Assembly (NCBI GenBank): GCA_030427365.1
Contig: JAUHWW010000003.1
Coordinates: 1-53,683 of the forward strand
From: a bacterium
Lineage (GTDB): Bacteria; Patescibacteriota; Saccharimonadia; Saccharimonadales; SZUA-47
Reading direction: 5' to 3'
DNA length: 53,683 bases
The position numbers were made by a program, and so were the translations under genes. Numbering within the stretch: the first letter of the stretch is position 1; each line of letters starts with the position of its first letter. Shown in pieces: positions 1 to 53,683 of this stretch. Below the pieces are notes generated by a model that saw only the letters and a program-made list of their open reading frames with translations, had not been told where the DNA came from and did no database searches.

Positions 1-21
1 GAATTGCTCCCGTGTCCCTCC

Positions 22-318
22 TTAAGATACCGTTACGTGCTGTGGATAGAATGCGACGTAATTCTTAAAGGTGTTGCCGACTTTTTCTTCTGATCCTTCT
101 TTTGGCTCAGCGTAATACCACGCGGCGTTGTCGGCTTTTATGTCACCATCTACCAGGTTGTAGTAGTTTGCTGTACCTTTCCAATGGCACTCAGTCGTTA
201 GATCAGAGTTTTCCAAAAAGGTCTTGTCGACCGATTCTGGAGGAAAATACTGATTTCCCTCAATAAATACTGTATTGTCACTTTCGGCAATTGTTTTACC
301 GTTCCATACTGCTTTCAT
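22..318 (-). CDS. DUF427 domain-containing protein
   Basis: 98-aa ORF with the DUF427-like pattern IAESDNTVFIEGNQYFP ... CHWKGTANYY. GAGAGGG Shine-Dalgarno upstream of ATG 318. Last gene of the ArsR-Grx operon. Confidence 0.7.
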   Translation of the reverse strand: MKAVWNGKTIAESDNTVFIEGNQYFPPESVDKTFLENSDLTTECHWKGTANYYNLVDGDIKADNAAWYYAEPKEGSEEKVGNTFKNYVAFYPQHVTVS

Positions 319-342
319 GCGTGATTACCCTCTCTTAATTAC

Positions 343-600
343 TTACGCTAGTCCCAATACGCTGTCGATACGTGCGCGGTCAAAGCCGAGCACTCCTTCT
401 TCACTGCCGTCTTCCTTCTCTATGACGGTGAATGGCACTCCGAGCTGGCCGCTTTTTTCATACAGTTCTTTTGCGATCGCTTGATCTTCGTCTGCTGCTT
501 TCACGTTGTACGTGATATTTTTGCTATCGAGATAGCTTTTTAGCATTTTGCAGAACCCGCAGGTCGCGGTGCTATAAATCGTGATACTTTTTGCTGCCAT
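343..600 (-). CDS. glutaredoxin-like protein (NrdH/YruB type thioredoxin fold)
   Basis: 85 aa. CGFC redox motif near the N-terminus and GVPFTVI downstream, typical of small glutaredoxins. AAGGAG SD 7 nt upstream. Confidence 0.8.
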   Translation of the reverse strand: MAAKSITIYSTATCGFCKMLKSYLDSKNITYNVKAADEDQAIAKELYEKSGQLGVPFTVIEKEDGSEEGVLGFDRARIDSVLGLA

Positions 601-610
601 GGTGTACTCC

Positions 611-913
611 TTATTTCGCTTGTATTAATTTGCTAATGTAGTCCATCACTTCATTGTTGTTTGAAAGCGCGTAACAGACACGTTGTCCGTCGCGATGTTT
701 CTCGACAAGTCCAGCGAGCTCAAAACTACGAAAATGCTGCGATATCGCCGAAACTGACACATCAAGACGGCCAGCAATGTCACTCACGCACATATTATTC
801 TCATGCAACATAATCTTCAGCATTTTGTAACGCGTTGTATCACCGAGCAGCTGCATAATACGCACTGTTTGCTGCTCTTGTTGGGAAAGTTGCTCTGAAA
901 CGACTGTGTTCAT
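611..913 (-). CDS. ArsR/SmtB family HTH transcriptional regulator
   Basis: Winged-HTH pattern LLGDTTRYKMLKIML..MCVSDIAGRLDVSVSAISQHFRSFELAGLVEKHRDGQRVCYAL. The ORF is open to GTG 934, but ATG 913 sits 7 nt after TGCTAAAAT, so the shorter leaderless start is preferred. Confidence 0.8.
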   Translation of the reverse strand: MNTVVSEQLSQQEQQTVRIMQLLGDTTRYKMLKIMLHENNMCVSDIAGRLDVSVSAISQHFRSFELAGLVEKHRDGQRVCYALSNNNEVMDYISKLIQAK

Positions 914-920
914 ATGAAGT

Positions 921-929
921 ATTTTAGCA
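921..929 (-). promoter_or_regulatory. extended -10 box TGCTAAAAT, 7 nt upstream of ATG 913 (leaderless ArsR)
   Basis: Reverse complement of attttagca. No SD lies between the box and the ATG. Confidence 0.45.
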
Positions 930-1009
930 AACACTTAAACATCTCGTCAACCGCTTGAGCTTTTGCTCATTTTTTGTCTCTGTTATACTTCTTATGGTTA
1001 CACAAAAAA

Positions 1010-1975
1010 ATGAAACATCTCGTACACAAAAAACACCATCCACATCTGAAGAAGCGCGCAATTATCGAATTAGTCGGCCTTTTTGGACTAATTACGTTCT
1101 TAATCTTCCAGCGCGATATCCTGCAAGTGTCGTTCGAGACAATCATCGAAGTCGAAGCACTGTGGTTTCTCTTGCTCATCGCGTGTTGGTGGCTGATTCT
1201 ACCCCTGACGGCGCTTAGCTACCGGCTCATCACACCAAAACCGCGTCGACTCAAATTAATCAAAACTATGCTGGCGCATTTGGCTGGGGCAGGTCCAGGC
1301 CGCGTCATACCGGGCGGGATCGGCGGACTTAGTATAAACTCGATGCACCTGAAAAAAACGGGACTAAGTATCGAGCAAGCAATTGGCGTTGTTCTGACCA
1401 ATAACATAATCGGAATCGCCGTTAATTTTGCACTCGTATTTGCAGCAGTATTTATGCGTCCGGAGACGCGGGACATCATTTTTTCGAATGTCAGCTCTAG
1501 CCAGCTTGTTGTTGCTCTCATCGCCGTATCTGGGCTAATCGTGCTTGTGCAGTGGCTCATGCACGCCCGCTCGACCCGCCGCGAAGTGCAAAAAACATCT
1601 CGCGAATGGCGGATGTTATTGTTCCGGCTTATTCGCAAGCCCGCCAATCTCCTCGGCGTTGTCTTGCTGGCATTTTTAATCACAGGGCTGCATGCCTTAA
1701 TGCTTGATTTCTCAGCATTCGCATTACTTGTAGACCTTAGCTACGCCGATGCGCTGATTGCTTTTAGTTTCGGTATGGCAATTGGCGGTATTTTGCCAAC
1801 CCCTGGCGGTATCGGCGGCGTTGAGGCGGGTATCACTGCAGCTTTACTGGTACTGGGCTACGATGCTGCGGCCGCTGCGTCTATTGCTGTACTATTTCGC
1901 GTCGCAACCTATTGGCAGCCTCTTATTCCAGGCACATTGTCGTATCTGTATCTTCGTGAGAAAAAGCTACTCTAG
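1010..1975 (+). CDS. flippase-like / lysylphosphatidylglycerol-synthase TM-region family membrane protein (UPF0104)
   Basis: Polytopic membrane ORF with the repeated motif PGG(I/L)GG(L/V)E (RVIPGGIGGLS and PTPGGIGGVEAG), characteristic of the TIGR00374/LPG_synthase_TM family. ATG 1010 is preferred over TTG 974. TGTTATACT -10 at 981-989. Confidence 0.7.
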   Translation: MKHLVHKKHHPHLKKRAIIELVGLFGLITFLIFQRDILQVSFETIIEVEALWFLLLIACWWLILPLTALSYRLITPKPRRLKLIKTMLAHLAGAGPGRVIPGGIGGLSINSMHLKKTGLSIEQAIGVVLTNNIIGIAVNFALVFAAVFMRPETRDIIFSNVSSSQLVVALIAVSGLIVLVQWLMHARSTRREVQKTSREWRMLLFRLIRKPANLLGVVLLAFLITGLHALMLDFSAFALLVDLSYADALIAFSFGMAIGGILPTPGGIGGVEAGITAALLVLGYDAAAAASIAVLFRVATYWQPLIPGTLSYLYLREKKLL

Positions 1976-2256
1976 GCACTTTTGTTTATTCGCGGAAATA
2001 CTATTTTCCCATGTACGTGCCGATCGACAAGCCAACCATGCACGCGGCTATCCGTGGAATGATCACGATTGTCGCCTTCTAAGAACACTTGACCATCTTT
2101 GTACTCTTTTATCCGTTTTACGACCTCGCGGCCGTTTTGGAATGCCAGCACAACATCCCCTGGCTTGTAATTACGCGCATGCGTGAAAATAACCAGCTGC
2201 CCCTGACGGAGGGTTGGTTCCATACTATTACCTTCAACTCGCCGAAAGAAAATCAC
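1972..2256 (-). CDS. sodX: Ni-SOD maturation protease SodX (S26 signal-peptidase-like)
   Basis: 94 aa. Catalytic-serine motif VEGNSMEPTL, GDVV and DSR motifs of the S26 family. Short size and position just downstream of sodN. GTG start. Confidence 0.75.
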   Translation of the reverse strand: MIFFRRVEGNSMEPTLRQGQLVIFTHARNYKPGDVVLAFQNGREVVKRIKEYKDGQVFLEGDNRDHSTDSRVHGWLVDRHVHGKIVFPRINKSA

Positions 2257-2447
2257 TTAGGCGCTGGCCAGGCCTTCCTGCAATCCAGCACAGCTGGATT
2301 CGCTGAAGACCTATTCGGGCTATAATCCGTTTTTCTCAGACCAATACTTGCCACACCGTACCTAATATACGACTCGCTGTGCTTGGCTGAGAGAAAATGA
2401 ATTCTATCTCCAAACCAGAAGCCTAAGACAGAACTAGAGTAAGTCAT
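2253..2447 (-). CDS. candidate 64-aa small ORF filling the sodN-sodX gap (hypothetical)
   Basis: ATG 2447 lies 2 nt after the sodN TAA. Its TGA overlaps the sodX GTG (GTGA). The open frame spans the whole 193-nt spacer. No SD and no recognisable motif. Confidence 0.3.
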   Translation of the reverse strand: MTYSSSVLGFWFGDRIHFLSAKHSESYIRYGVASIGLRKTDYSPNRSSANPAVLDCRKAWPAPK

Positions 2448-2449
2448 AT

Positions 2450-2839
2450 TTAGTGGTCGTGTTTTGACTTTTGGAAGACATCGTCGATTTCTTTGATGTA
2501 ATCGAGGAGTTTCTGGCCTTCGGCTGGATCCATTGATTTCTTGCATTCACCTGCCTGCTTCGTCGCTTCCCAGAACAGTGTATGCAGGTCTTCGTGCAGC
2601 TCGAGATGCTCAGGTTTAAAGTAGTCGGTCCATAGCACCCACAAGTGTTTTTTGGCCAGCTCAGCTCGCTGCTCCTTTAGGATAATGCAACGAGTGCGGA
2701 ACACCTCATCGTCAGATGCTTGATATTTCTCTGCGATTTTTTTGACACTCTCAGCCTCAATCCGCGCCTGAGCAGGATCATACACCCCACACATTAAATC
2801 GCAGTGTGCATATACTGGTTTGAATAAACGCTTAAACAT
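2450..2839 (-). CDS. sodN: nickel-containing superoxide dismutase precursor
   Basis: MFKRLFKPVYA|HCDLMCGVYDPAQARIEAESVK...KEQRAELAKKH...WTDYFKP closely follows Streptomyces NiSOD, including the leader peptide and the Ni-hook. GGAGG SD. Confidence 0.9.
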   Translation of the reverse strand: MFKRLFKPVYAHCDLMCGVYDPAQARIEAESVKKIAEKYQASDDEVFRTRCIILKEQRAELAKKHLWVLWTDYFKPEHLELHEDLHTLFWEATKQAGECKKSMDPAEGQKLLDYIKEIDDVFQKSKHDH

Positions 2840-2869
2840 AGGACCCTCCTCTTTTGATAATAGTATATA

Positions 2870-3493
2870 CTAAACTGGTTTAAATAATGCTGCAGCAGCT
2901 ATTCTTGCCTGACGCAGACTAAGTGGATTCACAAAACTTGCAGCATGTGTCGTGAAACGACGATCACTTCCCCAGACAATGTTCGTATGATTCAACACCT
3001 TTCCTGATTCGTGGTTTACAATTGCAGCTGCAAAGCGATACGGTTGTGCTTGTGCGGGCGTATCAATGCGCATTTTTTGCCACAGTTCCTCCATGTGCCC
3101 ATTTGTTCTTACGCCTGATCTCTGACTTTTGCCGATGAGCACACCTATACCGTACGCTGTAGCGTAAAGGGCCATAAGACGATCGGCTTCAGGTCGAGAA
3201 TCATGATTGACTCGAAAAAATCGCCGAGCTCCATCTGAAACAACAACTTCAGTACGAGATTTTTCTGCAGGATCTCTTCTGTAGGCGTAGATAGCGCCAT
3301 CGTCTGCCAACACATCTGAGGGAGATGGTAGGAAGCGCAAAGCAATACTCCTGCGAGCCATCTCATCACTCCCTATTTGCAAAGCTTGCCTTGCTGTCTC
3401 TAGGCTATCATCAAGTCTTTCATTACACATCAAAGCGACGACACCAGTCTCGCCAGTTATTCGTGGCCCGAATAAGTTCCTTACATTACTCAT
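2870..3493 (-). CDS. hypothetical protein (cytosolic orphan, coupled to trmD)
   Basis: 207-aa ORF. ATGA start/stop overlap with trmD. No recognisable motif. Confidence 0.55.
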   Translation of the reverse strand: MSNVRNLFGPRITGETGVVALMCNERLDDSLETARQALQIGSDEMARRSIALRFLPSPSDVLADDGAIYAYRRDPAEKSRTEVVVSDGARRFFRVNHDSRPEADRLMALYATAYGIGVLIGKSQRSGVRTNGHMEELWQKMRIDTPAQAQPYRFAAAIVNHESGKVLNHTNIVWGSDRRFTTHAASFVNPLSLRQARIAAAALFKPV

Positions 3494-4134
3494 CGTTTAT
3501 TCTCTTTCCGCCATTTCTCAATCTCTGCATGATGACCAGACAGTAACACATCTGGTACTTTCATCCCCTCAAATTCTTCTGGCCGTGTGTACTGCGGGAA
3601 TTCAATCATCTTGTCATCATCCTGAAAACTCTCAATAGCCGCCGACTGCTCACCGCCAAGTACGCCAGGGAGTAGCCGCACGACACTGTCGATTATCGTC
3701 ATAGCTGGCAGTTCGCCGCCCGTCAGGACATAGTTACCTATGCATATCTGTTCGTCCACCCACTTCGTAATTCGCTCATCGTAGCCTTCGTACCTCGGGC
3801 AAAAAATAATAAGACCACTTTCATCGCCAGCAAGACGCTTTGCATCTGATTGTTTATACAATTTACCTCGCGGCGTTGGCAACAATACCCTAGCTTTCGG
3901 ATCCATCTTTTTTGCATGCTCTATAGCGGCGAAAACAGGCTCAGGCCGCATCAACATACCATCACCACCTCCATACGGAGGAACGTCGACTTGTTTGCGA
4001 GGGCCAATACCAAATTGCCGCAAATCTATCAATTCAAACTGTACACCAGCGCGTTCTTGCGCCTTCCACATCATTGAACTGTTTAACACCCCTTCGAACA
4101 TCTCAGGGAAAAGTGTGATGACTTGAATCTTCAT
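3490..4134 (-). CDS. trmD: tRNA (guanine37-N1)-methyltransferase
   Basis: MKIQVITLFPEMF..., YGGG.GM and IICGRYEG-like (IFCPRYEGYDERI) TrmD motifs. 214 aa. Confidence 0.95.
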   Translation of the reverse strand: MKIQVITLFPEMFEGVLNSSMMWKAQERAGVQFELIDLRQFGIGPRKQVDVPPYGGGDGMLMRPEPVFAAIEHAKKMDPKARVLLPTPRGKLYKQSDAKRLAGDESGLIIFCPRYEGYDERITKWVDEQICIGNYVLTGGELPAMTIIDSVVRLLPGVLGGEQSAAIESFQDDDKMIEFPQYTRPEEFEGMKVPDVLLSGHHAEIEKWRKENKR

Positions 4135-4142
4135 CTAATAAA

Positions 4143-4151
4143 ATTATACCA
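4143..4151 (-). promoter_or_regulatory. extended -10 box TGGTATAAT, 8 nt upstream of trmD ATG (leaderless)
   Basis: Reverse complement of attatacca. Only TTTATTAG separates it from ATG 4134, and there is no SD. Confidence 0.45.
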
Positions 4152-4152
4152 C

Positions 4153-4184
4153 AATATAAAAACGCCTGCTAAGCAAGCGCTTTT
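4153..4184 (-). terminator. Rho-independent terminator candidate after the rpsP-KH-orphan transcript
   Basis: Minus-strand RNA AAAAGCGCUUGC-UUA-GCAGGCGU followed by UUUUAUAUU. The stem is 8 bp (2 G.U pairs) plus a U-tract. Confidence 0.5.
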
Positions 4185-4332
4185 ATAAACACATAAGGCT
4201 CCGAACTTAGAAAAGTCCGCTCGCATGAGCCCTATTTTTTAGATAGTCCAGTTTTAATTCTTGGGGGAATCTCGCAGTCGTAATAGTTTTGTTTTTATTC
4301 GACTTACCCTGATAGTAGCAGACGAAATCCGC

Positions 4333-4782
4333 TTATGCAAATGTTTGTGTCATGTCTAGCATCCACTGGCCCAACGCTGTTCTTCTTTGGGAGTATGAAG
4401 CTGCATCAAAAACTGTAATGTCATGGCCGTGTCTTCGCAAGGCAGCCTGAACATCTTCATGATCACGAGGTGCGGCAGTAAATACGGCCGTTCGTTCGGG
4501 GAGAATAACATCTGTTGCCGCATCTATAAGTAGGCTACCTGGATACCTAGCCGTGAGACTATCTCTGTAGCCTAATGTCGTTAATAGTGCGTCTCTAGAA
4601 TGGGCTGCGTGTACCCGAGGCACGGCCTTGTCAAGGTCTCGATAAATTTTGTAATCATCACTTGAAATATTTCGTGCATCGGCAAGAAACCTCAAGTAAT
4701 ACTCAAACTGATCCCAGACGCGGCCACATGGTACCCATATATGGATTCTTTGCTCACGCTCAAACTGGGCAAAATCACTCAT
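4333..4782 (-). CDS. hypothetical protein (cytosolic orphan in the position usually held by rimM)
   Basis: 149-aa ORF between the KH gene and trmD. No PRC-barrel or RimM motif seen. Confidence 0.55.
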   Translation of the reverse strand: MSDFAQFEREQRIHIWVPCGRVWDQFEYYLRFLADARNISSDDYKIYRDLDKAVPRVHAAHSRDALLTTLGYRDSLTARYPGSLLIDAATDVILPERTAVFTAAPRDHEDVQAALRRHGHDITVFDAASYSQRRTALGQWMLDMTQTFA

Positions 4783-4848
4783 ACACTCAGTATATGTGAT
4801 GATACAAAGCTAAACACGAGCGGATTAACCGCGAGAGATGCTTTATTT

Positions 4849-5352
4849 TTAAACGTCGAGGTCGTCGAGGTCAGCTAGCTCACGGCGGGTGCGCTCGACG
4901 GCTGACTCGTCGTCGTCTTCGCTCTCATCATCATCCTCAGATGAATCATCGTCATCGGAACCAGAATTCCAACCGTCACTAGATGTCTCTACTTCAGGTT
5001 CTTCCGTCGTTTCTTCAACTTCTTCAGATTCGCTATCAGCTGCCGCTGGCTTTTCTTCTTCCTCATCACGTCGGCGCTCTTCTCGCTCAGGCTTTGGCTC
5101 ACCGTTATCAACGATCTTTAGGTTGAACCGTGCTTCTTGCTTGGTGCCAAGCGCTCGCAATAGCGTACGCAGGCTCTGCGCTGTTGCACCACGCTTACCG
5201 ATAACACGGCCGAGGTCTTCTGGGTTGACGGTCAAAAGGAGCAGTACGCCCTTCTCATCGACTGTTCGCTCGACAATAACATCGTCAGGATTGCCGACGA
5301 GTGATTTAACAACATACTCAACAAATTGCTGGTCTATAGTAGTTTCTGACAT
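4849..5352 (-). CDS. KH-domain RNA-binding protein (YlqC/UPF0109-like) with long acidic C-terminal tail
   Basis: N-terminal approx 80 aa contain VIGKRGATAQSLRTLL (GXXG KH motif). They are followed by an approx 85-aa D/E/S-rich tail. Sits downstream of rpsP, as in many bacteria. Confidence 0.85.
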   Translation of the reverse strand: MSETTIDQQFVEYVVKSLVGNPDDVIVERTVDEKGVLLLLTVNPEDLGRVIGKRGATAQSLRTLLRALGTKQEARFNLKIVDNGEPKPEREERRRDEEEEKPAAADSESEEVEETTEEPEVETSSDGWNSGSDDDDSSEDDDESEDDDESAVERTRRELADLDDLDV

Positions 5353-5518
5353 ATTTGATAATTACGCGGCATTTTTTGGAGCGGTCATTTACCCATCTCT
5401 TCCGGCCGATTTGCTTATCGTATGCGATGATACGCCGACGCAAATCGTGCTCAGATATGAGCGAATGACCCTTGGCCAAAAAGTGCCACTCTCCTTCTAT
5501 TATTCTTTAGATTGTTAA

Positions 5519-6001
5519 CTATTCAGCAGGTTTTTCTTCAGTCTCGGCAGCTGGTTCTTCGGTTTTCTCTTCAGTCTTTTCAGCTTCAGGCTCAGCAGCA
5601 GGTTCTTCGGTTTTCTCTTCAGCCGGTGCATCTTCACTTTTCGCTACAGCGTCTTCAGCTGGAGCTTCTTCTGCAGCCGGCTCTTCTGGCTGATTGCGGC
5701 GTAGTTTTTCAGGATTACGCAGCTTCGCCTCGCGATCGGTACGTGGCTTCACGACCCAATCAGGCAGTTTTACTTTCTCGTTAGTAAGTAGAACTACGAC
5801 TCGCTCTGATGGCTGTGCACCATTCTCGAGGTAGTAAGCAACTTTCTCTTTATCAAGCGTCGTTGCTTTTGTATGCGGGTTGTAGTGACCAAGGCGTGCA
5901 ACAACTCGCCCACTCGTTGGGCTAAGTGCTGCATCCTGCACTACGACGCGATACTCTGGGTGGCCTTTACGGCCGACGCGCTGCATGCGGATTGCGAGCA
6001 T
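5519..6001 (-). CDS. rpsP: 30S ribosomal protein S16 with acidic repeat extension
   Basis: MLAIRMQRVGRKGHPEYRVVV...ARLGHYNP is canonical S16. The C-terminal approx 70 aa are repetitive (EEPAAE/EKTEE). AGGAGA SD. Confidence 0.95.
   Translation of the reverse strand: MLAIRMQRVGRKGHPEYRVVVQDAALSPTSGRVVARLGHYNPHTKATTLDKEKVAYYLENGAQPSERVVVLLTNEKVKLPDWVVKPRTDREAKLRNPEKLRRNQPEEPAAEEAPAEDAVAKSEDAPAEEKTEEPAAEPEAEKTEEKTEEPAAETEEKPAE
5553..5622. repeat. exact 22-nt direct repeat (ggttcttcggttttctcttcag) 48 nt apart inside the rpsP tail
   Basis: Copies at 5553-5574 and 5601-5622. They encode the repeated EKTEEPAAE unit. Confidence 0.8.
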
Positions 6002-6121
6002 GTATCTGTAATCTCCTATTAGATGCCGGACGATAACTGACTAACTGTCGTTTTATGGTCGTCTCTGCAATTACTTTCTATTAGTCGTTCATTATACTAA
6101 CAGAGGTAGAGAATGTCAATC

Positions 6122-6811
6122 CTACTTCAATGCTTTTTCAGCGGCGGCGACTTGCGCAGCCTGTTTCGATGGACCTTGCCCCTTAGCGCGCAGCTCATCA
6201 TTGACGAAGACACCAACGGTGAAGGTTTTATCATGATCAGGTCCGTCTTCATCCATGACGCGGTATTGCGGTGTATACCCCTCTTCACTCTGTACAACCT
6301 CTTGGTATTGGCTTTTTGGATCCTGCCACGAGCCGGTCTTCAGGATGTCATCAAAGGTAACGAGCAATGTGCGTTCAATGAACTTTTTCGCTTCATCGTA
6401 GCCTTGATCGAGGTAAATCGCACCAATCACTGCTTCATATGCATTGGCCAGTATCTGCAGGCGGGCGCGCTCAGAATTAGCCTTCTTCTCGCCGCGCGAC
6501 AAGCGCAGCAGCGGTTCAAACCCACTATTTGCCGCAGCCTCACCGATACTCTCGGTGCGCACCAGTGCGCTGCGCCAGTTCGTTAAGATTCCTTCTGCTT
6601 CGTCGTATTCATCATAGAGAAACCGCGTGACGACCAACTCCAACACTGCGTCACCGAGAAATTCAAGGCGCTCGTTATGTTCTTTGGTCGACTTTTTGTG
6701 CTCGTTGACATAGCTGCGGTGCGTAAACGCCGTTACGAGCAACATGATGTCATTAAATGTCAGTTTAAGAGCTGACTGTGCAAAGTCAGCATATGGTTGC
6801 GTTTGAATCAT
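6122..6811 (-). CDS. rnc: ribonuclease III
   Basis: AFTHRSY ... ERLEFLGDAVLELVV RNase III signature plus a C-terminal dsRBD (GPDHDKTF...GQGPSKQAAQVAAAEKAL). The ORF is open to GTG 6865. ATG 6811 gives the usual N-terminal length. Confidence 0.9.
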   Translation of the reverse strand: MIQTQPYADFAQSALKLTFNDIMLLVTAFTHRSYVNEHKKSTKEHNERLEFLGDAVLELVVTRFLYDEYDEAEGILTNWRSALVRTESIGEAAANSGFEPLLRLSRGEKKANSERARLQILANAYEAVIGAIYLDQGYDEAKKFIERTLLVTFDDILKTGSWQDPKSQYQEVVQSEEGYTPQYRVMDEDGPDHDKTFTVGVFVNDELRAKGQGPSKQAAQVAAAEKALK

Positions 6812-6897
6812 TGGTTTTGTTAGTCGTTGTTCGTAGCTTGTATCTAAGCCGTCCGGGCAGCCCACATACGAATTACTAACAACTGAGTACTATCTCC

Positions 6898-7398
6898 TTA
6901 TACTTTATGTTCTCGAATCAATTTTAATGCTTTTAAGATCAGTTTCGCAATATCTTCATACTCAATCTTCTCCAGCGCATCGTTGACCGGCATCCATTCA
7001 ATGCCTTTCATCCACTCTTCCGGCTTGAGTGCATCGCTGTCCTTCGTCGCTCCCACCAGATAAATTTCGGTGGTCATAAGCACCAGACTTTGCTGTCGAC
7101 GATAACGAAAATTAATCTTACCAAGCCAATGCTGGATTTTCACATGCTGCAAGCCCGTTTCCTCATTGATTTCACGCACCGCCGTCTCTTTCGCGTTTTC
7201 GCCTTCTTCGATATGACCCTTTGGAATCGTCCAGCGATCCTTCGCGTCCTGAATGAGCAGAATTTCTACGCTTTTACCGTCTGAGCCGCGCCGCCACACC
7301 ACGCCGCCAGCGGTTGGCTCCTTGACGACCTCGTTGATAGCCGGCCGTTTCCGCACGATATTCTTAAATGCTTTTAGTGGCTTTGGGCGCTTCATCAT
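6898..7398 (-). CDS. NUDIX hydrolase
   Basis: Nudix box GHIEEGENAKETAVREINEETGL. 1-nt overlap with the nusB stop. Confidence 0.85.
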   Translation of the reverse strand: MMKRPKPLKAFKNIVRKRPAINEVVKEPTAGGVVWRRGSDGKSVEILLIQDAKDRWTIPKGHIEEGENAKETAVREINEETGLQHVKIQHWLGKINFRYRRQQSLVLMTTEIYLVGATKDSDALKPEEWMKGIEWMPVNDALEKIEYEDIAKLILKALKLIREHKV

Positions 7399-7904
7399 TA
7401 CTTCGACTTCTTCTTCGTCTTCTTGGTAACTGGTTTCTCTGCCTTTGGCTTATGCTGCGCTTTTGTCTCATCAACGAGGCCGAGTTTCTTAGCGGCAGTG
7501 CCGAGCACCCCGTTCACAAACTTACTCGAGTTATCAGCACCAAAGCTCTTAGCGAGCTCCACGCCCTCGTTGATAATGACCTTTATTGGCACGCTATCAC
7601 TTGAGTGCTGCATTTCCCAGACGCTCATTCGCAAAATTGTGCGGTCAATGCGCGCAATCTGGTCGAGCGGCCAATCTGGTGCGAGGGGTTGCAAAAATGT
7701 ATCGAGTTCAGAAGCAGCTTCGAGCACACCGTTAATAAGCGCCTCGACGAACTCCTTATCCTCGACAACCTCGCTGTAGCGAGATATGTTGCGATCAATA
7801 ACGGCGGCAATATCGAGGTCTTCTTCCGCCACAGCAATTCGAAAATCGAGCTCATACAGCGTCTGCAGTGCAACGATTCTTCCTAAGTGTCGGTTTGAAG
7901 CCAT
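7398..7904 (-). CDS. nusB: transcription antitermination factor NusB (basic C-terminal tail)
   Basis: N-terminal R...ALQ.LYE pattern (RIVALQTLYELDF) and a helical NusB-length core, plus a K-rich tail. Confidence 0.85.
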   Translation of the reverse strand: MASNRHLGRIVALQTLYELDFRIAVAEEDLDIAAVIDRNISRYSEVVEDKEFVEALINGVLEAASELDTFLQPLAPDWPLDQIARIDRTILRMSVWEMQHSSDSVPIKVIINEGVELAKSFGADNSSKFVNGVLGTAAKKLGLVDETKAQHKPKAEKPVTKKTKKKSK

Positions 7905-7956
7905 TCGATTGCCCCTATCCTATACGTGTTAATAAATTGTAAATGTTTCGCGATTA

Positions 7957-8121
7957 TTATTTGGCAGCTGGTGCTTTACGCAGCTTCTTGCCTGACTGCT
8001 TGGCAGTCGTACGTGCCTTAACTGGCGACTTGCTGTTAACAGCTCGTGCGAGCTTCAGCACAATATGACTCCGACGAAGGCCGGTCTTACGTGCGCTCGT
8101 TCGCTTTTTTGGCTTTCCCAT
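7957..8121 (-). CDS. rpmF: 50S ribosomal protein L32
   Basis: MGKPKKRTSARKTGLRRSH matches the L32 N-terminal signature. The internal ATG of the 80-aa ORF is used. TATAAT box at 8171-8176. Confidence 0.85.
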   Translation of the reverse strand: MGKPKKRTSARKTGLRRSHIVLKLARAVNSKSPVKARTTAKQSGKKLRKAPAAK

Positions 8122-8229
8122 TTTGTATTCCTCTCTTGGCAAAACATTATCGTTTTGCTTTGTTAATAGCATTATACCGTAAACAATCCCTATCCTCAAG
8201 ACAATACATTGACATTATAGTAGTATTTA

Positions 8230-8238
8230 TGCTATAAT
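8230..8238 (+). promoter_or_regulatory. extended -10 box TGCTATAAT, 6 nt upstream of ATG 8245 (leaderless)
   Basis: Seen directly: tgctataat-ataagt-ATG. Confidence 0.45.
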
Positions 8239-8244
8239 ATAAGT

Positions 8245-8634
8245 ATGAGTAGAAAATGGGGGCCGAACAGCCCCGGACCTGAGGCGAAACACCAAAAAAG
8301 TCCATCAGCCAGAGACGGTAAAAGAGTACAAGACGTCTTTGGTGAATCCTTTGTATGGCTTCTTGGCTTCTCAGTGGCCATAACAATTGCGAAAGGGATC
8401 TACGATCATACATCCCCTTCAGATGAGCAAAGACAAGAACGAGCAGCTACCGAGCAGCTTATAATTGATTGCGCGACTCCAGCAATTGCGGACTTACCTG
8501 AACCAATCGACTTTTATGACGCCCTCGATAAAACGAAAGAATGTTCCCGAATTGGCGGTAGTGTTGCACTCGATAACACGGTTCACGTCAGAATCACTCA
8601 AGAGATACTAGTATCACGCAACAATGCTGACTAA
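8245..8634 (+). CDS. hypothetical small membrane protein
   Basis: 129-aa ORF with one hydrophobic segment (FVWLLGFSVAITIAKGIY). The promoter box is placed for a leaderless start. Its 3' end overlaps convergent leuS by 21 nt. Confidence 0.45.
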   Translation: MSRKWGPNSPGPEAKHQKSPSARDGKRVQDVFGESFVWLLGFSVAITIAKGIYDHTSPSDEQRQERAATEQLIIDCATPAIADLPEPIDFYDALDKTKECSRIGGSVALDNTVHVRITQEILVSRNNAD

Positions 8635-11091
8635 TCGATTCTTGACGTAAATTACCTTTTTTGGCTGTTTGCCGGACAAATGAGCGTGTACGTTTTCTTG
8701 CGCGAGCGCTTCAGATTTTATCGCTTCTTCATCTGCATCAGCTGCAACTTCAATCTCAGCGCGGACTTTGCCATTCACCTGCACTGCCAAAGTCATCGTA
8801 TCACTTATGAGATGGCTCTCATCAAGCTCCGGCCAGTGACCGACATGCACTGAATCATCATGGCCAAGGTCGTGCCAGAGCTCCTCAGCGACATGAGGGG
8901 CAAATGGAGCGACAAGTTGAACAATGCTCTCAAGAGCAAACTGCCATGCAGACGATTGATACCCATCCTCGTCTTTTATCTTATACAGAACATTGACGCA
9001 CTCCATCATGGCCGAGATAGCGGTATTGTATTTTATCGCTTCAATATCGCTTGTCACTTTCTGAATGGTCTTGTGAGTCGCCTGCAGAAGTTCCTTGTCG
9101 TGACTTTCGACGCTTGACGTCTGGCTTTCGACCTCCATAAACTCCTGCACCAATGTCCAGATTCGATTTAAGAACCTATAGCTACTAGGCAAGCCGTCGC
9201 TGTTCCACGGTGATTCAACATCAGGCGGTGCGATAAATGATAGATAGGTGCGCAGCGCATCGGCTCCGTAGCCGCTATTAATCACTTCGAGAGGGTCAAT
9301 TCCATTCCCTTTCGATTTGGAGAAAAACGTCCCGTCCTCAGCCAGAATCTTGGCGTGGAAATACATGTGCTCAAATGGTTCTGGCGTCGGCACGAGGCCT
9401 TTTTTATGGAAAAATCGTGTGAAGAATCGCGCGTACAACAGATGTGCCGTGGCGTGGTCACCGCCGTTATAGAACTTGACCGGCATCCATTCTTCCGCCC
9501 GCTTCGGATCCCACGCCTGCGTGTCGTCATGCGGAGATAGATAGCGCATCTGATACCAGCTCGAACATACGTAGCCGTCCATTGTGTCAGTCTCACGCTC
9601 TGCTGGCTTGCCGCAGCGAGGGCACTCAACGTGCAACCAGTCTTTCGCCTTGGCGAGCGGACTTCGGCCATCACCAGACGGATGATAGTCATCCAGCTCT
9701 GGTAACTGCACCGGCAGTTGATCCTCCGGAACCGGTACAGCTCCGCAGTCAGCACAATTAATAATCGGGATAGGTGCACCCCAGTAGCGCTGTCGACTAA
9801 TTAGCCAGTCGCGCATTTTGTATGTCGTCTTGGCCTCGCCTTTACCGGCATCTTCGAGCCATTTCGTAATATTTTGTCGGGCTTCTTCGAGGTTTTGTCC
9901 GTCGAATTCACCAGAATTCGCCATCGTGAATTTTGCTCTATCAGGCTTTATCTCGGGTCCGTAGCTAACGAATTCGTTCTTTGTCGTCGTATAAATAATT
10001 GGCAGGTCGTACTTCTGAGCGAACTCGTAATCTCGCTCATCCTGTCCAGGCACTGCCATGATGGCGCCAGAACCATATCCCATCAGCACGTAATCAGCGA
10101 CCCATACGGGCACCTTTTCACCATTGACGGGGTTTATAGCAAACAGCCCTTCAACTGGTACACCGGTTTTGACTTTTTCTTTCTCTCGGTCGATATCACT
10201 CTTACGCATCGCGTGCAGAACATACTCGTCGACATCCTGCGCGTTATCCGCGTGCTGTGCATAGGTAGCGACCAGCGGGTGCTCAGGTGCAAGCACCATG
10301 AAGGTCACGCCAAATATCGTTTCAATAGCGGTCGTAAATACATCCACATGCTCAGTGTCCGCGCCAAGCCCCTCCAGCTGAAAGGTGGCAACCGTTCCTT
10401 CAGAGCGGCCAATCCAGTTTTTCTGCGCAATTTTTACCCACGGCGTCCAGTTCAGATCGTCGGTCGCTTCCAAAATCTCATCTGCATAGTCAGTAATCTT
10501 GAAGAACCATTGTCGAAGTGATTTTTTTGTCACGAGCGGATCGTCTGCGCCATCATGCCTCCAGCACTTGCCGGCAATAACTTGCTCATCAGACAGGACG
10601 CTTTTATCTATTTCGCACCACCATTGCAGCGATTCTTTCTGATAGGCTAGGCCTTCTTCATGCAGCTGCAAGAAACACCACTGCGTCCACTTGTAATAAT
10701 CCACCTTAGAGCTGTCGATTACCTTCGTCCAATCCATTGACCAGCCCATTTGTCGGTATTGATTGCGGTAACTTTCGATTGCTTCATCAGTTGTCACGCG
10801 CGGTGATTGACCAGTTTTTATCGCATAATTTTCTGCTGGCAGGCCGAAGCTATCAAAGCCAACCGGAGAATAACTCTCGTAGCCCTGCTGTCGTTTAAGC
10901 CGCATCAGAATATCTGGAATCGTGAAATTCTTTGCATGGCCAAGATGTATCCCGGCGCCAGATGGATAGTTAAACATTGCAAAGCCGTAGTATTTTTCTT
11001 TCTCAGAATCGAGATCAGCCACATACGTGCCATTCTCATCCCAATACGCTTGCCATTTGGGCTCAATATCTTTCGGTGAATACCTCTTCAT
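8614..11091 (-). CDS. leuS: leucine--tRNA ligase
   Basis: HIGH motif (GIHLGHAKN), KMSKS-like FSKSKGNG and an LeuRS-specific N-terminus MKRYSPKDIEPKWQAYW. The ORF is open to ATG 11100, but that ATG overlaps the -10 box, so ATG 11091 is preferred. Confidence 0.97.
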   Translation of the reverse strand: MKRYSPKDIEPKWQAYWDENGTYVADLDSEKEKYYGFAMFNYPSGAGIHLGHAKNFTIPDILMRLKRQQGYESYSPVGFDSFGLPAENYAIKTGQSPRVTTDEAIESYRNQYRQMGWSMDWTKVIDSSKVDYYKWTQWCFLQLHEEGLAYQKESLQWWCEIDKSVLSDEQVIAGKCWRHDGADDPLVTKKSLRQWFFKITDYADEILEATDDLNWTPWVKIAQKNWIGRSEGTVATFQLEGLGADTEHVDVFTTAIETIFGVTFMVLAPEHPLVATYAQHADNAQDVDEYVLHAMRKSDIDREKEKVKTGVPVEGLFAINPVNGEKVPVWVADYVLMGYGSGAIMAVPGQDERDYEFAQKYDLPIIYTTTKNEFVSYGPEIKPDRAKFTMANSGEFDGQNLEEARQNITKWLEDAGKGEAKTTYKMRDWLISRQRYWGAPIPIINCADCGAVPVPEDQLPVQLPELDDYHPSGDGRSPLAKAKDWLHVECPRCGKPAERETDTMDGYVCSSWYQMRYLSPHDDTQAWDPKRAEEWMPVKFYNGGDHATAHLLYARFFTRFFHKKGLVPTPEPFEHMYFHAKILAEDGTFFSKSKGNGIDPLEVINSGYGADALRTYLSFIAPPDVESPWNSDGLPSSYRFLNRIWTLVQEFMEVESQTSSVESHDKELLQATHKTIQKVTSDIEAIKYNTAISAMMECVNVLYKIKDEDGYQSSAWQFALESIVQLVAPFAPHVAEELWHDLGHDDSVHVGHWPELDESHLISDTMTLAVQVNGKVRAEIEVAADADEEAIKSEALAQENVHAHLSGKQPKKVIYVKNRLVSIVA

Positions 11092-11098
11092 AGGCAGC

Positions 11099-11107
11099 AT
11101 TATAACA
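11099..11107 (-). promoter_or_regulatory. extended -10 box TGTTATAAT, 7 nt upstream of leuS ATG 11091 (leaderless)
   Basis: Reverse complement of attataaca. Spacer GCTGCCT, no SD. Confidence 0.45.
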
Positions 11108-11142
11108 GAGGTGGTTTGTTGTTACTATCTGGCATAAAGTAT

Positions 11143-11631
11143 CTATGCCGCAATACCAAGCTCATTTACATTGACCATTGCTTCCTGAACTGGGACTTCT
11201 CTCAATGGATAAAAGCCAGCGACACATTGCAATACAGAAAAGAAGCCTTCTCTCAGTTCAGTGCCGGGCCGTTGTCCCGCCATCCCGAACAACAGCTTTT
11301 TCCCAATTGCAGTTTTTAAGTCTGATCGCTCTTTCTGTGAAAGACCTGCAACAATGCCTGGCGTAGTCATGTCAAGCAACGTTTCTTCTAAACAAACATA
11401 GAAAAGTGGACATTCCATGCATAATTCTTTTGCCTTATTGTTAGACTGGCCTCTTGTTGGAGTGAAAGTTTTATTCTCGATGTGTTCAGCTGTCTTGCAA
11501 GCAGGCCTATACCCACCCCAAGCTGAAGTCCTGCGCGTGAGTGTCTCGGGTGCGCCTTTTTCAACTTGTTTAAAAGGAGTAAAAGCATGCTTTAAGGCCT
11601 TTTTCTCTGCCGGCCTCAACAATAAAGCCAT
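11143..11631 (-). CDS. WhiB-like (Wbl) Fe-S cluster transcription factor-like protein with C-terminal extension
   Basis: Cys45-X25-Cys71-X2-Cys74-X5-Cys80 (ACKT...AKELCMECPLFYVCLEE), followed by GIVAGLSQKERSDL, which resembles the WhiB G[VI]WGG turn plus basic helix. 162 aa. Confidence 0.6.
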   Translation of the reverse strand: MALLLRPAEKKALKHAFTPFKQVEKGAPETLTRRTSAWGGYRPACKTAEHIENKTFTPTRGQSNNKAKELCMECPLFYVCLEETLLDMTTPGIVAGLSQKERSDLKTAIGKKLLFGMAGQRPGTELREGFFSVLQCVAGFYPLREVPVQEAMVNVNELGIAA

Positions 11632-11651
11632 ACTTACAAACTAATGCTTCG

Positions 11652-12563
11652 CTAGAATTTAGTCAACCAGTTATGCTTTGATCGTTTAGTTCTGACTAAG
11701 CGATGCTCTTTTTGCAAACGCTCTGTAATACTTCCAGGTTTGCCTACGCCAATAACTCGGCCGTCGATTTCGATGATTGGGGCGATATTGGCGCTGGTAC
11801 CGCAGGCAAATACTTCATCGGCTACATACAGCTCCGTTAAATCAACCGTTCGTTCTTCAACTTCTAATTGCAAGTTTTTTGCAATTGTTAATATCGTATC
11901 CCTGTTAATTCCCTCTAGAATGTCGGTTGTATTGCCTGGTGTAATGAGCTTCCCTTTCCGCACTAAGAATATATTCGCTGCATGAAGTTCACACACGTGC
12001 CCATCCGCATCAAGAAATACGCAGTCATCATAGCCGCTATCAAGTGCATCCTGCTTTGCTAAAGCGCTATTCACGTACGCGCCGTTTACTTTCGCACGAG
12101 CAGGTATCATCTGGTCAGACACTCTTCGCCAGTGACTTGTTTTGAGTCGTGCACCTTTTGGATTAAGTATCGGCACTGCGTCATACAAAAACACGCTCAA
12201 AACAGTGTTGAGGCCCTTCGTTCTTGCACCGGCCAATTCATCACTCACGTGCAACGTTGCTCTGACAAACACGTCTTTTTTGGTATCGTTTTTCTTCAAA
12301 AGCTCTGTAATTATCGCCTTAAAAGAAGCGAGGCTCCAATCATCTGGAAATGTATCTATACCAATAATCTTCGCCGAATTATTGAGTCGCTGGAAGTGAT
12401 CCTCGAGCCGAAACGCCAGCCAGCTTCCATCGACATATGAAACTGGCAGTACTGTGTACACACTTAGCCCATACAGCACCGCTGAACTCGCCACACTGAG
12501 TGCTGCGTTTTCTCGTGGCACAAACTCACCGCCAAGATAGACGGTCTCATGCATCTGAGCCAT
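11652..12563 (-). CDS. class IV aminotransferase (D-amino-acid / branched-chain aminotransferase family)
   Basis: 303 aa with a fold-type IV pattern (catalytic K in RAKVNGAYVNS; EGINRDT; ADEVFACGTSANIAPI). Sits immediately downstream of ddl, which suggests D-Ala/D-Glu supply. Confidence 0.85.
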   Translation of the reverse strand: MAQMHETVYLGGEFVPRENAALSVASSAVLYGLSVYTVLPVSYVDGSWLAFRLEDHFQRLNNSAKIIGIDTFPDDWSLASFKAIITELLKKNDTKKDVFVRATLHVSDELAGARTKGLNTVLSVFLYDAVPILNPKGARLKTSHWRRVSDQMIPARAKVNGAYVNSALAKQDALDSGYDDCVFLDADGHVCELHAANIFLVRKGKLITPGNTTDILEGINRDTILTIAKNLQLEVEERTVDLTELYVADEVFACGTSANIAPIIEIDGRVIGVGKPGSITERLQKEHRLVRTKRSKHNWLTKF

Positions 12564-12565
12564 AG

Positions 12566-13741
12566 CTAAAATTGTTTTAAGAAGTTAGTAGAAAACGTCG
12601 TATTGAGCTTTGCTTTGCTCTTTGCACGCTGCTCGGCCAGATCGACTAAACGACTAACTAGGTCAACGTTTGAGACGCCGCTCGCACGCCAGTTGTGGCT
12701 ATAGAGACTGCCAGGCAAAGGGTTAATCTCATTGAAATACACTTTCTTGGACTTTTTATCGATGAGCAAATCAATTCGCGCAATGCCTTCACAGCCAACG
12801 GCTCGATACACTGCCCCCGCCACTCGCTTCGACTCATCGTTCAACTCTTTGGATATATCTGCCGGAAGCTTGCTATAACCCTGTGCACCAGCAGTTTTGC
12901 CGCCCATTTTTTTGCCGCCCTTACCTTGATTCATGTACTTGGTATCAAAATCAAACACGCCATCTTCAGGGCTGACAGGTTCCTCAACCAGCGCATACGT
13001 CAAATCGCTGTCACGATTACCAATAATCGGTACAGTTACTTCAACGAGATTCGCTACCGCCTCTTCAACAAGCACTTTATCGTCATAATGCAGCGCAACT
13101 TCAATGGCATTTGTCAGTTCGTTGTCATTCTGAACCCTACTTATCCCGATACTCGATCCAAGCCGAGCCGGCTTCACAAACAACGGATATGACAGCTGTT
13201 TAGAAATTTGTCGATGCCACTCTTTGTGGCTCTCTGCATATTCTTTCGCACTGAAGTACACCATTGCAGGAGTTGCCTCGCCAGCTGCAAGTGCAATGAG
13301 TTTGCTTGTGACTTTATCCATGGCGATTGCAGATGCGTGCACGTCGCAGCCGACATATGGCACATTTGCCATTTCAAGCAGTCCCATCAATGCACCATCT
13401 TCGCCATAGGTGCCGTGCGTGGCGGGAAACACCACATCGATTTTCTTGTACTGCTTACGGCCGGCAAATTGGCTGGATTTCACGAGGGTTAAACCACCAT
13501 CGAGCTGCAATTGCACTTTTGGTGCTTTTTTCATAAACTGTTCAATTTCACCGCTTTGGTAGAGCTTGATGTCTTTGAGCTTGTCATCCCAGAACCATTC
13601 GCCATCTTTTGAGATATACACCGCTTCGACATTGTACTGCTTGGTCGCTTCAAGTGGCTTGATGATGGCAGAGAGCGCCGTAATGATAGATATGTCGTGC
13701 TCGGCACTACGTGAACCGAAGATAACTGCAACTGTTTTCAT
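12566..13741 (-). CDS. ddl: D-alanine--D-alanine ligase
   Basis: MKTVAVIFGSRSAEHDISIITA, HGTYGEDGALMGLLE, ATP-grasp core and C-terminal EINPLPG motif. AGGAG SD and TGCTATAGT -10 upstream. Confidence 0.93.
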   Translation of the reverse strand: MKTVAVIFGSRSAEHDISIITALSAIIKPLEATKQYNVEAVYISKDGEWFWDDKLKDIKLYQSGEIEQFMKKAPKVQLQLDGGLTLVKSSQFAGRKQYKKIDVVFPATHGTYGEDGALMGLLEMANVPYVGCDVHASAIAMDKVTSKLIALAAGEATPAMVYFSAKEYAESHKEWHRQISKQLSYPLFVKPARLGSSIGISRVQNDNELTNAIEVALHYDDKVLVEEAVANLVEVTVPIIGNRDSDLTYALVEEPVSPEDGVFDFDTKYMNQGKGGKKMGGKTAGAQGYSKLPADISKELNDESKRVAGAVYRAVGCEGIARIDLLIDKKSKKVYFNEINPLPGSLYSHNWRASGVSNVDLVSRLVDLAEQRAKSKAKLNTTFSTNFLKQF

Positions 13742-13800
13742 GAAAAAGCTCCTGCTTAGATGCAGACACTATAGCAATTATCTATTACAATTAAAAGCAA

Positions 13801-15237
13801 TTAATTGTAATTATCAGTCCAGTCGTTTTGCATCAAGACAAGGTCACCGGCGGCGAGTTGGTGCTCAATTGACGTGTAGAATTCCAATGGGTTTGTCTCG
13901 ACCCGCAGTTCGCCCTTAAATCCGTGTTTCTTCATGGCTTTCTCGATAATTGGCTGTACAGAATTATCCATCAAAACCACGATATCAGGTGGAAATTTTG
14001 CTATCGTCTCACCGAGCTTCGTATGAACATTTTCTGTTTCTGAGCCCTGGTCAACGAGTCCTGGCGTCACATACCATTTACGTTTGAAGTCGAGTTCACT
14101 CAGTAACTTCAGCCCAGCTACCAATCCTTCAATATTCCCGTTATAGGTGTCGTCTATCAGCCACGCGCCACCGATATGTCGAGGCTGCATGCGATGTTCG
14201 AATGGCTGAATTTTGGCACAGCCGCTTTCGATCTGCGCTTTGCTCAGCCCGAGCTTGTCGGCCAAGGCAGCACCGAGCGCGACCGGCGCGATTTGATGGC
14301 GGCCTAGCAAGCCACACGAAATAGCCAAGGTCTTCTTACCCTTTTTCATCACAAAGCTCGTCTGCGCCACACTCACAATCGGCTTACTAATCGTCCAGCC
14401 GAGCACTTTTTTACTCGAAAACGTCTCTGTTTTGCCAAGATGCTTTGCAAGAAGCTCAGACTCAGCGCTGGCGTAGACGTGTGCTTTGGAGTATTTTGCT
14501 ACGCTAAGAAGATCTATTGCCACGGAATCAAGCGATGGATAATGGTCAAGGTGATTAGGCGCTAGTCCCGTAATGACCGCGTAATCAGGCTGAATAGTCT
14601 TGCTCATGCGTGTAACGTCACCAGGCGCACCCTCACCGAACTCGATAATAACGACTTCTTCGTCGCCCTGAAGCGTGTTTATAAACCGTGCTTGCGAATA
14701 AGCAGTGTTCATATTGCCGGGGGTCATAGCGACATTCTTGCCTTCTTGCAGAATGGTATGCAGTAGCTCTTTCATGGTGGTCTTGCCGTAACTACCGATG
14801 ACCGCGATAACCGTTGCTTCATGTGCGGCGAGCTTTTGCTGAGCGGCCGCGATAACGCGGTTTTGACGCGGCGCCACTACAAGCTTACTTGCAACTAACG
14901 TAATGAGGCTGAGTGAGAGGACTACAATAAACGGCGCAGCCACCAGCGCGACAAGCAGGTGGAGTCCGTAAAACCACAGTGGTAAACGTGAATCGACCAG
15001 CAGCAGCGCACCAGCGATAAAGAGTCCTGCTGCCACGTAAGAAGCGACGATGAGCGCGAGAGCCTTGGATGTCGGTACAAGTGATTTTCGTACCTTTAAT
15101 GATTGAATGGTCTGTTTTTTCTTCTGCGCGCGTTCAATCCAGTCCAGAAATTTCTGCGGATCATACTCAACTTGTTGCAGCATGTACACCAAGTAAAATG
15201 GCAAACGCAGCGAGTACATGCTCAAGAGGGTTTTCAT
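13801..15237 (-). CDS. murF: MurF-like Mur ligase with N-terminal transmembrane domain replacing the usual domain 1
   Basis: Mur ligase P-loop IGSYGKTTMKE, and DDTYNGN typical of MurF. The first approx 130 aa contain two long hydrophobic helices. ATGA overlap with the upstream hydrolase gene. Confidence 0.8.
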   Translation of the reverse strand: MKTLLSMYSLRLPFYLVYMLQQVEYDPQKFLDWIERAQKKKQTIQSLKVRKSLVPTSKALALIVASYVAAGLFIAGALLLVDSRLPLWFYGLHLLVALVAAPFIVVLSLSLITLVASKLVVAPRQNRVIAAAQQKLAAHEATVIAVIGSYGKTTMKELLHTILQEGKNVAMTPGNMNTAYSQARFINTLQGDEEVVIIEFGEGAPGDVTRMSKTIQPDYAVITGLAPNHLDHYPSLDSVAIDLLSVAKYSKAHVYASAESELLAKHLGKTETFSSKKVLGWTISKPIVSVAQTSFVMKKGKKTLAISCGLLGRHQIAPVALGAALADKLGLSKAQIESGCAKIQPFEHRMQPRHIGGAWLIDDTYNGNIEGLVAGLKLLSELDFKRKWYVTPGLVDQGSETENVHTKLGETIAKFPPDIVVLMDNSVQPIIEKAMKKHGFKGELRVETNPLEFYTSIEHQLAAGDLVLMQNDWTDNYN

Positions 15238-15998
15238 GCTACAAACTCCATAATCTCTCTGTTAACCTGGGTGGCGTGCGACTGATGAAGGAAATGCTCA
15301 GCATCGTCGATAACAACCAGCTTGCTACCCTTTATGCTTGCCGCAATTTTACGCCCATACGCTGGCGGCGTCGCTGTATCATGCCCACCATAGAGCAGCA
15401 GCGTTTTCGCGCGAATTGATGAGGCCTGATCGACAACGTCTTCAGATACGACCTTCTTAAATGTATCCTGCAGGTCTTCAGCGACAAACAAATCAGATCC
15501 GATTGCGTTGTAGACGCGCTTTTTTATCCGTTCCTGTGCTGCTTTTGGCAGTAATTTTGTTGGCAGCTTTGCTGTTTTTGCCAGCAGGCGAAGTGCTTTT
15601 TTGCGCGCTTTGTACGTCGCACGAACACCCGAACTTGCGAGTAATACAAGGTAGCTTGACTGCAACAGGCCACTTGATAGTGCCTTTATCGCAATTGCGC
15701 CGCCGTTTGAGTGACCAACGATAAGGTGGAGTCGTTTTTGATCAACGTCTAGTTTCTCTAAAAACCGCTGTAAAAACTGTGCGTATTTTTCGAGTGAATA
15801 CGTCTCTTGGGGATTATCACTTCCGCCAAATCCTGGCAAATCTACAGATAGAACGTAGTACTTTTTTGCCAAATCGAGCTGCAATTTTGAAAACGTGTCT
15901 TTACTGTCACCCCATCCGTGCAAAAGCAAGGCGACAGGATGACTCTGTTTGCCGTGCGTCTCATACGATACAACGCGGTTTTCAAGGATAACTTGCAT
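15234..15998 (-). CDS. alpha/beta hydrolase
   Basis: HGWG oxyanion region, nucleophile elbow GHSNGG and a C-terminal D...H. ATG 15998 is preferred over GTG 16004. Confidence 0.8.
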   Translation of the reverse strand: MQVILENRVVSYETHGKQSHPVALLLHGWGDSKDTFSKLQLDLAKKYYVLSVDLPGFGGSDNPQETYSLEKYAQFLQRFLEKLDVDQKRLHLIVGHSNGGAIAIKALSSGLLQSSYLVLLASSGVRATYKARKKALRLLAKTAKLPTKLLPKAAQERIKKRVYNAIGSDLFVAEDLQDTFKKVVSEDVVDQASSIRAKTLLLYGGHDTATPPAYGRKIAASIKGSKLVVIDDAEHFLHQSHATQVNREIMEFVA

Positions 15999-16005
15999 GC
16001 CCACC

Positions 16006-16014
16006 AGTATAGCA
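16006..16014 (-). promoter_or_regulatory. extended -10 box TGCTATACT, 7 nt upstream of ATG 15998 (leaderless)
   Basis: Reverse complement of agtatagca. Spacer GGTGGGC. Confidence 0.45.
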
Positions 16015-16022
16015 ATTATTGG

Positions 16023-17384
16023 TTACAGACTGAGCTCAATATCATCGAGTTGCAGTTGCTGCTGAAACTCGTCTGGCAATTGGGACTGCAGGCTTTGTTG
16101 CAGTTGCTGCTGGATGAGGCCGATGATTTCGTAGACATTTGTCGCATCATCAGGTGCGGATACATCGACCGCTTCATCACTGCTCGTAAACGATAGTTCA
16201 CCTGAAGACTTCACAGCGACGCTACCGCCCATATCAACATCGTAGCTGAAACTGATATCACCTGTTTGTGTATTGAACGTAACACCGCTTGTTAGCTCCC
16301 CTGTTGCACCATCATCGTCAATGGTCGCTTTCAGCATGACCGGGATATCATCTCCGCCTTCGTATGGGATCATGATGTCGAGATAGTTTGTCGAGGTGTC
16401 TTCCTGATTAGTATAAATCCTTACATTGCGAATATATTTATCGCTCGCCACCCAGACATCAGCCTTTGCGTTTGCAAAATCGACATCCGCAAACGCCTCG
16501 TCAATCTCATCAAACGGAATTGGCTCATCGGCGCTTCTTGGGTAGGCTGCTTCCAGTAAGTCTTTCAACTTCGTTTCATTCACCACCGCCTCATATTCTT
16601 TCAGAAAGGCAATGAAGTTGTCTTTATTCACGCCAACGCGCAGTTTCTCTGTGCTAACGCCATCAAACTCTTCGCTGCCTAGCTCCTCGACGACCGTGAA
16701 CACCGCCTTGTCATCACCACTGCCGAGCAGTCGCTCGGTAATCGGCTGGAGTGCGCGGTTCTTAATCTCCTCGACCTCTTCTTCACTCAACATCGGTAGT
16801 TCGTCATCTTGAGCAACTGCCTGTTCAAAAATAGTATGATCGACTGCTATCCACTTCGTGTCTATCAAGTCGATAGCTGGGCCGACTTGCTGTGCGACCG
16901 ATTCCCCTGCGAATGCACCAAGCAGTCCTTCAACTCCTTTTAGTCCGTCCAGCTTTACAAATATATCCGGTGCATCGCTGCCTTCGACTGCTTGCGATCG
17001 AACCTCAGCGTTTACTCGCACCCCAAATCCACCGATGTCTGCAGTAAACATGCCGTTGCCATTTGCGTATTTGCCTTCAACAGAGCCATCTACCGCTATC
17101 GGTGAACTGAGATTCAAAGAACCATTCACATTCATCGTCTCACCGCGTGGTTCAGCATCCAAAAACGACTCCAATGCTTGTCCGGTGTTGCCAAGTGCGC
17201 TATAGAACTTTTCTTCGGGCGATTTATTGAACACAGAAACGTACGCTGCTGCCGCGCCGCCCACAAGGAAAACGACTAACAACGATCCTAGTAGTAGGAG
17301 CTTACGCCCCGGCCTCTTTTTTGTTTTCATCTGTGTTGCACTAGTCTCCGGTTGCACTGGTGACGGGCTTGTATCATCTTGCAT
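16023..17384 (-). CDS. hypothetical membrane-anchored protein (large extracytoplasmic domain)
   Basis: 453 aa. Basic N-terminus, then one TM (LLLLGSLLVVFLVGGAAAAYV), then the motif EEKFYSALGNT. GAGGAG SD. Confidence 0.6.
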   Translation of the reverse strand: MQDDTSPSPVQPETSATQMKTKKRPGRKLLLLGSLLVVFLVGGAAAAYVSVFNKSPEEKFYSALGNTGQALESFLDAEPRGETMNVNGSLNLSSPIAVDGSVEGKYANGNGMFTADIGGFGVRVNAEVRSQAVEGSDAPDIFVKLDGLKGVEGLLGAFAGESVAQQVGPAIDLIDTKWIAVDHTIFEQAVAQDDELPMLSEEEVEEIKNRALQPITERLLGSGDDKAVFTVVEELGSEEFDGVSTEKLRVGVNKDNFIAFLKEYEAVVNETKLKDLLEAAYPRSADEPIPFDEIDEAFADVDFANAKADVWVASDKYIRNVRIYTNQEDTSTNYLDIMIPYEGGDDIPVMLKATIDDDGATGELTSGVTFNTQTGDISFSYDVDMGGSVAVKSSGELSFTSSDEAVDVSAPDDATNVYEIIGLIQQQLQQSLQSQLPDEFQQQLQLDDIELSL

Positions 17385-17448
17385 CGGGGTCTCCTCAATT
17401 TACTCGATCGTTGTCTCTACTATACTGGCGGCCGTAAAAGGATTGCAA

Positions 17449-18384
17449 CTAACCCTGAATCTCTTCTTGTACACGGCCTTCAAGCTCTTCTGGCGTGAAC
17501 TCAGGTTGTGGTATTTCAACATTCTTTTGGACGCCGTAATTGCCATAGGCCTCACTGCGATCACCAAAGTTAATACCGACAATCATGTTATCTCGCTTGC
17601 GAATAACGAACTGTGCGCTGATACGTGACCCTTCTCGGTAATTTTCCGGGTTCAGCGGAGGGAAATCTCCATACCCGGCTGTCATAAAAGCATTTTGTAG
17701 CTGACGAGCATATTCCTGCAAGCCAACAGAGACTTGCATATTGAGGACTGCCTCACCATCGACAATATTCTCTGTAACATTTGCGTAGTCGACTTCGTAT
17801 GCATTACCAGAACGTAGTTCTGAAACAACTTCCTGACGGGTATTGGCGGAAAAATTACCAAAGATTGCGAGTGTGACTAATTCGGATACATAATTTAGCC
17901 GCGACTGCTCGCGGGCGTCGTCTCCTTCAACCGTTTCACCTGCCCATTTGCCGAGCAAACTATCAAGACTAGGGATAGATCCATCTTCGCGAGGATCATT
18001 TGTCTCAAAACTCACATAGCGCGAATACTGCGCGTCCAGCGTGTTGATGCCTTCGGTCACGACCGAAGTGTTGACGGTTGCACTTCTGTTTTCAAACGTG
18101 ACTTTGCTCTCGGTTAATTTCTCAGGTGCAAAGTAAAACCGATTGTCCTGCACGACTTGGTTGCCCGTGCCACCGTTGGTTAACGTGCGCACAACGCTTG
18201 TCGTAGACATGCTGTTATCGATAGCAGACCAGAACCGCCTTTCGTCAGTCATGTAAACGTCTTTGTACCAGAAGATGGTAGCAATAACACCTATAACAGC
18301 TCCCGCGATAACGAATTTTGTGACGATAGACCTAATGTCCCAGCCCGCGATCCGATCAGTAATTGACGTCAAAGAAAATTTCAT
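17449..18384 (-). CDS. hypothetical membrane-anchored protein (distant paralogue of the downstream gene)
   Basis: 311 aa. One TM (FVIAGAVIGVIATIFW), then DERRFWSAIDNS. GGGAGAG SD and TGATATACT -10 upstream. Confidence 0.6.
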   Translation of the reverse strand: MKFSLTSITDRIAGWDIRSIVTKFVIAGAVIGVIATIFWYKDVYMTDERRFWSAIDNSMSTTSVVRTLTNGGTGNQVVQDNRFYFAPEKLTESKVTFENRSATVNTSVVTEGINTLDAQYSRYVSFETNDPREDGSIPSLDSLLGKWAGETVEGDDAREQSRLNYVSELVTLAIFGNFSANTRQEVVSELRSGNAYEVDYANVTENIVDGEAVLNMQVSVGLQEYARQLQNAFMTAGYGDFPPLNPENYREGSRISAQFVIRKRDNMIVGINFGDRSEAYGNYGVQKNVEIPQPEFTPEELEGRVQEEIQG

Positions 18385-18533
18385 ACCCTATGTACTCTCC
18401 CTATTTACCACGTAGTATATCAGGTAATTCATCACTGTGAGCCGAACAAAGTGAGCTTTAGGGGGTGTGGTGCAGTTTTTGAATTTAGTTCAAAAACAAA
18501 CAGAGGGTGAAAGTTGCCGGAGACAACTTGCAA

Positions 18534-18607
18534 GGCAATCTTCTCTTGAATACTTGTTTTCAACGATGAAGTTGCGGGGCCGCGATACGTGGCAATCCTC
18601 TCTTCAA
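18534..18607. repeat. 17-nt imperfect direct repeat (GGCAATCYTCTCTTSAA, 15/17 identical) in the non-coding spacer downstream of tRNA-Ala
   Basis: Copies at 18534-18550 and 18591-18607. Confidence 0.6.
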
Positions 18608-18610
18608 TGA

Positions 18611-18687
18611 TGGTGGAGCATATCGGATTTGAACCGATGACCTTCTCAATGCCATTGAGACGCGCTAGCCAACTGCGCCAATGCCCC
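18611..18687 (-). tRNA. tRNA-Ala (anticodon GGC), CCA encoded
   Basis: Hand-folded cloverleaf GGGGCAT...ATGCTCCACCA with the G3:U70 identity pair, anticodon stem TCTCA/TGAGA, loop ATGGCAT and T-arm GGTTCAAATCC. Confidence 0.9.
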
Positions 18688-18699
18688 ATACTGAAAGGT

Positions 18700-18708
18700 A
18701 TTATACCA
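18700..18708 (-). promoter_or_regulatory. extended -10 box TGGTATAAT, 12 nt upstream of the tRNA-Ala 5' end
   Basis: Same 9-mer as the one upstream of trmD. Confidence 0.5.
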
Positions 18709-18756
18709 ATAATTACGAGCGTTCATGTGGCATTTACTTGAGCCAATATTGGCTTA

Positions 18757-19911
18757 CTACTCATAAACGGCAACACGGATGTCTGGAACGTTATACGTCG
18801 TGCCGGTGACGCCATCGAACCCAAGTAAGGTGACAAGCTTATCCTGATTACCCACCGATAGACGAGCGCAGCCTTTACTTGCCGGTGTCCGCGGAATGTT
18901 AGTCGCCCCGTGCACGGCCTGCCCACCATCAAAGTACAGCGGCTTGTACATATTGCCGTTGAGCGGATTATCCAGTGATACAGGATAATTTGTACTATTA
19001 TGCCAGCCACCGTTCCAGTCAGGATTACGGTAGCGATAAACATTATTTACTCCGGTCCGCGTCTCATATCCTTCTTCGCCAGTCGACGTCTGAAATACGT
19101 AGACGATCTCGTCGCCCTCGCCAGCGACAAGCACCTGACAGACGCGGCTAATGGCGATCCAGCCACCGCTGAAACCCCGCACTTTTTCTGGAATCTCAAC
19201 CTCTCGTGACAGCAAGGCATTTTCGAGATCACTACCTGCTGTAATTGACTCACGGCTCTCACCCAATCCTGTTAAGAACCGCGCAGCGCATAGACCCTGC
19301 CCTGTTTGCTGACCGTGAATCCCATCAACAACCACATGCTCATAGCCATACTCTGCGAGTAACTCATTGACTCGCTGCTGCTGCGCTCGTGTGCCAGATG
19401 CTGGCTGAGTCACCCGCTGAGCAGGTGCAGTCACCTCGGCTGGACCATCAATACTACCTCGCACCGAGATATAGCTTGAAAGTACAGCCCATGTCTCAGG
19501 GCCAATACGACAGTCAACGTGCAGACCGTTCCGCTCCTGGAAATAACGAATCCCGCGCTTTGTTGCTGGGCCAAAATCACCATCATCAAGCACGTAGATA
19601 CCAGCCGCTGTCAGTGCTCGCTGGACGATAACGACCTCCGCTTCATCAAACTCATCATCTTTATCACCGAATGATTGCAGCACAGACTTATACGGATGGC
19701 ACTCATCGTCGCTCGGCACAACTTCAGGTGAAAAACGTTCAGCAAGTACCTCGCTGACAACAGGTTCCATCAATTCAGGATGTTCATATGTATCAAATGA
19801 AGCCGCAGCATTTTCAGGCGCTTTCTCAGCTGCGGTCACTTCAGCCGAAGCTACCAACGGCATGCTGAGAACAGCTACTCCCACCGCAGCTCGACGAAAT
19901 ACTTTATTCAT
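18757..19911 (-). CDS. L,D-transpeptidase with two peptidoglycan-binding (PG_binding_1) repeats
   Basis: Signal peptide MNKVFRRAAVGVAVLSMPLVASA, two PG_binding_1-like repeats (DGDFGPATKRGIRYFQ; DGIHGQQTGQGL) and the YkuD catalytic motif HGATN...SKGCARL. ATG 19911 has an AGGAAG SD. Confidence 0.85.
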   Translation of the reverse strand: MNKVFRRAAVGVAVLSMPLVASAEVTAAEKAPENAAASFDTYEHPELMEPVVSEVLAERFSPEVVPSDDECHPYKSVLQSFGDKDDEFDEAEVVIVQRALTAAGIYVLDDGDFGPATKRGIRYFQERNGLHVDCRIGPETWAVLSSYISVRGSIDGPAEVTAPAQRVTQPASGTRAQQQRVNELLAEYGYEHVVVDGIHGQQTGQGLCAARFLTGLGESRESITAGSDLENALLSREVEIPEKVRGFSGGWIAISRVCQVLVAGEGDEIVYVFQTSTGEEGYETRTGVNNVYRYRNPDWNGGWHNSTNYPVSLDNPLNGNMYKPLYFDGGQAVHGATNIPRTPASKGCARLSVGNQDKLVTLLGFDGVTGTTYNVPDIRVAVYE

Positions 19912-19953
19912 ATACACTTCCTATTGAAAGGTATTATCTCAGCAAATTACTTT

Positions 19954-20508
19954 TTATTCTACTTGTGCTTGCAAAAATGTCTTCAGCTCATCAAACGGTT
20001 TTACCTTGGCATACCACTGCTGAAACTCTTCTTGCGACATTTCAGCAAATGATGTATCAGCGCCCTTCGGCCGAAAAATAACATTCCAGCCAAACCCTGA
20101 CAATCCGCCTTCCGCCGGATGCTCCAGAATCTCGCCCTCAAGCTCACGCTCAAAAATAGTCATAGTTTCGCCATCAAAATACGCCATTGCCGCCCCTGCA
20201 AAAACAGTGCGATCCTGACCGTCAACCAGCCTGCAAAGCCCCTCGTAGCCGAGCTCCTGCATAAACCACTTAATAAATGTCCCTGGCAGCGCACCAAGTG
20301 CCTTGAAGCGAACACTCGCGTCTTCGACAATAACCGGCTTCCCAACGATCTCATACGCTGCTCGAGCCTTGTGCTCGACAACCTCACGCAAATCTAGGCT
20401 CTGGATTTCATCAACATCAACTGACACATGCGGAATATCCATCCCCATCATAATGGCGAAATGCTTCGCCTTGTGCTCGTTACCGGTGACGTAGACTGCC
20501 CCACTCAT
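19954..20508 (-). CDS. non-canonical purine NTP pyrophosphatase (HAM1/RdgB/ITPase family)
   Basis: N-terminal TGNEHK motif, FGWN/IF motif near the C-terminus, 184 aa. Confidence 0.8.
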   Translation of the reverse strand: MSGAVYVTGNEHKAKHFAIMMGMDIPHVSVDVDEIQSLDLREVVEHKARAAYEIVGKPVIVEDASVRFKALGALPGTFIKWFMQELGYEGLCRLVDGQDRTVFAGAAMAYFDGETMTIFERELEGEILEHPAEGGLSGFGWNVIFRPKGADTSFAEMSQEEFQQWYAKVKPFDELKTFLQAQVE

Positions 20509-21092
20509 GCCGTGGGAACAACTATTCCATGCCTAATAGGTCTACCGGTATATGAGCTTAATACCCTCGTATCCATTGTGGCTATAATCCTTTCACCTGT
20601 GCTCTCGTCTACTGCATCCATTAAACGATGGAATTTTGCCGCTCTATCTACTGAACCTTCACTTGCATTTGGCTTAATGTCACCACCAAAACTGAACTCG
20701 TATCCCGGAGCTTCTGGGTCCAGATATGGCAATATTTCATCACGAGCAGCAATATCCCCTTCATCTGTAATCACGCCCATAACATATCCTGATATCCCTA
20801 GATAGTGTCTACCTCCGCCCCAACTGTTTCTGTGCATTAGCTCATTTAGCCGTAACCGTAATGGGACTGTTGATACAATAGTCGTCTCTGCTACTGGGCG
20901 GCCGCTGCTCATTGGAAGATAATGTACACGCACGTCTGGCATTGGAACAGACAACTCTCTTTCATAGTAAATTGTCCAAGGATGTCGGATTTTTTCCCAA
21001 AACCCTCGCATATCATCCGGAATCTGCTCAATGGGCGACCCAAAGGCATCATTCAGCCTTTCAATATCTGTGGAAGCTTGTTGTTTAGACAT
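20505..21092 (-). CDS. hypothetical protein (cytosolic orphan)
   Basis: 195-aa ORF with a 4-nt overlap with the HAM1 gene. TATGAT box 8 nt upstream of the ATG, flanked by the 6-bp inverted repeat CTCTAG/CTAGAG. Confidence 0.5.
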   Translation of the reverse strand: MSKQQASTDIERLNDAFGSPIEQIPDDMRGFWEKIRHPWTIYYERELSVPMPDVRVHYLPMSSGRPVAETTIVSTVPLRLRLNELMHRNSWGGGRHYLGISGYVMGVITDEGDIAARDEILPYLDPEAPGYEFSFGGDIKPNASEGSVDRAAKFHRLMDAVDESTGERIIATMDTRVLSSYTGRPIRHGIVVPTA

Positions 21093-21120
21093 ACCTCTAG
21101 ATCATACTAGAGAGGTTTGT

Positions 21121-24070
<2,950 letters not shown>

Positions 24071-24074
<4 letters not shown>

Positions 24075-24952
24075 ACATGCGAGTCCATTCCGCGAAGAAT
24101 TTTTATTCGCTCATCGATTGGCGGATGGGTGCTAAACATATTTGAAAGGCTTTTTCCTTTGAGTGGGTTGGCAAAAAACAGATGCGCAGTCGACGTGTTC
24201 TGTCTGCGCGGAGCTGTGTTTCCCATCTTTAACTTCTCAAGTGCGCTGGCCAGTCCTTCTGGGTAGCGAGTCGTCATAGCGCCGGTCGCATCCGCTAAGA
24301 ACTCACGCTTGCGAGAAATTGATGCTTGGATAACGGCCGCAATCATCGGCGCTAAAATCATCGCCACAATTCCTAGTGCGACCAACACGCCGTTGCCGTT
24401 TTCACGATCTCGATTGCCGCCGCCGAACAAACTCACGCGCAGGAAAATATCAGCCATCAACGAGATAACCATCACCAAGCCAAAGGCAACCATGCTCACG
24501 CGGATATCGTAGTTTTTTATGTGCCCCAGTTCGTGCGCCATCACCCCTTGCAGCTCTTGTTTATTAAGTGTTGCGAGCAAGCCCGTAGTAATCGCAACGT
24601 GTGCGTGCTTCGGGTCGCGGCCGGTTGCGAACGCGTTCAGCGCAGGATCATCAATAATATGTATCTTCGGCGTTGGCAGGCCTTCGGTAATAGCAAGATT
24701 TTCGACGATGCGGTAGAGCTCTGGATTGTCACGCTTTTGTATTTCGTGCGCGCCATTGAACGCCAGAGCGGCTTTCGCCGATGCGAAATAACTAATCAGC
24801 GCATAGATGACTGAGCCAATGAGCGCGCCAATCGTAATCGAAAAATCGCCAAAGTAAATCCCGCCAAAGTAGGCAAGCGCACCAATCAGGGCGATAAACA
24901 CCCCGATCAGCAGCACCGTCTTCCGCTTATTTTTTGCTATTTCTGAATACAT
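24071..24952 (-). CDS. htpX: M48 family zinc metalloprotease HtpX
   Basis: HELGHIKNYD zinc motif, 4 TM segments, downstream E (REFLAD) and a C-terminal THPP motif. Confidence 0.9.
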
Positions 24953-24991
24953 GAATACGCTCTACATCACACTGCTTGTTTTGCTATGAAG

Positions 24992-25549
24992 TTAGAACTT
25001 GACGTCAACTGGCTTCTCAGCCTTCGCTTGTTCTGCCTCATCAAGCTCGAAGAATTCGCGCTCCTTAAAGCCGAGCAGACGACCGATAAGCACGGTTGGG
25101 AACACTTGCAACTTCGTGTTGAATTCACGCACCGCTGCGTTATAGAATCGGCGCGACGCTTGAATCTTATCTTCGGTGTCAACGAGTTCACGCTGCAATT
25201 CAATAAAGTTCTCATTCGCTTTTAGCTCAGGATACGCTTCTGCAACTGCAAACAGGCTCTTCAAAGCACCTGTCAACATATTATCGGCTTCAGCTGTTTC
25301 AGCGACACCATTTGCATTCGCCATTGCAGCACGTGCTTTTGTGACTTCTTCAAATGTGCCCTTTTCGTGTTTGGCATAGCCCTTCACTGTTTCGACAAGA
25401 TTCGGGATCAAGTCGAGACGGCGCTTCATTTGCACCGTAATATCGCTCCACGCCTCATCGACGCGAATTTTGGCCGTGATCAGGCCATTATAAATAACGA
25501 TCAACAAGACGACGATAGCGCCGGCAACCGCAAGTAAAACCCAAAGCAT
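24992..25549 (-). CDS. lemA: LemA family protein
   Basis: N-terminal TM then the YN.L...... pattern and ELQ.EL..TE..I...R..YN of LemA. AAGGAG SD and TGCTATACT -10 upstream. Confidence 0.9.
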   Translation of the reverse strand: MLWVLLAVAGAIVVLLIVIYNGLITAKIRVDEAWSDITVQMKRRLDLIPNLVETVKGYAKHEKGTFEEVTKARAAMANANGVAETAEADNMLTGALKSLFAVAEAYPELKANENFIELQRELVDTEDKIQASRRFYNAAVREFNTKLQVFPTVLIGRLLGFKEREFFELDEAEQAKAEKPVDVKF

Positions 25550-25605
25550 TGTAACTCCTTACTTCTTATGTACCCAGTATAGCACCAAAGATGAAGTAAC
25601 TGCTA

Positions 25606-25914
25606 CTAGCAGTCGTGGGGCCAGCTACGAACTACTGGAACATTACTCCAAAATACCATATCAGCTGGAAACCAATTGGCAGGTCTTTCGGTAGACTCGA
25701 CATTACCATCGTCGCCCGTGGGAAATCCTTCATAATCTGCTCTTATCCGTTGTAGCCCATCGACGACAGGTAGCTCATCCGCCAGAACACACTCAAAGCC
25801 AAAAGGATGCCGCATCGCGCCAGTCGCATCAGTATCTCCCTCTGAAGTTGGGAGTAATTGTAACCTTTCTCCGCTTGATCGAACGAGATTAACTTCACTT
25901 CTTGGGTCATTCAT
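25606..25914 (-). CDS. hypothetical protein (small acidic orphan)
   Basis: 102-aa ORF. Supported mainly by a canonical promoter placed for a leaderless start. Confidence 0.45.
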   Translation of the reverse strand: MNDPRSEVNLVRSSGERLQLLPTSEGDTDATGAMRHPFGFECVLADELPVVDGLQRIRADYEGFPTGDDGNVESTERPANWFPADMVFWSNVPVVRSWPHDC

Positions 25915-25922
25915 AGACAGGA

Positions 25923-25951
25923 ATAGTAGCGCTAATTAGACTATATTTCAA
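25923..25951 (-). promoter_or_regulatory. sigma70-type promoter TTGAAA-N17-TACTAT, 8 nt upstream of ATG 25914
   Basis: Reverse complement read directly: -35 at 25946-25951 and -10 at 25923-25928. Confidence 0.5.
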
Positions 25952-26001
25952 GCATAAAAGCGAAATACATTTCTACCCGATGCTCACAGTCGAAGAAAAT
26001 C

Positions 26002-26021
26002 AAAAACCGCCTAGCGGCGGC
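26002..26021 (-). terminator. Rho-independent terminator candidate after tRNA-Val
   Basis: Minus-strand GCCGCC-GCUA-GGCGGU followed by UUUUUGAUUUUC. Confidence 0.5.
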
Positions 26022-26029
26022 TCTATCAA

Positions 26030-26106
26030 TGGTGGGTGATGAGGGACTTGAACCCCCGACCCCCTCGGTGTAAACGAGGTGCTCTAGCCAGCTGAGCTAA
26101 TCACCC
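26030..26106 (-). tRNA. tRNA-Val (anticodon TAC), CCA encoded
   Basis: GGGTGATTAGCTCAGCTGGCTAGAGCACCTCGTTTACACCGAGG...GGTTCAAGTCC...CACCCACCA. Anticodon stem CCTCG/CGAGG, loop TTTACAC. Confidence 0.9.
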
Positions 26107-26147
26107 ATGGGAACTGTATTTTACTAGATTAACAAGAAGTAATCTAG

Positions 26148-26234
26148 TGGTGCGCAAGAGAGGACTTGAACCTCCACGTCCTTACGGACACTACGACCTC
26201 AACGTAGCCTGTCTACCAATTCCAGCACTTGCGC
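26148..26234 (-). tRNA. tRNA-Leu (anticodon GAG), long variable arm, CCA encoded
   Basis: GCGCAAG...CTTGCGCACCA acceptor, anticodon stem CTACG/CGTAG with loop TTGAGGT, variable arm GTGTCCGTAAGGACG. 87 nt. Confidence 0.9.
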
Positions 26235-26279
26235 GAAATATCTCGAATATTGTACCACTACCTCTGTAATTAATGCAAT

Positions 26280-27914
26280 TTAGCCGCGCGGGAGATGGTT
26301 GTGCTGATGATCGAGACGATAGTCACTACGGATCATCGATTTTAGTTTCTGTTTGTCCATCGCGAATTTTACACCAGTATTGAGCGTGCTACCTGGGTCA
26401 AAAATATGCTTAATTTTTGTAAATAGTTCTATCTGGTCTGGTGAAAACTGTAATGAATCCATTACGCCGCGCAAACGTCCTTCAGCGTATTCAGCTGCGA
26501 TGCTGCCACCCAGCTCGCAGACATAGCCGTAATATGCATCCATTAGTTTGAATAACTTCTGTCGATCACCAACCGAGCTAATATCAAGTCGTGGCGCAGT
26601 GTGCACGAGTCCATTTCCAGCCTGTCCCCATACCGCATAGTCTGTGACACCAGCTGATGACATAAGATCAGGCAGTGTATTGAAAAATTCACTCATTCGT
26701 TCAACAGGTACATGCCCATCATCGAGCACCGGCAGTGCTCGCTTCTTATCTATACTGCTTGTTATATACATCGACGCGCTGTCACGCAAGCGAAGCCATC
26801 CGCTCATCTCTTCTTCCTCTGGCTCAACCGTTTGGGCATCATGCTCTTCAAGCACTTTCTGGACCTTCTTAGACAGTTTTTTCCTGGTACGAGGTGACTC
26901 GTCGTCAAACTCGAAGAACAACAATACCGCAGGCACACCACCTTCAAGCGGCTTCAATACTCCAGGATTAATGGACTGAATTGCCGTCAAAAGTGACTCA
27001 TCAACAAAATCAATTGATGCAGGGCCGTTTTTCAGCTCGTTGATTCGCGCAACGGCTTTCCACGCACTCGAATGCGAACTAAACCCGGCGACAAACAACA
27101 GAGGCCGCGGTGTGTATGCAGCGGTGTCCAATATAACCTCGGTGATAACGCCGAGTGATCCCTGTGAGCCAATGAAAAGCGGCGTTAAATCAAAAGACCC
27201 GTCTTTCTGTTTGACGTCAGCAATGCTGTATCCTGCTTTACTTACTGCAGTAATACCTGCGAGCTGATCAATCTGTGTCTGGCCGTCCTCAATCACCTTG
27301 TCTAACGCACGATATAGTTCGCCTTCAAAGGATGCGAGTCCTAATTTTTTATTGAGCTCTCTCTTTGAAAGTCTGCCAGTCTCAATAAGTTCACCATTCG
27401 CGAGGACGACTTTCAGCCCACGAACAAACTCTTGCATTGGGCCGTATTTATAGCTGTAGCGAGAACTGTCATTGTTTGCGACAGCTCCGCCTATAGTCCC
27501 GTAACGATTGTTCTCAGCGATGACCGGAAGGAACCGACCATGCGTGTGCAATACCTGCTGCAGCTTATCGAGCAATATGCCCGCCTCGACAACTACCACA
27601 CCACTCTTTGGATCAAGCTCAATGATCTTATTCATGTGAGCCGTCATCGCAATGCATATTCCGTCACCAAGAGATCCACCAGTTGTATCGGTACCGCTGC
27701 CGCGAGCTGTCATCGCAACACTTCGACCTTTTTCTGCTAGCTGCCACGTGAACCGGGCTGTTTTTCGAATATCGCGTTCAGACCTCGGATAGAGCACGAG
27801 CATCGGTCGCTGTTGCAGCACGCTTTCGTCTGTCGAGAAGTAATCTAACACTTCATCAGATGTGACGACTTCGCCATCGACATGTTGTTGCAAATAATGT
27901 GCAATCTTATTCAT
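26280..27914 (-). CDS. FAD-binding oxidoreductase (GlcD / D-lactate dehydrogenase-like, PCMH-type FAD domain)
   Basis: 544 aa. ARGSGTDTTGGS FAD-binding motif and typical FAD_binding_4 plus C-terminal FAD-oxidase domain lengths. AGAGGGTG SD and TGCTAAAAT -10 upstream. Confidence 0.85.
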   Translation of the reverse strand: MNKIAHYLQQHVDGEVVTSDEVLDYFSTDESVLQQRPMLVLYPRSERDIRKTARFTWQLAEKGRSVAMTARGSGTDTTGGSLGDGICIAMTAHMNKIIELDPKSGVVVVEAGILLDKLQQVLHTHGRFLPVIAENNRYGTIGGAVANNDSSRYSYKYGPMQEFVRGLKVVLANGELIETGRLSKRELNKKLGLASFEGELYRALDKVIEDGQTQIDQLAGITAVSKAGYSIADVKQKDGSFDLTPLFIGSQGSLGVITEVILDTAAYTPRPLLFVAGFSSHSSAWKAVARINELKNGPASIDFVDESLLTAIQSINPGVLKPLEGGVPAVLLFFEFDDESPRTRKKLSKKVQKVLEEHDAQTVEPEEEEMSGWLRLRDSASMYITSSIDKKRALPVLDDGHVPVERMSEFFNTLPDLMSSAGVTDYAVWGQAGNGLVHTAPRLDISSVGDRQKLFKLMDAYYGYVCELGGSIAAEYAEGRLRGVMDSLQFSPDQIELFTKIKHIFDPGSTLNTGVKFAMDKQKLKSMIRSDYRLDHQHNHLPRG

Positions 27915-27981
27915 ACACCCTCTTGGTTACAGTTAGCCTACGTTTTCACTATTTTAGCACAAGAACTATCAGAGGTTACTG

Positions 27982-29784
27982 CTATTTGACCGTTTTTTCA
28001 CGTCTGATTTGCCAATCAGTCACTGTGTAAAAACGGTCGACAGCATTTGTAAACTGACCACTGCGGTATCCCTCTAAAGGCCCTTGCACGACATACAAGA
28101 ATCGCGGCTGATAGAGCGCGATAGCCGGTACATCGTCAATCCACGCATCTAAAAAGGGCTGATACTTACTCTTGCGCAGCTCGGTGTCAAACCGCGTTCG
28201 ACCAGCTTCAAGGGCTTCATCAGCAGTCGCATTCTCGTACTCGGAGAGGTTAAGTCGTGTACGCACCCTAGGGTCAGCTTGAGAACTATGCCAGTATGCA
28301 AACACATCCGGATCTGGCCCCAATGCGATACCATACAGCAACACTTCATAATTGTGTTGCGCGATAGCTCCAGATTGAATATCGGCCTCAGGCTGCAGCA
28401 CAGCTTCAAGCTCAACGCCAATCCGCTGCCACTGCTTTTGCAGCTCCGCAGACACACTGGCGTATTCGGTCAAGCTCTGTGATACCAGCCGCAGTGACAA
28501 TCGACGATCTTCTTTTCGGCGGATACCATCTTCACCCCGCACCCATCCCTCTTGTTCGAGCAACTCATTCGCCTTTTCGACGTCAAAGGAAGTTTGTGTT
28601 TTGTCAGGATCATAAGCAAAATGCGATCGCAGAAACGGACTATCGACCTCAACCAATGGGTAGCTGACACTTGATCTAAGCGCATCAGTGTCCGTACCGT
28701 GCGCGAGTGCGCGGCGGATTGTCTTATTGTTTAGAGGGTCAGTCCCGTTATTTAGGAACAGCATAACACTACTCGTTGTCGGCGTGCTAAACTCTTGCAA
28801 CTCGTCTCGACCGTCAATGAGCTGGTCGCTCACACTGTACAAGCCAACCATTGCGCTGATTTCTTTGTTTTCAAACGCCTTTATCATCGGATCTTCTATG
28901 CGGTAGCTGCGAATCACCATGCCATCAATCTTTGGCGGTGAAAAATAGTAATCGTCATTGCGCTGCAGCGTGACTTTTTCGTAACGGGTATCGGCATTAC
29001 TGCCCACAACTTCGACGTTATCAAATGTAAACGGCCCCGTACCAATCGGTGTGACTGTATTGAATGTCGATGAGCGCAGATCAGCTGGATCAATCGTATT
29101 CATAATATGCGCGGGGACAATACCATTCACGAGCGAAAACTTAAACGAACTAAGAACGTTTGGCAGTGTAAACGTCACGGTATACTCATCAAGCGCCGCT
29201 ACCTTGACAGCGTCCCAGCTCGGCTCTAAGGGTGATCGTACCTCAGGATTCTGGATAAGTTCGTACGTCTTGACTACATCTTCTGCAGTAAATACTTCAC
29301 CATCATGCCACCGCACGTCATCACGAAGCGTGACCGTATGAACCAGTCCATCGTCATCAACACTAATGTCGCTGGCAAGATTCGGCTCGAGTTCACCCGT
29401 CGGCGATAGGGTGAACAACCCCGAAAACACCAATCGTGCCACCGAGCTATCAGCTGGGCTCACTGCAAACAGCGGATTTGCCGTCGTAAATGAACCAATC
29501 ATACCCTCGCGGTAGATACCCCCGTTTGCTGGCACCGTCGTCAGGTAGAACTGATCCAGTGCGCGTACCTGCCAGATTGCCCCGACAGCGAGCGCAATAA
29601 CAAGCGTTGTCCAGCCCAAGAAAAATCGACGCACGTTCTGCAGCCGCCATAACCGCTTAAAAAACAATGTGTTCAGTGAATAATCAGCTTGAGTCGCAGC
29701 GCCTTCCATTTGCTTGCGCTGCTTTCGAACCTTACGGCGCGTGCGCAGCCTGAGCAAATGCAGTTTTCGCTTTATATCTTGCAT
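27982..29784 (-). CDS. ABC transporter substrate-binding protein, family 5 (peptide/nickel type), TM-anchored
   Basis: 600 aa. SBP_bac_5 signature region VRWHDGEVFTAEDVVKTYE. N-terminal basic stretch plus a TM helix (FFLGWTTLVIALAVGAIW) instead of a lipobox. No permease or ATPase genes adjacent. Confidence 0.85.
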   Translation of the reverse strand: MQDIKRKLHLLRLRTRRKVRKQRKQMEGAATQADYSLNTLFFKRLWRLQNVRRFFLGWTTLVIALAVGAIWQVRALDQFYLTTVPANGGIYREGMIGSFTTANPLFAVSPADSSVARLVFSGLFTLSPTGELEPNLASDISVDDDGLVHTVTLRDDVRWHDGEVFTAEDVVKTYELIQNPEVRSPLEPSWDAVKVAALDEYTVTFTLPNVLSSFKFSLVNGIVPAHIMNTIDPADLRSSTFNTVTPIGTGPFTFDNVEVVGSNADTRYEKVTLQRNDDYYFSPPKIDGMVIRSYRIEDPMIKAFENKEISAMVGLYSVSDQLIDGRDELQEFSTPTTSSVMLFLNNGTDPLNNKTIRRALAHGTDTDALRSSVSYPLVEVDSPFLRSHFAYDPDKTQTSFDVEKANELLEQEGWVRGEDGIRRKEDRRLSLRLVSQSLTEYASVSAELQKQWQRIGVELEAVLQPEADIQSGAIAQHNYEVLLYGIALGPDPDVFAYWHSSQADPRVRTRLNLSEYENATADEALEAGRTRFDTELRKSKYQPFLDAWIDDVPAIALYQPRFLYVVQGPLEGYRSGQFTNAVDRFYTVTDWQIRREKTVK

Positions 29785-29824
29785 GCGACCTATCTCACCC
29801 CTAGCAGCACTTAGTGTTTGTCAA

Positions 29825-30040
29825 CTACGCTAAAATCAATTCGAGCAGAATTGACAGCGCAAATGTAATAGCAAAGAAAATCGTCAAATTAAAAATGCTT
29901 TTATCCGATCCGCGCCGCACGGTGTTTACTTCACCGCCGCCGCCAAGTCCAGCACCAAGCCCTGCACCGCGCACTTGCAGTAATATCAAAATAATCATAA
30001 TCACTGCGCTGATAATCATGACATAGTTCCAAATAGACAT
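29825..30040 (-). CDS. secG: preprotein translocase subunit SecG
   Basis: 71 aa. Two TM helices separated by a G-rich loop (LLQVRGAGLGAGLGGGG), which is typical of SecG. Confidence 0.8.
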   Translation of the reverse strand: MSIWNYVMIISAVIMIILILLQVRGAGLGAGLGGGGEVNTVRRGSDKSIFNLTIFFAITFALSILLELILA

Positions 30041-30408
30041 TATTTTTCATCCTCCAACAGAATACTTACTAACCAGTTTACCAAACCAATGATAATTCCC
30101 ACCATGATTGCCGCGCCAAAGCCATCGACTTCAAGCGGTCCATACAAATTCGCCGCCAGCATAACCATCAATGCGTTAATAACTAGCATGAAGATTCCAA
30201 GTGTAATCAGCACAGCCGGCAACGTGAGAAACACGACGAGTGGCCTGATAAAAGAGTTAAGCAGCGCGAGGATCAATCCCGAAATAATCACCGCACTAAA
30301 ACGATCACCAAAGGAAATCGTCTCATTGCCAAGCAACTCAGCCGCAATCCAGAGCCCAAAGCTACTGACAAACCAGCGAACAACAAATCTACCGCGAACA
30401 CTTTTCAT
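30040..30408 (-). CDS. DUF360 / phage holin family IV-like membrane protein
   Basis: 122 aa, 4 TM, LLNSFIRPLVVFLTLPAVLITLGIFMLVINALM matches the PF04020 core. 1-nt overlap with secG. Confidence 0.7.
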   Translation of the reverse strand: MKSVRGRFVVRWFVSSFGLWIAAELLGNETISFGDRFSAVIISGLILALLNSFIRPLVVFLTLPAVLITLGIFMLVINALMVMLAANLYGPLEVDGFGAAIMVGIIIGLVNWLVSILLEDEK

Positions 30409-30420
30409 ATACTGGTTATA

Positions 30421-31638
30421 CTATACCACTTTTGGGATGTTTTCTGAGAGGTTTTTATAACCATTTTTGGTAATCAGTATGTTGTCCTCAACGCGCATGC
30501 CGATACCCTCATTCGGCAAGTAGATACCTGGCTCGACCGTGATGACCGCTCCTTCAGGTAGCGGCTCGTCGTACACACCAGCATCATGCACGTCTAAACC
30601 AAGGTGATGCGAAAACCCATGCGGAAACGGCTTGTCTGCCATAGAACAGTTCAGTTTCTTAAGTACTTTTAGGGCATAGTTCTCGACGTCTTTTTGATAC
30701 TCGCGAATGATAACTCCCGCTTTCAGTTGAGATAATGCATAGGCCTGAATGTCGAGGCAGGCGTCCCAGAGTTCGCTTTGTCGCTTGCTTGGACTGCCAC
30801 CGATAGCCCATGTGCGACTGATATCCGCTGCGTAACCATCGACTTTTGCACCGACATCAAGTAGCACGAGATCGTTTTCCTCTAGCGGCGCATTGTTCTC
30901 TTCGTAATGGATAGTTGCGGCATTTTTACCACCGGCGATAATTGAGGTGAATGCTTCTCCGTCGGCACCGTGCTGGTAAAATTGCGCAATAAGCCAGCGT
31001 TCGAGGTCTTTTTCGGTCTTGAATGATGACAGCTTGTTCTTGCACGAAGCCAAGGCTTGGCCAGTTGCGTCGATGGCTTTCTGGATAGCAGTAATTTCCT
31101 CAGGGCGTTTCACCATACGCAGCCTCGCAATATCTTTGCGAATATCCACTAGCTCATTTTCTTTGTATCCGGCAGCCAAAATCTGCTTTTCAAGCTCAGC
31201 GCGAGCGGGGTTTGCATAGAACCCGTATGGCTCGACTTTTGATGGATATACCGGAAGTGGTGGCAGATAACCGACATTTCGCCCCTGTTTTTTGGCCTCC
31301 TTCAAAAGCCGCTTTAAATCCGCTTTAAAGCGGATTTCGCTGATGCCGCTCGCTTTTTCGATGGTTTCACGGTTAATTTCCCCATCCCACTCTTTCTGAT
31401 AGTCATTCTGATCGGGTAGGTAGAGCGCGGCTTTCCCGCTCTCACCGTCCAGCGTCAGCACCGCATCTGCAATGTTTAAACCAGTCAGATACCAAAAATT
31501 CTTATCCTGCTCAAAAGGAAACGGAATATCCGCCGACTTCTGCAGCGCGCTATTCGCGGGAATTACTATCAATGCACCAGAGAGCGACTTGCCAAGTCGC
31601 TCTCTATTTTGCATGTAGAATTTGCTTTGAAACTTCAT
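30421..31638 (-). CDS. Xaa-Pro aminopeptidase (M24B)
   Basis: Metal ligand motifs DVGAKVDGYAADISRT, HGFSHHLGLDVHD, VEPGIY and RVEDNI. TGCTATATT -10 upstream. Confidence 0.9.
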   Translation of the reverse strand: MKFQSKFYMQNRERLGKSLSGALIVIPANSALQKSADIPFPFEQDKNFWYLTGLNIADAVLTLDGESGKAALYLPDQNDYQKEWDGEINRETIEKASGISEIRFKADLKRLLKEAKKQGRNVGYLPPLPVYPSKVEPYGFYANPARAELEKQILAAGYKENELVDIRKDIARLRMVKRPEEITAIQKAIDATGQALASCKNKLSSFKTEKDLERWLIAQFYQHGADGEAFTSIIAGGKNAATIHYEENNAPLEENDLVLLDVGAKVDGYAADISRTWAIGGSPSKRQSELWDACLDIQAYALSQLKAGVIIREYQKDVENYALKVLKKLNCSMADKPFPHGFSHHLGLDVHDAGVYDEPLPEGAVITVEPGIYLPNEGIGMRVEDNILITKNGYKNLSENIPKVV

Positions 31639-31672
31639 GTTGCTTGCACTTCAATATAGCAAATCTAGTCTC

Positions 31673-32230
31673 TTACTGCGCGAGAGATGCGGCATGCTTC
31701 GGCAAAAGCGGCAATATTCTCATGCTGACTCCACCCAGACGACCGAGCTCATGACCAAGTGATGGCAGACGTGATCTCGTTACGAAACCTCCGACCGCAA
31801 TACTTCTAGCAACACCAATCATTACCCATCTCATTTCTTGATTTATACCGTCACCTATGCGGCCTCTGTCGACAGCAGTTTCGCAAAATATTTGCTCTGG
31901 CGCGACGCCGCTATCAAAAACCACCTCTATCTCATTGCAATCATTGACATCTGCGCTCGCAAGATGTTCTTCGAGCCCATTTGGCACGAGAAGCGCTACC
32001 GCGTGTGCAAACGCTCTAAATTGACGAGGGCTTTGCATCAAACCAGTCCAAAATAACTCATCCCATTCAGTGGTTAACTTTGACTGCTCTGTTAATGGGT
32101 CGAGGTGCTGCAGTCTGCTATCTCTCACTCCAATCCAGCTGATTGGCCCTTGAAAAAGCATTGCTGGATCCATTTCTAAATCATTCATTGTTTCATGTAC
32201 TCCTAAAATAGCTTCTACTGAAGCTTTCAC
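31673..32230 (-). CDS. hypothetical protein (cytosolic orphan)
   Basis: ORF open from GTG 32230. ATG 32188 is preceded by an AGGAG SD and may be the real start. Confidence 0.5.
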   Translation of the reverse strand: MKASVEAILGVHETMNDLEMDPAMLFQGPISWIGVRDSRLQHLDPLTEQSKLTTEWDELFWTGLMQSPRQFRAFAHAVALLVPNGLEEHLASADVNDCNEIEVVFDSGVAPEQIFCETAVDRGRIGDGINQEMRWVMIGVARSIAVGGFVTRSRLPSLGHELGRLGGVSMRILPLLPKHAASLAQ

Positions 32231-32352
32231 TTACTATTTCTTTAGATTCAGGAGTTAATAACGATCTACGTTGTCGTAATATGGTGCGTTCTTGCGCGCG
32301 ACTTTTCGGTAAGATAGATCGTTCATAGTAGCTATATAATATCCTAGGCTCG

Positions 32353-33873
32353 CTATTTGTCAACTTTCTTCTCAGCGCGGATGTACTGTCGGAGGATTTC
32401 GGCCTTCTTTTCACCGAGTGATTTTTCTAGCTCTCCTGCGCGGGCTTGCAGGACGCCGCGGCTTGACCCGAATTCGCGAATCAGCTTGCGCTTGGTGGCC
32501 GGCCCAATACCTGGCACGTCGTCGAGCCAGCTGGTGCGCTGACGATTCGTCTTTAACGTCGAATGATACGTGACAGCAAAGCGATGAGATTCATCACGGA
32601 TTCGCTGCAAAAGCTTGGTAATATCATCATTTTGACCGAGGCGAACTACCTGGAAATCGCCAGTCTCTTGCACGACGACATCACGAAAGCTTCGTGTAGT
32701 TTTTGATACTCGTAAGGTAACGCCTGAGCGTTCTTTGTGGATCACAATTTCTTCTTCGCGTTTCGCAAGCCCCACCATCGGCACGTCGGTGTAGCCCGCC
32801 TCATCACGCGCTTGCAGCGCGGCTGATAGTTGCCCCTTACCGCCGTCGATCAGCATGAGGCTCGGCTTGCCCCAGCTGCTGACATGCTTTGGTTTCAAGC
32901 GCCGGCTAATAACCTCGTTCATGTGGGCAAAGTCATCATTTTCATTGGCTTTGGTACGCATTTTGAACTTGCGATAACTGGCTTTGTCCGGCAATCCACT
33001 GGTGAATACCACCATGCTCGCGACTGTATCGGTGCCGCTCTGGTGGCTGATATCAAATCCCTCGATACGCTTGGGTATAGAGATAGAAAGCAGGTCTGAG
33101 AGGCCTTGAAGCCCCTTATCCTTTGAAATATCCATAAATTCTCTATCAGAAAATATAATTTGCCGCTTCAATGCCCGCATTTCATTGAGTTTATTTCGCA
33201 GAGCAGCAGCTTGCTCAAATTCGTGATTTTTTGCGGCCTTTTTCATTTCTTTTTCGATTTCAGCAGCGATTTTTACACGATTACCGCGCAGATACGACAT
33301 GAGGAGTCGCAAATTCTTGCGATATTTTTCTAGGTCAGTCTTACCGCTCCGTAGTCCCGGATCAAGCCCAATTTGTTCATACAAACGACTGCCCATGGTA
33401 GCTTGATCACGCGTCACAGCATAGGGGAAAATGCGCCGCAGCAGCCGCAAGGCTTTTTTTACCTGATACATTTCAAGATACGGCCCAAAGTACTCAGCAC
33501 CATCATCCAGCGGCCGCCGCGTAAATGTCACGGTCGGATAATCAGATTTGATATCGATGCGAACGTAGGAGAGGCTTTTATCATCACGCAGCAAGATATT
33601 GTAGCGCGGCAAATAGCGCTTTATCATTTCTGCCTCTAAAAACAGTGCGTCGACTTCAGTCTCGACTTCTATCCATTCGATATCACGGATTTCTGCGACT
33701 AACGCTTCGGTTTTCGGATCACGATTATGTGATTTCTGGAAATACTGCCGCACACGGTTACGCAGCACCGCCGCCTTGCCAATATAAATAACCTCGCCCG
33801 ATTTGTCCTTATGAAAATAAACACCCGGCGACTTCGGCAACTCTTTTAATTTGTCTTTCACGCGCTCAGTCAT
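32353..33873 (-). CDS. uvrC: excinuclease ABC subunit C (short form)
   Basis: GIY-YIG (GVYFHKD..GEVIYIGKA..LRNRV), UVR domain (EFEQAAALRNKLNEMRAL), an endonuclease domain and C-terminal HhH (VPGIGPATKRKLIREFGS). 506 aa. Confidence 0.93.
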   Translation of the reverse strand: MTERVKDKLKELPKSPGVYFHKDKSGEVIYIGKAAVLRNRVRQYFQKSHNRDPKTEALVAEIRDIEWIEVETEVDALFLEAEMIKRYLPRYNILLRDDKSLSYVRIDIKSDYPTVTFTRRPLDDGAEYFGPYLEMYQVKKALRLLRRIFPYAVTRDQATMGSRLYEQIGLDPGLRSGKTDLEKYRKNLRLLMSYLRGNRVKIAAEIEKEMKKAAKNHEFEQAAALRNKLNEMRALKRQIIFSDREFMDISKDKGLQGLSDLLSISIPKRIEGFDISHQSGTDTVASMVVFTSGLPDKASYRKFKMRTKANENDDFAHMNEVISRRLKPKHVSSWGKPSLMLIDGGKGQLSAALQARDEAGYTDVPMVGLAKREEEIVIHKERSGVTLRVSKTTRSFRDVVVQETGDFQVVRLGQNDDITKLLQRIRDESHRFAVTYHSTLKTNRQRTSWLDDVPGIGPATKRKLIREFGSSRGVLQARAGELEKSLGEKKAEILRQYIRAEKKVDK

Positions 33874-33880
33874 TACAACT

Positions 33881-33886
33881 AGTATA
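33881..33886 (-). promoter_or_regulatory. -10 box TATACT, 7 nt upstream of uvrC ATG (leaderless)
   Basis: Reverse complement of agtata. Spacer AGTTGTA, no SD. Confidence 0.4.
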
Positions 33887-33902
33887 GCGAGTGACTTACT
33901 TC

Positions 33903-34898
33903 TTAGCGAGCAGCAATTCTCTCATCAGCAAGTTCAAGCCAAGGCTGCCAAAGTCCTAGCTCTTGAAGCTTCAAACAATCTTCCGTTGTGAGACTTGGAG
34001 TGTCCGTTAGAAAAATTTCATACTCTTGCGCCAAAACTAGCTTTAGATTGTATATTGACGCCTGGGTCACAGGCCCAGCGAATCCATCAATGTCATTCGG
34101 GTCATAATACCCAAGTGCTGCCAAGACACGTTGCACTTCCTCAACACTTTCTTCATACAAACTCTGCTCAGGTTCACTAAGTGCCTGCTCTCCTGTGTAT
34201 GGGATCGGTGTGCGTAATACTGAATCGCCAGCGACACAGCTTGCATCAAGTACAAAATCACTCGGACTTTCTGCAACCTCAGGGGCTTCTTCAACCGCCG
34301 TCGTATCTTCAGAGTCTGCAGCTGTCGTCTGGCCATTCCACGATGAAAAGAATAAGCCCCCTGTCGCTGCTACTGCCAGTACAGTTTTTATCGCGTATTT
34401 TTTTCTTCTCTCGGCTTTGGGCCCATTCATCCCGAACTGATCATTAGAAATTTCATCCCTTTGTATTGTGTGGACTGCTACACCGAGCGGTGTTCTTGTT
34501 TTAACTGACTTTGAGCCATCACCATTATCCATCCAACGACCGTCTCCACTCACTGCGTCATCAATCATAGGGTTACCCCAGGTATGCACTGCTGCCCGTC
34601 CTGTTTGAATAACACCATATCCTGCGGCAACTACTTCCTGAGGCGCTCCAAGACGTATACTGATAGCTGCAGCTGCCCATCCCGCAAGTTCTGCCATTAT
34701 TCTGGTTTTTGTATCCAAGCCCATATCCACAAATGTATCCCTTTTTTGCGAAGGATCAATGATCTGCTGACCAGCATTGAGCTGACCCACTACTCGCTCA
34801 GATTCTTCTCTCGCTGCCTGTCGTGCCATGGTCGCAATAACATCGACGTCGGCAGGCTGCAAGAGCGGCTCACCCTCACGACGCGAATCATCACTCAT
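33903..34898 (-). CDS. hypothetical bitopic membrane protein with C-terminal peptidoglycan-binding-like repeat
   Basis: 331 aa. Mid-protein TM (AIKTVLAVAATGGLFFSSW). C-terminal VQRVLAALGYYDPNDIDGFAGPVTQASIYN resembles PG_binding_1. 4-nt overlap with the upstream gene. Confidence 0.6.
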   Translation of the reverse strand: MSDDSRREGEPLLQPADVDVIATMARQAAREESERVVGQLNAGQQIIDPSQKRDTFVDMGLDTKTRIMAELAGWAAAAISIRLGAPQEVVAAGYGVIQTGRAAVHTWGNPMIDDAVSGDGRWMDNGDGSKSVKTRTPLGVAVHTIQRDEISNDQFGMNGPKAERRKKYAIKTVLAVAATGGLFFSSWNGQTTAADSEDTTAVEEAPEVAESPSDFVLDASCVAGDSVLRTPIPYTGEQALSEPEQSLYEESVEEVQRVLAALGYYDPNDIDGFAGPVTQASIYNLKLVLAQEYEIFLTDTPSLTTEDCLKLQELGLWQPWLELADERIAAR

Positions 34899-36079
34899 AA
34901 TTCTGGTACTCCTGCGCTAAATAAGACTTCATACCCACTACGTCTTGGTGCACATTCTTGCGTTCCTTCATAGAACCTTTGGACATCGAGATCATACAGT
35001 GTGACAAGGCGACCTTGATTAATCATCCATTTTGCCTGAGCCGCACTATAGCCATGTGACGTAATAACGCGCTCCAAAAATGTCGTTGGAACCTCACCAG
35101 CGTTCACAGTATAAAACTGCCCCATGTTATCTCGGCAGCTTGTGCTCGATCCACCCGTTCCACCAGTGGTTGTGCGATTTGTCGACCCAGATTGCGGGCT
35201 TAAGTAGACTGGTGTCACTCCAGTGATTATGGAATCGAGATCTTCGATGTGCGAATTGTAAGAAATGAGCGTCGCAACCGGGATATTAAGAACTTCTGAA
35301 CAGTTCGCAAACACCTCAGATGCTGTCCACCCGCGCTCAAAATACACCACTCCAGCCTGGCAGTCTAAACGCACATATGGATTTTCTGGCAAAGTTTCAG
35401 CCGGTGGTTCAACAGCGACCTCAACTGCTGTCGTCGGTGGCGGTGCAGTGGTTGTTGGCGACGTTGTTGTAGTTGTCTCCTGCTCTTCTGGCTGCGAGCT
35501 AGGGGGAACTGTTTCAGGAACCGTTGTAGGAGGAACCGTGGTTGGATTCGTCGTTGGAGCAGCAGACGTCGGGACAGCACTATCGACAACAGTCTGCACT
35601 GGTTCGATAGGTACTACTACATCAACTGGCTCAACGGTACCAAAAAGCGGTGTGTCCAGGTCTTCTTCTGCACTTACTGTATTTGCTGGTTCAACAGCAA
35701 TTTCCTGAGCTGGTGCGTCAGGTGAAAGGTCGGCAGGAGAAATAGTTTGCTGCGACGGCTCAATGCTTGAGTCGCTGCCATACGAGCGGATACCTGCTAC
35801 ACCGACAACTGCCAGCATACAAAGTGCTGCTCCTTTCGCTTTCTTCGATCGGTACCATTTAACTTTATTTTCGAGTTTCACGCCAGAAAATAACGGCGGT
35901 GCAGCACCCTCTTCAGCAGAAGGTGCAGACTGCACTACTGGTTGATCTTGGACTGTCTGATGTGGTTGAGAAGCAGACCCGTCCGTTTCCCCTCGATAAT
36001 CTCTGCCATCAAGTGTATGCGCAATGCGATCTAGCATTTGCGTGACGGTTGAATCATTCGGATCATGCTCAGGCGTCAT
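34895..36079 (-). CDS. hypothetical membrane-anchored protein with Thr/Pro-rich linker and LysM-like C-terminal repeats
   Basis: 394 aa. TM (AALCMLAVVGVAGI), a PTT/TTP low-complexity linker and two weak LysM-like segments. AAGAGG SD and TGATATACA -10 upstream. Confidence 0.6.
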   Translation of the reverse strand: MTPEHDPNDSTVTQMLDRIAHTLDGRDYRGETDGSASQPHQTVQDQPVVQSAPSAEEGAAPPLFSGVKLENKVKWYRSKKAKGAALCMLAVVGVAGIRSYGSDSSIEPSQQTISPADLSPDAPAQEIAVEPANTVSAEEDLDTPLFGTVEPVDVVVPIEPVQTVVDSAVPTSAAPTTNPTTVPPTTVPETVPPSSQPEEQETTTTTSPTTTAPPPTTAVEVAVEPPAETLPENPYVRLDCQAGVVYFERGWTASEVFANCSEVLNIPVATLISYNSHIEDLDSIITGVTPVYLSPQSGSTNRTTTGGTGGSSTSCRDNMGQFYTVNAGEVPTTFLERVITSHGYSAAQAKWMINQGRLVTLYDLDVQRFYEGTQECAPRRSGYEVLFSAGVPEL

Positions 36080-36192
36080 AGCGCTATTACCTCTTATTTC
36101 ATCGCAGTGTATATCATTTATTTACAATTTTGAAGCTTAAGCAATTTTAGTATGTTATATTTTTACTATTATACCTGAGTGAGATAAGTATT

Positions 36193-38187
36193 GTGGAGCC
36201 ACGAGAACAGTCATTTATAGCGCGGGCATTTCGTCAGCCACTAAACAGAGCGCTCGTTCTGGCTGCTGCTGGAATGACAGTTGTGACTGGTTGCTTCGAC
36301 CTGGATCAGACATTTGAAGAAAATCCCGAAGCTGCCGAAAGGAGGGTGACGGCACTTTGCTTTGCTGACAACCCAGACTGCTCGCCATTAGATGTGTCGA
36401 GCGGCCAGGCATTAGCAGCAATCGGCACTGGGAATTCAATAGCTGTCGAAAACATACCTGAAATGTGTTTACCAGGTAAAGACGTTGAGCCGACAATGGA
36501 GAAAGACATCCCTTTTTGGTTACCTTACGCAATTATGGCAGTGGAGGATAGTCGTTTTTGCGAACATGATGGTGTTGACGTGAAAGGGCTTGTTCGTGCT
36601 TTTCTTGAGACACTCGCTGGCAATACGCAAGGCGCATCCACAATAGATATGCAGACGGTCCGCTTGCTAGCACCAGAACTCTTGGAAATACCTGATCTAC
36701 AGAGAAAATTAGCTGAGATAACAACGCTGGCTAAAGAACTCAATGAACGCTTTAGCAAAACTGAAATCATGAAAATGTATGTAAACCTTTATCCAGCGGG
36801 TCGTGGAGCCTACGGTATAGAAGCGTTTATGCGCATACACTTCGGAACAACCGCAGAACAAGCAACGCTAGACCAGTCAGCAGCATTCGCTGCAATACTG
36901 CAAAATCCTGGTAAATACGAAGGGTCGTCTGACCCTCAAGAGAATAGAGATGCCGACATTCTTCTCTATAACGAACGAAACGAAGTATTACGCGCCATGT
37001 TTGATCAAGGCTATATTGATAAACCGACACTTGATTCACATCTAAAAAAACCACTTGGCAGAATAGCCTACAGTCGTTTTAACGATACTCGAGACTTTAC
37101 CGGCGCTAAGATGGTGGGTGCTGAGTTTGTCACGCAGCAAATTATTAGTGACATTGCAGGTAAACTACCTGAGGGCGTATCTATATATGACATTAAAGCG
37201 ATCAATACAACGATTAATCGAAATGATCAGCTCGCGTTAGCTCGTGCATACAATGAGAGCCAATTCTTACTTCCTGCGAACGCTCAATTCGGCGCTGTAC
37301 TCGTCGATGAAACCGGTGCAACAGTCGCATCTATTCCTGGGCTATACGACGAAAATGGGCCAAATATCGATCTCCTGCGAGCTTACGTTAGTGGAGGCTC
37401 GCAGGATAAGCCTTACTTCGTGTTACCGTTACTGCTAAATGGCATGGGGCCATATGATATGGTGCCAGATCCAGCTTATTTTGAATGGCTTAACTTCGAT
37501 GGGCGGGGCAACAACTACACGCCAACTGAGAAAGCGAGTCGTTGCCCTGAAGACCAGTGCAGCTTGCATGAATCAATCGCTCGCTCATCGAACTGGGGGC
37601 TTCTTACCGCGCTAAAAGCATATGAAGACTTAGGAATACCCGTGCTTGCACAAGGCTACGCGATTATGGATGTGTACGGACTGCGGTTGCGTGAGCCAGC
37701 CGGACCGGCAGGCATCATAAGTGGTGAGATACCGCCTCTCAACCGCGCTCTAGGAGCGATGCAACTACATGGGCTACAAGGGCGAGTAATTCCTGAAACA
37801 AACCGTGGCAGGCTCTACAACTCGGTAGTGCTTCAAAACGGCGAAAAAATCAATTTGTTTGATTCTACTGCCGTGGGTCAACAAGTTGTGCCTCCTGAGA
37901 TCGCAAACATGGTCACCGATATGTTGGCTTCAGCAGTCGAATACGGAACGGCTCGTGGCCTGCAGTCAGTAAGCCAAAAGGTCTTTATAGTGGCTAAAAC
38001 TGGTACGCCACAAAACAACACCGCACCAGGAATCAACGGCTACTTTGAACTAAATGGTAAAAAATATGCTTTTGCAGTTGTCATGAGGGACCCAGACGGA
38101 CTATCAAACCTCGGAGGCGATGCAGACGGAGGAAAAGCGCCAACGCAGCTAGCAAGTGCCGTTGTTGAGAATTTAATAGTCGACTAA
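36193..38187 (+). CDS. class A penicillin-binding protein (GT51 transglycosylase + transpeptidase), predicted lipoprotein
   Basis: GT51 motifs EDSRFCEHDGVD and GASTIDMQ. Transpeptidase motifs SQDK (SxxK), SSN (SxN) and KTGT. N-terminal signal with lipobox VVTGC. GTG start. Confidence 0.85.
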   Translation: MEPREQSFIARAFRQPLNRALVLAAAGMTVVTGCFDLDQTFEENPEAAERRVTALCFADNPDCSPLDVSSGQALAAIGTGNSIAVENIPEMCLPGKDVEPTMEKDIPFWLPYAIMAVEDSRFCEHDGVDVKGLVRAFLETLAGNTQGASTIDMQTVRLLAPELLEIPDLQRKLAEITTLAKELNERFSKTEIMKMYVNLYPAGRGAYGIEAFMRIHFGTTAEQATLDQSAAFAAILQNPGKYEGSSDPQENRDADILLYNERNEVLRAMFDQGYIDKPTLDSHLKKPLGRIAYSRFNDTRDFTGAKMVGAEFVTQQIISDIAGKLPEGVSIYDIKAINTTINRNDQLALARAYNESQFLLPANAQFGAVLVDETGATVASIPGLYDENGPNIDLLRAYVSGGSQDKPYFVLPLLLNGMGPYDMVPDPAYFEWLNFDGRGNNYTPTEKASRCPEDQCSLHESIARSSNWGLLTALKAYEDLGIPVLAQGYAIMDVYGLRLREPAGPAGIISGEIPPLNRALGAMQLHGLQGRVIPETNRGRLYNSVVLQNGEKINLFDSTAVGQQVVPPEIANMVTDMLASAVEYGTARGLQSVSQKVFIVAKTGTPQNNTAPGINGYFELNGKKYAFAVVMRDPDGLSNLGGDADGGKAPTQLASAVVENLIVD

Positions 38188-38202
38188 TTCTCGTGTTAGC
38201 TC

Positions 38203-40218
38203 TCAAGCTTCAGGATTTTCTACTCTGTCATCTGAATAATCTGAAGATGCAAGTTCTCCTGCAATAATTTTGCCCAATACATTTTCATCACCGTCTGCAA
38301 GCGACTCAAGGATAGCGTCTAAATCAAGCACGGGGGGGCGATCATCATCACTCGTTATTGCCACACGATTCTCATCTAGCAACCTATTAAACACCGCACG
38401 AACTGCTTCATTTTGATCAACTTTAGCAGCAATCTTCTTTCCCTCTTCAACATTTTTTTGGTGCATCTTTCTGAGACGAGGGATAGGGTTAACGAATCTA
38501 CCATCCTGAGTTTCGATTTGTCTCTTTAGTCGTTCAATTTCAGCACTCATTATGTTGTGTCCGAGGTCAGTTAAATGAATTACTTTTACTTGATACACTG
38601 CGACTTTCCTGTCATGACGTTCTTTATCACTTTGCATAAACAATACATCTGTCTCAATATGTGGAGCGTTGCTACCTTTTCCAGTAGCTTCATCATAGCC
38701 GGGTACAAATGGATCGTATCCAATGATTAAGTATCCACCACTATGTACAGGTGAAACACTCCCCCCTTTAGAATTGCCACTGGACAACACCATGAATCCG
38801 CTGTTATCTTCACCGATATTTACAATAGCGTTACTACGCTCTCCTCCCACAGAATCTACAAGATCATCCAATATGGTATTTATCTTATTTCCATCGTCAT
38901 CGAACTCTTCCATTATCGGTAAAAACATAAAGCCAGAGGAATCACCGCCCTTACCCCTTACTTGATAGTCTCTTCCAAGTCTCCATCCTTTATTCTCAGC
39001 AACATCGTCCAAATCACCAATTAAATCAACACCCCAACGCTCTTCTTCGTTCAGATAACGATAGCTAGCGTATATTTCTGCATGCGACTCCCTGACTGCG
39101 TCAAGCGCTACTTCTATATAAGCAGCTTGGATTACCTTCCAGGAGTCCATTTCATTTAGAAGTAGTTGGTCGTGCAAGGGCTTTGAACTGCGCCGCTCTA
39201 CCACTGAAAAAGGACCCATCCTAGCTATAACATCCTCGCGATGCTTATTCGCGGCTTTCATAATCTTATCCATTACTTGGGAGTTAATTCCTTGGACGAA
39301 GCCAAATTGCTCCTGAAGCTGAACAAGTCGTCTCAGCAGCTTTGCTCCGACCTCAGGACCGCGAAATTCTTCAGATCTTGAGATCATCTGTACTATTGAA
39401 TTCCCTGACTCATCTCGAGCATCCTCTAGGCCCTCGATTCTCTTATCAATTGTTAGTCTGTCCCTTGTTCGCGCAAGTACTTTTTCAGCTGGCAACACAC
39501 CTACGCGCAGCAGTTGGTCATAGTCTGTAAACACATGGGTTGTGCGTACTTGAGTGTCGATCACTTCCTGGGCAGCAAGAATATTTCTATTGTAGCTGTC
39601 TAACCTTTTTTCAATCATTGAAGGTTCAGGTTCTGTAACGTGCGTATTCATGTCACTCTCTGTTAAGCTATCTAGCCATTCATTTCCGGTAGGGAAATGT
39701 GGGACATCATCACCGGTTATCACAGGCGTGCCCTCAGCATAGTCTGGGTCAAGTGTAGTTTCTCCGCTCGAATAGTCGTCATCAGTAGACGAAACGGTAT
39801 CAAACTCCTGGCTCGACGGCTCATCAAAGACTGATAATGGATCATCTTCTGGATTTGCAGGTTCACTATCTTTATTCGTAAATATAGTCATACCTGACAT
39901 GAAGTAATGAGGCATTGGAAGACCAGGAATAATTACTTCAACTTGTAGGGGTGCCTCATCTTGAGCCTCGTGTTCTCCACCATGCCCTTCGACATGTTCA
40001 GGGTCACCGCTTGGATTAGTGTCTCCTATAACCGTGCTTTCATCAGTATCTGCTGCAATACTTTGTGCAACCACTGCGGCGAGCTCATCGCTCACGTTTC
40101 CGCTTGTGTTTTGCTCGTCGTCAAGTAATGTGCCGGTATCGAAAATATCCCCGATTGGGTCTCTACGCGTAGAATCGGGAGCTTCTATTCCATCTACCCT
40201 GCCGGAATCAAGTGACAT
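38203..40218 (-). CDS. hypothetical protein H (cytosolic, acidic disordered N-terminus; last gene of the orphan operon)
   Basis: 671-aa ORF. AAAGGA SD 6 nt upstream. No TM and no Walker A. The first approx 190 aa are D/E/S/T-rich. Confidence 0.6.
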   Translation of the reverse strand: MSLDSGRVDGIEAPDSTRRDPIGDIFDTGTLLDDEQNTSGNVSDELAAVVAQSIAADTDESTVIGDTNPSGDPEHVEGHGGEHEAQDEAPLQVEVIIPGLPMPHYFMSGMTIFTNKDSEPANPEDDPLSVFDEPSSQEFDTVSSTDDDYSSGETTLDPDYAEGTPVITGDDVPHFPTGNEWLDSLTESDMNTHVTEPEPSMIEKRLDSYNRNILAAQEVIDTQVRTTHVFTDYDQLLRVGVLPAEKVLARTRDRLTIDKRIEGLEDARDESGNSIVQMISRSEEFRGPEVGAKLLRRLVQLQEQFGFVQGINSQVMDKIMKAANKHREDVIARMGPFSVVERRSSKPLHDQLLLNEMDSWKVIQAAYIEVALDAVRESHAEIYASYRYLNEEERWGVDLIGDLDDVAENKGWRLGRDYQVRGKGGDSSGFMFLPIMEEFDDDGNKINTILDDLVDSVGGERSNAIVNIGEDNSGFMVLSSGNSKGGSVSPVHSGGYLIIGYDPFVPGYDEATGKGSNAPHIETDVLFMQSDKERHDRKVAVYQVKVIHLTDLGHNIMSAEIERLKRQIETQDGRFVNPIPRLRKMHQKNVEEGKKIAAKVDQNEAVRAVFNRLLDENRVAITSDDDRPPVLDLDAILESLADGDENVLGKIIAGELASSDYSDDRVENPEA

Positions 40219-40236
40219 ACATATCCTTTCAAGACT

Positions 40237-40254
40237 AGCACTATTAATAGTACT
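40237..40254. promoter_or_regulatory. 18-bp near-perfect palindrome AGCACTATT|AATAGTACT in the AT-rich spacer upstream of gene H (operator-like)
   Basis: 17/18 positions are self-complementary. Further AATACT/AGTATT inverted repeats lie at 40270-40296. Confidence 0.4.
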
Positions 40255-40298
40255 TTACACTAACTTTGTAATACTGTAAATATTAGTATTTATACTGG

Positions 40299-41519
40299 TT
40301 ACGCTTTGACGAACATATCCTCAATTAGCAGGTCAATATCTTCTTTAGTCTGCCCTTCGGCAAAGCTATCGAGATTCAGCCAACTTGCGTAAGGTACTGA
40401 AGATCCTTGAAATGTGAAAATATGCCCAGGAAATTCTGGACTGTCGTCTCTATGGCCAGTTCGCAGTATAAGGTTCTCGACCTTCGCGCTGGAAGGTGTC
40501 GCGGTCAAGCCGACGACATCACTCTTTACTGGTGGGTCTCTATCAATGCGTAGATGTCTACCAAGTCGAGTTAGAAATCGATGACTATCTGTGTCATACA
40601 ACATGACTGCAGGGATAGAAGACGGCTCTGCTTCGCGGCCATCGATTGTTCGACTCTCAAAATAACTATAGTCAAATTCTGAAGGCTTATCTGAACCACC
40701 AAGCGTAACTTTGCGCCCGTTACCGGTAAGCTTCTCACGCATCGATTTCACATAGCGTTCTACTATCGCAGCTGTCGATTGGCCATCAAGGAGTCGATCT
40801 TGCGCTTCTATTCCTATGTCATATTGATGCAGCGCTCGAATTTTATCTACTAGCAATTTACCGCCAACATAAGGCCTGTCTGTAACAAGGCGCCGACTTG
40901 CATCATGCTCAGAACGCACGAGTAATGGCAGCAAAACATCGCGTATAAATTCATCAGGCAAGTTACTATCAATGTCAGCATCCTTGTGCGGAATCGTTTC
41001 ACCAAAAGGAGGTTGCACTAAGCTAGTAACCGCACTTCTAACCTGCCACAAGGGACGATCATCGGTAGTCCCTGACCAAGCAGCAAGCATGGTTGATTCA
41101 CCGCTAGTCAGTCGTCGAGCGTTAGCAATAAATCTATGATTACCTGCAATATCTGATACGTCTTCTGTTCTTGCCGAGCTTATCAATGATGACGTGTTAG
41201 GACCACAGTCTTCGACTGATGAATCACTGCATAGCAAGTGAGTGCGCCAGTTTTCGTCATGCAGAATATGCCTATCTAGCTCGCCACGTACAAGAAAGCG
41301 AGGTGGCCTCACAAGCATCTGACCATTCTGCGTCTGTCTGACGACTACTTCCTGGAACACATCACCGCCAACAAGCGCTCCGAGCGCCTGCGCGATCTGC
41401 GAATGGTCATATGAGGCGCTCTCTGGGTCGCCTGCGGTTGGAATATGACGACCAATCACCTCATATTCTGACAATGCATCTTCGATACTTCGTAGCGTAC
41501 TCACAGTACCCAACATCAC
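40299..41519 (-). CDS. hypothetical protein G (cytosolic orphan)
   Basis: 406-aa ORF. Start GTG 41519 or ATG 41516 overlaps or abuts the stop of gene F (TAGTGATG). No TM and no NTPase motif. Confidence 0.6.
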   Translation of the reverse strand: MMLGTVSTLRSIEDALSEYEVIGRHIPTAGDPESASYDHSQIAQALGALVGGDVFQEVVVRQTQNGQMLVRPPRFLVRGELDRHILHDENWRTHLLCSDSSVEDCGPNTSSLISSARTEDVSDIAGNHRFIANARRLTSGESTMLAAWSGTTDDRPLWQVRSAVTSLVQPPFGETIPHKDADIDSNLPDEFIRDVLLPLLVRSEHDASRRLVTDRPYVGGKLLVDKIRALHQYDIGIEAQDRLLDGQSTAAIVERYVKSMREKLTGNGRKVTLGGSDKPSEFDYSYFESRTIDGREAEPSSIPAVMLYDTDSHRFLTRLGRHLRIDRDPPVKSDVVGLTATPSSAKVENLILRTGHRDDSPEFPGHIFTFQGSSVPYASWLNLDSFAEGQTKEDIDLLIEDMFVKA

Positions 41520-42166
41520 TAGCTATCCCCAGCTGTAGAAGCTTGAGTGAATATAGAGCGCATACCGTTTGTGACGACTCCACCTGGAGTAATCGCAACC
41601 CCGTCAAGCTCTGGCAATAAATTACGAGACATAATGTTCAACTCTTCATCCAAGAAAGCGTCTATCCAACCGGCAGGATTGCCATCATTCGCCTCTTGGG
41701 TAATTCGACCGCCTTGCCGAGAGAAAGTGCTGATAGTATCTGCAGTGAATAATACGCCTTTATCCAGTCGATATGGGGTGCCGTCATCGGTCGTTTGACT
41801 GGTTCCGCTATCTGCCACCCGGCATATTGCGATAATATCACCTCGCATGCTACGTCCTGCAAATACTGCTACCAAACGACGATACTCAAACCGATCCTCA
41901 CCTAATTGTTGCTCGCCGTAAGGCAATGACTGCACCAAATGAACCATTGATGCAGGACTTTTCCTGTGCCGCGCATCTGCTGAGAAAGCTAAACCGTCGC
42001 CACGCGCTTCGGTTAAGTCTGCATATAGGCTGGTCTGACGTGGCGGCATTGTCGTCGCATATTTTTTAGGAAACCAACGCTCTCCACCGCGCACAACATG
42101 GCGGTGGTTTTTAACAACATTTCGAAATTTCGCTGCCGTTTCAGCTCTAACTATGTCAGTATTCAC
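41519..42166 (-). CDS. hypothetical protein F (cytosolic orphan)
   Basis: 215-aa ORF with a GTG start, 18 nt after gene E. Confidence 0.55.
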   Translation of the reverse strand: MNTDIVRAETAAKFRNVVKNHRHVVRGGERWFPKKYATTMPPRQTSLYADLTEARGDGLAFSADARHRKSPASMVHLVQSLPYGEQQLGEDRFEYRRLVAVFAGRSMRGDIIAICRVADSGTSQTTDDGTPYRLDKGVLFTADTISTFSRQGGRITQEANDGNPAGWIDAFLDEELNIMSRNLLPELDGVAITPGGVVTNGMRSIFTQASTAGDS

Positions 42167-42184
42167 AAGTCGTTCTCTGCGTAA

Positions 42185-42760
42185 TTAGTTTCCAGCTGCG
42201 CAGTCGAGTTGAACTGTTTGTCCTGCAGTGAATTCAGTTTCATTCGTATAGCCGGATGCGTCTATAACACTAGCTATGTCGCCAGGCTCATTAACTCCGC
42301 ATCGATGGCGAATAACAGTCCATACACCAATGTCACCAGGGACAACAAATGCATCAGGGCTTACTGCTAGTTCTGGTGCGGCGGCTCCAGATGCATCACC
42401 CTGCTCAAACGTCGTTCCAGCCAGCGCGCTACTAATCTCATCAGAAGTTGTGATATCACCAGGAACTATAGGTGTCAGGCTATCTGATTGTGCATCTTCT
42501 GAACGTCCCGGTATTGGAATGTTAAAAGATGTTGCATCACTAACCTCATCAAGCCCATCATTGTTTGCTTCTATGAAGTTTGAGCCTCCTTTTTTGAACG
42601 CCCATGCACCAAAAGCTACCGTCCCAGGAATTAACCCTAAACATGCAAAAACAGCAATGCCAACTGCTGTTCTGCGGGACATACCGTCCAACCTTCTTTG
42701 TACGAAGTTCGCTGGACCTGCTATAACCCCACCCCCTCTTCTTTCTCCGCCTTCAATCAT
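42185..42760 (-). CDS. hypothetical protein E (single-pass membrane protein, LysM-like C-terminus)
   Basis: TM AVGIAVFACLGLIPGTVAFGAWAF. ATG 42760 is preceded by GGAGGA at 9 nt. The ORF is open to 42784, and ATG 42682 is another candidate. Confidence 0.55.
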   Translation of the reverse strand: MIEGGERRGGGVIAGPANFVQRRLDGMSRRTAVGIAVFACLGLIPGTVAFGAWAFKKGGSNFIEANNDGLDEVSDATSFNIPIPGRSEDAQSDSLTPIVPGDITTSDEISSALAGTTFEQGDASGAAAPELAVSPDAFVVPGDIGVWTVIRHRCGVNEPGDIASVIDASGYTNETEFTAGQTVQLDCAAGN

Positions 42761-42853
42761 ATAACTACTCCTCCAACCCCACATTGATTAAGATTTTTTA
42801 ATGCTGCTAGTTACAGTTAGCAACACCCACGCTTACATTTACTATACTACGTT

Positions 42854-45800
42854 TTATGCTGCTAGCAACCCTCCTTTCAAGAAAACCTGATACTCTTGCT
42901 CCATATGAGCCAGCTCACTCATCACTCGTTCTGCAATTTTTCGCGTTTGCGCATCAACAGCCTGGCGCCTACTTGGCGATAGGTTATCACTCGGTAAACG
43001 AATTGCTTCGTGTAAGCCATCAACAGTAAGGTTGCGAGGCAGGGTTGATCGCCACGGCTTTAGGCCTCGATCTCCTGAGCCATGCTCCTGGTACATCTCC
43101 CATGTGTGAAGCAATGAGTAGAAGGGATCTAAGTTATACGATGCATCTCGCTGAGGCACCCCTTCATTGAAATCACGAATCTGAGACAGCCCGTAGGAGA
43201 AAAAGTCGCTGTTCATATCACCAACTGCACCTGGTCGCCAGCCTGATTCACGACCAGTTAGTCCAGCGAATAACGCTGCTTCTTCTACCGTTCCGCCAAA
43301 CGTACGAATACTGAAATAAACATCTGAAGGCTCGATCGCTGGACCATAATCTTTTTTGATACTCAATTGCTCTGCTTGATCAGGGGTTCTTGGTTCATAA
43401 GATTTTATTTCATCGCTCAAAATAGGGGTGATGGCTTCTATAGCATCGATCCTAGTGACTGACTCCCGATTTGCTGGATTAGATCCTGGGTTCTCAGGAC
43501 TCGGAACCAGTCGCACCTTAGGCGGGGTCACTATAGATTGGCGTGGCATCAGCAATCCACGCACGTTGCTAGCCGAATCACTTCCCGTTTGTGCCATAGC
43601 CGCCCGCTGCATAAGTTCATACTGTGCTCTTGTCATAACAATCGGTTCATTTAAGAATACTGCCTGGTCACCTCCTTGAGTTGCACCTCTTATCTGCGGA
43701 GTTGTATCGGCAGGCGTTTCGACCGATGAAGCTGGCGTAATTTGGTCTTGATATTCAGTTAGCAAATAAAGAGGAAGTTGCCGATTTACATCAGTGTCTC
43801 TCCCTAAAATCCCTTTATCAGCTCGACCTGCGTAGTTATAGGTAACCAAGTCTTCAGGAAAGTAGTTTGCAGGGTTAAGAGCTGTAAAGCCATCACCAGA
43901 TTGTGCAGAAAATGGCCGAATCTTGCCAGTAAACTTTGCTATTTTTATATCCAGGTGTGGTCCTGTTGCCTTTCCGGTGCTACCAACATGCCCAATCGGG
44001 CTACCAGCCGTAACGAGCTGTCCGTTTTCAAGGCCCTCAGCGTAGTTGAGCAAGTGACTCAGCTGCATAACCATCCCGTTTTCAGCTTCTATCATTACAA
44101 CATTTCCGAGACCGCCGCTGTCAGGCTTGATGTGCACCTTGCCAGTTATCGGAGCATACAAGCTGTCTCCCAGTGCGGCTTTCACATCCCAGCCCTGGTG
44201 GTAATAGCCATTATCAAACCCAGGGCCATAATCCGGACTTCGCCACATATTGTGAGAGTCATTCACAGCAAAATCGCGGCCAAGCGGTGACATCACTTCA
44301 AGAATCGGCTGACCATCGACAACGTGTACGCCTTGGAGTGCTTCGTTCTGCTCGATAGCACGATAGGCTTGAGGTGCCTGTTGCCCTGCGGCTACCTGAC
44401 GCTGGTATGCATCAAGATCTGCATCAAGTTGTTTTGCAAGTGAATATATTAGATTTACATAGCGAGAAAGCGCATCAATTTTACCGTTTGCTCGAGGTGC
44501 TTCCTTGTGTGCCTGGACTGATCCGAAAATACTTCTATCTTCTACGTTGGATGTCGCCCAGTCATTATATTGATCTAGTCCAAGTGCCTCGATCGCAACC
44601 ACATTGCGCTCAAGAGGCATGCCTGCTTCTTGATGGCGCTGCAAAATAAGCATAGCGTCCGATACGACTCCTCGAATAGTAAAATCCAGAGCATCGTTGC
44701 CTTCTTTTTCGATACCCCAGCAATCATAGTTAATTTCAGGTCCTGCGTGGTACGCGACGTTGCGATCGTTCGGCATTGCTTGATGAACGGTGCCGTCTTC
44801 CATGGTGAAATAGTTTGCGCTCGCTGTGATATCGCGGGCTGCCATCCATTTCGCAGCGTCTTCCGCTGACGGTGCCATGCCTCCCATCCAATGGAAAACA
44901 ATACATGAGCCTGATAATTCTTTAGAGGACCGCTCATTCTTAAAGACATCTAGTTCCGCAAGAGACGTGTCGATACCGTCACTTGCAAATGCGAGGTAAT
45001 TTTGGGGGGTAATGTACTGCCTCGCGTGTTTCTCCAGCCAGTCTACCTTTTCAGCATAACCTTTTGATCGCTCGCGCAAACCACCTGGACTACGAACTGA
45101 GATCTTCTTCAGCTCTTGCACGAGCGCAGTATCGGGTGGTTCCTGGATTGAGGCCAATACATCACTATAGCTCTGAGGGATAGGAGACATATCAAAACTC
45201 GTCTCGGCGACTACCTCATCCGGCTGGTTTGTTGCAGCAGGGGTTTGATCATGCCAGATTGGCATCTCACCCGAAGTTGTCGGAGCTATTTGTGGTGTCT
45301 GCGTGGGCACCGATTGTCCATTGAACGAAACATTTACAGATACACCCGGAGCATTCGACGTTACCGTTACTGAACCGCCTCCTCCTGCAAACCCTGGGAG
45401 CACGTCCATTGACGGCGGTATAAAATCCCTATCGTATTCATCATCTCGGGTTGTTGCTTCATCACCGATTATAAGCACGTCGATAATCTTTAATAGCGCG
45501 TCACGACCTAACTCTATAGCAGCGTCTGTTACCTTCTCAAGGGTACTCCTGTCGTCAGACTCTTCCGCAATACCACTCTGCAATTCAGGCGCACGTGAAA
45601 AACTCTGAGGCTGAGCATCTTGTGATGCGGCGGCAAATCCATGGATCCTAGTCTGTCCTGGTTTTTGCCCAGACTGAGTTGGCTGCTCAACATAGCTGCT
45701 GCTCGCACTTTCAACTGCACCGCCGTCAAGTCGAAGTACAACACGCCCACTGTCAGGGAAATTCGGATTATCTCGAAGGAAATTTTCTTCAGTTAGACCA

Positions 45801-46090
45801 AGTCGACCATACTCTTCTAGTAGTGATTCGACTGATTCCCCACCAATCAAAGTTTGCGTTAATAGCGTCTCACCGTCAACGGTAGGCTCAATATCCTCGC
45901 GTGGCTGCGGAGCCGTAGGGTCAACATACGGCTGTTCGGGCTGAGGAGCCTGCGACTCATCTTGCTCAGTGTTTGGCTCAGTAGCTGGCTCTTGTGCGAG
46001 TACTTCGCCACCGGAAGGAAATGCTCCTGACACAGCACCGATGCCTGTCGCAGTAATAACCATCCCTGTTTTTCGATTTATCTTAGCCAT
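42854..46090 (-). CDS. secreted three-domain peptidoglycan hydrolase (amidase_2 + M23 peptidase + SLT-like lytic transglycosylase)
   Basis: 1078 aa. N-terminal signal/anchor. Amidase_2-like aa 390-545 (IVFHWMGG..AYHAG..CWGIE..AHKE). M23 aa 600-725 (HQGWD ... GHVGSTGKATGPHLDIK). SLT-like aa 925-1010 (GRESGW ... SYGLSQIR). GAGGGG SD. Confidence 0.85.
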   Translation of the reverse strand: MAKINRKTGMVITATGIGAVSGAFPSGGEVLAQEPATEPNTEQDESQAPQPEQPYVDPTAPQPREDIEPTVDGETLLTQTLIGGESVESLLEEYGRLGLTEENFLRDNPNFPDSGRVVLRLDGGAVESASSSYVEQPTQSGQKPGQTRIHGFAAASQDAQPQSFSRAPELQSGIAEESDDRSTLEKVTDAAIELGRDALLKIIDVLIIGDEATTRDDEYDRDFIPPSMDVLPGFAGGGGSVTVTSNAPGVSVNVSFNGQSVPTQTPQIAPTTSGEMPIWHDQTPAATNQPDEVVAETSFDMSPIPQSYSDVLASIQEPPDTALVQELKKISVRSPGGLRERSKGYAEKVDWLEKHARQYITPQNYLAFASDGIDTSLAELDVFKNERSSKELSGSCIVFHWMGGMAPSAEDAAKWMAARDITASANYFTMEDGTVHQAMPNDRNVAYHAGPEINYDCWGIEKEGNDALDFTIRGVVSDAMLILQRHQEAGMPLERNVVAIEALGLDQYNDWATSNVEDRSIFGSVQAHKEAPRANGKIDALSRYVNLIYSLAKQLDADLDAYQRQVAAGQQAPQAYRAIEQNEALQGVHVVDGQPILEVMSPLGRDFAVNDSHNMWRSPDYGPGFDNGYYHQGWDVKAALGDSLYAPITGKVHIKPDSGGLGNVVMIEAENGMVMQLSHLLNYAEGLENGQLVTAGSPIGHVGSTGKATGPHLDIKIAKFTGKIRPFSAQSGDGFTALNPANYFPEDLVTYNYAGRADKGILGRDTDVNRQLPLYLLTEYQDQITPASSVETPADTTPQIRGATQGGDQAVFLNEPIVMTRAQYELMQRAAMAQTGSDSASNVRGLLMPRQSIVTPPKVRLVPSPENPGSNPANRESVTRIDAIEAITPILSDEIKSYEPRTPDQAEQLSIKKDYGPAIEPSDVYFSIRTFGGTVEEAALFAGLTGRESGWRPGAVGDMNSDFFSYGLSQIRDFNEGVPQRDASYNLDPFYSLLHTWEMYQEHGSGDRGLKPWRSTLPRNLTVDGLHEAIRLPSDNLSPSRRQAVDAQTRKIAERVMSELAHMEQEYQVFLKGGLLAA

Positions 46091-47213
46091 CGTTTGCCCC
46101 TCGAGTTATATCAACGACCCTAAAGATATTGTTCTGAGATCCAACAATCTCAACACGCAATCGATCAACACAGTCAGGTAGAATCTTGTTTTGCCACATA
46201 AATTGCAGTAGTTCAGCATCAGAGAATACGCCTGAAGCGAGCAAATCACCTGTGGTCTGATCTGAAACAGACACCTCACCTATAAGTCGCTGCATTGAAA
46301 TTTGATAAGTCTGACCGTCAGGTGCTTGATTAACGATACTCCACTCAAAAATTACAGGCGGCTCTTCGTTGTTTGTTTCATCGAGAGGTATAAAAATACC
46401 GCTTCCAGGCTCAACTTCCCTGAGCATTGGTGCAAATCCCTGATCATGTAGTCTTTCCCCATCAGCTACATTACATTCTGTTGAAACTGCTGTTTGACCT
46501 TGATTCTGAAGGTAAAAAACGTCGTCACTCCGATCTGCTGGCAATCCTGGAGCGGACTCACCGTCATACCCTCCATCTGGACTTGGGATATACACATAGG
46601 GCGGTAAAGTAGTTTGAGATTGTCGATTAACCGGAGGAGCAGTAATATCGGTCGGACTAGCGTCAGCCGGTATGTTAGGTAGTGATCTGGATTGACCAGT
46701 ATTTTCTTGTTCATCACACCCAGAATCATTTGTCTCACACAAGGTATCACGGCTGTCTCTGAGCAAATCCTGACCTCTGTCGGTCATAACTAGCGCTGTA
46801 ATGCCAGCCAATCCACCAACAAGAGCTATCCATCCCCATGGTGCTCCTTTTCTCTGACTAGGATGGCTCCCAAAATAGGGTAGCGACCACATTCGTCCCG
46901 GCTGTTGCGTCTGGTGAACGGCTGTTCTTTCTTCCATCCTTGCAAGTCGCTCAGCTGCTGTCACCTCAATACGAGTGAGCACATCATTAACTCTCTGTTC
47001 AATTTGAGAACTAGACGAGGCTCCTCGTGTTGTATCAGCAGCAGGAGGAGGTGGAGCAGGCTGAGATTGCTGAGGTTCTTGATGAACATTTATATCAAGC
47101 TGTATAGGAACCGGTGCCTGTGGCGTGACCGCGGCGATCGGATCTGCGCTGCTCGAAATGTCTGTTTGGGGCTGCTCTGCAAGCTGCTTCAAGCGTTCAA
47201 TATCAAATCCCAT
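46083..47213 (-). CDS. hypothetical protein C (bitopic: P/Q-rich cytosolic N-terminus, mid TM, extracytoplasmic C-domain)
   Basis: 376 aa. TM GWIALVGGLAGITALVM at about aa 135-155. TAATG overlap with gene B and an 8-nt overlap with the hydrolase gene. Confidence 0.6.
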   Translation of the reverse strand: MGFDIERLKQLAEQPQTDISSSADPIAAVTPQAPVPIQLDINVHQEPQQSQPAPPPPAADTTRGASSSSQIEQRVNDVLTRIEVTAAERLARMEERTAVHQTQQPGRMWSLPYFGSHPSQRKGAPWGWIALVGGLAGITALVMTDRGQDLLRDSRDTLCETNDSGCDEQENTGQSRSLPNIPADASPTDITAPPVNRQSQTTLPPYVYIPSPDGGYDGESAPGLPADRSDDVFYLQNQGQTAVSTECNVADGERLHDQGFAPMLREVEPGSGIFIPLDETNNEEPPVIFEWSIVNQAPDGQTYQISMQRLIGEVSVSDQTTGDLLASGVFSDAELLQFMWQNKILPDCVDRLRVEIVGSQNNIFRVVDITRGANDG

Positions 47214-48343
47214 TATTTCGATCCCTCCACTATAGTTCCTAGTGTGACGTCAAAACTAGCCGGGACTTCTTCCATTCCCATAAGCGCGATTCTTTCATAA
47301 TCAACAAATCCAACCTCCTTGCCCGTATACCCCTGAATCTGAACAATAGGTCCGTCATAACTTACCGAGCGCTCTAAACAGAATTCACTAACGTGAAGCG
47401 ATCCGTCTGCTGGTGCAATACTGTCAGCTATACCAAGGGCCTCAAGCATGCCATTCACTCGCTCAACAAGGTCAGGACCAGGTTCCCAAATTCCTGTTAA
47501 GTTCATCGATGCCATACTTGGATGTATTCCTGGGCTCACAAGACTACGAAGCAAATAGCGCACATAGGTTTTTACTGCTGCATCCAGCTGCTGTGGTCCG
47601 TCTATCTCTGCAAACCCATACTTCCGATATACTTCGTTAAAATTTGGTATCGCAACGTACTCTATGAAGCACGGATCAGTTATATCACCATACTCTCCAA
47701 ATATATTCATAATCGCGTCGGCAGTTAGCTTGTCCTTGTCCGCTCCAATAGGTAGCCGATCTATCCAGTCATTGTCGATGTCAACGCCAGGTATACAGCC
47801 AGTTGATTTTGGATTGTCGATTGCATACCGACAGGCGTATTTTCCTGCTACCACCTTCGCCGTTCCAGGTCGAAGCAATTCATATTCCAATAATGAAATA
47901 TCTATTCCGACGTCATAGCCTCCGTCATCAAGCATAGTCATATGGACACCACCATCATCTCGAGCGAGCGTATTCACAACTGTAATTCCAGGTAGAACGA
48001 ACCTTCCAGCTAAAAATCCGTCTCGATCAACAGATACATCACTCATCCTATTACCGAATAACCTCGAAACCCTATCAAGGCTTGCATTCACATACACGGT
48101 AAACTTACCAAGCTTCTCGTTAATACGTATCTCCCCATCAGTGCCACCACGCCTTTCGACTGAGAGCTCCTCATCGAATGGATAGTCAAATCCAGCCCAA
48201 GCGAACGAAGTTTCGCCAATAGTATCTATGAATCGCTCAGCAGCATTATCGCTGACACTCATATATGAAGCTGCGCCAATGGTCAGAGCGGTCGCCAGCC
48301 CCACATACGACAAAGTGCTTCTACCGCGCATCGGGTTACTCAT
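47213..48343 (-). CDS. hypothetical protein B (signal-anchored extracytoplasmic orphan)
   Basis: Start moved to ATG 48343 (MSNPMRGRSTLSYVGLATALTIGAASYMSV), giving the 8-nt overlap ATGAGTAA with gene A. The post-anchor motif AERFIDTIGETS resembles the proteins at 16023 and 17449. Confidence 0.6.
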   Translation of the reverse strand: MSNPMRGRSTLSYVGLATALTIGAASYMSVSDNAAERFIDTIGETSFAWAGFDYPFDEELSVERRGGTDGEIRINEKLGKFTVYVNASLDRVSRLFGNRMSDVSVDRDGFLAGRFVLPGITVVNTLARDDGGVHMTMLDDGGYDVGIDISLLEYELLRPGTAKVVAGKYACRYAIDNPKSTGCIPGVDIDNDWIDRLPIGADKDKLTADAIMNIFGEYGDITDPCFIEYVAIPNFNEVYRKYGFAEIDGPQQLDAAVKTYVRYLLRSLVSPGIHPSMASMNLTGIWEPGPDLVERVNGMLEALGIADSIAPADGSLHVSEFCLERSVSYDGPIVQIQGYTGKEVGFVDYERIALMGMEEVPASFDVTLGTIVEGSK

Positions 48344-49847
48344 TTTGCTCAGCGACCCCCATTTCCACCAATAATGCAACATCTGCATCTGAAAGCGGCA
48401 GTTTGTAGATATACTTGTGCAAGGCAATTTTTTTATCGGTTATTAGAGGGTCTATGCTGCGTTCAAGCACATTCGCAAAAGGCGTCTCACCCCCACTAAA
48501 AAGTTCAATTTCACTCATCGAACTATCGTCTTCTTCCTCTTCTCGGATTTCAACGATCTCGACATTTGCAGACATAGTCTCCAGTCCTGCAATCCTTTCA
48601 GCAATGATTCGATGCCTTCGCAAATCACCCAATCCCTCACTATCTAAAGGCAAGCAGCCGATGTTTGGAGCAAAACTAAAGGGGTCTCCGTTTGGTTCCG
48701 CCCAACTGTCGTCAGACGTGAAGTCTGTAACTCTAATATCAGGATTGCTCTGTTGCAATTCAAGTAGTCTTTCGCTGAGAGGTTTATTGAAATTTAATAG
48801 CCCCGTTGATCCTTCAGGAACAACTCGCCCCTCTTGGATAAGTTGGAGCGATACTGCATTGCGATATTCAGTTTCTGTTAGGTTGTCAAGCGGACCTGTC
48901 TTTGCTGCGACTCGCCGTAACACTTCTTCCTGATCAAGAGTGATTGCAACCGGCATGCCGTTTGTCTTCGTCATAGTAAGACCAGTCATTCGTGCAATTT
49001 CTACCCTGAGTCGAGCAATCATCTCTTCACGCACGCCGTCATACGCCGTTGCAGCAGTAGCTGTAGCTTCTTCAGGATTGATAACATAACGATCCCGCGA
49101 ATCACTCCATACTATAAAATCATCATCCGTGCCAAAACGATAGCCATAGTGACACCGCGTATTATCAAGCATTAAATCTGTCATCTGCCTTGCCTTTGTC
49201 GGAGGCGTATTATCAAGACGCGTTCCAAACCATCCCCCCTTCGTAAAGACCGAATGCACGAGCCCACGCCACTCACCAACGTGATTTAAAAGTCGAATGC
49301 AGTCATCATCTGGATCAAAGGTACCTTCATCGTTATTTATCGTTGCATTGCAGTGAACCGGATATGGGGTAGCAATACGAACATCTTCATAGTGAAAATC
49401 TCTCGTTTCCCCATCCACGTTTTCACTAATTCGAATAAAGAATCCGAGATCATCATCTACAACACTTTCAAGCTGTAGTAAGCCATCCGGCATATACTCA
49501 ATATCCTGAATAAATACACCATCTTCATCGGCACTTGAATCAGGAGTTAAGGCAGTATCTTGCACAGCATTACCACCAGCAAGGACATTGATATTTTCGG
49601 CGATTGGCCAGTAATTAAATTCCCCGACGTGCATATTCTTAGCCTCACCGTCGTACTCAGCACTATCTGATGTTGGGTCAAACGCAAGACTTAAGACTGA
49701 ATATACTAAGTAAGCAGTAGCCACTCCGCCAACACCTACAGAGATACCTTTAATTGTATTTCTGAACCCATTTACTACACGCTCTCCAAAACTGGGCCGC
49801 ATTTCTGGACCGATCATCTCTGGAGGTATGAGGGGTTGACCATTCAT
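48336..49847 (-). CDS. hypothetical protein A (N-terminal TM anchor, large extracytoplasmic domain, acidic C-terminus; first gene of the orphan operon)
   Basis: 503 aa. TM GISVGVGGVATAYLVYSVLSLAF. AAGGTGA SD 5 nt upstream of the ATG. Confidence 0.6.
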   Translation of the reverse strand: MNGQPLIPPEMIGPEMRPSFGERVVNGFRNTIKGISVGVGGVATAYLVYSVLSLAFDPTSDSAEYDGEAKNMHVGEFNYWPIAENINVLAGGNAVQDTALTPDSSADEDGVFIQDIEYMPDGLLQLESVVDDDLGFFIRISENVDGETRDFHYEDVRIATPYPVHCNATINNDEGTFDPDDDCIRLLNHVGEWRGLVHSVFTKGGWFGTRLDNTPPTKARQMTDLMLDNTRCHYGYRFGTDDDFIVWSDSRDRYVINPEEATATAATAYDGVREEMIARLRVEIARMTGLTMTKTNGMPVAITLDQEEVLRRVAAKTGPLDNLTETEYRNAVSLQLIQEGRVVPEGSTGLLNFNKPLSERLLELQQSNPDIRVTDFTSDDSWAEPNGDPFSFAPNIGCLPLDSEGLGDLRRHRIIAERIAGLETMSANVEIVEIREEEEDDSSMSEIELFSGGETPFANVLERSIDPLITDKKIALHKYIYKLPLSDADVALLVEMGVAEQNE

Positions 49848-49985
49848 CGATTCACCTTACGGGGGGTGGTGTTGTTCAGTAGATGTAAATCCAAGAGCAT
49901 CAAAGAGCACGTGCCGAAAGATGCCTCATCCACCCTACCGATAAGGGATTTTCGCATGCCCAAATTATGCTCCGCTTTTTCTACT

Positions 49986-50014
49986 ACTTTACAGAGAGAA
50001 TAACAGAGTGTCAA
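49986..50014 (-). promoter_or_regulatory. sigma70-type promoter TTGACA-N17-TAAAGT for the orphan operon (approx 130-nt leader)
   Basis: Reverse complement read directly: -35 at 50009-50014 and -10 at 49986-49991. Confidence 0.5.
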
Positions 50015-50075
50015 AAGATAATGGATATAATTGCAAAACTATTTTATAATTCTTATGCTTAAGTAAGCTCTTTAT

Positions 50076-50279
50076 CTAGCCGTTGTCGGCCATGACTTCG
50101 AGGCCTTCTAGAAAAAAAGCTGCACTTCTTAGCACTCCGGATGCAACATCCTGCACAACAGGCTGTTTTGCAGCTATCCCAAGTACTATTAGCCCAAGCC
50201 CTGCCATAAGTTCTGCTTTGCTGAACTTGTATCGGCCGTCCGGGTGATAGTGTGAATCAATATCTTTCTCGGCTCTCAT
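50076..50279 (-). CDS. hypothetical small membrane protein
   Basis: 67 aa from ATG 50279, which forms an ATGA overlap with the trhO stop. One hydrophobic helix (LMAGLGLIVLGIAA). Confidence 0.35.
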   Translation of the reverse strand: MRAEKDIDSHYHPDGRYKFSKAELMAGLGLIVLGIAAKQPVVQDVASGVLRSAAFFLEGLEVMADNG

Positions 50280-51151
50280 GCTGTTTTCATTTTGTTGGCA
50301 CACGACTCACACACAACATGTAATTGCCGTCTGATGTTTTCTGAGTTTTGGAGGTTGCTCGTCTTTTTGCCGCACTGTTCACATTCGGCAATGTCTTCAG
50401 CCTCGTCAGAAAAGCTCATTTGCATCCGATCATCAAACACAAATAATTTGCCTTCCCAGAGTCCTTTGTCCTTGAATTTTTCACCGTATTTTACAATCCC
50501 ACCATCCATTTGATAGACCTCTTCGTAGCCGCGGTTTTTCATCATCGCGCTCAATATCTCGCAACGAATGCCGCCAGTGCAATACGTCACAATCGGCTTG
50601 TCTTTGTGCTTGCTGATCTCGCCTTCTTCAATATCTTTTTTAAAGTCGCGGCTGGTCTCAGTCTGGGGAATAATCGTGTTTTTGAATTTACCGATTTTGG
50701 CCTCGTACATATTGCGGCCATCGTAGAATATGACATCCTGACCAGCTTTCTTTTTCTCATCGAGCATTTTGTGCAGTGCTGCTGGCTTCAAATGCTTGCC
50801 GCCGTTTTCGATCCCGCGCTCTGATACCACAATTTCATCAGCTGCATCAAAGGCGACAATCTCAGGCTTTACTTTTACTTTTAATTTCGGAAAATCTTCC
50901 CGTGATCCGTTCGACCACTTGTACACAATTTTCTTGAACTGGTCGGTGTCACTCATTGCTCGCTTGTAAAGCTCAAGATCGTGTTTGCTACCACCCAGCG
51001 TCCCGTTTATGCCGTGTGGACTGATGAGTACTCTGCCCCTCAAATTCAAACGCGTGCACAGTTCGCGTTGCCAACGCATCGTCATATCAGGGTCGGCAAT
51101 CGGCACAAACTTATAGAATAGTATTATCTTTTGCGAATCGGTTTCTTTCAT
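50276..51151 (-). CDS. trhO: rhodanese-domain tRNA uridine(34) hydroxylase (UPF0176/TrhO family)
   Basis: ILFYKF...RGRVLISPHGINGT N-terminus, rhodanese active-site loop YCTGGIRCE and a C-terminal Cys cluster. Confidence 0.85.
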   Translation of the reverse strand: MKETDSQKIILFYKFVPIADPDMTMRWQRELCTRLNLRGRVLISPHGINGTLGGSKHDLELYKRAMSDTDQFKKIVYKWSNGSREDFPKLKVKVKPEIVAFDAADEIVVSERGIENGGKHLKPAALHKMLDEKKKAGQDVIFYDGRNMYEAKIGKFKNTIIPQTETSRDFKKDIEEGEISKHKDKPIVTYCTGGIRCEILSAMMKNRGYEEVYQMDGGIVKYGEKFKDKGLWEGKLFVFDDRMQMSFSDEAEDIAECEQCGKKTSNLQNSENIRRQLHVVCESCANKMKTA

Positions 51152-51165
51152 AATCTAAGGAGTAA

Positions 51166-53106
51166 TTATAGCAAATCGGTAAAAATAGCCAGCAGCGCGA
51201 TAAAAATAATGCCACACACGACGCCGAGTGCTGCCGCGGCCGCGTTCGAAATAAATGGTTTGTCGGCAAAGCTCGAGTCAAAATCCTGCACTTTATTTGA
51301 TATTTGCTGCAGAGGCGAACCGCCATCGAAATCTATGTCACTCGGCATATCACTCTTTGGCTGAGGTGCGCTCGGAGGTATAGCATTCGTTTGCCCGGAT
51401 GCACTGGCAACACCCGCCGCCCCAGCCGCTGCGCCTGATGCTTGAAGCGGTCTATTTTCTTTTTCATGACGCAGCTCTCGCTCCTCATATCGCCCTTTAT
51501 CTAGCGACTGATTCAATACCCGCTCGTAGTCTTCACCCTTTAGATAGGCATCGACAACGCGGCGCATATCTTTCATATCGATACGTTTTGCTTCCAAAAG
51601 CTGCCTCAAACCAACGCGATTCTCCATCTGTATGCTTGATGCCACGTTGAGTAGCTGCTGATCACTCATCGTTTCTACTCGCAGTCTTTCGTTGCCCCGA
51701 CTTGCCTGTGACTGCGTCTTTTCATCACCTGAATCAGCCGCGTATGATTCTGCAGATCGCGGCGCAGCGGACACTTCATTTTCTTCATCAGGAATTGCTT
51801 CGGCTACTTTTCCGCCCAAAATAACCGGCGCTTCGGCCGCAGGGACTGCCGTTATCTCGTCGACGCCTTTCGTATCGATCACTTTCTCAAACGCTTCTTC
51901 ATGCCGGGCAAATTCGTCTTTTTCAGCTGCCATCGTCTCTGCAGCCGCTTTCGCTTCCTCAGCTACCGCTTTTTTATCGATTTCAGGAGCCTCTTTTTCC
52001 ACAGTATCTTCCATGGACTGCTGGCTGGCCGCCGCTTCACGAACTTCAGATTCTGCTTTATCAAGTTGCTGCGTCAAGCGGCTGAGGTCTGCTTCTTGCT
52101 GATCAATCGTTCGTTCTTGCGCGTCTATCTGCGGCTGCATACGAGCTTCAGTGCGCTTTCGTCCACCTCGGCGACCAAGCATATACCCGACAGCGCCTGC
52201 TGCGGCGATCTTCGGACCAATGCGACGTGAAGACGTATCATCGGTCTCTTCATCATCAGGATCAGTATCAAGTGGCGGCGTTGGCGGCAAATTTTGTTGC
52301 TGGTTCGGATTGAAAGGTGGCTGTGGCGGCTGTGGTGGGGTTGGAGGGGTTGGCGGCGGAGTTGGTGGTTGCGTCGGTGGCTGCGGAGGACGAGGTGGCT
52401 GGGTTGGAGGTGGCGTTGGCGGAACCGGAGGCGGTGTAACAGGTGTTCCTGGCTCTTCTTCTGCTACCGATTCCTGCACGTCCAGCACACCTTCTTCGCC
52501 GTTCGATTCGGCATCAAGTTCGACTTCTACTTCCTCAAGGGTTGCATCTGGGATCGGATTTTCCAGCACTTCTTCTCGCGCGTTTTCAATTGCATTGGTT
52601 GGCGGTTCACCCTCATGAAGCTTGTCACGCACCCCCTCAAGGAGCTCTGCATCAGCGAGTAATTCTCCCACTTGCTGCGGCTCGCTTGCTGTAATTTCTT
52701 CGTCAACTTGTTCGATTCGTTCTTCTACAGCTGCATCGAATTGCTCATTCTCAACACTTTCGCTCGCTGGATCAGTTTCAGCGGAGTCAGTTGATTCAGG
52801 GTTTAAATAAACATTCGCGAGTGGGTCAGCAGTCTTCTCTTCTGGCTTGCCGGCATCATCATCCACTTCAACAACGCCTTCTTCGGCGCCGAACCATTCC
52901 ATAATTGATTTGGGCTTTTCTTCATCAGCCTCTTTGTCTTTATCTTTGGAGAACGCTTCAAATAAGCTCTTCCCCCGTTCGGCCTTCGCTTCAACTTCAT
53001 CGTCATCATCTTTTTCAAGATCAGCATCATCAACTTCCCACTTCTTCTTGTGCTCTTCAGCATCGTCGGAGTTGTTGTCAGAAAATCCTTCTAATCCAGT
53101 AGCCAT
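51166..53106 (-). CDS. hypothetical tail-anchored protein (acidic N-terminus, poly-Pro block, coiled-coil, C-terminal TM)
   Basis: 646 aa. D/E-rich first 230 aa, an approx 60-aa PPxP block, a charged helical middle and the C-terminal helix ALGVVCGIIFIALLAIF. Confidence 0.65.
   Translation of the reverse strand: MATGLEGFSDNNSDDAEEHKKKWEVDDADLEKDDDDEVEAKAERGKSLFEAFSKDKDKEADEEKPKSIMEWFGAEEGVVEVDDDAGKPEEKTADPLANVYLNPESTDSAETDPASESVENEQFDAAVEERIEQVDEEITASEPQQVGELLADAELLEGVRDKLHEGEPPTNAIENAREEVLENPIPDATLEEVEVELDAESNGEEGVLDVQESVAEEEPGTPVTPPPVPPTPPPTQPPRPPQPPTQPPTPPPTPPTPPQPPQPPFNPNQQQNLPPTPPLDTDPDDEETDDTSSRRIGPKIAAAGAVGYMLGRRGGRKRTEARMQPQIDAQERTIDQQEADLSRLTQQLDKAESEVREAAASQQSMEDTVEKEAPEIDKKAVAEEAKAAAETMAAEKDEFARHEEAFEKVIDTKGVDEITAVPAAEAPVILGGKVAEAIPDEENEVSAAPRSAESYAADSGDEKTQSQASRGNERLRVETMSDQQLLNVASSIQMENRVGLRQLLEAKRIDMKDMRRVVDAYLKGEDYERVLNQSLDKGRYEERELRHEKENRPLQASGAAAGAAGVASASGQTNAIPPSAPQPKSDMPSDIDFDGGSPLQQISNKVQDFDSSFADKPFISNAAAAALGVVCGIIFIALLAIFTDLL
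52270..52452. repeat. low-complexity GGN/CCN repeat DNA encoding the poly-proline block
   Basis: Plus strand reads ggtggctgtggcggctgtggtggggttggaggggttggcgg... It encodes PPTPPPTQPPRPPQPP on the minus strand. Confidence 0.8.
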
Positions 53107-53115
53107 AACAGATGT

Positions 53116-53124
53116 AGTCTAGCA
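53116..53124 (-). promoter_or_regulatory. extended -10 box TGCTAGACT, 9 nt upstream of ATG 53106
   Basis: Reverse complement of agtctagca, no SD. Confidence 0.4.
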
Positions 53125-53228
53125 CTTTTTACATCATTTCACTATTGCCATATGCTTTTCTTGCAAATGTGATATTTGTCACGAAGCGCATAAAATGCTT
53201 GCGCTGGCCTTGTGAAAGGAGTACCATT

Positions 53229-53360
53229 GTGAAACCTTTTAAAAATTTCTATACATACGAACGGCAAGTCGTGAGCTTCATATGTGGCTTTCGTGTTCAG
53301 AGTATTACAGGAAGAATGCAGGTGGAGTTTTCTCTGGTGGAGGCTATGCATACTGCATAG
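53229..53360 (+). CDS. candidate 43-codon small ORF in the large intergenic region
   Basis: AAAGGAG SD at 53215-53221, a 7-nt spacer, then GTG 53229. No similarity recognised. Confidence 0.25.
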   Translation: MKPFKNFYTYERQVVSFICGFRVQSITGRMQVEFSLVEAMHTA

Positions 53361-53490
53361 GAGACAGCAGAAAAACACCAGCTGCGTCTTACCTGACTGC
53401 TCTGAAGCGAAATTGCACATGTGAAACTCGCGGCGCATTAGCCCGGTCCAATTTGAAATAAAAAGAGACGATAAGGTACAGGAGTCACAA

Positions 53491-53683
53491 GTGAAATCAC
53501 TCGCTCGCGAGACGCTGCGAATTTATTTTCAGGCAGCCCTGGAGTATAAGGGCTATGTTATCGGCTTGCTTCTTTGGATGCCGGTACTTATTGTGCTGCA
53601 CCAGATTATCCCACCCTTTATCGTAGCTAACGTTCTCGACCGACTCGCCGAAGGCTCATTCACTCCTGGCGATGTCTGGGGCA
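53491..53683 (+). CDS. ABC transporter permease/ATP-binding protein, N-terminal fragment (runs off the window)
   Basis: GTG 53491 is preceded by a GGAG SD. VKSLARETLRIYFQAALEYKGYVIGLLLWMPVLIVLHQIIPPFIVANVLDRL resembles the first TM helix region of MsbA-type exporters. Confidence 0.5.
   Translation, partial: MKSLARETLRIYFQAALEYKGYVIGLLLWMPVLIVLHQIIPPFIVANVLDRLAEGSFTPGDVWG

What the first reader, a model, noticed from the sequence alone, without database searches (positions are those of the whole stretch)
38203..49847. Eight-gene, translationally coupled operon of orphan proteins around a giant tri-functional wall hydrolase: candidate undescribed envelope / host-wall-breaching module
Genes A to H run 49847 down to 38203 on one strand behind a single good sigma70 promoter. 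The junctions are tight. A/B overlap by 8 nt (ATGAGTAA), B/C share TAATG, and C/D overlap by 8 nt (ATGGCTAA). E-F are 18 nt apart and F/G read TAGTGATG. A, B, C and E are single-pass anchored proteins with large extracytoplasmic domains. D is a secreted 1078-aa amidase + M23 + SLT enzyme. F, G and H (215, 406 and 671 aa) have no TM segment and look cytosolic. I could find no Walker A/B box, no polytopic channel, and no relaxase, integrase, terminase, pilin or secretin signature. It therefore does not fit T4SS, T4P, T7SS, a prophage or an ICE. A stoichiometrically coupled set of surface proteins, a wall-cutting enzyme and cytosolic partners, in what looks like a reduced epibiotic genome, is what a dedicated cell-contact or host-cell-wall-penetration apparatus would look like. 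A division or septal remodelling machine is the alternative reading.
Basis: partly seen in the sequence, partly recalled or inferred. Interest (0 to 1): 0.85.

Follow-up and report, generated by a model that had tools for sequence, protein, structure and literature searches.

The report
Orphan membrane proteins around wall hydrolase
A rare, small-genome bacterium, probably an actinobacterium rather than a CPR epibiont, carries a conserved and tightly coupled set of three unknown membrane-anchored proteins plus a large cell-wall-cutting enzyme, most likely a lineage-specific wall-remodelling complex rather than a demonstrated new host-piercing machine.

Summary
The eight ORFs, their coordinates and the overlap junctions are real. 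F and G, which differ enough between two strains to be tested, have dN/dS 0.11, so they are genuine genes.

Only D matches known families. Amidase_2 and M23 match directly. The C-terminal lysozyme-like domain is supported through orthologues that hit Pfam SLT_3.

Comparison with five related metagenomic lineages changes the picture:
- The conserved, translationally coupled unit is A-B-C-D.
- A small anchored protein (E) and a cytosolic protein at G's position usually follow.
- F is seen only in the window's species. H occurs only in the window's species and one other lineage, and has its own promoter-like site.
- M23 is a lineage-specific insert with a non-canonical metal motif.

A, B and C are true orphans: A has 8 clusters among 1.84 billion representatives. 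The cassette is hypervariable.

The contig carries a WhiB gene, which argues for Actinomycetota rather than Saccharibacteria. That removes the main premise of the host-wall-breaching reading.

My best reading is an anchored, self-directed wall-hydrolase complex, at modest confidence. The components are novel, but no new kind of system is shown.

The parts
49986..50014 (-). Promoter-like site upstream of A: -35 TTGACA, 17-nt spacer, -10 TAAAGT (preceded by TG).
   Evidence: 10 of 12 positions. The same TTGACA...TGTAAAGT arrangement is conserved upstream of A in L012 and L005, while the rest of the leader is not. No Rfam family matches the leader.
48336..49847 (-). A: 503 aa (or 493 aa from M11 at 49817). 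It has an N-terminal membrane anchor (aa 37-55) and an acidic ectodomain of about 450 aa with 4 invariant Cys. It founds a small orphan family.
   Evidence: A full HMMER scan of 1.84 billion representatives found 8 clusters, all 448-506 aa. C166, C183, C232 and C398 are invariant. No Pfam or PDB match. AF2 gave pLDDT 52 and Foldseek gave nothing.
47213..48343 (-). B: 376 aa with an N-terminal hydrophobic segment (signal or anchor) and an ectodomain with 4 invariant Cys. Its start overlaps A's stop (ATGAGTAA).
   Evidence: C171, C183, C225 and C322 invariant in 6 sequences. Orthologues lie directly after A in L005, L007, L008, L009, L010 and L012. No PDB or Pfam match.
46083..47213 (-). C: 376 aa, bitopic. 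It has a low-complexity cytoplasmic N-terminus of about 125 aa, a TM segment (aa 126-144), a variable linker and a conserved C-terminal ectodomain of about 110 aa. Its start shares TAATG with B's stop.
   Evidence: Orthologues are in L005, L009, L010 and L012. No PDB or Pfam match.
42854..46090 (-). D: 1078-aa exported multidomain peptidoglycan hydrolase. Its start overlaps C's stop (ATGGCTAA).
44456..44905 (-). D, Amidase_2 domain (about aa 396-545).
   Evidence: Pfam gives 31.4 bits against a cut-off of 26. H400, Y447/H448, E461, H528, K537 and D539 are conserved in all four D orthologues.
43901..44233 (-). D, M23 (LytM) domain (about aa 620-730). It is an insertion found only in the window lineage and L005. 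Its third motif is non-canonical.
   Evidence: Pfam gives 67.1 bits. The domain is absent from the L009 and L010 orthologues. H631xxxD635 and H679 are present, but HxH is replaced by H712-L-D714 in the window and by L-L-D in L005.
43046..43306 (-). D, C-terminal lysozyme-like (SLT_3-type) domain (about aa 929-1015) with an R-E948-S catalytic motif and SYGLSQIRD.
   Evidence: Not detected directly in the window's D. Orthologous domains hit SLT_3 at 2.6e-9 (37.9 bits, L009) and 3.2e-4 (L005). E948 is invariant. AF2 of this domain was uninformative, with pLDDT 45.
42185..42784 (-). E: 199 aa (more likely 191 aa from M9 at 42760). Bitopic (TM aa 40-58) with a small Cys-bracketed C-terminal module.
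   Evidence: It is homologous to the L010 212-aa protein (2e-10). Similarity to the proteins at the same position in L009 and L005 is weak (z 5.5 and 2.1). The LysM-like appearance is by eye only; Pfam LysM was not found.
41519..42166 (-). F: 215 aa, no TM segment. It was found only in the window's species.
   Evidence: No counterpart in L005, L009 or L010. It is a real gene: Sd 34.5, Nd 14.5 and dN/dS 0.11 against strain L001.
40299..41519 (-). G: 406 aa, no TM segment. A cytosolic protein of 386-429 aa sits at the same position in L005, L009 and L010, but homology is marginal.
   Evidence: Best non-self hit in both directions between G and the L010 protein (E 0.034 and 0.054, z=5). Collinear short motifs are P.W, EF(I/Q)R and SWL.LD. 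dN/dS is 0.11.
40252..40280 (-). Promoter-like site in the 80-nt G/H gap: TTTACA-N17-TAAAGT. It resembles the site before A.
38203..40218 (-). H: 671 aa with an acidic, low-complexity N-terminal third and no TM segment. It is present only in the window's species and L005, so it is an accessory gene.
   Evidence: 21-26% identity to L005. It is absent from L010, where d394-like and uvrC follow the G-position gene directly. A profile hits the toxin-like chain 8za7_B (Lmo0066) at E 0.018, which was not corroborated. dN/dS is 0.34.
34895..36079 (-). d394: an anchored protein with a Thr/Pro-rich linker and Cys-bracketed C-terminal modules. It lies outside the reported span, but its family follows the cluster in L005 and L010 and probably in L009.
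   Evidence: 6e-45 to L005, 8e-08 to L010. Module alignment.

Best explanation
A-B-C-D is a lineage-specific, membrane-anchored peptidoglycan-hydrolase complex. It belongs to a rare clade of bacteria that are probably genome-reduced Actinomycetota.

Shown:
- Four genes with overlapping stop/start codons sit behind a conserved promoter.
- Three encode anchored proteins. A and B each have four invariant cysteines. C also has a cytoplasmic tail.
- The fourth encodes an exported enzyme with an intact-looking Amidase_2 domain and a lysozyme-like SLT_3-type domain. In this sub-lineage it also carries an inserted LytM/M23 domain of doubtful catalytic competence.
- The block is kept in every related lineage found.

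Inferred:
- A, B and C hold D at the membrane and gate it, so that it cuts the cell's own wall only where and when needed (growth, septum splitting, turnover).
- C's cytoplasmic tail, and the variable cytosolic proteins downstream (the G position, F, H), supply inside-to-outside control.
- E and the d394 family are further wall-associated anchored partners.
- The extreme divergence of the ectodomains reflects surface exposure (phage, immune or neighbour pressure), not loss of function.
For: Coupling and co-occurrence:
- The A/B, B/C and C/D junctions overlap or abut in the window. The same holds in L005, L009 (8-nt overlaps again), L010 and L012.
- phmmer finds A, B, C and D orthologues in every locus long enough to hold them.

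Topology:
- Each of A, C and E has a single hydrophobic segment.
- Four Cys are invariant in A and four in B, which fits extracytoplasmic disulfide-bonded domains.

Enzyme:
- Amidase_2 scores above the gathering cut-off, and its conserved residues are kept in all orthologues.
- SLT_3 is found in orthologues, and the catalytic Glu is invariant.

Neighbourhood:
- PBP1A lies convergent to H, a PG_binding_1 protein lies at 33903-34898, and the d394 family follows the cluster in relatives.
- The window also carries Ddl, a Mur ligase and an L,D-transpeptidase.

Selection:
- dN/dS is 0.09-0.34 for D to H.

Chromosomal position:
- The block always lies downstream of the rhodanese (trhO-like) gene, and uvrC follows it wherever the contig reaches that far (window, L005, L010). 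This marks it as core chromosome, not a mobile element.

Exclusions:
- There is no ATPase and no polytopic protein.
- No phage or defence profile hits the orphan genes; D's PHROG hits are confined to its generic M23 and amidase domains. Pattern scans of viral contigs with A and with D's C-terminal domain found no relatives.
Against: - No experiment or structure links A, B or C to D. The inference rests on gene coupling alone.
- A, B and C match no known regulator of wall hydrolases (FtsEX, EnvC/NlpD, SteAB, SpoIIM).
- Housekeeping division machinery is normally conserved. Here A is only 35% identical between genomes whose rhodanese is 88% identical. That fits a surface or interaction role better.
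- The structure predictions failed (pLDDT 45 and 52), so fold-level similarity to a known system cannot be excluded.
- The phylum assignment rests on gene content, not on a phylogeny.
Confidence: 0.45

Rival explanations
1. The cluster is a hypervariable surface-interaction cassette. A, B, C (and E) are surface-exposed proteins used for contact with another cell, a host surface or kin. D opens the producer's or the partner's wall locally. This is the first reader's cell-contact or wall-breaching apparatus, without the CPR premise.
For: - Ectodomains diverge extremely against a conserved background. Rhodanese is 88% identical while A is 35% and B 42% (L012). UvrC is 67-72% identical while A is 25-36%.
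- Strains differ in a mosaic pattern. There are zero nucleotide differences across promoter, A, B, C and the 5' end of D, but 2-18% elsewhere. This pattern suggests recent recombinational exchange of the cassette.
- H gives a marginal hit to a toxin-like chain from a T7SS locus.
Against: - No adhesin, repeat, sortase or toxin-delivery signature was found.
- There is no energy source or channel.
- The genome is probably not a bacterial epibiont.
- Short-term dN/dS values are purifying, not diversifying.
- The ART-like lead for H failed two follow-ups.
Confidence: 0.25
2. The cluster is a remnant or divergent module of a monoderm conjugation-type T4SS. D would be the VirB1-like multidomain hydrolase (as in PrgK, TraG or CwlT). 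C or B would be VirB8-like bitopic scaffold proteins diverged beyond sequence recognition. The ATPases would be encoded elsewhere.
For: - D's architecture (LytM-type + lysozyme-like + amidase) parallels the multidomain VirB1-like hydrolases of monoderm T4SSs.
- In Patescibacteria, VirB1 homologues often carry M23 or LysM domains and are mostly not next to virB4 (PMC12102498).
- C has the cytoplasmic tail, TM segment and small ectodomain layout typical of VirB8-like proteins.
Against: - The eight genes contain no VirB4, VirD4 or VirB6-like protein. None turned up among the window genes I annotated either.
- Neither relaxase nor integrase was found.
- The block sits at a fixed core-chromosome position in all relatives.
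- Profiles of A, B and C find no VirB8, TcpC or PrgL structure in the PDB by sequence.
Confidence: 0.1
3. The eight genes are a chance juxtaposition of unrelated, fast-evolving orphan genes next to a wall hydrolase, with no functional unit.
For: - F and H are not conserved across lineages.
- E and G are barely recognisable between lineages.
- Flanking housekeeping synteny is also conserved, so part of the co-occurrence simply reflects genome collinearity.
Against: - A-B-C-D keep overlapping stop/start junctions in all six lineages, although their sequences have diverged to 25-40% identity.
- The promoter is conserved.
- All testable genes are under purifying selection.
Confidence: 0.05

Closest known systems
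Multidomain VirB1-like peptidoglycan hydrolases of monoderm T4SSs (PrgK of pCF10, TraG of pIP501, CwlT of ICEBs1)
   Same: They are large exported or anchored enzymes that combine a lysozyme-like or lytic-transglycosylase domain with a second, sometimes third, wall-cleaving domain. PrgK has LytM-type, SLT and CHAP domains (my background knowledge, plus PMC12102498 as read). They are encoded next to bitopic membrane proteins.
   Different: - No VirB4, VirD4 or VirB6 genes lie in the cluster or the 53-kb contig.
- The amidase here is Amidase_2, not CHAP or NlpC/P60.
- The location is a fixed chromosomal site, not a mobile element.
- The partner proteins A-C have no detectable relation to T4SS components.
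Degenerate LytM (dLytM) factors EnvC/NlpD and related amidase-activating systems
   Same: D's M23 domain keeps the fold but lacks the canonical HxH motif (H-L-D in the window, L-L-D in L005). dLytM proteins are likewise non-catalytic and regulate amidases. NCBIfam lists a weak ActS (amidase activator) match.
   Different: - Those activators act in trans on Amidase_3 enzymes in diderms.
- Here the LytM domain is fused in cis to an Amidase_2 domain.
- It is absent from half of the orthologues, so it cannot be essential to the core mechanism.
SpoIID-SpoIIM-SpoIIP (DMP) engulfment hydrolase complex of Bacillus
   Same: It is a membrane scaffold protein plus an amidase/endopeptidase and a lytic transglycosylase, working as one anchored wall-thinning machine. 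This is the nearest functional analogy for how A-D may work.
   Different: - There is no sequence relation.
- In D the activities are fused in one polypeptide.
- The scaffold candidates are bitopic, not polytopic.
- There is no sporulation context.
Actinobacterial septal hydrolase modules (RipA-RpfB; SteA/SteB-RipA; FtsEX-RipC)
   Same: They have a probable actinobacterial host. A wall hydrolase is controlled by membrane and cytosolic partners, including a cytosolic plus bitopic pair. They lie in wall-synthesis neighbourhoods.
   Different: - No NlpC/P60, Rpf, FtsE/X or SteA/B similarity was detected.
- These modules are conserved across the phylum, whereas A-C are confined to a handful of lineages.

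Membership tests
Monoderm (conjugation-type) type IV secretion system | VirB4-family ATPase (Walker A/B) in the cluster | tested here: not met
   No Walker A motif in A-H. No ATPase family hit in A-H or among the other window genes I scanned.
Monoderm (conjugation-type) type IV secretion system | Polytopic VirB6-like channel protein | tested here: not met
   No protein in the cluster has more than one hydrophobic segment.
Monoderm (conjugation-type) type IV secretion system | VirB8-like bitopic protein with an NTF2-like ectodomain | tested here: inconclusive
   C and B have the right topology. However, profile searches of the PDB by sequence find nothing, and no usable structure model could be made for them.
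Monoderm (conjugation-type) type IV secretion system | Dedicated VirB1-like peptidoglycan hydrolase | tested here: met
   D has Amidase_2, M23 and an SLT_3-type domain. This feature is not specific to T4SSs.
Multidomain peptidoglycan hydrolase (Amidase_2 / M23 / SLT_3) | Amidase_2 domain above the Pfam gathering score, with conserved Zn and catalytic residues | tested here: met
   31.4 bits against a cut-off of 26. H400, H528, K537 and D539 are conserved in all four orthologues.
Multidomain peptidoglycan hydrolase (Amidase_2 / M23 / SLT_3) | M23 domain with the full HxxxD ... H ... HxH active site | tested here: not met
   The fold is present at 67.1 bits, and HxxxD and H679 are present. The HxH motif is H-L-D in the window and L-L-D in L005. 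The canonical active site is therefore not met, and activity is uncertain.
Multidomain peptidoglycan hydrolase (Amidase_2 / M23 / SLT_3) | Lysozyme-like / lytic transglycosylase domain with a catalytic Glu | tested here: inconclusive
   The window's D does not hit SLT or SLT_3 itself. Its orthologues do: L009 at 37.9 bits (cut-off 27) and L005 at 21.6 bits. The R-E-S/T motif is invariant. AF2 was uninformative. Homology is likely; activity is untested.
Prophage / phage lysis module | Phage structural, packaging or integration genes, or relatives in viral contigs | tested here: not met
   PHROG hits fall only on D's generic M23 and amidase domains. Pattern scans of IMG/VR with A and with D's C-terminal domain found no relatives. 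The locus is syntenic core chromosome.
Type VII secretion / LXG-type polymorphic toxin (for H) | Toxin domain with significant similarity to a known T7SS toxin, plus an ADP-ribosyltransferase-type R/STS/ExE motif set | tested here: inconclusive
   The profile of H hits 8za7_B (Lmo0066) at E 0.018 over aa 389-484. No Pfam ART family matches. The L005 orthologue alone finds nothing in the PDB. No EssC/EccC or WXG100 genes were seen.
   A WhiB-like gene lies at 11143-11631 (E 3.6e-10). The Wbl family is reported as exclusive to Actinobacteria and their phages (PMC6282962, PMC13013590). The window also carries a Ni-SOD and a 160-aa S16. No phylogenetic placement was possible with these tools.

The most novel reading that the evidence does not exclude
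A-B-C-D, with E, the G-position protein and the accessory H, may be a previously undescribed contact-dependent envelope device of tiny host-dependent actinobacteria. In this reading:
- Hypervariable ectodomains recognise a partner surface.
- D breaches a wall.
- H, an ART-like toxin or effector, is the cargo.
- The whole cassette is swapped between strains by recombination.
Probability: 0.1. Interest if true: 0.8.

Novelty: new variant of a known kind. Interest (0 to 1): 0.42.

Why it matters
If the best explanation holds, this is a new set of partner proteins for controlling a potentially lethal multidomain wall hydrolase. It comes from a barely sampled lineage with a very small genome, where few genes are kept without need.

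Three new protein families (A, B, C) would be defined. Each has a clear topology and invariant cysteines, and each is tied to a tractable biochemical activity.

The hypervariability and the strain-level recombination tract make the locus a candidate marker of surface selection in these organisms.

The finding is unlikely to change general understanding unless the contact or delivery reading proves true.

Tried and rejected
1. Profile libraries. Pfam, NCBIfam, PHROGs and PADLOC hit only D, and weakly the 646-aa upstream protein.

2. Word-index homology search.
- H returned only a 97% relative.
- D returned a 96% and a 41% relative.
- I spent the last allowed search on an alignment of concatenated A-H chimeras to collect all orthologues at once. 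It returned nothing. This was a wasted search and should not be repeated.

3. Collection scans.
- GTDB genomes with the D alignment gave only an unrelated Planococcus M23 protein.
- JGI metagenomes with D, then with A, gave nothing.
- IMG/VR with A and with D's C-terminal domain gave nothing.

4. Structure.
- D's C-terminal domain with 3 sequences gave pLDDT 45.
- A with 8 sequences gave pLDDT 52, and Foldseek against the PDB found no match below E 0.08.
- Neither model is usable.

5. Profile-versus-PDB sequence searches.
- A, B, C, D's C-terminal domain, F and G gave nothing significant.
- D's C-terminal domain aligns its RES...YGLxQI motif to a c-type lysozyme only at E about 1.

6. ART or toxin lead for H.
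- The hit was E 0.018.
- Pfam on the three H sequences and the L005 domain alone did not confirm it.

7. LysM idea for E, d394 and D's N-terminus. It rests on inspection only. Pfam LysM was not found at E<=1.

8. Riboswitch in the 130-nt leader of A (for example the c-di-AMP class seen before actinobacterial wall hydrolases). Rfam gave no hit.

9. Homology of F to the 203-aa gene after D in L010. None was found (z = -1.0).

Full report

All eight ORFs are present on the minus strand at the stated coordinates. The junctions read exactly as described:
- A/B overlap by 8 nt (ATGAGTAA). B therefore starts at 48343, not at the upstream TTG.
- B/C share TAATG.
- C/D overlap by 8 nt (ATGGCTAA).
- E-F are 18 nt apart.
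- F/G read TAGTGATG.

Two gaps are larger. D/E is 69 nt, or 93 nt if E starts at M9 behind a GGAGGAG Shine-Dalgarno sequence, which I think more likely. G/H is an AT-rich 80 nt.

No protein has a Walker A motif, and none has more than one hydrophobic segment.

A strain about 95.5% identical at the nucleotide level (L001) allows a coding test. F has dN/dS 0.11 (34.5 synonymous and 14.5 non-synonymous differences). G has 0.11, D 0.09, E 0.25 and H 0.34. These orphan ORFs are therefore real genes under purifying selection.

**2. Promoter and transcription**

The site upstream of A (TTGACA-N17-TAAAGT, 50014-49986) matches 10 of 12 positions. It is conserved in L012 and L005 while the surrounding leader is not. 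That footprint is better evidence than the consensus match.

Over the whole region, promoter-like matches are not enriched (11 found, 19.2 expected).

The D/E and G/H gaps each contain a 9-of-12 site. The one before H (TTTACA-N17-TAAAGT, preceded by TG) closely resembles the one before A.

A single eight-gene transcript is therefore unproven. A-D, E-G and H may be separate units under similar control. Rfam finds no riboswitch in the leader of about 130 nt.

**3. What the proteins are**

Only D matches known families:
- Amidase_2 at aa 396-480 (31.4 bits, cut-off 26).
- Peptidase_M23 at aa 630-723 (67.1 bits).

The orthologous C-terminal domains do hit Pfam SLT_3: 37.9 bits in L009 (above the cut-off of 27) and 21.6 bits in L005. 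The R-E-S/T catalytic motif (E948) and the SYGLxQIR motif are conserved in all four D orthologues. I accept a lysozyme-like domain by transitive homology. AF2 of this domain was useless, with pLDDT 45.

The M23 domain is an insertion present only in the window lineage and L005. Its third motif is H-L-D in the window and L-L-D in L005, not the canonical HxH. From established knowledge of LytM-type enzymes, that motif supplies a zinc ligand and a catalytic histidine. 'Tri-functional' is therefore not established. The ancestral enzyme is a bifunctional amidase plus lysozyme-like protein. The M23 domain may be regulatory, as in degenerate LytM factors.

A, B, C, E, F, G and H have no hit in Pfam, NCBIfam, PHROGs or PADLOC. 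By sequence or profile they have no significant match in the PDB.

**4. Relatives and synteny**

The word-index search found only one or two relatives for H and D.

A full HMMER scan of 1.84 billion cluster representatives with A found just 8 clusters. All are 448-506 aa and 26-36% identical to A, apart from A's own cluster.

I fetched their contigs and compared all proteins against each other. The result is clear:
- A, B, C and D orthologues occur in that order wherever the contig is long enough (L005, L009, L010, L012; A and B in L007 and L008).
- They keep overlapping or abutting stop/start codons. L009 again has 8-nt overlaps.
- E has a clear homologue in L010 (2e-10). Its similarity to the anchored proteins at the same position in L009 and L005 is weak (z 5.5 and 2.1).
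- A cytosolic protein of 386-429 aa occupies G's position in all three long loci. Homology is marginal: G and the L010 protein are each other's best non-self hit, at E 0.03-0.05, z=5, with a few collinear motifs.
- F has no counterpart anywhere outside the window's species.
- H exists only in the window's species and L005. In L010 the cluster runs D, 203-aa gene, E, G-position gene, d394-like, uvrC.
- The d394 family (34895-36079), outside the reported span, follows the cluster in L005 and L010.

The conserved module is therefore A-B-C-D, usually with E, a G-position protein and a d394-like protein. F and H are accessory.

The rhodanese gene lies upstream in every locus that reaches that far. 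uvrC lies downstream in the window, L005 and L010. Part of the co-occurrence is thus plain genome collinearity. The conserved coupling of A-D at 25-40% identity is not.

**5. Features of the orphan families**

- A has an N-terminal anchor and four invariant cysteines.
- B has an N-terminal hydrophobic segment and four invariant cysteines.
- C has a low-complexity cytoplasmic N-terminus of about 125 aa, one TM segment, a variable linker and a conserved C-terminal ectodomain.
- All are acidic, with pI 4.3-4.4.

They suggest disulfide-bonded extracytoplasmic domains.

AF2 on the 8-sequence A alignment gave pLDDT 52, and Foldseek found nothing. Fold-level relationships remain open.

**6. Evolutionary behaviour**

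The cassette is hypervariable:
- L012 has a rhodanese 88% identical to the window's, but A is 35% and B 42% identical.
- UvrC is 67-72% identical to L005 and L010, while A is 25-36% identical.

Between the window and strain L001 there are no nucleotide differences from 45687 to at least 50218. That tract covers the promoter, A, B, C and the first 135 codons or so of D. The rest of the 22-kb overlap differs by 2-18% per 500 nt. This mosaic pattern points to recent homologous exchange of the cassette.

Together these facts indicate surface exposure and strong lineage-specific pressure. They are the best argument for the interaction rival.

**7. Which organism?**

The window is an entire 53,683-bp NCBI contig. 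It consists of core genes: LeuRS, Ddl, a Mur ligase, LigA, UvrC, the rpsP-KH-trmD region, NusB and RNase III.

It encodes a WhiB-like protein (11143-11631, E 3.6e-10), a nickel superoxide dismutase and a 160-aa S16. Wbl proteins are described as exclusive to Actinobacteria and actinophages (PMC6282962, PMC13013590). A literature search turned up no paper reporting a WhiB gene in Saccharibacteria.

A relative's contig is 819 kb, so the genome may indeed be small.

My inference is a genome-reduced actinobacterium, not a CPR epibiont. I could not run a phylogeny, and the one GTDB scan returned nothing relevant. This undermines the main premise behind 'host-cell-wall penetration'.

**8. Mechanism**

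My best-supported reading (about 0.45) is an anchored, self-directed wall-hydrolase complex:
- A, B and C, made in fixed proportion with D, hold and gate an enzyme that can remove stem peptides (Amidase_2) and cut glycan strands (lysozyme-like).
- C's cytoplasmic tail and the cytosolic proteins downstream give inside-to-outside control.
- The setting fits: a convergent PBP1A, a PG_binding_1 protein, and further anchored proteins.

Shown: gene coupling, conservation, topology and the enzyme domains. Inferred: physical complex, regulation and substrate.

Rivals:
- A hypervariable surface-interaction or contact module (0.25), favoured by the divergence pattern.
- A divergent T4SS-derived VirB1/VirB8-like module (0.10). 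This is suggested by D's PrgK-like architecture and by the report that patescibacterial VirB1 homologues carry M23 or LysM domains away from virB4 (PMC12102498). It lacks every ATPase and channel component.
- Chance juxtaposition (0.05), essentially refuted for A-D.

**9. A lead on H**

A three-sequence profile of H hits PDB 8za7_B, 'Lmo0066 protein', at E 0.018 over aa 389-484. lmo0066 lies in the Listeria T7SS locus, and its S. aureus homologue EsaD is a toxin that targets competitors (PMC5417603).

By eye, the aligned Lmo0066 stretch has ADP-ribosyltransferase-like YRG and FMSTT motifs. H has GFMVLSS. The L005 orthologue has VYRDES and DNEIFLP. Those ADP-ribosyltransferase readings are my inspection, not a test.

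Pfam finds no ART family in any H sequence. The L005 domain alone finds nothing in the PDB. I keep this as an unconfirmed lead only.

**10. Verdict**

- The unit is smaller than claimed: A-D plus loosely conserved followers.
- The enzyme is probably bifunctional, with an extra domain of uncertain activity.
- The components are new families, but the kind of system (an anchored multidomain wall hydrolase with dedicated partners) is known.
- Interest is moderate.

Noticed in passing
window 45687-50218 (against L001): There are zero nucleotide differences from a strain that differs by 2-18% per 500 nt elsewhere in the 22-kb overlap. A second low-divergence tract lies at about 36500-39500 (PBP1A and the 3' part of H). 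This mosaic pattern suggests recent homologous recombination between strains.
   Followed up: partly
window 11143-11631 (-), 2450-2839 (-), 5519-6001 (-): A WhiB-like regulator (E 3.6e-10), a nickel superoxide dismutase and a 160-aa ribosomal protein S16.
   Followed up: partly
window 51166-53106 (-): A 646-aa, very acidic, proline-rich, low-complexity protein with a single C-terminal TM segment (tail-anchored). It also evolves fast (51% identity in L012, 27% in L005). It has weak hits to PADLOC PbeC (1.8e-6) and to an 'immunoglobulin-blocking virulence protein' model (6.4e-5), probably driven by coiled-coil or low-complexity sequence.
   Followed up: no
window 33903-36079 (-): Two further orphan envelope proteins lie between PBP1A and uvrC. 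d394 has a Thr/Pro-rich linker and two Cys-bracketed modules that look LysM-like by eye. d331 has a PG_binding_1 hit (9.1e-5). The d394 family recurs after the cluster in L005 and L010.
   Followed up: partly
window 38203-40218 (-), aa 389-484 of H: A marginal profile hit (E 0.018) to PDB 8za7_B, 'Lmo0066 protein', from the Listeria T7SS toxin locus. The L005 orthologue shows ART-like motifs by eye. Pfam and a second PDB search did not confirm the link.
   Followed up: yes
window 40252-40280 and 49986-50014 (-): The promoter-like sites before H and before A share an almost identical layout and the same -10 region (TGTAAAGTA). This hints at common regulation of the core cassette and the accessory gene H.
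   Followed up: partly
window 30421-31638 (-): The Xaa-Pro aminopeptidase gene is the most divergent gene between the two strains (dS 0.74, 87% amino-acid identity). This contrasts with the identical A-C tract and is another sign of mosaic ancestry.
   Followed up: no
window 16023-17384, 17449-18384, 23097-24074 (-): Three more sizeable ORFs (453, 311 and 325 aa) have no Pfam family. The first has only a weak CwsA-like hit (E 0.21). They sit among wall-synthesis genes (Ddl, Mur ligase, L,D-transpeptidase).
   Followed up: no
window 50076-50303 (-): A small ORF (about 67-75 aa, one hydrophobic stretch) lies between the rhodanese gene and the promoter of A. It is also called as a gene in L001. 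A conserved TAAGCATAAG motif follows it in the window, L012 and L005.
   Followed up: no
window 30040-30408 (-): A Phage_holin_4_2 ('mycobacterial 4-TMS holin') family protein (9.2e-27) lies next to secG in the core chromosome. Its protein is 100% identical between the strains despite dS 0.54.
   Followed up: no
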